Positions 1 to 24,000 of a stretch of 24,000 nt of DNA are shown piece after piece. The notes beneath the pieces were generated by a model that saw nothing but the letters and a program-made list of their open reading frames with translations, did no database searches and was not told the DNA's origin. Position 1 is the first letter of the stretch. Every line of letters begins with the position of its first letter. The stretch is from NCBI RefSeq assembly GCF_000829435.1, contig NZ_JXRP01000009.1, positions 865,720-889,719 of the forward strand, written 5' to 3'. This DNA comes from Jeotgalibacillus soli (GTDB lineage Bacteria; Bacillota; Bacilli; Bacillales; Jeotgalibacillaceae). The position numbers and the translations under genes are program-made.

Positions 1-869
1 TGGATCTTGAGCATTATGACATATTGCATGCACAGGATTTATTTACAGCAAATGTTTTAGGAAGATTAAATAATTGGTATAAAAAACCGATATTTTTTAC
101 TCCTCATGGCTCTTTTACAAGCAGCAGACTCAAATTTGGCAAATTAATTTCTGGCTCTATAGAGGAAGCCTATTTTCGCTGTATTGAAGAAAGAGCGATT
201 TTCAACGCAAGGAAAGTTATTATGATAAGTGATAATTTTCGTGCACCATTATGTGAATTTGGTGCACGGAAAGATCAGCTGATTAAGGTGAACACAGGTA
301 TTGAATGGGAGTATGAAGAGAAGAAATGTGAAAATACTGACAAGATTATCATTACAGTCATCTCTCGTTTATCACCAAGAAAAGGTCATCGTTATTTATT
401 GGAGGCGCTTGATAAGATTAAGGGATCATTGCCAAATGTAGAGCTGCGAATCGTAGGTGATGGCGTAATGAGAGGAAATCTTGAGCAGCAAGTTCAGGAC
501 TTGGGGCTTTCAAATGTTTATTTTTATGGAGTACGAAGTGATATTCCTGAATTGCTAAGGCAGTCTGATATCTATGTATTGCCAACAATTAATGATAATA
601 TGCCGATTTCGGTAATTGAAGCCATGTTTGGAGAACAGGCCATCATTACCACGAATTGTGGTGGAATTCCGGAAATTATACAAGATCAGCAAACTGGATT
701 CGTGGTAGATCCAGGCAACGTAAATGAATTAGCTGATCGTCTGCTGCTCCTTATTAGCAGCCGGGAGTTGCGAAAAGCGTTAGCTGAAAAGGCAAAAAGC
801 TATGCACATCAACACTTAACCGCGGAAATAATGGTGAAAGGGATTCTTGCTGGGTATGAATCATTTTAG
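1..869 (+). CDS. Glycosyltransferase, GT4-like (GT-B fold), 5' end truncated by the window edge
   Basis: The reading frame is open from base 3, with no stop upstream of the TTG at 24 used by the ORF track. Stop TAG at 867-869. The C-terminal half carries the typical GT4 nucleotide-sugar region: ISVIEAMFGEQAIITTNCGGIPEIIQDQQTGFVVDPGNVNELADRL. Confidence 0.8.
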   Translation, partial: DLEHYDILHAQDLFTANVLGRLNNWYKKPIFFTPHGSFTSSRLKFGKLISGSIEEAYFRCIEERAIFNARKVIMISDNFRAPLCEFGARKDQLIKVNTGIEWEYEEKKCENTDKIIITVISRLSPRKGHRYLLEALDKIKGSLPNVELRIVGDGVMRGNLEQQVQDLGLSNVYFYGVRSDIPELLRQSDIYVLPTINDNMPISVIEAMFGEQAIITTNCGGIPEIIQDQQTGFVVDPGNVNELADRLLLLISSRELRKALAEKAKSYAHQHLTAEIMVKGILAGYESF

Positions 870-1077
870 TGGGGGAAGGGCGCCAGCATCTATTACAACA
901 CCCCCACGTTTGTTTCTTTTTGCTTGTTCAGAAGTATACGGGAGAATTGGAAAAATGAGAAATAGCAAGATGTATATACTAGAAAAAAATAGTTACATAA
1001 TGCACTCCTATGAAAAAAGTATCTATTGAGATCAACAAATGCTTTCTAATTGAGAAACGGAGAATAATATTGAGAAT

Positions 1078-1114
1078 AAAAAAATCATGACTCATAAAAG
1101 AGTCATGATTTTTT
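1078..1114. terminator. Bidirectional rho-independent terminator between the convergent glycosyltransferase and katA genes
   Basis: Perfect 10-bp stem ATCATGACTC (1084-1093) / GAGTCATGAT (1100-1109) with a 6-nt loop. It is flanked by an A-run (1078-1084) and a T-run (1109-1114), so it reads as a terminator on both strands. Confidence 0.8.
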
Positions 1115-1133
1115 ACGGTACTGATTTTACAAA

Positions 1134-2600
1134 TTAGTTAGATTTAACTTCTTCAGGTACAGATAAACCTAAACCTTCTGCAACGCGAGTTCCGAATTCT
1201 GGATCTGCTTTGTAGAGATGGCCAATTTGACGAAGCTTAATTTCGTCTTTTTCAACAGGTTTCAATCCGTTCACGAAGGTTTGAACAAGACGTGCGCGCT
1301 CTTCTTCGCTTTGTAGACGATATAGGTCACCAGGCTGAGTATAGAAATCATCGCGGTCATACCCTACATTGCCTGCTTGTCCAGTAACTTCGAATGATGC
1401 TTGCTTAGCTTCAGGTGCTTCTGTTGGGCCGCCATAGCTATTTGGTTCGTAGTAAACTGAGCCTCCGCCGTTATTGTCAAAGCGCATCTGACCATCACGT
1501 TGGTAGTTGTTCACTTCATTACGTGCACGGTTAATTGGCAATGCTTGGTGGTTAGCTCCTACACGATAGCGATGTGCGTCGTGGTATGCAAACAAACGAC
1601 CTTGTAGCATTTTATCTGGAGAAACATCAATACCAGGTACTAAAGTTCCAGGAGAGAATGTTGCCTGCTCTACTTCTGCAAAATAGTTTTCTGGGTTGCG
1701 ATCTAATACCATACGACCAACTTCGATTAGAGGATAGTCTTTTTGAGACCATGTTTTTGTTACATCGAATGGATCAAAACGATACGTATTTGCATCCTCT
1801 AATGGCATGATTTGTACATACAATTTCCAAGCAGGGAAGTCCCCATTTTCAATCGCATTGAATAGATCTTCTGTATGGTAATCAGGGTTTTCACCGGCAA
1901 TTTTGTCAGCAACATCTTGTGTAAGATTTTTAATGCCTTGCTCGGTTTTGAAATGATACTGGATCCATACGCTTTCGCCTTCAGCATTCGTCCATTTAAA
2001 TGTATGGCTTCCGAAGCCATGCATGTGACGAAGTGTTGCAGGGATACCGCGGTCACCCATGAGGTATGTTACTTGGTGCAGAGATTCAGGTGATAAAGAC
2101 CAGAAATCCCATACAGCATTAGGGTTTTTCAAATGTGTTTGTGGATGACGTTTTTGTGTATGGATAAAATCAGGAAATTTAATTGCATCACGAATGAAGA
2201 AAACAGGCGTGTTGTTACCAACAATATCATAATTTCCTTCCTCAGTATAAAACTTCACTGAGAATCCACGAGGATCGCGAACAGTATCTGCAGAACCTAA
2301 TTCTCCAGCAACTGTTGAGAAACGAGTGAATAGTGGAGTACGCTTTCCTACTTCTGAAAATAGATTTGCTTTTGTATATTTTGAGATATCGTTCGTTACT
2401 TCAAAGTAACCGTGCGCGCCGGCACCTTTCGCGTGAACAACACGCTCAGGAACTCGTTCTCTATTAAAATGCGCCAATTTTTCTAGAAGATGTACGTCTT
2501 GAATTAATGTTGGTCCGCGTGAACCAGCTGTCATAGAGTTTTGGTTATCTCCGACCGGAGCACCCCAGCCAGTGGTAAGAGTTTTCTTTTCGTTACTCAT
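1134..2600 (-). CDS. katA: Monofunctional haem catalase (vegetative catalase)
   Basis: 488 aa. Catalase motifs: [18 protein letters not shown] (distal His), [34 protein letters not shown] (proximal Tyr region). Essentially collinear with B. subtilis KatA as I remember it. RBS AAGAGGTGA lies 7 nt upstream of the ATG on the minus strand. Confidence 0.97.
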
Positions 2601-2675
2601 TATAGAATCACCTCTTAATATAATTTTTTACACATTTATAATAATAGCACATATCATTTAAAAATCAATTCTTTA

Positions 2676-2690
2676 TTATAATGATTATAA
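2676..2690. promoter_or_regulatory. PerR box (peroxide-regulon operator) upstream of katA
   Basis: TTATAATGATTATAA is an exact match to the published 7-1-7 PerR consensus TTATAATNATTATAA. It lies 76-90 bp upstream of the katA ATG, just upstream of a sigma-A-like promoter read on the minus strand (TTGATT, about 16 nt, TGcTATTAT). A half-site, TTATAATAAT (2637-2646), overlaps the -10. Confidence 0.8.
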
Positions 2691-2928
2691 TGTGTAATAA
2701 ATATAGTAGAAATGTATATCCTTTTAAATTATAACATTATTTACTAATTAAGCTATTGATAGGCAAGTGGATATTTGAAGAAGTGAGAGGCGAGGGTTAA
2801 GCAATGATGTCCAAAAGATGCTTTAACGGGCATGATTGTGTAGATCAACTTCTGTTTTCGTCGAAAGTTTTTTAGCAGCCAATGAAATCATGTTTCTCAT
2901 TTAATCATTTACTATATTAACAAATGAA

Positions 2929-2961
2929 AAAATCACCCTTAAATTTGTCCAAGGATGATTT
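2929..2961 (-). terminator. Possible terminator downstream of the HAD phosphatase gene
   Basis: Minus-strand hairpin AAATCATCCTT / AAGGGTGATTT (one mismatch, 10-nt loop) followed by TTTTCATTT. It sits about 95 nt after the stop codon. Confidence 0.45.
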
Positions 2962-3057
2962 CTAATTTGTAGAGCATGCTGTAATTAAAAGACTTATAAT
3001 TAATGAAGATTGAACGTTGACAAGAATGTCAAAATAGCTGATTCTAGCCAAACGCTT

Positions 3058-3834
3058 CTATTGCTTCATTGCTAAGTCGGAATAGGCAGTTAAATTAAAT
3101 ATTTTTCTTAAAGCAAGGATCACTCCTTGGTGGTCATTATCCTCAGTCACCCAATCAGCGCTTTTTTTCACAGAGTCTGGGGCATTTTTCATAGCAACTC
3201 CTAACCCGGCAGCTTCCAGCATTTCGATATCATTTGTGCCATTACCAATTGTAACGACTTCATTTTGCGTAATTCCAAGCTGATTGATTAGCGGTAAAAT
3301 GCCTGTCCATTTTGAGCCTGCTGGAAATACTTCCAGTCGGTCTCCTTCATCAAAACCAGCAGCCTCAGTAATCATTTCTTGAAGAGCAGCACGGTGCTCA
3401 GCCTGAATATAAAGAGCCAGTCGGTGCGCGTCTTGCTTTGTATCGATGATATTCGATTCTACCGCTTCAGGCAGCAGGTATTCTATTCCGCGAGGTGGAT
3501 GGTTGGAACGTGAAGTGCGATCTGAAAAATGAATAAAGACTCCGTTCAATTCATGTGTCCTTTTACAAAGAACATGTGCTAGGCTGGATGGGATTTTGAC
3601 ATCGTGGATTACACTGCCTTCTGAAAGAACATATCCCCCGTTATAAGTAACATAGATAGAAGTTCCTAATTTTTCACCATACGGGATCGCCCCATCTAAA
3701 GATCGCCCCGTTGCCAACGCTACGAGCACACCCTTCTGTTGAATTTCCCGGACTGTTTTAACTAGCTGCTCATCAAGCTGTTCTTGAGAATTTAAAATAG
3801 TTCCATCAATATCAAGAAAGACAATTCTATACAT
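3058..3834 (-). CDS. Cof-type HAD-IIB family sugar-phosphate phosphatase
   Basis: HAD motif I FLDIDGTILN, motif II ATGR, motif IV GNGTNDIEMLEAAGLGVAM. Start moved to ATG 3834, where RBS GAGGAGG is 6 nt upstream. The TTG at 3837 used by the ORF track is only 3 nt from the RBS. Confidence 0.9.
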   Translation of the reverse strand: MYRIVFLDIDGTILNSQEQLDEQLVKTVREIQQKGVLVALATGRSLDGAIPYGEKLGTSIYVTYNGGYVLSEGSVIHDVKIPSSLAHVLCKRTHELNGVFIHFSDRTSRSNHPPRGIEYLLPEAVESNIIDTKQDAHRLALYIQAEHRAALQEMITEAAGFDEGDRLEVFPAGSKWTGILPLINQLGITQNEVVTIGNGTNDIEMLEAAGLGVAMKNAPDSVKKSADWVTEDNDHQGVILALRKIFNLTAYSDLAMKQ

Positions 3835-3984
3835 CAAGATCCTCCTCTAAATTTTTATGATATGCGATAAAACACAAAATAATATGAACGTAAACATATT
3901 ATACAAAATACAGATTATTGTATATAGAAAGTAAAGTAAAATGATTGAAGTGAATAATTGGAAATATTTTTTTGGAAAAAATGA

Positions 3985-3999
3985 TTGAAAACGTTTTCT
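3985..3999 (+). promoter_or_regulatory. Catabolite-responsive element (cre, CcpA site) candidate
   Basis: tTGAAAACGTTTTCT satisfies every constrained position of the WTGNAANCGNWNNCW consensus and 13/14 positions of TGWAANCGNTNWCA. It is nearly palindromic. Confidence 0.65.
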
Positions 4000-4026
4000 G
4001 GATGTGATAATTTGTGTATAGAGAAA

Positions 4027-4045
4027 GTACAAAAAATTGTACAAT
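4027..4045. promoter_or_regulatory. Palindromic operator candidate (GTACAA-N4-TTGTAC, containing ATTGTACAAT)
   Basis: GTACAAAAAATTGTAC (4027-4042) has 6-bp inverted arms. ATTGTACAAT (4036-4045) is a perfect 10-bp palindrome. The outer arms AAAGTA (4024-4029) / TACTTT (4045-4050) are also inverted. Confidence 0.45.
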
Positions 4046-4148
4046 ACTTTGTGAAATAATCAATAAAATAAATCAGCTATTACATTTTTGATTATGATTG
4101 ATCATTCATGGTCGATGGATGTATAGTTTAAACATTCTGAAAAAAATA

Positions 4149-4163
4149 TTGAAATCGTTTTTT
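4149..4163 (+). promoter_or_regulatory. Second cre-like element (one mismatch)
   Basis: tTGAAATCGTTTTTT matches WTGNAANCGNWNNCW except at the penultimate C, which is T at 4162. Confidence 0.4.
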
Positions 4164-4190
4164 GAGTATGATAAATTAAATTTGTGAAAA

Positions 4191-4208
4191 TACAAAAAAA
4201 TGTACATT
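4191..4208. promoter_or_regulatory. Palindromic operator candidate (AATGTACATT) next to the yhfZ-like start
   Basis: AATGTACATT (4199-4208) is a perfect 10-bp palindrome. TACA-N6-TGTA spans 4191-4204. It occupies the same position in module copy 2 as 4027-4045 does in copy 1. Confidence 0.45.
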
Positions 4209-4228
4209 GGATAAAATGGTGATGTGGA

Positions 4229-5149
4229 ATGAGAGAAGATCTCTATTCAAAAAAAGGTATTGTTTTACAAAAAATCGCTGAGGAATTACTCTTTATTGAA
4301 GTGGATGAAAGACTGCCGAAAGTAGGTGATTTCTCTGAGAAGTATCAAGTTGGAAGGGGAACCATCCAGTCTGCATTAAAAAGGCTGGAGAAAGAAAAAT
4401 GTATAACACTCGAACCAAGAGGACATTTAGGCACGTTTCTAAGAGCTAAGAACCTGTCGAATTTACTCCTGTTTTCAGGAGTAAATCAAATTACTGCTGT
4501 AATGCCGCTGCCTTATTCCAAAAAGTATGAAGGACTGGCAACAGGACTTACTTCTGAATTAGAAGGAATAGGACTTTCTCTAAATATCGCTTTTATGAGA
4601 GGCTCTAAGCTTAGGCTGGAAGGAGTAAAGGAAGGACGATACGATTTTGCTCTTATATCAAAGTATTCTGCTCAGGAAGCGTTAAAAAATGAAAGTAATT
4701 TAAAAATAGCATTGGAATTTGGAATAAAAACATATGTTTCGGAACATGCCGTTATTTTTTCAAATCCAGAAAATAAACAGCTCAAAGATGGAATGAAGGT
4801 TGGAATCGACAGTTTTTCTACGGATCAAAAGATATTAACGCAGGCTGAAGCAACTGGATTAACTATTGAGTACCTTGAATTTAATTATATGCATATGCTT
4901 CAACATCTAAAGGCAAAAACAATTGATGCAACGATTTGGAATGTTGATGAAATAGATCCGACATTATTTCATATTCAATCACTTGCTTCACCACTGGCAA
5001 TCAACTACGAAAGTCAAATGAATGAAGCGGTTTGTGTGATAAAGAAGGATAATCGAAAGATGGAGTACATTATTAATCAGCTTTCAAAAAATAAGATCGT
5101 TGAAATTCAATCAGATGTTGTTAAGGGGAATATAATTCCAAAATACTAG
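4229..5149 (+). CDS. yhfZ: YhfZ-type transcriptional regulator (GntR-like winged helix plus large C-terminal ligand-binding-like domain)
   Basis: 306 aa. N-terminal wHTH-like segment FSEKYQVGRGTIQSALKRLEKEKCITLEPRGHLGTFL, followed by a roughly 230-aa non-DNA-binding domain. Size and architecture match E. coli YhfZ (about 300 aa, from memory). It heads a cluster containing all other yhf-locus families. Confidence 0.75.
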   Translation: MREDLYSKKGIVLQKIAEELLFIEVDERLPKVGDFSEKYQVGRGTIQSALKRLEKEKCITLEPRGHLGTFLRAKNLSNLLLFSGVNQITAVMPLPYSKKYEGLATGLTSELEGIGLSLNIAFMRGSKLRLEGVKEGRYDFALISKYSAQEALKNESNLKIALEFGIKTYVSEHAVIFSNPENKQLKDGMKVGIDSFSTDQKILTQAEATGLTIEYLEFNYMHMLQHLKAKTIDATIWNVDEIDPTLFHIQSLASPLAINYESQMNEAVCVIKKDNRKMEYIINQLSKNKIVEIQSDVVKGNIIPKY

Positions 5150-5256
5150 TATATATTGTATAAAGATTTTTCATTTGGCTGCATTTTTGGGGGTGATCAG
5201 CTTCAAGGTGATAATGATTAATTGTACTTTATGAATTGCTGAGAATTAATAAACTC

Positions 5257-5285
5257 AATATACAGTATATAGTATATTGTATATT
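5257..5285. promoter_or_regulatory. Inverted repeat AATATACA-N13-TGTATATT upstream of the yhfY-like gene
   Basis: Perfect 8-bp arms at 5257-5264 and 5278-5285 enclose the tandem AGTATAT AGTATAT. It lies 31-59 nt upstream of the TTG start at 5316 and downstream of a -10-like TGATAAT (5209-5215). Confidence 0.4.
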
Positions 5286-5315
5286 TGGTTGAAAATATAA
5301 GGGGGATGAACAACC

Positions 5316-5672
5316 TTGGATGCTACTTTAAAAGAAAGAGTAGATTTACTGCATGACACGAATCAAATAAACGATGAAATTTATCATCGGTTACCAGGTA
5401 TTTTTGATGAAGTTGAAAAATATTTGGACGTAATATTGACAGAGGAAAATGCTGGATCCTTTGCTAGTCATGTGTCAGTGGCCTTACAGAGAATTTCAGA
5501 AAATAATCCTGTTACAGAGATTTCTGATGAACTTAAAAGCGTTATTGAAGCAAATCCGAAATACTACCAATTTGCTAAAGAGGTTTTATCTGCTGGAAGC
5601 TTAAATGTTGATGCCGAAGCCGCTTTTATCACACTATACTTTTGTCTATTAACTGGAGAGGAGAATGCATAA
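5316..5672 (+). CDS. yhfY: Stand-alone PRD-domain protein (YhfY-type)
   Basis: 118 aa, with a TTG start and RBS GGGGGA 9 nt upstream. PRD-like helix with conserved His/Arg, SFASHVSVALQRI; the His52 codon is at 5469-5471. No RNA- or DNA-binding domain and no EIIA/EIIB domain is attached. E. coli YhfY is about 120 aa. Confidence 0.7.
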   Translation: MDATLKERVDLLHDTNQINDEIYHRLPGIFDEVEKYLDVILTEENAGSFASHVSVALQRISENNPVTEISDELKSVIEANPKYYQFAKEVLSAGSLNVDAEAAFITLYFCLLTGEENA

Positions 5673-6043
5673 TGTTACGAATCGTTATTGGAGGTCTTAA
5701 AAAAGACGTTATTGAAAGAAGTGCAAAAGCTGCCGGAGGAGATAAGGTTCAAGTAACCGTTACTTCTGATTTTGATGCTGCAAAAAAAATAAAGGCTGGA
5801 GACGCTGATTATTATTTAGGTGCTTGTAATAGTGGAGGCGGAGCTGCGCTTTCAGTATGTATCGGTATTTTAGGCTATTCAAATTGCTCGACTGTAGCGA
5901 AAAATGGTAAAAAACCAAATCCAGCTGAAATCGAGAAATTGGTATCTGAAGGTAAAATTGCTTTTGGGATGTCCGTTGAAGGTATTGAAGAAGCAGTTCC
6001 ACTCATTGTTAATAGTCTGCTTAAAAAAAATAACCTTGCGTAG
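5672..6043 (+). CDS. yhfU: DUF2620-family small protein (YhfU-type)
   Basis: 123 aa from ATG 5672, which overlaps the yhfY-like stop as TAATG (5670-5674). Strong RBS GGAGAGGAG (5655-5663), 8 nt upstream. N-terminal beta-strand-like MLRIVIGG and a Cys/Gly-rich loop YYLGACNSGGGAALS; the Cys52 codon is at 5825-5827. The longer TTG-5642 start in the ORF track was rejected. Confidence 0.7.
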   Translation: MLRIVIGGLKKDVIERSAKAAGGDKVQVTVTSDFDAAKKIKAGDADYYLGACNSGGGAALSVCIGILGYSNCSTVAKNGKKPNPAEIEKLVSEGKIAFGMSVEGIEEAVPLIVNSLLKKNNLA

Positions 6044-6053
6044 GAGGTAGGGT

Positions 6054-7547
6054 ATGGAAAATGTTTCGTTAATTGAAGTTTTAGTCATAATGTCACTTAC
6101 AGCTTTAACGGCAATGGCTGCCCATTGGGGTAAAGCGGTATTTCATGATGGGATTCGCCCGATTATTCCTGAATATTTGGAAGGCAGAATGAAACGGACG
6201 GAACTTGCGTCCATTTCATTCGGGTTAAGTATTGGATTTATCGTATCTGTTGGAATTTCGTTCGCCGTGTCATTTGATCTATTAAATCCATGGCTATTAT
6301 TCCTTCCCACAGATATTTTAGGTGTTATCGCAACGAGATGGTGGATGGCTGCAGCACTTGGTGGAGCTTGGGGACTTGTAGCATTATTTGGGCTTACTGG
6401 CGTTCAAACCGTTTTTGCCATGCTGCCTGTTGATATCTTTAGCGCGCTAGGTGAACTATCAACGCCTGTACTTGTTGCCTTTACTGCTTTTCCGATCATT
6501 GCGATCCTCTATCAATTTGGATGGGTTAGAGCACTTATTTCTGGATTTATCGTATTGATTGTTCGTCAATTGCTGCCTGTTGTTGGCGGTAATTTTACAG
6601 ACAACGCTGATGCGAATTTAGAGCAAGCAAGTCAATTGGCTGGCATTACGCTGCCTGCAGATGGTGACTTTGCTGCCAAAGTTAATGCGCTTACAGATGC
6701 TGCTGGGAATAACCAGCAAATACAGGATTTAATCTCGCAAGCTACAAATAATTTTTCACTAGGTACGACGATTTCAAGCTTTACCATGCAAATCGCTGTA
6801 CTGATGTTAATGGGTATGATTTTATTAGTTGGTTTTGCCATCAGAAAAGATCTTAAAAACAAAGTAGCAATCAGTGTAGATACAGATGAAGAGAGTCTAT
6901 TTGACGCTCGTACAAAACGCATTTATAAAGGTATTCCTATTCTAGCAGGTATCGGTGCACTTTTAGCTATCGCGGCCAATATGGGGCTAATGACTGGTTC
7001 CGAGGTGTCTGGTCCAATTCTTCAGCAGGCATGGCAGGCTACGGGGCAAGAACAGGCCGATCTATTACAAAGTGCGGCGATCGCTGATTTTATCAGGGGG
7101 ATCAGTTTTATCCCATTGATCGTTACAACCGCTTTAGCAACAGGTGTATATGGGGTTGTTGGTTTAACCTTCGTATTCCCAATTGGTTATTTATTGCCGA
7201 ATCCATTTTTGGCAGGGATTGCTGGAGCAGTTTGGATTTGTTTGGAAATTATTGCTCTTCGTGGAATTGGACGTTTCCTTCAGCGCTTCCCGTCATTGCG
7301 TGAAGCATCTGACAACATCCGTTCATCCATGAACTCGATGATTGAGCTTGCTTTATTTATCGGTGGAGCATTTGCCGCAATGGTAATGGCACCAGAGGCA
7401 GTTGGCTTATCTCTAACCATTTACATTTTGCTGTATGCTGCCAACGAAGGTCTTGGACGTCCTGTTATGAAGCTTGCTGCTGGTCCAGTAGCGATTATCT
7501 TAACAGGTATCATCCTAAACGTACTGTATTTCCTTCAATTAGTATAA
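6054..7547 (+). CDS. yhfT: YhfT-type polytopic membrane protein (putative permease)
   Basis: 497 aa and very hydrophobic, with many TM-length segments. RBS TAGGAGGT lies 6 nt upstream. It begins 10 nt after the yhfU-like stop. It contains one long hydrophilic segment (codons at 6591-6770). Confidence 0.75.
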   Translation: MENVSLIEVLVIMSLTALTAMAAHWGKAVFHDGIRPIIPEYLEGRMKRTELASISFGLSIGFIVSVGISFAVSFDLLNPWLLFLPTDILGVIATRWWMAAALGGAWGLVALFGLTGVQTVFAMLPVDIFSALGELSTPVLVAFTAFPIIAILYQFGWVRALISGFIVLIVRQLLPVVGGNFTDNADANLEQASQLAGITLPADGDFAAKVNALTDAAGNNQQIQDLISQATNNFSLGTTISSFTMQIAVLMLMGMILLVGFAIRKDLKNKVAISVDTDEESLFDARTKRIYKGIPILAGIGALLAIAANMGLMTGSEVSGPILQQAWQATGQEQADLLQSAAIADFIRGISFIPLIVTTALATGVYGVVGLTFVFPIGYLLPNPFLAGIAGAVWICLEIIALRGIGRFLQRFPSLREASDNIRSSMNSMIELALFIGGAFAAMVMAPEAVGLSLTIYILLYAANEGLGRPVMKLAAGPVAIILTGIILNVLYFLQLV

Positions 7548-7555
7548 ATTCATTG

Positions 7556-7585
7556 AAAGGTAGGAGCATTCCTACCTTTTCCTTT
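7556..7585 (+). terminator. Intra-cluster hairpin (attenuator, partial terminator or processing/stability element) between yhfT-like and php
   Basis: Perfect 10-bp stem AAAGGTAGGA (7556-7565) / TCCTACCTTT (7570-7579) with loop GCAT, followed by an interrupted U-tract TCCTTT. It starts 9 nt after the yhfT-like stop and ends 14 nt before the php ATG, running into the php RBS GGAGAG (7587-7592). Confidence 0.5.
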
Positions 7586-7599
7586 AGGAGAGATTTTAT

Positions 7600-8514
7600 A
7601 TGAAAATTCAATCTGTTACAGGTCCGGTCGATCCTCAATTTTTACAAAAAACGATGATTCATGAGCATCTTGTATTTGATCTATCAGAAGTTCGCGAGGA
7701 AAAAGATGCAGATTCCAAGCTTGAAAATTCACCAGAGCTGGATCAAGAAATAAAGAGAATTATCGAATCGGGATGTAATACTGTCGTCGAGGTATCAAAT
7801 ATTGGGATGGGCCGGGATGCCAAAGCGATGTTCGATATTGCAAAAAAGCATAATTTAGTCATTATAGCTTCTACCGGCTTCTATAAAGAATCAGTATATC
7901 CATCTTTTGTTTTTGAAAAAACGAAAGAAGAGCTTGCCGAAATCATGATTCGTGAAATTGAAGATGGAATGGACGATACGACGATCAAAGCTGGTTTGAT
8001 AGCTGAAATCGGCAGCAGCTATCAAGAGATCACCGAAACGGAGAAGAAGGTTTTTGAAGCTGCGATCCTTGCTCATAAAAAAACAGGTGCTCCAATCAGT
8101 ACGCATTGTGAAATCGGAACAATGGGAAAAGGGCAGCTTGATCTTTTTCAAGAAAATAATGCTGATATGAGCCGTATTTCTTTTGGGCATCAGGATTTAA
8201 ATGAAGATATTGAAGAACAGCTTGAATTGTTAAAAAGCGGTGCGTTTATTCAATTCGATACAGTAGGAAAAAACAGCTACAGAAGAGATTCAGACAGACT
8301 TAGCAATCTGATCGAATTACTTAATCTCGGGTACGAAGATCAATTGATGCTATCTTGTGATATTACAAGAAAATCTCATCTAAAAAGCTTTGATGGATAT
8401 GGTTACAATCATCTTTTCGAGGATTTCATTCCTGCATTATTAAATAACGGAGTAAAGGAAGAAACCATTGATAAAATGCTTGTTCAAAACCCGCGTAGGT
8501 TTTTAGCTTTTTAA
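7600..8514 (+). CDS. php: Phosphotriesterase-homology protein (amidohydrolase superfamily, Php/PTE-like lactonase group)
   Basis: 304 aa. From memory it aligns block by block with E. coli Php: HEHL..DLS (metal-binding HxH), KAGLIAEIGSS, EKKVFEAAILAHKKTGAPISTH, FGHQDL, GAFIQFDTVGKNSY, LSCDITRKSHLKSFDGYGY, FIPALL, MLVQNPRRF. Confidence 0.92.
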   Translation: MKIQSVTGPVDPQFLQKTMIHEHLVFDLSEVREEKDADSKLENSPELDQEIKRIIESGCNTVVEVSNIGMGRDAKAMFDIAKKHNLVIIASTGFYKESVYPSFVFEKTKEELAEIMIREIEDGMDDTTIKAGLIAEIGSSYQEITETEKKVFEAAILAHKKTGAPISTHCEIGTMGKGQLDLFQENNADMSRISFGHQDLNEDIEEQLELLKSGAFIQFDTVGKNSYRRDSDRLSNLIELLNLGYEDQLMLSCDITRKSHLKSFDGYGYNHLFEDFIPALLNNGVKEETIDKMLVQNPRRFLAF

Positions 8515-8676
8515 TTTGATAACAATATTTTATAGAAGAAAGACGTACGAAAATTCACTTTAATTTCTTATATTAGGGCTTTGTTAAACGTGTCTGTTGA
8601 TTTCCTCTCCAATTAACGCTGTGCATAAATAAACAATGGACTTTAACATAGCTTGTGTTAGAAAGAAGGGTACGTG

Positions 8677-9783
8677 ATGGCTGATCAATCTGTATTAAAA
8701 AACATGACTTTTGAAGAAGCGAAAGAGCTTCAATTTCGGCTAATGGATGAAGTAACAAAGGAATTCAAAAATAATGAGTTTTTTCAGACAGGTGATGTAG
8801 GTATTCATCCAGCCTATAATCGTCCATTAATGACAGCGAGGATCGAAAGTGTACTGGCAAAAACCTTTGATTCAGAAGCGTGTGCATTGGTTCGGGGAAG
8901 TGGAACGGGCGCCATTCGAAACATTCTTAGCGTATTAATGGAGCCCGGTGAACAGTGTATTGTTCATGAAGCACCAATGTATACAACAACAAAGGAAACC
9001 TTTCGTTTAATGGGATTAAAGCAAAAACGCGTTAATTTTAATGATCGAGCCGCATTGATTAAAGCTCTTCAGGAGGATAAACAATCGAAGGTTTTTTATG
9101 TTCAGCATTCTCGTCAGCAGCCGAACGATACTTATAACTTGAAAGAGATCATTTCACTTGTAAAAGAACATGGTCGGGATTTACCGATTGTGGTTGACGA
9201 TAATTATTGTGCCATGAAAACAATAGAAATCGGCACCCAGTGTGGGGCAGACTTTTCTGCATTCTCTGGTTTTAAGCTTTTAGGGCCTGAAGGAATCGGA
9301 ATTATTCTAGGTGGAAATGAGAAAATCCAGCAGCTTCACGATCGGAATTATTCGGGCGGAGGACAAGTGCAAGGCCATGAAGCACATGAATTACTCATCA
9401 GTTTATCCTCTGCACCAGTGATGCTTGCCATTCAAAATGAGCAGGTTGAGCATTTATGCTCCCGGTTAAGCGAGGGTGAGGTAAGCGGAATCAAGCAGGC
9501 TTATATGACAAACTCACAATCAAAAAATGTCATTATAGAATTCGAGCAGCCAATTGCTGAGCAAGTGATTGAATTGGCTTCTAAGTTTGGGGCAGCAACT
9601 TATCCGGTTGGTGCTGAGTCGCGCTATGAATTAATACCAATGATCTACCGGGTATCTGGAAGCTTTATTGAAAGCAGACCCGAGCTAAGACAACATGGGG
9701 CACGAGTAAATCCTATGAAATCTTCTGCAAATACCGTTGTACGAATTTTACAAAATGTAATGGAAGAAATATCAAGGGGGTAA
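8677..9783 (+). CDS. yhfS: PLP-dependent enzyme, aminotransferase class-V-like fold (YhfS-type)
   Basis: 368 aa from ATG 8677, with RBS AGAAGGG 6 nt upstream. The candidate Schiff-base lysine motif SAFSGFKLLGPEGIG resembles the class-V pattern S-x-x-K-x-x-G-P-x-G-x-G. E. coli YhfS is about 360 aa. Confidence 0.7.
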   Translation: MADQSVLKNMTFEEAKELQFRLMDEVTKEFKNNEFFQTGDVGIHPAYNRPLMTARIESVLAKTFDSEACALVRGSGTGAIRNILSVLMEPGEQCIVHEAPMYTTTKETFRLMGLKQKRVNFNDRAALIKALQEDKQSKVFYVQHSRQQPNDTYNLKEIISLVKEHGRDLPIVVDDNYCAMKTIEIGTQCGADFSAFSGFKLLGPEGIGIILGGNEKIQQLHDRNYSGGGQVQGHEAHELLISLSSAPVMLAIQNEQVEHLCSRLSEGEVSGIKQAYMTNSQSKNVIIEFEQPIAEQVIELASKFGAATYPVGAESRYELIPMIYRVSGSFIESRPELRQHGARVNPMKSSANTVVRILQNVMEEISRG

Positions 9784-9790
9784 CACACCC

Positions 9791-10954
9791 ATGTTTATCA
9801 ATATGACACTAAGACGAAATGAAGGACTAATTAGAGCAGCAGCTAATCTCCATCAAGAGGGGAAAATTCCAGCTAATACGTATGTAATTGATTTAGATTC
9901 ACTTGAACATAACGTAAATAAGCTCAGTCTAACAGCACAACAGCATGAAATGAATTTATATTATATGACCAAACAAATCGGCCGAAGCGGCTTTGTTGGG
10001 CAAGTAATTGAACAAAATGGAATTAAACGTGCAGTAGCCGTAGATATTGATGAAGCATTTGAGCTCAAAAAGACCAATTGCGAGATTGGTAATATTGGAC
10101 ATATTGTACAGCCTAGCAAGTCCCAATGGAATGAAGTATTAACGTATTTAAAGCCTGAAGTAGTGACATTGTTTTCGAGCGAAAGAGCCAAGCAATTATC
10201 TGATGCAGCCCTTGCTTTAGGTAAAATTCAAAATGTAATTCTTCGAGTAATTAAGCCGGAGGACATGGTATATCCTGGCCAATTTGGCGGCTTCTTATTG
10301 GGTCAGCTGGATGGTTATTTGGATGAAATATTGAAATTAAAAGGAATTCGGGTCATTGGTATAACCAGTTTTCCAGTATTACAAATAAACGATGAAAAAG
10401 ACGATTTCGCTTTTACTTCTAATATGCAAACCATTCAGAAGGCACGTGAAATCTTTGAAAATAAAGGGATTGCTGTTACTCATATCAATGCTCCTAGTGC
10501 GACAAGCTGTCATACGATTCCAATGCTAAAAGAATTTGGTGTCACTCATGGTGAACCTGGTCATGCGCTGACTGGAACGACGCCTTTACATGCGTATCGA
10601 GATGATTTGCAAGAGATTCCTAGCATTGTGTATACTTCTGAAATTTCCCATATGGATGAGGAGTACGCCTATACAATTGCGGGCGGTTATTATCCGCGTT
10701 CAAATATGGAAGGTGCATTATTTGGGAGTAATGGATCGGACGTACTAAACCAGCGTACAACTGTCGATCTAGTGTCACCTGAAAATATTGATTATTACGG
10801 CTGTTTAAAAAAACAAGATCAAATGAAGGTCGGGGATTCAGTTATACAAGCATTTCGAACTCAAATCTTTGTTACAAGGGCTCATGTTGCCTATGTAAGA
10901 AACGTGAACTTTCATAATCCCGAGTTAGTTTATTTTCAAAGAAGGGGGATGTAA
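9791..10954 (+). CDS. yhfX: Alanine-racemase-fold (fold-type III) PLP enzyme (YhfX-type)
   Basis: 387 aa, the length I recall for E. coli YhfX. It starts 7 nt after the yhfS-like stop. An early lysine in LYYMTKQIGRSGF is positioned like the PLP lysine of alanine-racemase N-terminal barrels. The family call rests on memory and context and needs an HMM check. Confidence 0.65.
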   Translation: MFINMTLRRNEGLIRAAANLHQEGKIPANTYVIDLDSLEHNVNKLSLTAQQHEMNLYYMTKQIGRSGFVGQVIEQNGIKRAVAVDIDEAFELKKTNCEIGNIGHIVQPSKSQWNEVLTYLKPEVVTLFSSERAKQLSDAALALGKIQNVILRVIKPEDMVYPGQFGGFLLGQLDGYLDEILKLKGIRVIGITSFPVLQINDEKDDFAFTSNMQTIQKAREIFENKGIAVTHINAPSATSCHTIPMLKEFGVTHGEPGHALTGTTPLHAYRDDLQEIPSIVYTSEISHMDEEYAYTIAGGYYPRSNMEGALFGSNGSDVLNQRTTVDLVSPENIDYYGCLKKQDQMKVGDSVIQAFRTQIFVTRAHVAYVRNVNFHNPELVYFQRRGM

Positions 10955-10957
10955 GGA

Positions 10958-12145
10958 ATGAGAAAAATGACTCTCCTTGTACTCGACGGATTCGGTATCG
11001 GGGCAATGGATGATTGTAAAATTGTCAAGCCTGAAGATGTGAATGCCAATACCTATAAGCATATACGAGAGGCCGTTGATTTATTAATTCCTACATTATA
11101 TAAGCTTGGGCTTGGGAAAATAGTGGACAATGAGGGTGTTCCTGTTGCAGCATACGGTAAAAGTAACTTAGCACACCCAGGGGCAGATACATTTTTAGGG
11201 CATCAGGAGTTAATGGGAAGCAAGCCGAAAGAACCCAATAAGCGTTTAATGATGGATGTGGGGATTCATATCAAGGCTGCACTGGAAGCAAAGGGCTATG
11301 AAGTAAAATATGCAGTTGACCGGGGAACGGCATTGCTTGTTAATGGTTCAGTGGTTATTGGCGATAATCTTGAATCACAGCTTGGAAACATTATAAATGT
11401 CGTCGGTGATTTGAACCATCTATCGTTTGAGGAGCTTACTGAAATAGGGAAAATCGTTAGAGAAAATGTTGATACAAGCAGAGTGATTATTTTTGGCAAT
11501 GAAAAGACAACAATTGAAACCATTCTATCGGTTGTGAAAGAGAATCATCCTGGTCAATGGGGAGTGGATAGTCCAAAAGCAAATGTATATGGTGAGGGGT
11601 ATCGCGTACTTCATTTAGGCTATGGCGTTGATTACCAAAAACAATTTGCATACATGGCCGAACAAAACAACGTTCCCGTATACCGTATTGGAAAAACCGC
11701 TGACGTAATTCAGGCAGAGGGATTTAAAGACCCTGTGGTCAATACAAAGGACGTGCTGGAGACCTACCGCAGCTATTATAGAAACAGTGAAGAGAACGCT
11801 GTTTTTCTTGTAAATGTTCAAGAGACAGATCTAGCCGGGCATAAAGAAGACAGTCAGTGGTATAAGGAAGTATTAGAAGAGTCTGATCGATTTTTAGCAT
11901 CATTTATAGAAGAAATGAATGATGACGATTTGTTAATTATCACAGCAGATCATGGGAACGATCCAACAATTGGCCATTCAAATCATACAAGAGAACAAAC
12001 GCCAATATTGATTGTTGGTAAACATGTAAAAGCAGTTACAATCGGAACGAGAGATACAATGGCTGATATTGCAGCAACGATGGCGGATTTCGTAGGTGTT
12101 GAGAAACCTGAGTTTGGTAAAAGCTTTCTGCAGGAGATTTTGTAG
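10958..12145 (+). CDS. yhfW: Phosphopentomutase-like metalloenzyme (alkaline-phosphatase superfamily mutase, YhfW-type)
   Basis: 395 aa. DeoB-like motifs LVLDGFGIGAMDD, GHQELMG and ITADHGNDPTIGHSNHTREQTPILI. It starts 3 nt after the yhfX-like stop, with RBS GGGGGA. Confidence 0.8.
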   Translation: MRKMTLLVLDGFGIGAMDDCKIVKPEDVNANTYKHIREAVDLLIPTLYKLGLGKIVDNEGVPVAAYGKSNLAHPGADTFLGHQELMGSKPKEPNKRLMMDVGIHIKAALEAKGYEVKYAVDRGTALLVNGSVVIGDNLESQLGNIINVVGDLNHLSFEELTEIGKIVRENVDTSRVIIFGNEKTTIETILSVVKENHPGQWGVDSPKANVYGEGYRVLHLGYGVDYQKQFAYMAEQNNVPVYRIGKTADVIQAEGFKDPVVNTKDVLETYRSYYRNSEENAVFLVNVQETDLAGHKEDSQWYKEVLEESDRFLASFIEEMNDDDLLIITADHGNDPTIGHSNHTREQTPILIVGKHVKAVTIGTRDTMADIAATMADFVGVEKPEFGKSFLQEIL

Positions 12146-12199
12146 AGCTTTATTAGAATCCAAATTTGATATTTGCCTTTAACGAGAGGAGTGCAGCGG

Positions 12200-12949
12200 A
12201 TGAAACTTGTTAAAGTTAAAAACTATGAGGAATTAAGTGCTTTTGCGGCAGAAAAAATTCTTGAAAAAGTACGTTCTTCTAACAGGGTTTCACTTGGTCT
12301 TGCAACAGGAGGGACCCCTGTCAGAACCTATGAATTATTAATTGATGATTTTAAAAAGAGAAAGACTTCCTATCAGCATGTTCATACGTACAATTTGGAT
12401 GAGTATGTAGGGATAGCGGCTGATGCTCAAACAAGCTATCAATATTACATGTTTGAGCATTTGTTCAATCATATTGATATACCGAAAGAAAATGTTCATC
12501 TTCCAAATGGTACTGCTGAAAATATTCTGCAGGAAACGCAAAGATATGAAGATGCAATCGATAAACTGAAAGGTGTAGATCTGCAGCTTCTTGGAATTGG
12601 AGAAAATGGACATATCGGCTTTAATGAACCAGGAACGCCATTTGATCGGACGACTCATGTGACAGAGCTTGAAGAATCTACGAGAGAAGCCAACTCCCGT
12701 TATTTTAATAGCCTGGATGAGGTGCCGACCCATGCTATTACCATGGGGATTGCAACGATTTTAAAAAGTAAAGAAATCGTTCTTCTGGCATCAGGAGAGA
12801 AAAAAGCTGAAGCCCTCTATCAAATGTTTAATGGAGAGATCAGCAATAATTGTCCGGCTTCTGTATTAAGAAATCATCCGAATGTGATTGTAGTAGCAGA
12901 CGAACAAGCGGCATCAAAACTTGAAAAGCTCAGCACTGTCAGTAACTAA
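12200..12949 (+). CDS. nagB: Glucosamine-6-phosphate deaminase
   Basis: 249 aa from ATG 12200, with RBS GAGAGGAG. Motifs GLATGGTP, NLDEYVG, LLGIGENGHIGFNEPGT and AITMGIATIL. Collinear with B. subtilis NagB from memory. It begins 54 nt after the mutase stop with no intervening hairpin. The TTG-12173 extension was rejected. Confidence 0.93.
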   Translation: MKLVKVKNYEELSAFAAEKILEKVRSSNRVSLGLATGGTPVRTYELLIDDFKKRKTSYQHVHTYNLDEYVGIAADAQTSYQYYMFEHLFNHIDIPKENVHLPNGTAENILQETQRYEDAIDKLKGVDLQLLGIGENGHIGFNEPGTPFDRTTHVTELEESTREANSRYFNSLDEVPTHAITMGIATILKSKEIVLLASGEKKAEALYQMFNGEISNNCPASVLRNHPNVIVVADEQAASKLEKLSTVSN

Positions 12950-12967
12950 TAATGCTATATGAATTGC

Positions 12968-13020
12968 AAAATAAGCCAAATTTACTGGACACCAGGGATT
13001 AGGCTTATTTTCATTTCATT
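12968..13020 (+). terminator. Rho-independent terminator ending the yhf-like/nagB transcription unit
   Basis: Outer stem AAAATAAGCC (12968-12977) / GGCTTATTTT (13002-13011). Inner helix CTGG/CCAG, followed by a T-rich tail TTTTCATTTCATT. Confidence 0.7.
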
Positions 13021-13087
13021 CGAGTTTGTTCTATTGTTAGTATAAGCTATGGTAAGTATCTTTGTAGATTTTGGTGCTAGGTTACAT

Positions 13088-13200
13088 GGTGCGGAAGGAG
13101 TTAGGCAAAGCGTCAAACGAAGACCCCGCAGGCGTTGATATACCGCCCGTGGAAAGTGAAGGCCTTAAATGGAATTCAACAGGCTGTTTTAATAGAGTCT
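13088..13200 (+). repeat. Dispersed intergenic repeat, copy A
   Basis: GAAGACCCCGCAGGCG...TACCGCCCGTGGAAAGTGAAGGCCTTAAATGGAATTCAACAGG...AATAGAGTCT aligns with the reverse complement of 22008-22127: GAGACTCCACAAGCAAGCG...GACCGCTTGCAGAAAGTGAATGCCTGAACCGGAAATCAGCAAG...AACAGAGCCT. Confidence 0.75.
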
Positions 13201-13360
13201 TTCAACTAAAAAGCTCTCATTCATTTTTTGCACCGAGTTGATTAGAGCGGGCGCCTGAAGAGGAACTCACCGGACATGTTTAACGGAGTCTTATTATAAA
13301 GTGAAAGTGTCTACTAATTTAACTTATCTCTTTTAAAATCTGGAAAGGCGTGAATAGAAA

Positions 13361-14179
13361 ATGAGCGAATCTATTAAATTTGATTTTCACACCCATCACC
13401 ATCGCTGCGGGCATGCTAAAGGTACTACTCGGGATTATATTGAATCAGCTATTAAACAAGGATTTCATATGATTGGCATATCTGATCACTCACCGTATTT
13501 TGCAAGCGATGAGGAGCATCCTCATCCTCATATTGCTATGAGCAAAAAAGAATTTCCTTTATATATTTCAGAAGTTCTTCAGCTTAAAAAAGAGTATAAA
13601 GAAAAAATCGATGTATTGCTAGGTGTTGAATCTGATTTTTTTCCGGAGCACATTGAGCTGTATCGTAGGCAGTATAAACAATATCCCTTTGATTATATTA
13701 TTGGGTCGGTACATCATGTTGAGGGGATTAACATTTTTAATAAGGGTCGCTGGGAAGGACTTTCTGCTAAAGAAAAACAGCAAACAAAAGAAACGTACTA
13801 TCATCTTATCGAACGCTCTGCACGGAGCGGAATCTTTCAAATTCTTGGTCATATTGATGCAATGAAAGGGTTTTATCCTGCTTTTTCAACGATTCAGACC
13901 GACGCATTAACCCATACATTAAAAGTCATTGCACAGTACGATCTTGCAATAGAGATCAATACATCAGGCAAAACAAAGGATTGCGGTGGTTGGTATCCTG
14001 CAGATGATATACTCGAAATGGCCAGTTTTTATGGTGTGAGGGTTACTTTTGGATCAGATGCCCACGAAGCAGAAAGAGTCGGTGATGATTTTGAATTAGT
14101 AAGAGAAAGGCTCAAGCAAATCGGCTTTAAAGAATGGGTATATTTTAAAGAACAGAAAATGTTCACGATTGATATTTAA
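13361..14179 (+). CDS. PHP-domain phosphatase, histidinol-phosphatase HisJ family
   Basis: 272 aa. PHP metal ligands FDFHTHHHRCGHA, ISDHSP, GSVHH, LGHID and FGSDAH. Confidence 0.85.
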   Translation: MSESIKFDFHTHHHRCGHAKGTTRDYIESAIKQGFHMIGISDHSPYFASDEEHPHPHIAMSKKEFPLYISEVLQLKKEYKEKIDVLLGVESDFFPEHIELYRRQYKQYPFDYIIGSVHHVEGINIFNKGRWEGLSAKEKQQTKETYYHLIERSARSGIFQILGHIDAMKGFYPAFSTIQTDALTHTLKVIAQYDLAIEINTSGKTKDCGGWYPADDILEMASFYGVRVTFGSDAHEAERVGDDFELVRERLKQIGFKEWVYFKEQKMFTIDI

Positions 14180-14225
14180 CGAAGACTGGCTCGTTATTTC
14201 ATGCTGGATGAAGGGAAGGCTGAAA

Positions 14226-15095
14226 ATGTATCAGATAAAACAGTTAGATGATCAAAAATATGTACTATATGAGTTAACAGACGCGAAGGCTGATTCGTGG
14301 CTAAAGGTTGCTCCAGAGAGAGGCGGGATTATTACAAGCTTTGGAGTAGAAGGTGAAGAAATATTTTTCCTGAATAAAGAAACCTTCTACGACGCTGATG
14401 CAAACGTTAGAGGTGGTAATCCTATTCTTTTTCCGATATCAGGTCAGCTTAAAAATGGGAAATATGAATGGGATGGAATTGAATATAAAATGAAAAACCA
14501 TGGATTTGCCCGTAATCTTTCGTGGGAGGTCGTGGAAACACAAACAACCGAAACCGATGGAGCCTCGATAACTTTGAAGCTTACGAGTAGTAAAGAAACG
14601 AGGCAATCCTATCCATTTGATTTCGAAGTCATTTTTACATATGTATTAAAAAACAATACGTTAAACATTCATCAGGAATACGTAAATAAATCAGATGAAA
14701 AAATGCCAATTTATCCGGGTTTTCATCCCTATTTTAAAACAGCTGATAAAAATCTTAACTATAAAACGGATGCTCAAACCTATCTGGATTATAATGATGG
14801 GGAGATTAAAAATGTAAGTGACGGTATCGATCTTTCTGGGAAAAAGGAATCCGTGGTCTTATTAGATGGGATGAAAAAGGAAATAGCGTTTGAGCTGCCT
14901 GAGCTAAACAAAAAAATTCAAATGACCTATGGAGAAGAATTTGCCTATGTTTATTTATGGACAGAGGAAGGACAGGATTTTGTTTGTGTGGAGCCATGGG
15001 TGGCAAAAACAGATGAACTGAATCGCAAAGAAGAGCTAATCTTTGTGCATCCGGGTGAATCGTTAAAAACGATGTTAACAATTTCAGTTATATAA
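14226..15095 (+). CDS. Aldose-1-epimerase-family (mutarotase-fold) protein
   Basis: 289 aa from ATG 14226, with RBS GAAGGGAAGG. Family hallmarks RGGNPILFPISG, NHGFARN, PGFHPYF and CVEPW. The upstream extension in the ORF track (14169) overlaps the preceding gene and lacks an RBS. Confidence 0.85.
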   Translation: MYQIKQLDDQKYVLYELTDAKADSWLKVAPERGGIITSFGVEGEEIFFLNKETFYDADANVRGGNPILFPISGQLKNGKYEWDGIEYKMKNHGFARNLSWEVVETQTTETDGASITLKLTSSKETRQSYPFDFEVIFTYVLKNNTLNIHQEYVNKSDEKMPIYPGFHPYFKTADKNLNYKTDAQTYLDYNDGEIKNVSDGIDLSGKKESVVLLDGMKKEIAFELPELNKKIQMTYGEEFAYVYLWTEEGQDFVCVEPWVAKTDELNRKEELIFVHPGESLKTMLTISVI

Positions 15096-15102
15096 ACAGC
15101 AG

Positions 15103-15137
15103 AGAGAAGAGGGAGTAACAGCCTCTTCTCTTTTTAT
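15103..15137 (+). terminator. Rho-independent terminator after the epimerase-like gene
   Basis: Perfect 10-bp stem AGAGAAGAGG (15103-15112) / CCTCTTCTCT (15122-15131) followed by TTTTAT. Confidence 0.85.
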
Positions 15138-15462
15138 ATGTATTTTTACATTTTATTTGCTGAGGATACTGTAATACCGGGAGCGTTTCCTAGCTTTTTC
15201 CTTTGTCGGACGAAGAAATCTTGCCGCGGCAAAGTCTGCTGAGATGTCAGCAGCAATTCGTAATCCATAACTTGTAAAGCAGGTTTTTAATTATTCCTTT
15301 TTAACTAAATTGCATAAATGAATAATCTCAGGCAATACTTTGTACTGTGTTAATTTAAAGGCTTCAAATGTACATCAATTTAATCGTCAGCATTAGGGCA
15401 TTTTCGTGAGCGTTAACATGAAAGATGAAAATCTACTTTTCCTTTTGATTGGAGTGTTAGAA

Positions 15463-16596
15463 ATGAAAGCTGTAACGTATCAAGGGCCAAATAATGTGGC
15501 GGTAAAGCAAGTAGACGACCCGAAAATTGAAAAGAAAGATGATGTCATCGTTAAGATAACATCAACGACGATTTGCGGATCTGATTTACATCTCTATCAA
15601 GGGAATATGCCGTTGCCGAAAGGCTATGTAATTGGACATGAGCCTATGGGCATTGTGGAGGAAGTAGGTCCTGACGTAACGAAAGTAAAAAAGGGAGACC
15701 GTGTTGTCGTTCCTTTTAATGTAGCGTGCGGACAATGTACGTATTGTCAGCATGATCTGACAAGCCAATGTGATAACTCAAATCCTCATTATGATTCGGG
15801 AGGTTATTTTGGCTATACTGAAAAATTCGGGAATCACCCAGGTGGCCAGGCTGAATATTTAAAAGTACCGTTTGGAAACTTCACTCCTTTTCTTGTTCCA
15901 GAATCGTGTGAACTGGAAGATGAATCCTTGCTCTTTTTATCAGATGTCATTCCAACTGCTTATTGGAGTATAAGTCATGCTGGTGTCAAAGAAGGGGATA
16001 CAGTAATCGTTCTCGGGTGTGGTCCTGTAGGCTTGATGGCCCAAAAATTCGCTTGGATGCATGGTGCAAAAAGGGTCATTTCGATTGATCATATTGGCTA
16101 CCGCTTAGATCATGCGAAGAAAATGAATAATGTGGAGATCTTTGACTTTGCCAAATATCCTGATATGGGAGAGCATTTAAAGGAAATTACTAAAGGCGGA
16201 GCAGATGTTGTGGTTGATTGCGTAGGGATGGACGGGAAGAAGTCTCCTCTTGAGTTTGTCGAGCAAAAACTGAAGCTCCAAGGAGGAACGCTTGGACCGA
16301 TTCAAATTGCAACAAAAGCGGTGCGGAAATTTGGTACTGTTCAAATTACAGGGGTGTACGGAGGAAACTATAACAACTTCCCATTTGGCGCTTTTTTCTC
16401 AAGGAACATTACCTTGAAAATGGGACAGGCTCCGGTTATCCCAATTATGCCAATGCTATATGAAAAAATAATGAACAAGGAATTTGATCCAAAAGAGATC
16501 ATTACCCATAAAGTCTCGCTTGATGATGCAAGCAATGCATATAAAATCTTTAATGATCACCAAGATAATGCCATTAAAATTGTATTAAAGCCTTAA
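15463..16596 (+). CDS. Zinc-dependent alcohol/aldehyde dehydrogenase, glutathione-independent formaldehyde-dehydrogenase-like
   Basis: 377 aa from ATG 15463 (MKAVTYQG). Catalytic-zinc signature GHEPMGIVEEVG, structural-zinc cluster CGQCTYCQHDLTSQC and Rossmann motif VLGCGPVGL. The size and the insertion after the Cys cluster are typical of the formaldehyde-dehydrogenase-like subgroup; substrate specificity is not determinable here. Confidence 0.85.
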   Translation: MKAVTYQGPNNVAVKQVDDPKIEKKDDVIVKITSTTICGSDLHLYQGNMPLPKGYVIGHEPMGIVEEVGPDVTKVKKGDRVVVPFNVACGQCTYCQHDLTSQCDNSNPHYDSGGYFGYTEKFGNHPGGQAEYLKVPFGNFTPFLVPESCELEDESLLFLSDVIPTAYWSISHAGVKEGDTVIVLGCGPVGLMAQKFAWMHGAKRVISIDHIGYRLDHAKKMNNVEIFDFAKYPDMGEHLKEITKGGADVVVDCVGMDGKKSPLEFVEQKLKLQGGTLGPIQIATKAVRKFGTVQITGVYGGNYNNFPFGAFFSRNITLKMGQAPVIPIMPMLYEKIMNKEFDPKEIITHKVSLDDASNAYKIFNDHQDNAIKIVLKP

Positions 16597-16625
16597 TTGA
16601 TTTCTTTATCTACTCAAATAAACAG

Positions 16626-16657
16626 AAAAGCAGAACATTGAATTGGTCTGCTTTTTC
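16626..16657 (+). terminator. Rho-independent terminator after the Zn-ADH gene
   Basis: Stem AAAAGCAGAAC / GGTCTGCTTTT (one A-G mismatch, 8-nt loop) running into TTTTT (16652-16656). Confidence 0.7.
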
Positions 16658-16689
16658 AGCGTGTTGAATTTCTAACTTATGTAAAATAA

Positions 16690-16913
16690 TTGTCACCTGA
16701 AAGCGAATTAAAGTGTGGGGTCGAATGACAATCGAGCACACATCTTGATTATGAGGTCACCTTTCCTTCTCTTTTTAGGAGAAACGGTTTGATTAATAAA
16801 GGAAAAATCAATGTAGGCACCGACAGAGCGAAGTAAGTGATCGATTGGCACTAGTTGAGTTGATCAATGGAAAGCATTTGACGATTGCGACGGGCGTTTT
16901 GAGGTTGTCTCAT
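16690..16913 (-). pseudogene. Decayed N-terminal fragment of an IS5/IS1182-type transposase (DUF772-like N-terminal region)
   Basis: The minus strand reads MRQPQNARRNRQMLSIDQLN*. After a -1 frame change it reads LVPIDHLLRSVGAYIDFSFINQTVSPKKRRKGDLIIKMCARLSFDPTL*. The block QL-VP-DHLLR----YIDFSFI...(R)-S-DP is the conserved N-terminus of these transposases. There is a stop, a frameshift and no DDE domain, so this is a remnant. Confidence 0.6.
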
Positions 16914-16950
16914 GATGGATCCTTCCTTCCTATTTCTTCGTAAGGAGGAA

Positions 16951-17002
16951 GGAAAATAAAGTGCCGGCCCATTCCGCGGAAAGCGAAGGAATGGGTCGGC
17001 AC
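16951..17002 (-). terminator. Rho-independent terminator of the SDR gene; its loop carries the CCGCGGAAAGCGAAGG repeat-core motif
   Basis: Hairpin GTGCCGGCCCATTCC (16961-16975) / GGAATGGGTCGGCAC (16988-17002), followed on the minus strand by TTTATTTT. It sits 22 nt after the stop at 17025-17027. Confidence 0.75.
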
Positions 17003-17024
17003 GATTTTTAAATTTTCGTTATGT

Positions 17025-17741
17025 TTATGGATTTGTTGACCACATGCCAGCTGTTTTAATGAAAACACGCGGGTTTAATTTAAGCTGTGCGACCATCAGT
17101 TCAGCAAGATCTTCTGGCTGCATTACATTTTCAGGGTTGCCGCTGATAAGATTTGTTTCGATTGCTAGATCAGTAGCAACTGTACTTGGCGTTAGTGCCG
17201 TAACGCGAATGTTATGCTTTCTTACTTCAAGCATAAGTGATTCCGTTAATCCAAGAACGGCAAATTTAGAAGCACTGTACGCGCTCGTTACTGGAGCTCC
17301 CTTTTGACCAGCAGATGAAGAAACGTTGATGATGTCTCCTACTTTTCTTTCAATCATATCTGGAAGAACGGCTCTAGTAGTATTATAAACACCCATTAGG
17401 TTAACATTTATAATATTTTCCCATTCACTTGCTGAAAGCTCGAGGAATCCTCCAAACTTAGCAATTCCAGCGTTGTTGATTAGAATGTCAATTTGGCCTA
17501 ATTCAGATTTGATTTGATCTGCTGCTTGCTGAACAGCTTCAAGATCAGTAACATCTGCAACAGCTACAGAAGCTTTAACACCCAGTTCTTTCACTTCTGC
17601 TGCTACTTTTTCAAGATTTGCGAGTGTTGTACCGACTAATCCAACATTGATTCCTTCTTTCGCAAAGGCAATGGCAGTTGCTCGGCCGATGCCTCTTCCT
17701 GCTCCAGTAATCAACGCATTTTTTCCATTTAATGAAATCAT
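17025..17741 (-). CDS. Short-chain dehydrogenase/reductase (FabG-like classical SDR)
   Basis: 238 aa from ATG 17741, with RBS AAGGAG 7 nt upstream. Motifs TGAGRGIG (cofactor), NNAG and catalytic S...YSASK. The longer ORF-track start at 17777 lacks an RBS. Confidence 0.9.
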
Positions 17742-17798
17742 CTTATCGCTCCTTATCCAACCAATTTTTAACCCCATACTATTATAGTCAATTTCAGC

Positions 17799-17860
17799 TA
17801 AAAAAGCTGAACAGAAAGACCGAGAAGTTTATTAGAGAACTTTCGGTCTTTCTGTTCAGT
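17799..17860 (-). terminator. Strong rho-independent terminator of hxlAB
   Basis: About 18-22-bp stem CTGAACAGAAAGACCGA(G)AAGTT / AACTTTCGGTCTTTCTGTTCAG (17806-17859), followed on the minus strand by CTTTTTT. Confidence 0.9.
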
Positions 17861-17872
17861 ACAAATATTTAA

Positions 17873-18430
17873 TTACTCAAGGTTAGCATGCTTCCCGTAC
17901 ATTGTATTGGAATCAAGCCCTTTTTTCTCCATGAAACGTAAAATAACTGCATCGAAGAATAGTAAAAGGGTTTGTTCGAAAAGTGATCCCATTGGCTGTA
18001 TGGTTTTATAATCACTCGTCGATTTATCCTTAGGAGATCCAGGTAATTTAATGACTAGATCCGCTAATTCTCCAATTGTAGACTCAGGGAAGATGGTCAC
18101 AGCAATAACTGTTCCACCTAAGCTTTTCGCTTTTTCGGCCATTGAGACTAAGCTTTTTGTTTCTCCTGAGCCGGATGCGATGATAAGAATATCATCTTTT
18201 TCCAGGTTAGCTGTAACCGTTTCACCGACAACATAAGCATCTAATCCCATATGCATCATGCGCATCACGAAGGATTTACCCATGAAACCAGATCTTCCTG
18301 CTCCTGCTACAAAGATTTTCTTTGCTTCAAGAATTTGGTTGACCAGCTGTTCAGCTTGTTCATCAGATAGTAAGTCTGCTGCTCGACTTAACTCATCAAG
18401 GATTTCGTTAAAATATCGAGTTGTCTGCAT
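17873..18430 (-). CDS. hxlB: 6-phospho-3-hexuloisomerase (SIS domain)
   Basis: 185 aa, the same length as B. subtilis HxlB. SIS motifs FVAGAGRSGF and IASGSGET. It starts 9 nt downstream of the hxlA stop. Confidence 0.93.
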   Translation of the reverse strand: MQTTRYFNEILDELSRAADLLSDEQAEQLVNQILEAKKIFVAGAGRSGFMGKSFVMRMMHMGLDAYVVGETVTANLEKDDILIIASGSGETKSLVSMAEKAKSLGGTVIAVTIFPESTIGELADLVIKLPGSPKDKSTSDYKTIQPMGSLFEQTLLLFFDAVILRFMEKKGLDSNTMYGKHANLE

Positions 18431-18439
18431 AATGAATGA

Positions 18440-19072
18440 TTAACCTTGTTTGATTAGTTCTTGCATTTTAGCAGCTGCAGCTTTTTTGTCTTCTTGTCCA
18501 GTAATACCGCCACCAACGATTACTAGATCTGGTTGAGCTTTGATTACTTCTGGAAGAGTTTCAAGCTTGATTCCGCCTGCAACAGCTGTTTTTGCGTTTT
18601 TAACAACGCTTTTAATTGTTGCAAGGTCTTCGAAAGAGTTTTGGCCTTGAGCTTGAAGATCGTAACCAGTGTGAACGCAGATGTAGTCTACGCCAAGCTC
18701 ATCAAGTTCTTTAGCGCGAGTTGCGATGTCTTTTACAGCGATCATGTCAACAAGGATTTGTTTGCCTTGTTTTTTCGCTTCTTCAACTGCACCTTTGATT
18801 GATGCATCTTCAGCCGCACCAAGAATTGTGATGATGTCAGCGCCTGCAGCTGATGCTTGGCTTACTTCGTATCCAGCAGCATCCATGATTTTAAGGTCAG
18901 CTAATACTGTTAGGTTAGGGAATGCAGCTTTAAGTTCTTTAACTGCTTTAAGTCCTTCGTTAATAACGACAGGAGTACCAATTTCTACTACGTCTACATG
19001 CTCTTCTACTTCTTTAACCAATTCAATTGCTTGTGGAATATTTACAAGGTCTAATGCTAGTTGTAATTTCAT
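18440..19072 (-). CDS. hxlA: 3-hexulose-6-phosphate synthase
   Basis: 210 aa, collinear with B. subtilis HxlA from memory: M.LQLALDLVNI, VEIGTPV, LADLKIMDAA, ILVDMIAVK, GVDYICVHTGYDLQA, IAGGIKLETLPEVIKA.PDLVIVGGGI. RBS TAGGAGTG lies 8 nt upstream. Confidence 0.96.
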   Translation of the reverse strand: MKLQLALDLVNIPQAIELVKEVEEHVDVVEIGTPVVINEGLKAVKELKAAFPNLTVLADLKIMDAAGYEVSQASAAGADIITILGAAEDASIKGAVEEAKKQGKQILVDMIAVKDIATRAKELDELGVDYICVHTGYDLQAQGQNSFEDLATIKSVVKNAKTAVAGGIKLETLPEVIKAQPDLVIVGGGITGQEDKKAAAAKMQELIKQG

Positions 19073-19182
19073 CTGTTTAACACTCCTAAAAATTTTTTTG
19101 TTGCAAGTAGTAATATACCCCGAGGGCTGATATTACTTTCAAAATAGGAACACCAATTGTTTCCTATCTCTGCACAGTTATC

Positions 19183-19222
19183 ATTATAAGTCCTATAATA
19201 TTATTTTGTAAGTACGCACTTT
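19183..19222 (-). promoter_or_regulatory. hxlA promoter (-35 TTACAA, 17 nt, -10 TATAAT) with an abutting 15-nt element AAAGTGCGTACTTAC (candidate HxlR activator site)
   Basis: Read on the minus strand: AAAGTGCGTACTTAC (19222-19208) overlaps the -35 TTACAA (19211-19206). The spacer is 17 nt and the -10 TATAAT is at 19188-19183. The same 15-mer with the same geometry occurs at 22330-22369. Confidence 0.6.
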
Positions 19223-19281
19223 TATTTTACATAGTGATAAAAAGTATACTATTGGTTATAATAAGGGTGGAGGTGAAACGA

Positions 19282-19647
19282 ATGTCTCGTATGGAAGGAA
19301 AAATGTTTAATTGTGAGAAAGAGTTGACCCTTTCAGTTATTGGCGGTAAGTGGAAAATGCTGATTTTATGGCATCTCGGAAAAGAAGGAACGAAGCGTTT
19401 TGGTGAATTAAAGGCCCTAATGCCTGGAATTACGCAGCGTATGCTTGTGAACCAGCTGCGAGAGCTGGAGGAAGACCTGATCGTTGAACGAAAAGTATAT
19501 CCTGTTGTTCCTCCTAAGGTTGAGTATTCACTGACAGAACAAGGCCAGAGCTTGATGCCGATTTTGGATTCGATGTATAAATGGGGTAAAGATTATATGG
19601 ATATCATCAACAGGAATAGCGAAGATCGAAGAGAATCCATCAAATAA
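19282..19647 (+). CDS. hxlR: HxlR-family (DUF24) winged-helix regulator, formaldehyde-responsive activator type
   Basis: 121 aa from ATG 19282, with [52 protein letters not shown] matches B. subtilis HxlR from memory. It is divergent from hxlAB, as in B. subtilis. Confidence 0.93.
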
Positions 19648-19703
19648 GCAAAAGCGTATGAACCTAAGCATGTATATCATTAACCGAACTGTTTATTAAA
19701 TAC

Positions 19704-19750
19704 CGTATGTGGCTGCTTTTTTAAAAAGGCTGCTGCATGCGTTTTTTTTT
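19704..19750 (+). terminator. Rho-independent terminator after hxlR
   Basis: 13-bp stem CGTATGTGGCTGC / GCTGCTGCATGCG (three G-U pairs and one mismatch) followed by a run of 9 T (19742-19750). Confidence 0.7.
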
Positions 19751-19901
19751 ATAATCCTTGAAGCGATGGGAAAATATTTTGATTGCCGAATAAAATAGAT
19801 TATAATAAAAGAAACTATCTGAAGTTTCAGGCAGTTGTAAGAACTTATTTTTAAATGGGAAAATAATAGCGTAATTGTATAAAGAATTGGGGGATTTGCG
19901 A

Positions 19902-20693
19902 ATGTCTGCTCTTACGATGATGAGCCCTTCTGAGGCTCGTGAAATGATTCGAAATAATCAATGGGTGAAGCCAACATCAGGTGTTTCTAACGGATTTATT
20001 CAGGCTAACTTAGCTGTGCTTCCAAAGGACTTGGCGTTTGAGTTTCTTCTTTTTTGCCAGCGTAACCCGAAATCTTGTCCTATCATTGATGTGACTGAGC
20101 CGGGATCAGGCATTGCCAGTCTAGCAGCGCCAAATGGTGATATTAAAACAGATATTCCAAAATATCGTGTGTATCGAAATGGAGAGCTTGTAGAGGAAAA
20201 AACAGATGTATCGGATCTTTGGGATGAGAATATGGTCGGTTTTTTAATTGGCTGCAGCTTTACATTTGAAGAGGCACTAATAAAAAACGGCATTCCAATT
20301 CGCCATAATGAGGAAAATTGCAATGTTCCAATGTATAAAACGAATATTCAAAGTGTAAAAGCCGGCCGGTTTGAAGGTCCGATGGTAGTAAGCATGCGCC
20401 CTATGACTGAAAAGGATGCCATCCGAGCTGTACAGGTAACGAGCCGTTTTCCTTCCGTGCACGGGGCGCCTGTTCATATCGGAAATTCTGAAAGCATTGG
20501 CATTAAAAATATTAACGAACCGGATTTCGGTGACCGTGTGACCATAAAAGAGGGAGAGGTTCCTGTCTTTTGGGCTTGCGGAGTCACTCCGCAGGCAGTA
20601 GCGATGCAAGTAAAGCCGGAAATCATGATTACACATGCCCCAGGACATATGTTTATCACTGATTTGAAAAACGAAAAGTTTTCTGTTTTGTAG
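19902..20693 (+). CDS. DUF1445/UPF0317 putative hydro-lyase (YcsI / D-glutamate-cyclase-like family)
   Basis: 263 aa from ATG 19902, with RBS GGGGGA 7 nt upstream. The N-terminal pattern AREMIRNNQWVKPTSGVSNGFIQANLAVLPKDLAFEFLLFCQRNPKSCPIIDV and the C-terminal FWACGVTPQ...ITHAPGHMFITD are typical of this family as I remember it. Confidence 0.8.
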   Translation: MSALTMMSPSEAREMIRNNQWVKPTSGVSNGFIQANLAVLPKDLAFEFLLFCQRNPKSCPIIDVTEPGSGIASLAAPNGDIKTDIPKYRVYRNGELVEEKTDVSDLWDENMVGFLIGCSFTFEEALIKNGIPIRHNEENCNVPMYKTNIQSVKAGRFEGPMVVSMRPMTEKDAIRAVQVTSRFPSVHGAPVHIGNSESIGIKNINEPDFGDRVTIKEGEVPVFWACGVTPQAVAMQVKPEIMITHAPGHMFITDLKNEKFSVL

Positions 20694-20733
20694 GATAAAA
20701 ATCGTTCCAAAATTTAATAAGATACTATAGTAG

Positions 20734-20766
20734 ATAGCGTGTCTTTTTGCTGCGCTATTTTTTTTA
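20734..20766 (+). terminator. Probable terminator after the DUF1445 gene
   Basis: Stem ATAGCG(TG) / (TG)CGCTAT followed by 8 T (20758-20765). The stem is short. Confidence 0.5.
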
Positions 20767-20845
20767 TGGTTAAATTTTCCCCACACAAGAACAAATTATA
20801 AGCCGAGTTGTTTGACTAACATACGGTGTGGAATGTAATAATATT

Positions 20846-20880
20846 TAAGTACCTTAAAGCGTTTCTTATTTAAGGTCTTA
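20846..20880. promoter_or_regulatory. Inverted repeat between the putative namA promoter and its RBS (operator or leader hairpin)
   Basis: TAAGTACCTTAAA (20846-20858) and TTTAAGGTCTTA (20869-20880). The perfect 8-bp core is ACCTTAAA / TTTAAGGT with a 10-nt spacer. It lies downstream of TTGACT (20811-20816) and a TG-extended AT-rich -10 region. Confidence 0.4.
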
Positions 20881-20914
20881 AAAAACAGTATTCTGCAAGG
20901 GAAAGGAAGTTTTT

Positions 20915-21937
20915 ATGCCTACATTATTAGATTCGTTTCAAATTAAAGGACTTCAATTGAAAAATCGCATTGTGATGCCTCCAATGTGCCAGTATTCAGT
21001 AACGGAAAAGGACGGTAAGCCGAATGATTGGCATTTTTCACATTATACAAGCCGTGCGATTGGCGGCGCGGGACTGATCATCATGGAAATGACGGATGTA
21101 GAGCCTGATGGAAGAATCACGGATTATGATCTTGGTCTCTGGTCAGATGATCAAATTCCAGCGTTCAAAAAAATTATAGAAGCAAGCCAGGCTTACGGCG
21201 CAAAAGTAGGAATTCAAATTGCTCACGCTGGTCGTAAAGCCGAAGATGCAGCAGTACCTGTATCCTCATCAGCGATTCAATTTTCAGGGCAGTACAAGGA
21301 ACCGCGTGAACTGTCTACTGTAGAAGTGGAAGAAATGGTTGGAAAGTTTGAAGAAGCATTTAAACGTGCGTTAAATGCTGGTGTTGATACAATTGAAATT
21401 CATGGTGCCCATGGTTACCTAATCCATCAATTCCAATCACCGCTGACAAATAAACGTACAGATAAATACGGTGAAGACAAGAGTTTATTCGGCGTAGAAA
21501 TCATTAAAGCTGCCCGTCGAGTGATGCCTGAAGACATGCCGCTGCTCTTTAGAATTTCTGCAGTTGAGTACGCAGAAGGCGGCTATGATTTGGACTATGT
21601 TATTGAATTGGCAAAGCGTTATAAAGAAGCTGGTGTCGATGTATTCCACGTTTCTTCCGGCGGTGAAGGAGAAAGTGGCCCTGCATCAAGCGGACCTGGA
21701 TATCAGGTTGATTTATCTGAAGGAATTAGAAAAGCACTGCATGTACCAACCATTGCAGTAGGCAGAATGGAAGATCCTAAGCTAAGCGATGAAGTCATCC
21801 GTGAAGGAAAAGCCGATCTTGTTGCGGTTGGAAGAGGTATGCTGAGAAATCCTTACTGGGCGAATGAAGCGTCTCTTCAATTAGGAGGAGATCCGCTTAC
21901 GCCGGTTCCTCTGGCAGCAGCGTACAGTATACGATAA
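20915..21937 (+). CDS. namA: NADPH dehydrogenase, Old Yellow Enzyme family (YqjM/NamA type)
   Basis: 340 aa. YqjM-type motifs LKNRIVMPPMCQYS, IQIAHAGRKA, IEIHGAHGYLIHQFQSPLTNKRTDKYG and GRGMLRNPYW. RBS GGAAAGGAAG. Confidence 0.93.
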   Translation: MPTLLDSFQIKGLQLKNRIVMPPMCQYSVTEKDGKPNDWHFSHYTSRAIGGAGLIIMEMTDVEPDGRITDYDLGLWSDDQIPAFKKIIEASQAYGAKVGIQIAHAGRKAEDAAVPVSSSAIQFSGQYKEPRELSTVEVEEMVGKFEEAFKRALNAGVDTIEIHGAHGYLIHQFQSPLTNKRTDKYGEDKSLFGVEIIKAARRVMPEDMPLLFRISAVEYAEGGYDLDYVIELAKRYKEAGVDVFHVSSGGEGESGPASSGPGYQVDLSEGIRKALHVPTIAVGRMEDPKLSDEVIREGKADLVAVGRGMLRNPYWANEASLQLGGDPLTPVPLAAAYSIR

Positions 21938-21954
21938 GAAATAATTTATAATTG

Positions 21955-21988
21955 AAGCTCCCTCAAAAATATTTGAGGGAGCTTTTAT
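21955..21988 (+). terminator. Rho-independent terminator after namA
   Basis: Perfect 13-bp stem AAGCTCCCTCAAA (21955-21967) / TTTGAGGGAGCTT (21972-21984) with loop AATA and tail TTAT. Confidence 0.85.
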
Positions 21989-22007
21989 ATGGAGATTATT
22001 TTTTATA

Positions 22008-22127
22008 GGCTCTGTTAACTTGCTGATTTCCGGTTCAGGCATTCACTTTCTGCAAGCGGTCCAAAGCTCCTTGGCTCAACGCTTGCTTGTGGAGTCTCGC
22101 ATTTCTAAGAAGGAGTCTCCCACACCC
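22008..22127 (-). repeat. Dispersed intergenic repeat, copy B (inverted relative to copy A)
   Basis: The reverse complement aligns with 13088-13200 (see that feature). It contains an internal direct repeat GGAGTCTC (22090-22097 and 22112-22119). Confidence 0.75.
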
Positions 22128-22329
22128 GAAATAATAAACATCTTGACAAAATAAAAAATTATCTTTAACGCAGCATTTTTTAAAAAATCTCATATAAAAT
22201 TTTACATTAATAGTACAAATCCTCTTTAAAAAACCTCTCTGCGTACGTTTTATTACCTTATTATTTATTCATCTCCTCATACAGTATATTTTTTCACACT
22301 ATGTTCTTTTTTTATAACTAGATGTATAT

Positions 22330-22369
22330 AAAGTGCGTACTTACGTAAATAAAATATACGTATTATACT
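22330..22369 (+). promoter_or_regulatory. zwf promoter (-35 TTACGT, 17 nt, -10 TATACT) with the same abutting 15-nt element AAAGTGCGTACTTAC
   Basis: AAAGTGCGTACTTAC (22330-22344) overlaps the -35 TTACGT (22341-22346). The spacer is 17 nt and the -10 TATACT is at 22364-22369. The orientation relative to the downstream gene is identical to the hxlA site. The predicted leader is about 135-140 nt. Confidence 0.55.
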
Positions 22370-22511
22370 TACTCTCACGCAAGTAATTGCGGAATTTGGG
22401 AATGCTAGTGCCTATCTATGAAGAGAACGACAACGATGGGATAAAGATTTTCAATAGACGAAAGTCTTAAAAATATAGTGCTGTAAAAAACATCAAGTGG
22501 AGGAATGCAAA

Positions 22512-23969
22512 GTGGAGTCAATGTCATTTGTATTGTTTGGGGCTACTGGGGATTTAGCAAAAAGAAAAATATTCCCAGCTTTATATAATTTATTTCTTGA
22601 TGAGAAAATGCCAGAGGCCTATTCCATTATTGGATTAGGAAGATCATCTTTATCTCATGATGAATTTCAAACCCATGTTGAAGAGTCGCTTAAGACATTT
22701 TCCAGAAGAACTGTAGCGAATAATGCCGAGTTTGGTGAATTTATTAAAGCATTTCGTTATCAGCAGCTGGATGTGACAAAGCCTGAAGCCTATAAAAATT
22801 TGCTTACTTTTATTAAACAGAGAGAGAAAGAATTGAATCTTCCTGAAAACCGCCTCTTTTATTTATCGGTTGCTCCTGAATTTTTTGATGATATTGCCTT
22901 AAATATTAAAGAAAGCGGATTAGGAACAACGAAAGGCTGGAAACGCCTAATTATTGAAAAGCCGTTCGGTCATGATTTGGAGTCTGCTCGCGATCTTAAT
23001 ACTAAATTAAGCAGAGCATTTAAAGAAGATGAAATTTACCGTATTGATCATTATCTTGGAAAACCAATGGTTCAAAACCTTGAAACGCTGGAATTCGCAA
23101 ACCCGGTACTTCAAGCGATTTGGAATAAAGAGTACATTGCCAATGTACAAATTACTGCAAGTGAAATCGTAGGTGTGGAAGATCGGGCAGGTTATTACGA
23201 CCAGGCTGGTGCAATTCGTGATATGGTACAAAATCACATGCTTCAAATGCTGATGATGACAGCCATGCATCTGCCAAAGAAAATCAGTGCAGATGATATT
23301 CGCGATGAGAAAAGAAAAGTGATGGAATCTTTACGTTTATTATCGAAAGAAGAGGTCGGAGCTCACATTATACGCGGTCAATATGATGCAGGAGAAATTA
23401 AAGGTGAGCCTGTTGTTAAATATACAGTAGAGCCAGGAGTTGATGCTTTTTCTACAAATGATACATTTGTTGCGGCACGCTTATGGATAGACAATGATTT
23501 CTGGAAAGGGGTACCTTTCTACATCCGTACAGGAAAGAGAATGAAAGAAAAATCAACGCGTATCGTCATCGAATTTAAAAACACATTAAAGGATCTTTAC
23601 CAAACAGAAGATCAAAAGACTGCACCGAATTTATTAGTCGTTCATATAAGTCCGAATGAAGGAGTTTCCTTCCAGTTAAACAGTAAAAACCCATTGAAAA
23701 ATGGCATGATAGAACCTGTAACAGCTGATTTTTCACCGGTTACAAAAGAAGTGCCTGAAGCCTATGAAATATTACTGTTTGATGCATTGCAAGGCGATTC
23801 AACATTTTTTGCGCATTGGGATGAGGTCGAGCTATCGTGGAAATGGGTACAGCCCGTTTTGGAAGCATTCGAGGAAAACAGCATTCCGCTTCAAACGTAC
23901 CCTGCAGGATCAATGGGACCAGAAGCATCAGACAAGCTGCTTGAAGAAAACGGCTTTCATTGGTGGTAA
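22512..23969 (+). CDS. zwf: Glucose-6-phosphate 1-dehydrogenase
   Basis: Motifs FGATGDLAKRK (NADP site), IEKPFGHDL, RIDHYLGK (active-site signature) and VPFYIRTGKRM. Collinear with B. subtilis Zwf from memory. Preferred start is GTG 22512, with RBS GGAGGA (22499-22504) 7 nt upstream. Alternatives are ATG 22521 and GTG 22497. Stop TAA at 23967-23969. Confidence 0.93.
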   Translation: MESMSFVLFGATGDLAKRKIFPALYNLFLDEKMPEAYSIIGLGRSSLSHDEFQTHVEESLKTFSRRTVANNAEFGEFIKAFRYQQLDVTKPEAYKNLLTFIKQREKELNLPENRLFYLSVAPEFFDDIALNIKESGLGTTKGWKRLIIEKPFGHDLESARDLNTKLSRAFKEDEIYRIDHYLGKPMVQNLETLEFANPVLQAIWNKEYIANVQITASEIVGVEDRAGYYDQAGAIRDMVQNHMLQMLMMTAMHLPKKISADDIRDEKRKVMESLRLLSKEEVGAHIIRGQYDAGEIKGEPVVKYTVEPGVDAFSTNDTFVAARLWIDNDFWKGVPFYIRTGKRMKEKSTRIVIEFKNTLKDLYQTEDQKTAPNLLVVHISPNEGVSFQLNSKNPLKNGMIEPVTADFSPVTKEVPEAYEILLFDALQGDSTFFAHWDEVELSWKWVQPVLEAFEENSIPLQTYPAGSMGPEASDKLLEENGFHWW

Positions 23970-24000
23970 AAATCATTTTTTAATCGTGTAAGTTCTAGAT

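Follow-up and report, generated by a model that had tools for sequence, protein, structure and literature searches.

The yhf cluster of Escherichia coli and its counterpart in Jeotgalibacillus soli

The yhf cluster of E. coli K-12 comprises eight families encoded in the order yhfZ-yhfY-yhfX-yhfW-php-yhfU-yhfT-yhfS, and all of their products are still annotated as putative or uncharacterized. Consistent with an earlier note on the locus studied here, which regarded the cluster as lacking an assigned role, the literature search found no published function for it. We analyzed a 24,000-nucleotide stretch of the J. soli genome (the window), in which the same eight families are encoded but, in contrast to E. 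coli, nagB is also present. The window proteins share 34-55% identity with their E. coli K-12 counterparts. The window operon is the Gram-positive version of the E. coli yhfZ-yhfS cluster to which nagB is added, and the match to the E. coli set drawn in the earlier note was thus confirmed.

The nine genes are all on the plus strand, namely yhfZ (4229-5149), the PRD gene yhfY (5316-5672), the DUF2620 gene yhfU (5672-6043), yhfT (6054-7547; 497 aa), php (7600-8514), yhfS (8677-9783; ATG start, with an alternative GTG at 8674), yhfX (9791-10954), yhfW (10958-12145), and nagB (12200-12949). The start codon of yhfY is TTG here as opposed to ATG in the close relative L001. The mechanical call of the nagB ORF opens at a TTG at 12173; we used the ATG at 12200 instead, and a ribosome-binding site (GGAG) is found 8 nt 5' of this start. 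From yhfZ to nagB, the intergenic gaps are 166, -1, 10, 52, 162, 7, 3, and 54 nt, the negative value being the TAATG overlap of yhfY and yhfU at 5670-5674. An intrinsic terminator is located on the plus strand at 12968-13022, with a hairpin at 12968-13011 and a U-rich tail, UUUUCAUUUCAUUC; the folding energy of the hairpin is -24.6 kcal/mol (z = -5.5), a value that none of 200 shuffled sequences reached. A simple terminator scan of the plus strand gave only two weak matches, both within yhfT. Folding against shuffled sequences put the structure of the 162-nt php-yhfS spacer at chance level (z = +0.4), and no hairpin was found in the 54-nt gap between yhfW and nagB. With their tight co-directional packing and single strong terminator, the nine genes are a genuine operon. 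The ORFs, gaps, overlap, and terminator were positioned as previously described. No gene for a kinase, an ABC or MFS transporter, or EIIABC lies within 4229-12949, and none of the window's remaining ORFs of 100 aa or more looks like a kinase or transporter gene; nearly all of these were checked by HMM. The genes for Enzyme I, HPr, and EIIA are likewise absent from the window.

Protein families encoded in the operon

The HMM searches upheld all nine family assignments that had been made from the sequence alone. YhfZ is a regulator that combines a GntR-type HTH with the ligand-binding domain YhfZ_C (NF041241 YhfZ_full equivalog, 380 bits, cut-off of 260; Pfam HTH_41 and YhfZ_C), and its C-terminal domain is covered by PDB 2OZZ. 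YhfY is a PRD-only protein of 118 aa (Pfam PRD, 34 bits against 23), in which His52 is the sole invariant His among 23 homologues and follows the pattern H-x3-A-x2-R. Php belongs to the PTE family of binuclear-metal hydrolases (Pfam PTE, 280 bits), and its best PDB matches were E. coli Php (1BF6/4LEF; E = 9e-74), with 3PNZ next. In the NCBIfam comparison, Php remained under the cut-offs of both Php itself (300 against 486) and the phospho-furanose lactonases (118 against 630), the latter being the nearest characterised family by score after Php. YhfS is a fold-type-I PLP enzyme (Pfam YhfS-like_C, 157 bits) matching PDB 4J8L, an 'uncharacterized protein YhfS', with an E-value of 1.5e-96, while YhfX is a PLP enzyme of the alanine-racemase fold (fold type III; Pfam YhfX-like_C and Ala_racemase_N) matching PDB 4KBX with an E-value of 3.5e-72. 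YhfW is a phosphopentomutase-like metalloenzyme that scored 526 bits for NF009049 (PRK12383; cut-off of 254) but only 154 for DeoB (TIGR01696; cut-off of 341); its C-terminal half matched phosphopentomutases in PDB (E = 3e-32). NagB was assigned to glucosamine-6-phosphate deaminase (TIGR00502, 295 bits; cut-off of 237).

Conservation of the gene set

A relative of YhfT was detected in 338 of 185,579 species genomes, and we surveyed 80 related loci, 70 of which were informative for the linkage of nagB. The gene set is kept in several orders in many phyla, with representatives in Bacillota, Vibrionaceae, Enterobacterales, Streptomyces, Coprothermobacter, and Sebaldella, which agrees with the idea of one functional unit put forward in the earlier note. 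The eight genes are not obligatory, as YhfS is absent in about half of the loci and the Yersinia alsatica locus possesses neither YhfS nor YhfW. Since some lineages can dispense with these proteins, the variants may differ in their chemistry. The minimal core of the 80 loci consists of YhfU-YhfT, Php, and YhfX, together with YhfZ and YhfY. Non-homologous phosphoesterases were found at the edges of the clusters, namely HAD, a HisJ-type PHP-domain protein, GDPD, a ComB-like protein, and Y_phosphatase3. In the Vibrionaceae loci, the neighbours are a CBM5/12 protein and a Cel/chitobiose-type PTS. The cwlD gene following the cluster of C. butyricum is a positional coincidence, as the cluster lies between rpsI and cwlD.

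YhfU and YhfT

YhfU (Pfam DUF2620, 147 bits) was modelled by AF2 with a pLDDT of 95, and the best PDB matches of the model were ribose-5-phosphate isomerase B (RpiB; TM 0.64-0.71, E = 1e-4). Its 50 top fold matches include RpiB, cobalamin-binding domains, receiver domains, and flavodoxins, and no EIIB was found among them. Cys52 of YhfU, in the motif GACNSGGGAA, is invariant in 38 sequences, lies in the model where beta-3 ends and alpha-3 begins, and aligns with the cysteine of CGTG in RpiB, which is the catalytic position of that enzyme. In EIIB of the Lac/Cel type, the cysteine follows beta-1, whereas that of YhfU comes after beta-3. The model thus indicates an RpiB-like rather than an EIIB-like fold. 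RpiB, a protein of about 150 aa, carries an Asp-His pair at the beta-1 loop and a C-terminal phosphate-binding helix. In contrast, inspection by eye revealed GGLKK in place of the Asp-His pair and no such helix in YhfU, which is 123 aa in length; Pfam LacAB_rpiB did not match YhfU even at E <= 10.

YhfT (Pfam YhfT, 457 bits) is a polytopic membrane protein carrying an insert of about 60 aa that is specific to the clade of Bacillaceae and Brevibacillus, its homologues being mostly about 433 aa. Many of its Arg residues are invariant (R35, R48, R171, R348, R416, and R423). The AF2 model is confident (pLDDT 89, pTM 0.87), and no match was found among solved structures (best E = 0.03, TM < 0.2). 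The profile comparisons of YhfU and YhfT with EIIB and EIIC of the Cel type were null, and YhfT showed neither fold nor profile similarity to EIIC. Altogether, the resemblance to EIIB/EIIC that had been raised for the two proteins was not borne out. We presume that YhfT is a permease; neither it nor YhfU fits a known transporter family. Wherever both genes were detected in the 80 loci, regardless of gene order, and also in E. coli, yhfU is directly 5' of yhfT, and this strict adjacency suggests a physical partnership of YhfU with the membrane protein. Some of the loci lacking YhfS adjoin a CUT1-type ABC transporter or a Cel-type PTS, either of which could be the real uptake route there.

Genes linked to the cluster

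The gene for Enzyme I (PtsI) was found directly 3' of the cluster and co-directional with it in six loci (L020, L021, L028, L047, L052, and L063) spanning four lineages, namely Alicyclobacillus, Anaerocolumna, Paenibacillus, and a Eubacteriales MAG; in L028 and L052, HPr joins PtsI. Wherever it was callable, the PRD protein is present with its one invariant His, and the actinobacterial protein P0216 is a fusion of DUF2620 and PRD domains. No recurrent kinase family was found among the 1,466 clustered flanking ORFs. The suggestion of the earlier note that the system is possibly PTS-coupled gains independent support from PtsI, HPr, and the invariant His of YhfY.

Linkage of nagB was found in 17 of the 70 informative loci, all of which belong to Bacillales (nine genera), and was absent from the remaining 53; none of the clusters examined in Clostridia, Streptomyces, Vibrionaceae, and enterobacteria including E. 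coli was accompanied by nagB. In the 17 loci, nagB occupies the same terminal position, and in almost all of them about 30-60 nt separate it from the last core gene. The preceding gene is yhfW in most of the nine genera, yhfX in Pullulanibacillus and Thalassobacillus, and ptsI in Alicyclobacillus shizuokensis. The YhfT identity between nagB-linked loci is as low as 43%. Thus, the fusion of nagB noticed earlier is real but is no general property of the system, and the proposed end of the pathway in glucosamine-6-phosphate becomes a lineage-specific hint. As nagB is missing from 53 of the 70 loci, glucosamine-6-phosphate may be just one branch.

Candidate operators and the divergent phosphatase gene

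The palindrome TACAA-N4-TTGTA is conserved upstream of yhfZ among the relatives. It occurs twice in the 390-nt region 5' of yhfZ, as against a chance expectation of 0.5 across the entire window. The first candidate YhfZ operator is TACAAAAAATTGTA at 4028-4041, where 4027-4042 exactly matches GTACAAAAAATTGTAC; the second, TACAAAAAAATGTA at 4191-4204, is 25 nt 5' of the yhfZ start, just 3' of a promoter-like site at 4149-4177, and has counterparts in an equivalent position in L001-L013 as well as in the distant loci L014, L023, L026, L034, and L044. The palindrome recurs 5' of yhfZ, and in many loci also 5' of yhfY, including those of Coprothermobacter, Hungatella, and Paenibacillus. These conserved palindromes are likely YhfZ operators. 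The spacer between yhfZ and yhfY contains a perfect TACAA-N4-TTGTA in the relatives and, in the window, a degenerate palindromic A/T-rich stretch, ATATACAGTATATAGTATATTGTATAT (5257-5286), overlapping a promoter-like site at 5246-5273. This stretch is a candidate operator and promoter for a yhfY-nagB transcript, a tentative assignment because the palindrome match is imperfect.

A Cof-type HAD-IIB phosphatase gene (3058-3837, minus strand; Pfam Hydrolase_3, 162 bits; NCBIfam Cof-subfamily, 146 bits, cut-off of 137) is divergent from yhfZ and shares with it the operator-bearing intergenic region. This family adjoins the cluster in 15 loci, including those of Alicyclobacillus and Sebaldella, and the phosphatase is a probable accessory member.

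Proposed function

We tentatively favor a YhfZ-controlled, PTS-linked catabolic operon, in which a compound bearing an amino group, probably an amino-sugar derivative, would be processed as a phosphate ester and, in Bacillales, probably be converted into glucosamine-6-phosphate. YhfZ would bind the palindromes both at the promoter common to yhfZ and the divergent HAD gene and at the yhfY-nagB promoter. YhfT would be the permease with the small cytoplasmic YhfU as its working partner, and the phosphoryl group may arrive during uptake from PEP via Enzyme I and HPr, with Cys52 in the glycine-rich loop of YhfU as the last carrier and the invariant His52 of YhfY reporting the phosphorylation state. 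We propose phosphorylation during uptake because of the lack of a recurrent kinase, the enzyme families acting on phosphorylated substrates, and the ties to the PTS. The theme of phosphate esters stems from the phosphopentomutase family of YhfW, the proximity of Php to lactonases, and the phosphoesterases at the cluster edges. From their family memberships, Php is expected to open a lactone or ester bond, YhfX (plus YhfS where present) to act at the amino-bearing carbon, and YhfW to shift the phosphate. In Bacillales, NagB would convert glucosamine-6-phosphate to fructose-6-phosphate and ammonia, and the HAD phosphatase may relieve the build-up of sugar phosphates.

The fold of YhfU and its cysteine aligned with that of CGTG would also suit an RpiB-like aldose-ketose isomerase that carries no phosphoryl group, with YhfT being an ion-coupled permease or an importer of an already phosphorylated compound (for example, a phospho-sugar or a glycerophospho- or teichoic-acid-type fragment) and YhfY only relaying the PTS or catabolite status. 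The lack of similarity to EIIB/EIIC, the absence of Enzyme I, HPr, and EIIA genes from the window, the invariant Arg residues of YhfT, which would suit an anionic substrate, and the edge phosphoesterases including GDPD are in line with this alternative. Nevertheless, we regard it as somewhat less likely than the PTS-linked reading: YhfU lacks the Asp-His pair, the phosphate-binding helix, part of the length, and any LacAB_rpiB match, its strict adjacency to YhfT in all gene orders is needless for a free enzyme, and catabolite control alone hardly explains Enzyme I/HPr appended in six loci and the DUF2620-PRD fusion.

Three core proteins find their nearest characterised relatives in pentose-5-phosphate chemistry, and the likeness of YhfW to phosphopentomutase, of Php to phospho-furanose lactonase, and of YhfU to RpiB could point to a core substrate of the 5-phospho-pentofuranose type (e.g., a ribosyl- or pentonolactone-amino acid conjugate) rather than a hexosamine, nagB, missing from most loci, being a side-branch add-on in Bacillales. 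Such a substrate seems improbable, as the DeoB and lactonase scores are far under the family cut-offs, nagB is a bona fide TIGR00502 member kept in nine Bacillales genera, and the CBM5/12 protein and Cel/chitobiose-type PTS in Vibrionaceae fit hexosamine sources. It is more doubtful still that nagB is a housekeeping gene with its own expression, placed here by chance. A promoter-like site (9/12) does lie at 12015-12042 within the 3' end of yhfW, most yhf loci lack nagB, and cwlD in C. butyricum is a comparable neighbour by coincidence; nevertheless, the yhfW-nagB gap is free of a hairpin, the only strong terminator is 3' of nagB, and nagB stays terminal whether yhfW, yhfX, or ptsI precedes it, even among loci with divergent YhfT.

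Gene content of the yhf operon in Jeotgalibacillus soli

The nine co-directional ORFs that the earlier note had placed on the + strand at 4229-12949 were recovered with the same spacing, including the TAATG stop/start overlap at 5670-5674. Profile-HMM searches (Pfam and NCBIfam) upheld the family assigned to each product. YhfZ matched the YhfZ_full equivalog (380 bits), YhfY was found to be a PRD-only protein of 118 aa, YhfU matched DUF2620 above the cut-off, YhfT matched its family HMM with 457 bits, and Php matched the PTE family with 280 bits. YhfS-like_C was found above the cut-off in YhfS and YhfX-like_C together with Ala_racemase_N in YhfX, while YhfW scored 526 bits with PRK12383, the model of the YhfW-type mutase (cut-off 254). 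NagB exceeded the TIGR00502 equivalog cut-off for glucosamine-6-phosphate deaminase (295.3 vs. 236.9 bits), and the GENGHIGFNEPG motif was readable in its translation. All eight yhfZ-yhfS-type families are therefore present in the window (Z, Y, U, T, S, X and W above the Pfam or NCBIfam cut-offs, and PTE above that of Pfam), and their genes form an uninterrupted co-directional run in which yhfT comes straight after yhfU.

As the earlier note had described, a strong hairpin lies 3' of nagB (12968-13011, followed by a U-rich tail; -24.6 kcal/mol, z = -5.5), and none comparable to it was detected inside the nine-gene block. The structure of the php-yhfS spacer was not beyond chance. Rfam returned nothing at the gathering thresholds and a single chance-level match at E <= 1, such that no known RNA element was recognized, and no riboswitch or RAT-like element was found. 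The window was 93-95% identical at the DNA level to Jeotgalibacillus proteolyticus 22-7.

The same eight families constitute the locus b3383-b3376 of E. coli K-12 in the order Z-Y-X-W-php-U-T-S. Both loci are single co-directional blocks, in which the regulator comes first and U directly precedes T. The BLASTP identities between the window and E. coli proteins ranged from 34 to 55% for Z, U, T, Php, S, X and W, and the two YhfY proteins were related at the PRD-domain level only. On the other hand, the gene order in the window is Z-Y-U-T-php-S-X-W, and the window locus bears an appended nagB, a divergent HAD phosphatase gene and an insert of ~60 aa in YhfT, whereas the E. coli cluster adjoins the frl (fructoselysine) operon and lacks nagB. 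The gene families and the cluster itself are already known and have long been catalogued; the window contains a Bacillales version distinguished by its new gene order, nagB, the HAD gene and the YhfT insert.

The yhf cluster has been a long-standing puzzle despite the crystal structures of Php (1BF6, 4LEF), YhfS (4J8L), YhfX (4KBX) and the YhfZ ligand domain (2OZZ). The last three proteins were deposited as uncharacterized or hypothetical and Php only as a 'phosphotriesterase homology protein', and in the E. coli K-12 record none of the eight genes has an annotation beyond putative or uncharacterized. No solved relative was found for YhfU or YhfT. Full-text literature searches yielded no paper assigning a substrate or pathway to the cluster, and no functional study of yhfS-Z, DUF2620, DUF4310/4311/4312, SFCGS or the substrate of Php.

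Conservation of the yhf gene set

A scan of one genome per species detected YhfT relatives in 338 of 185,579 species. The best 80 loci, including 10-kb flanks, were queried by tblastn with the products of the nine-gene block, and the flanking ORFs, 1,466 in total, were clustered. Across the 80 loci, the yhf genes occur together in several different orders, and in every locus where yhfU and yhfT were both detected, yhfU immediately precedes yhfT. The clusters were found in Bacillales, Clostridia, Erysipelotrichales, Thermoanaerobacterales, Coprothermobacter, Sebaldella, Streptomyces, Actinomadura, Vibrionaceae and Enterobacterales. The survey thus bears out the idea in the earlier note that the gene set is a unit conserved across lineages. 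YhfS was absent from about half of the loci, namely nearly all of those of Vibrio and Photobacterium as well as those of Paenibacillus and Anaerocolumna, and Yersinia alsatica (6353-11296 of its locus) retains a reduced cluster, Z-(Y)-X-php-U-T, with neither yhfW nor yhfS. For these two reasons, we regard the U-T pair, Php and YhfX, accompanied by the Z and Y regulators, as the irreducible core.

In several Bacillaceae, a second and sometimes a third paralogous module of the yhf type (Z'-PRD'-U'-T'-S', 32-52% identical to the window proteins) stands beside the main cluster. Such modules were found at 17044-21316 and 4784-6797 in the locus of Bacillus sp. T33-2, at 16969-21326 and 197-6163 in that of Neobacillus pocheonensis, and directly after nagB in four further loci (L006, L009, L010 and L013). 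These tandem modules suggest a family of related substrates.

Some neighbors were found in only a few loci. In Alicyclobacillus fastidiosus (L019, 13435-14490), a Thermoanaerobacterales MAG (L022, 12341-13480) and Sebaldella (L056, 11335-12366), the cluster is interrupted by a gene whose product of ~350 aa weakly matches the amidase signature (Pfam Amidase, 25-32 bits); no NCBIfam model matched the A. fastidiosus protein. Genes for GerA-family spore-germinant receptors (GerA, GerAC) adjoin the cluster in four loci of at least three genera (L001, at 2890-6675, L002, L007 and L057), and a catalase gene occupies the corresponding side in the window. In Clostridium butyricum (8277-15555 of its locus), the yhf cluster and an upstream Na/Pi-cotransporter gene lie between rpsI and cwlD. 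Since these two genes are neighbors in B. subtilis, the C. butyricum block looks like an inserted island. We considered a link to peptidoglycan through the amidase gene following this cluster and rejected it, as the amidase is CwlD and its adjacency is coincidental in position. The idea of a muramic-lactam or spore-cortex substrate is consequently speculative.

YhfU, YhfT and YhfY

The earlier note had regarded YhfU and YhfT as a non-canonical, possibly PTS-coupled uptake module. The predicted structures of the two proteins bore no likeness to the EIIB or EIIC fold. The AlphaFold2 model of YhfU (pLDDT 95) had its best matches among solved structures in ribose-5-phosphate isomerase B (RpiB; TM 0.64-0.71, E about 1e-4), there was no PTS EIIB among the top 50 fold matches, and hhalign gave a probability of 0.1% for a relationship to Cel-type EIIB. 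Cys52 is invariant within the motif D-Y-Y-x-G-A-C-N-S-G-G-G-A-A. A profile search of PDB sequences placed this motif, weakly (E = 0.25-0.31), onto the C-G-T-G-x-G loop of RpiB with C52 on the CGTG cysteine, and the predicted structure of YhfU has the RpiB fold with a Cys at the beta-3/alpha-3 junction. No LacAB_rpiB match was obtained for YhfU at E <= 10 in Pfam. The DUF2620 HMMER profile retrieved 170 matches at E <= 1e-3 from 1.84 billion representatives; ten divergent or fused ones were checked, all of which were DUF2620, and none formed a sequence bridge to RpiB or EIIB.

The model of YhfT (pLDDT 89, pTM 0.87) matched no solved structure (best E = 0.03, TM < 0.2) and no known EIIC fold. 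Pfam at E <= 10 returned YhfT itself and one chance-level FATC match (E = 0.045), and the hhalign probability against Cel-type EIIC was 0.7%. Compared with each other for internal duplication, the N- and C-terminal halves of YhfT gave an hhalign probability of 41% (E = 3e-4). YhfT is 497 aa long in the window vs. ~433 aa elsewhere. The difference is due to a hydrophilic, N/Q/A/D-rich insert of ~60 aa (window 6570-6750, residues about 175-235), which was modelled as confident helices and is limited to the clade of Bacillaceae and Brevibacillus. YhfY has one invariant His in the conserved pattern H-x3-A-x2-R, while the position of the second PRD His is variable. With 118 aa and neither an RNA- nor a DNA-binding output domain, it is not a PRD regulator of the BglG/LicT or MtlR/LevR type.

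Like canonical PTS permeases under PRD-controlled regulation (e.g., Lac/Cel EIIB/EIIC/EIIA), the yhf system has a PRD protein, a small soluble protein with a Cys whose gene immediately precedes that of a polytopic membrane protein, and downstream enzymes of phospho-substrate families in the absence of a kinase; EI and HPr genes are attached to the cluster in some loci. The system differs from these permeases in that EIIA is missing, YhfU has the RpiB fold with the Cys after beta-3, YhfT has no EIIC match by HMM, profile or fold, and YhfY lacks an RNA/DNA-binding domain. Thus, the uptake module of the earlier note is not supported as a relative of EIIB/EIIC (by fold, profile or HMM) but is plausible as an analogue of PTS Enzyme II, given the Cys at a helix start in a Gly-rich loop, the strict pairing with a membrane protein, the PRD partner, the linkage to EI and HPr, and the lack of a kinase. 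A single, apparently genuine DUF2620-PRD fusion in an actinobacterial protein (P0216) lends weak support to the analogue reading. Two other apparent fusions were rejected, namely a Php-DUF2620 protein produced by stop-loss read-through in E. coli (P0181) and a DUF2620-YhfT protein with a garbled middle typical of a frameshift (P0184).

PTS genes and other neighbors

No kinase family recurs among the flanking ORFs of the 80 loci. PTS Enzyme I (PtsI) is encoded directly downstream of, and co-directionally with, the cluster in six of the 80 loci (two of Alicyclobacillus, two of Paenibacillus, Anaerocolumna and an Eubacteriales MAG), two of which also carry HPr alongside; neither gene is present in the window. 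As a lead, this genomic evidence suggests that the phosphate may enter through the PTS. A gene for a Cof-type HAD phosphatase is near the cluster in 15 loci and corresponds in the window to the divergent gene at 3058-3837 (- strand). The order W-ptsI-nagB-HAD in Alicyclobacillus shizuokensis ties all three accessory genes to the operon. Non-homologous phosphoesterases (a HisJ-type PHP-domain protein, GDPD, a ComB-like protein and Y_phosphatase3) occupy the cluster edges in different lineages and, together with HAD, fit with phosphorylated intermediates. Clusters without yhfS are adjoined by CUT1 ABC transporters.

In Vibrionaceae, a secreted CBM5/12 protein of 730 aa recurs beside the cluster (L051, L061, L066, L067 and L076), as do Cel-type PTS genes, with full IIB-IIC-IIA sets in L051, L067 and L080. 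A DUF7916 protein is encoded beside the latter three clusters and also between yhfW and ptsI in Alicyclobacillus macrosporangiidus (L020, 15598-16392). The Vibrionaceae neighbors are located downstream of yhfW in L051, L061 and L067 and upstream of yhfZ in L080. The CBM5/12, Cel-type PTS and DUF7916 neighbors hint at substrates derived from chitin or chitosan.

Candidate operators of YhfZ

YhfZ matched HTH_41 and GntR and thus has an N-terminal GntR-type HTH. Two copies of the palindrome TACAA-N4-TTGTA lie within the 390 nt separating the HAD gene from yhfZ (4028-4041 and 4191-4204), against a chance expectation of ~0.5 for the entire window, and the second copy is just downstream of a promoter-like site. 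Close relatives carry the palindrome ahead of yhfZ and also between yhfZ and yhfY, and it was likewise found in the distant loci of Melghirimyces, Coprothermobacter, Hungatella, Pullulanibacillus and Paenibacillus. The GT...AC core of the palindrome is typical of operators of the GntR family. The Z-Y spacer of the window has no more than a degenerate copy (5257-5286), and this copy overlaps a promoter-like site. Judging from these sequence patterns, we consider the palindromes to be candidate YhfZ operators, through which yhfZ would be autoregulated, probably together with the HAD gene. The transcript from yhfY to nagB may also be under the control of YhfZ.

Linkage to nagB

Among the 70 informative loci, nagB directly follows the last core gene in 17, all of Bacillales and six of them with a second tandem cluster. 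The linked loci belong to Jeotgalibacillus, 'Bacillus', Peribacillus, Neobacillus, Brevibacillus, Melghirimyces, Pullulanibacillus, Thalassobacillus and A. shizuokensis; in almost all of them, nagB is separated by ~30-60 nt from the preceding gene, which is yhfW, yhfX or ptsI. No nagB was found at the loci of other Thermoactinomycetaceae, two other Alicyclobacillus species, or the Clostridia, actinomycetes, Vibrionaceae and enterobacteria examined, including E. coli. Hence, the linkage emphasized in the earlier note is real and has been retained repeatedly, but it is restricted to one lineage. The Bacillales variant provides GlcN-6-P as the likely metabolic exit.

The gene after nagB encodes a HisJ-family PHP-domain phosphatase in five close relatives (13361-14179 in the window), and an aldose-1-epimerase-like gene (14226-15095) is shared with two of them. 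In the window, both genes stand beyond the nagB terminator.

Proposed pathway and alternatives

From what was observed (the gene arrangement, the protein families, their conservation, the linkage to PTS genes and the operator motif), we infer a substrate and a series of catalytic steps, and tentatively propose, at somewhat short of an even chance, that the genes constitute a YhfZ-controlled catabolic operon whose substrate bears an amino group and is handled as a phosphate ester. This compound would be imported by YhfT and YhfU, and the phosphoryl group would most probably be supplied by the PTS relay. Php would then open a lactone or ester, YhfX and, where present, YhfS would act at the amino carbon, and YhfW would reposition the phosphate. 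In Bacillales, the resulting GlcN-6-P would be turned by NagB into fructose-6-phosphate and ammonia, and the HAD phosphatase might serve as a relief valve.

Two other systems presumably follow the same logic, in which an amino-sugar-acid phosphate is delivered in the manner of a PTS and an amidohydrolase and a PLP enzyme of fold type I are present, but no kinase. One is dgaABCDEF of Salmonella, which reportedly comprises a D-glucosaminate PTS and the ammonia-lyase DgaE, to the family of which the window YhfS has a weak match (E = 0.0015). The other is the cluster of the EF_0829-EF_0839 type in Enterococcus, which comprises a PRD protein, an SFCGS protein, DUF4311/DUF4310, an amidohydrolase and a DgaE-like enzyme. 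The window system differs from both in having no aldolase and in the families of its membrane and small proteins.

The uptake step can be read in two ways. YhfU and YhfT may represent an unrecognised group-translocating or PTS-driven uptake system, that is, a new family or structural class of PTS Enzyme II among the uncharacterised genes of E. coli, with a permease fold unlike that of any solved transporter, the invariant Cys of an RpiB-fold protein carrying the phosphoryl group from HPr to the substrate, and YhfY as the sensor; taken in full, this proposal is unlikely, and we put it forward as speculation. Alternatively, YhfT could be an ordinary or organophosphate permease and YhfU a true RpiB-like isomerase, for which we see a minor but appreciable chance. 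YhfU shares with the RpiB/LacAB isomerases the alpha/beta fold and a Cys in a Gly-rich loop (C-N-S-G-G-G vs. C-G-T-G-x-G), but is ~25 residues shorter, shows no sequence relationship at the HMM level, and is always paired with a membrane protein. The Asp-His pair of the beta-1 loop and the C-terminal phosphate-binding residues are active-site elements of RpiB; by eye, neither is conserved in YhfU, which has GGLKK where RpiB has D-H and lacks the C-terminal helix.

The chemistry of the core could instead be that of pentofuranose-5-phosphates, as suggested by the characterised enzymes closest to YhfW, Php and YhfU. Php belongs to the same amidohydrolase/PTE family as the phospho-furanose lactonases Listeria Lmo2620 and B. 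halodurans Bh0225, and its next-best solved relative after Php itself is PDB 3PNZ, which we take to be Lmo2620. The window Php, however, scored 118 bits with the model of the Lmo2620-type lactonases (NF045706) vs. a cut-off of 630; its score with the NCBIfam Php equivalog is also below the cut-off (300 vs. 486). It is an orthologue of Php and not a member of the phospho-furanose lactonases. Likewise, YhfW is not a DeoB phosphopentomutase (TIGR01696, 154 vs. 341). We consider this pentose-phosphate alternative improbable. That nagB adjoins the cluster by coincidence is more improbable still, against which stand its conserved terminal position and the single terminator. We return to the proposed operon for an amino compound handled as a phosphate ester, for which the J. 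soli locus makes an old puzzle testable through the GlcN-6-P exit, the PTS dependence, the phosphorylation of Cys52 and His52, and a defined operator. Further leads from the survey and the Bacillales variant are the minimal core of U, T, Php and X and a candidate operator usable to find the inducer. If the transport proposal is true, a PTS-type transporter made of an RpiB-fold protein and a membrane protein that matches no solved fold would constitute a new transporter family. Even if that proposal fails, the operon would still represent a new catabolic route for an amino compound, spanning Gram-positive and Gram-negative bacteria.

Other genes in the window

Further downstream, two genes for ribulose-monophosphate enzymes, hxlB and hxlA, are encoded on the - strand together with a divergently oriented gene for an HxlR-like regulator (17873-19647), and zwf is found at 22497-23969. 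This neighborhood is rich in sugar-phosphate genes and has no evident link to the yhf operon. A Zn-dependent alcohol- or formaldehyde-dehydrogenase-like gene (15406-16596, within 15258-16889) is missing from the otherwise syntenic locus of J. proteolyticus. Past the nagB terminator, within 13060-13270, ~140 nt of elevated G+C are also unmatched at the corresponding place in J. proteolyticus 22-7. This stretch has no match in Rfam and is not repeated elsewhere in the window or in the fetched loci; a small insertion or the remnant of a mobile element is a possible origin.

Follow-up and report, generated by a model that had tools for sequence, protein, structure and literature searches.

The promoters of hxlAB and zwf in the Jeotgalibacillus window (the whole stretch of 24,000 nucleotides that was analysed) very probably share an HxlR operator of the BRH1 + BRH2 type, through which one sensor would co-induce formaldehyde fixation and the oxidative branch. 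A preliminary description of this DNA had noticed an identical 15-mer at both promoters and had read it as an activator site by which HxlR controls zwf together with hxlAB. The proposal made here draws on the sequence itself, the register of its elements, their conservation, the orthology of the regulator and the collinearity of the operator with that of B. subtilis; binding, activation and induction by formaldehyde in Jeotgalibacillus would be expected on these grounds. The co-regulation of zwf has thus gained computational support, given that zwf boxes are present in many genera and stand in the same register to the -10.

Genes around the two promoters

The genes of the window that bear on the proposal, and the hairpin that follows the first unit, are these:

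~17800-17859, 3' of hxlAB: hairpin of 17 bp with a T-run (inverted-repeat search)
17873..19072, minus strand: hxlAB unit, from the family matches of hxlA and hxlB
17873-18430, minus strand: hxlB (TIGR03127, 261 bits)
18440-19072, minus strand: hxlA (NCBIfam TIGR03128, 302 bits)
19282..19647, plus strand: hxlR, formaldehyde-sensing transcription activator of 121 aa, divergent from hxlAB
19875-20693, plus strand: putative hydro-lyase
20915-21937, plus strand: OYE/NamA flavoenzyme, upstream of zwf
22497 (probably 22512)-23969, plus strand: zwf (NCBIfam TIGR00871, 583 bits)

A near-identical locus is that of J. proteolyticus (L001): the HxlA proteins of the two share 99% identity, and the locus is syntenic with the window, with 94% DNA identity over the hxl-zwf region. 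Downstream of zwf this locus carries gnd_rel and an Fe-ADH-like gene; by this synteny, gnd_rel would probably sit just past the end of the window, after zwf, and the zwf of the window probably heads a zwf-gnd operon. No terminator was detected in the window between the OYE gene and zwf, and some read-through transcription into zwf is therefore possible.

The proximal box and the core promoters

The 15-mer AAAGTGCGTACTTAC is found, as an exact match, at 19222-19208 on the minus strand and at 22330-22344 on the plus strand, each copy oriented toward its downstream gene, just as the preliminary description had reported; no further copy exists in the 24-kb window, even when three mismatches are allowed. 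The reported register also reads correctly in the sequence: the last 4 nt of the 15-mer fall within the -35 at both promoters, 17 nt follow and then the -10 (TATAAT at hxlA, TATACT at zwf), and both copies contain the core AAGT-N4-ACTT.

The sites were scored with two weight matrices, one for this proximal box (16 nt, built from 63 distinct hxlA operators of other species) and one for a distal box described below, both of them built without the window and without the near-identical L001. The elements predicted at the two promoters are the following:

19183..19211, minus strand: hxlAB core promoter, with -35 TTACAA (19211-19206), a 17-nt spacer and -10 TATAAT (19188-19183)
19208..19222, minus strand: proximal HxlR box of the hxlAB promoter, corresponding to B. 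subtilis BRH2; exact match to the 15-mer, 26.1 of a possible 28 bits
19210-19222, minus strand: core AAAGTGCGTACTT at hxlA, its last two T being the first two bases of the -35
19229..19251, minus strand: distal HxlR box of the hxlAB promoter, TAGTATACTTTTTATCACTATGT, corresponding to BRH1; 36.2 of a possible 36.9 bits
22282..22304, plus strand: distal HxlR box of the zwf promoter, CAGTATATTTTTTCACACTATGT; 28.5 bits, and kept in the zwf promoters of other genera
22305..22328, plus strand: extra unit between the zwf boxes, in which TTTTTnnCACTATGT recurs in degenerate form as TCTTTTTTTATAACTAGATGTATA; in alignments an insert of 19 nt in which ACTA is conserved
22330..22344, plus strand: proximal HxlR box at zwf, with the same 15-mer as at hxlA; exact match, 25.4 bits
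22341..22369, plus strand: zwf core promoter, with a weak -35 TTACGT (22341-22346), a 17-nt spacer and -10 TATACT (22364-22369)

The leader that results is of approximately 105 nt up to the ATG of hxlA, and of approximately 135 nt up to the probable GTG start of zwf at 22512. Structured RNA in these long leaders was considered and rejected, as the whole window yields no Rfam match at the gathering threshold. A consensus promoter scan reads the hxlAB promoter as CTTACA-18-TATAAT. The zwf promoter was not called by the generic scan because its -35 is poor, and its assignment therefore rests on conservation. Both predicted promoters combine a good -10, a poor -35 and a 17-nt spacer, as is expected of an activator-dependent promoter of the sigma-A type, and as judged from these features both are of that type, with the HxlR operator placed directly against a weak -35.

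Comparison with other loci indicates that conservation is confined to the 13-mer AAAGTGCGTACTT, only 2 bp of which fall within the -35, and that the final AC of the 15-mer is just the local -35.

The distal box and the architecture of the operator

A distal box (TAGTATACTTTTTnnCACTATGT), overlooked in the preliminary description, lies upstream of the proximal box at both promoters. It was also recovered by a repeat search, as a second shared element, AGTATAYTTTTTYACACTATGT, at 19250-19229 on the minus strand and 22283-22304 on the plus strand, with 86% identity between the copies. The distance from the distal box to the 15-mer is 6 nt at hxlA and 25 nt at zwf; measured to the 16-nt proximal matrix site, the gap is 5 nt at hxlA and 24 nt at zwf, the longer gap being due to the extra unit between the boxes. 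The operator as a whole would extend over approximately 43 nt at hxlA and 62 nt at zwf, and the 15-mer is predicted to be the promoter-proximal part of it. The earlier view of the 15-mer as an HxlR activator site must accordingly be narrowed: the site is collinear with the B. subtilis BRH oligonucleotide and has an HxlR orthologue beside it, both of which favour that view, but the 15-mer covers only the proximal part and the conserved unit within it is the 13-mer.

The statistics of the two sites deserve separate consideration. In shuffled windows, the 15-mer pattern with up to three mismatches is matched on average 0.46 times, and two or more matches occur in 7 of 100 shuffles, and the original warning that the 15-mer pair alone would be indecisive was a fair one. 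The proximal matrix, in turn, matches the window only at 19208-19223 (26.1 bits) and 22329-22344 (25.4 bits), every other site scoring 8.9 or less, and among 500 shuffles of the window the top score was 23.6 bits (0/500 at 25 bits). The distal matrix matches only 19229-19251 and 22282-22304, and its top score in 500 shuffles was 20.6 bits (0/500 at 28 bits). The two-site match is not a product of chance, and what decides this is the matrices from outside species, which are independent of the 15-mer pair. The explanation by a chance pair in AT-rich intergenic DNA, with no common function, has practically no prospect of being right, for although exact pairs of 15-mers are no rarity in 24 kb of DNA, matrices that never saw the window select exactly these sites at 25-36 bits, a level reached in none of the 500 shuffles, a distal box is common to both promoters, and the target pair hxlA and zwf recurs in more than 20 loci.

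HxlR and the BRH site of B. subtilis

The protein encoded by the hxlR of the window matches B. subtilis HxlR (PDB 7BZD, 7BZG) with 197 bits and retains F9-N-C11-E-K13 (FNCEK, residues 9-13) as well as Met26; judged by its sequence, it is a clear orthologue, with the formaldehyde-sensing residues Cys11 and Lys13. The window gene is 73-96% identical to the hxlR genes adjacent to hxlA in at least 70 loci. [quoted passage not shown]

The DNA side of the comparison is equally direct. The 50-bp BRH oligonucleotide of the B. subtilis hxlAB promoter used in gel shifts with HxlR is CCTCACAGTATCCTCCAAGTAACTTGTTGACTTCAAAGTGCCTACTTCTC (supplement of Zhu et al., 2021; PMC7835342), and the DNA in the crystal is a palindromised BRH-1, CAGTATCCTCGAGGATACTG (PDB 7BZG; PMC7835342). 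When CCTCACAGTATCCTCCAAGTAACTTGTTGACTTCAAAGTGCCTACTTCTC is aligned with the hxlA operator of the window, no gap is needed across the whole oligonucleotide, and the invariant columns are GTAT, CT and AAGTGC-TACTT. In this alignment AGTATCC corresponds to AGTATAC, and AAAGTGCCTACTT to AAAGTGCGTACTT; the distal box of the window hxlA promoter aligns to CAGTATCC... of BRH-1, on which the crystal DNA was based. The zwf operator aligns to the same oligonucleotide with a single insert of 19 nt. BRH1 and BRH2 are said, from the 2005 work of Yurimoto and co-workers, to be adjacent regions of 25 bp that are both required for HxlR binding and activation.

With regard to the half-sites, the spacing in the crystal DNA fits the distal box as AGTAT-N8-GCACT. 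The proximal box is a compact palindrome (AAGTGC/GTACTT, with its centre at the slash) that has no conserved partner at the crystal spacing, and the attempt to assign its half-sites from CAGTATCCTCGAGGATACTG fails for that reason. Given the several half-sites, more than one HxlR dimer may occupy the operator.

The layout in B. subtilis (Yurimoto et al., 2005; Zhu et al., 2021) is the same as in the window: a distal box of the form AGTAT(C/A)C..., with 29 nt between its start and a proximal AAAGTGC(C/G)TACTT that stands directly against the -35, and an orthologous regulator gene divergent from hxlAB. There are also differences. The operator consensus outside B. subtilis is far more uniform than the B. 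subtilis sequence itself, and hxlAB is the sole HxlR target that the reviews consulted describe in B. subtilis, whereas the window has a second operator, at zwf, with an extra 19-nt unit.

Conservation across hxlA loci

Conservation was followed in 78 hxlA loci from bacterial genomes (1.48 Mb, approximately 82 copies of hxlA), in which a proximal-box match was defined by a score of at least 17 bits; these loci were gathered via hxlA, and the further ones described below via Zwf proteins of the hxl-linked type, and housekeeping zwf genes are barely sampled in either set. Nearly all hxlA loci carry TAGTATACTTTTTnnCACTATrTnnnnnnAAAGTGCGTACTT, then 21 nt, then TATACT, and in nearly all of them the distal box is kept.

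There are 101 proximal-box matches in total. As many as 75 of them have hxlA as their target, among the approximately 82 copies; absence of the motif upstream of hxlA orthologues, which the preliminary description had named as evidence against its proposal, is thus not what the sample presents. A further 19 matches have zwf as their direct target, and two more reach zwf via a long leader or an Fe-ADH remnant (L050 7534, L062 9528). One match faces a full-length gnd (L050 9233), the gnd of Lysinibacillus having a box of its own, two face a pair of CN-hydrolase and GNAT genes (L037, L064), and two adjoin extra hxlR copies. Seen from the side of zwf, the box is present at 21 of the 23 hxl-linked copies, and the two exceptions are the zwf of L041, where the distal box stands alone, and one of the copies in L058, the second, whose box is reduced to a remnant of 11 bits.

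The relation of the box to the promoter is also constant. The -10 lies at an identical offset in all 22 zwf sites (TATACT in 20, TATAAT in 2), a -10-like hexamer (TATACT or TATAAT) lies at that same offset in approximately 72 of the 78 hxlA sites, and the -35 position of both kinds of site reads TTnnnn, weak and variable. This combination of a fixed -10 and a poor -35 is, at the level of sequence, the pattern of an activator-dependent promoter.

The gap between the boxes is 24 nt in most zwf sites and 5 nt in most hxlA sites; in a few hxlA promoters the boxes stand 24 or 43 nt apart, which corresponds to one or two additional units of 19 nt. The fact that the 24-nt gap is common among zwf promoters implies that the zwf promoter of the window represents a variant of long standing that has been conserved, rather than a recent duplicate of the promoter next to it. 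When 14 zwf promoters from different genera are compared, AG(T), both ACTA units, AAGTGCGTACTT and the -10 stay unchanged and the remainder drifts.

Gene order at zwf and mobility of the module

The loci reached through Zwf homologues differ in the order of their genes. In B. methanolicus, phi-hps is divergent from zwf and one box faces each gene; that of zwf is the weaker one (ATAAGTGCGTACTTAC, 17.5 bits), and the register TTACAT-17-TATACT is intact. Geobacillus subterraneus and P. thermoglucosidasius have an operator of the 24-nt-gap type, from which hxlR diverges on one side; on the other side come, in this order, Fe-ADH, zwf, a 6-phosphogluconate dehydrogenase of the NAD type and pgi. Thermaerobacillus has the same order as Geobacillus and Parageobacillus, with Fe-ADH reduced to a remnant. 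In J. malaysiensis, in Rossellomorea vietnamensis and on 28-kb contigs labelled B. subtilis, boxes are located 5' of zwf-gnd(-pgi). The search upstream of gnd and pgi that had been suggested at the outset is therefore positive, with the Lysinibacillus gnd box and with zwf-gnd-pgi clusters behind a box in Geobacillus, Parageobacillus and others. In almost every boxed locus gnd_rel comes after zwf, often with pgi next. The zwf-tkt-gnd-tal cluster of P. megaterium, located beside a LysR gene and used as a negative control, is without a box.

It has to be asked whether the boxes do anything at zwf, or whether they lie idle in a promoter that was recently copied from its local hxlA counterpart, or that came along as baggage of a mobile cassette. 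Mobility of the hxlBA-hxlR-zwf-gnd-pgi module is evident (its DNA shows 93-95% identity among several genera, and it is found on 28-kb contigs together with a resolvase), and some of the conservation could therefore reflect shared descent of the cassette. However, the 24-nt-gap layout proper to the zwf operator is kept in Jeotgalibacillus, Parageobacillus, Paenisporosarcina, Fictibacillus and B. methanolicus despite fully diverged flanks, and the boxes and the -10 remain invariant as the spacers drift, which points to selection on function. The site survives changes in gene order as well, since in Neobacillus and B. methanolicus it lies in a divergent arrangement with hxlA, and elsewhere behind Fe-ADH or its remnant, and the same proximal box is found 5' of zwf in more than 20 loci. 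Idle boxes are, on this evidence, very improbable.

Probable activation at zwf and published expression data

The notion that HxlR acts positively at zwf, as it does at hxlAB, has to be set against the possibility that HxlR represses or fine-tunes zwf, or that another regulator, for example a DUF24/MarR paralogue, uses the zwf box. Members of the DUF24 family are mostly repressors, extra hxlR-like genes are present in several loci, and the zwf layout, being 19 nt longer, could alter the outcome of binding. YodB, HypR and QsrR (DUF24/MarR-type) share with HxlR the winged-helix fold and half-sites of the AGTA/TACT type, and they are weaker matches to the HxlR of the window; these proteins are thiol-based repressors released by electrophiles, in contrast to HxlR, which gains DNA affinity and activates. 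The register from box to -10 at zwf is the same as that of the activated hxlAB promoter, and the weak -35 corresponds to activator geometry. The HxlR site is comparable to those of activators of the class II type in its overlap with the -35 (here of 2 bp), its degenerate -35 and its good -10, and differs from them in that the operator holds several half-sites. There is no need to invoke another regulator at zwf, as the proximal boxes of the two promoters do not differ.

Published expression data bear on the same question. In evolved strains of P. thermoglucosidasius with the HxlR substitution M26I, HxlA and HxlB rose 15- to 112-fold (10.1101/2024.10.31.621308). For Zwf the increase under HxlR M26I exceeded 550-fold, and the authors found no mutation that explained it (10.1101/2024.10.31.621308). 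Pgi was not reported to be increased (10.1101/2024.10.31.621308), though pgi is downstream of zwf; possibly another pgi exists elsewhere in its genome. An IS insertion upstream of adhT was considered as the cause of the rise in Zwf and excluded: the adhT primers of that study are absent from the Fe-ADH-zwf locus and the N-termini differ (MNRFTIPRD in the Fe-ADH beside hxlR, MKTAKIVQ in adhT), so that adhT is another gene than the Fe-ADH that precedes zwf. The simplest explanation of the rise in Parageobacillus is that HxlR M26I acts on the zwf operator.

In B. methanolicus, the zwf paralogue beside hps-phi (BMMGA3_06850) was up together with hxlR (10.1101/2024.10.14.618164). Reports on the oxidative pentose phosphate genes of this organism are mixed, which could be taken in favour of repression or fine-tuning: earlier work, as cited in PMC7511216, found this branch to be slightly more expressed with mannitol than with methanol. 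At the 5'-UTR of BMMGA3_06850, the RNA-seq supplement consulted for start sites lists an antisense RNA only. The experiments on P. thermoglucosidasius and B. methanolicus had been designed for aims other than HxlR control of zwf.

Taking the rise of Zwf with HxlA and HxlB in the M26I strain, and with hxlR in B. methanolicus, together with the geometry of the promoter, repression or the action of another regulator at zwf is considered unlikely, and activation by HxlR is the reading followed below.

A proposed formaldehyde-responsive circuit

In the proposed circuit, formaldehyde would cross-link Cys11 and Lys13 of HxlR, as occurs in the B. subtilis protein, and the activated dimers would bind the operator. 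At the proximal box, bound HxlR would recruit RNA polymerase to promoters that are poor by themselves, a role suggested by the two-base overlap of this box with the -35. HxlA and HxlB, responsible for fixation, and Pgi, Zwf and Gnd, which make up the oxidative branch, would then be co-induced. HxlA would consume ribulose-5-P and HxlB would yield fructose-6-P, from which Pgi, Zwf and Gnd would return ribulose-5-P with the release of CO2 and reduced cofactor, that is, the cyclic dissimilatory RuMP pathway. Co-induction would keep the acceptor in supply and complete the oxidation of formaldehyde. The cyclic pathway as known in B. methanolicus (Hps, Phi, Pgi, Zwf, Gnd) involves the same set of enzymes as the one encountered here.

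A broader proposal can be put forward tentatively, and it is more doubtful than the circuit itself: HxlR might be the single switch of a self-contained, horizontally mobile formaldehyde-oxidation module (hxlAB plus zwf-gnd-pgi, sometimes with an Fe-alcohol dehydrogenase), in which the 5- and 24-nt gaps would set thresholds or induction ratios and, hence, the split between assimilation and CO2.

HxlR is the textbook case of an activator that senses formaldehyde, and genetically encoded sensors for this compound are built on it; the reviews consulted name hxlAB (hps-phi) as its sole target. The clustering of hps and phi with zwf and gnd was noted earlier in methylotrophic Bacillus genomes. The descriptions of RuMP clusters in the literature searched mention no common operator or regulator, whereas here a cis element ties both halves of the pathway to one formaldehyde sensor, and does so in non-methylotrophs. 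Control of zwf, gnd, pgi or Fe-ADH by HxlR was not found in the searchable full-text literature; a prior listing in a regulon database (RegPrecise-based, Leyn et al., 2013) is possible. The operator and the regulator are therefore known and the hxlA half adds one more example of what B. subtilis had already shown; it is the zwf target that is apparently unreported.

If the proposal is true, many Bacillales induce the whole cyclic oxidation route via one sensor, which would secure the regeneration of ribulose-5-P under formaldehyde. An HxlR operator at zwf also offers a testable explanation for the 550-fold rise in Zwf of methanol-using P. thermoglucosidasius and for the behaviour of the B. methanolicus zwf paralogue. 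In the engineering of synthetic methylotrophs, where carbon loss via Zwf is a design problem, an HxlR-driven zwf would be worth knowing about and possibly worth removing.

The operator at hxlA may have a further function. On the plus strand, its distal box overlaps candidate promoter hexamers of hxlR, namely GTGATA-17-TATAAT and a conserved TATACT, and from this arrangement autoregulation of hxlR through the distal box is plausible.

Operator architecture and leaders

The putative HxlR operator has a modular layout that includes a repeatable 19-nt unit resembling TTTTTnnCACTATGT (window 22305–22328; also in L022, L031, L038, L043, L059, L060 and L063, loci with hxlA or zwf from other genomes). 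Most hxlA promoters have one copy, most zwf promoters and a few hxlA promoters have two, and L063 has three; these numbers correspond to gaps of 5, 24 and 43 nt, respectively, between the distal box and the 16-nt proximal site. Given that 19 nt is not an integral number of helical turns, the phasing of the distal box is unlike in the two promoter classes. Both regulated genes have long leaders:

22370–22511, plus strand: zwf leader, approximately 135 nt
19073–19182, minus strand: hxlA leader, approximately 105 nt

The zwf leaders of several genera have in common the element GCnCAAGTAAT or GCAAAGCAAT, a few bases past the −10 box. An Rfam search of the window, which includes its hxlA and zwf leaders, gave no match at gathering threshold.

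Additional putative targets

An HxlR-type operator is also found in two genomes (L037, ~1210, minus strand; L064, ~4263, minus strand) before a gene for a nitrilase-like CN-hydrolase of 284–287 aa, which is followed by a GNAT acetyltransferase gene. The same pair is located between hxlAB and hxlR in Parageobacillus and Thermaerobacillus, where it is preceded by a strong distal box only (L083 5637–5659 and L082 4700–4722, respectively). The pair may be an additional member of the putative HxlR regulon. The remnant of an Fe-alcohol dehydrogenase gene is present within the leader that extends from the operator to zwf (L062 8653–9528; Thermaerobacillus, L082 5675–6000). An undamaged version of this gene occurs in the Geobacillus and Parageobacillus loci (L081, L083), which implies either that the operator ancestrally drove an Fe-alcohol dehydrogenase-zwf-gnd unit, or that the dehydrogenase gene was inserted and later lost.

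Genes and putative terminators around hxlAB and hxlR

The surroundings of hxlAB and hxlR in the window include the following features:

15406–16596, plus strand: Zn-dependent alcohol dehydrogenase, 2 kb from hxlB
17025–17777, minus strand: short-chain dehydrogenase (SDR), 3-ketoacyl-ACP reductase-like (PRK07666), downstream of hxlB
17794–17859: perfect 17-bp hairpin with a T-run, between hxlB and the SDR gene
19698–19747: 28-nt imperfect palindrome with T-runs, directly past hxlR

The 17-bp hairpin looks like the hxlAB terminator, and the SDR gene also follows hxlB in about 10 other loci, with an identity of 77–83%. The 28-nt palindrome was not called by a generic terminator scan; it probably acts as the hxlR terminator. 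The Zn-dependent enzyme resembles glutathione-independent formaldehyde dehydrogenase, with a score well under the family cut-off; the weight-matrix scan of the window found no HxlR box at its gene, and J. malaysiensis has a similar gene at the equivalent position.

Variant and putatively mobile loci

In J. malaysiensis (L089 4083–5459), hxlR and the hydro-lyase gene are absent between hxlA and the OYE gene, yet both the hxlA and the zwf operators are retained; the regulator gene must be located elsewhere. On J. proteolyticus scaffold 4 (L056), hxlR lies upstream of a second copy of hxlAB, and the proximal box of this copy has degenerated (AGAGTGCATATTT). Two Macrococcus loci and one of Sporolactobacillaceae (L026, L027, L074) have hxlAB without a recognisable box.

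A module comprising hxlB-hxlA, hxlR, zwf, gnd_rel (the gnd-type gene after zwf) and pgi is 93–95% identical in DNA between genera (L003 3500–11300; L004, L006–L009, L085, L086). The near-identical module is carried by Oceanobacillus bengalensis, Bacillus sp. PS06, B. yapensis, Paenibacillus provencensis, Niallia hominis and Sutcliffiella, and the same identity is seen in 28-kb contigs labelled B. subtilis, with a resolvase gene at the contig end. The hxl-zwf-gnd_rel-pgi module appears to be a formaldehyde island capable of horizontal transfer.

In B. methanolicus, an RNA-seq study of strain MGA3 reports an antisense RNA, as0054 (chromosome 1347222–1347449), at the 5′-UTR of BMMGA3_06850, the zwf gene that adjoins hps; this transcript may simply represent divergent transcription over the common hps-zwf control region.
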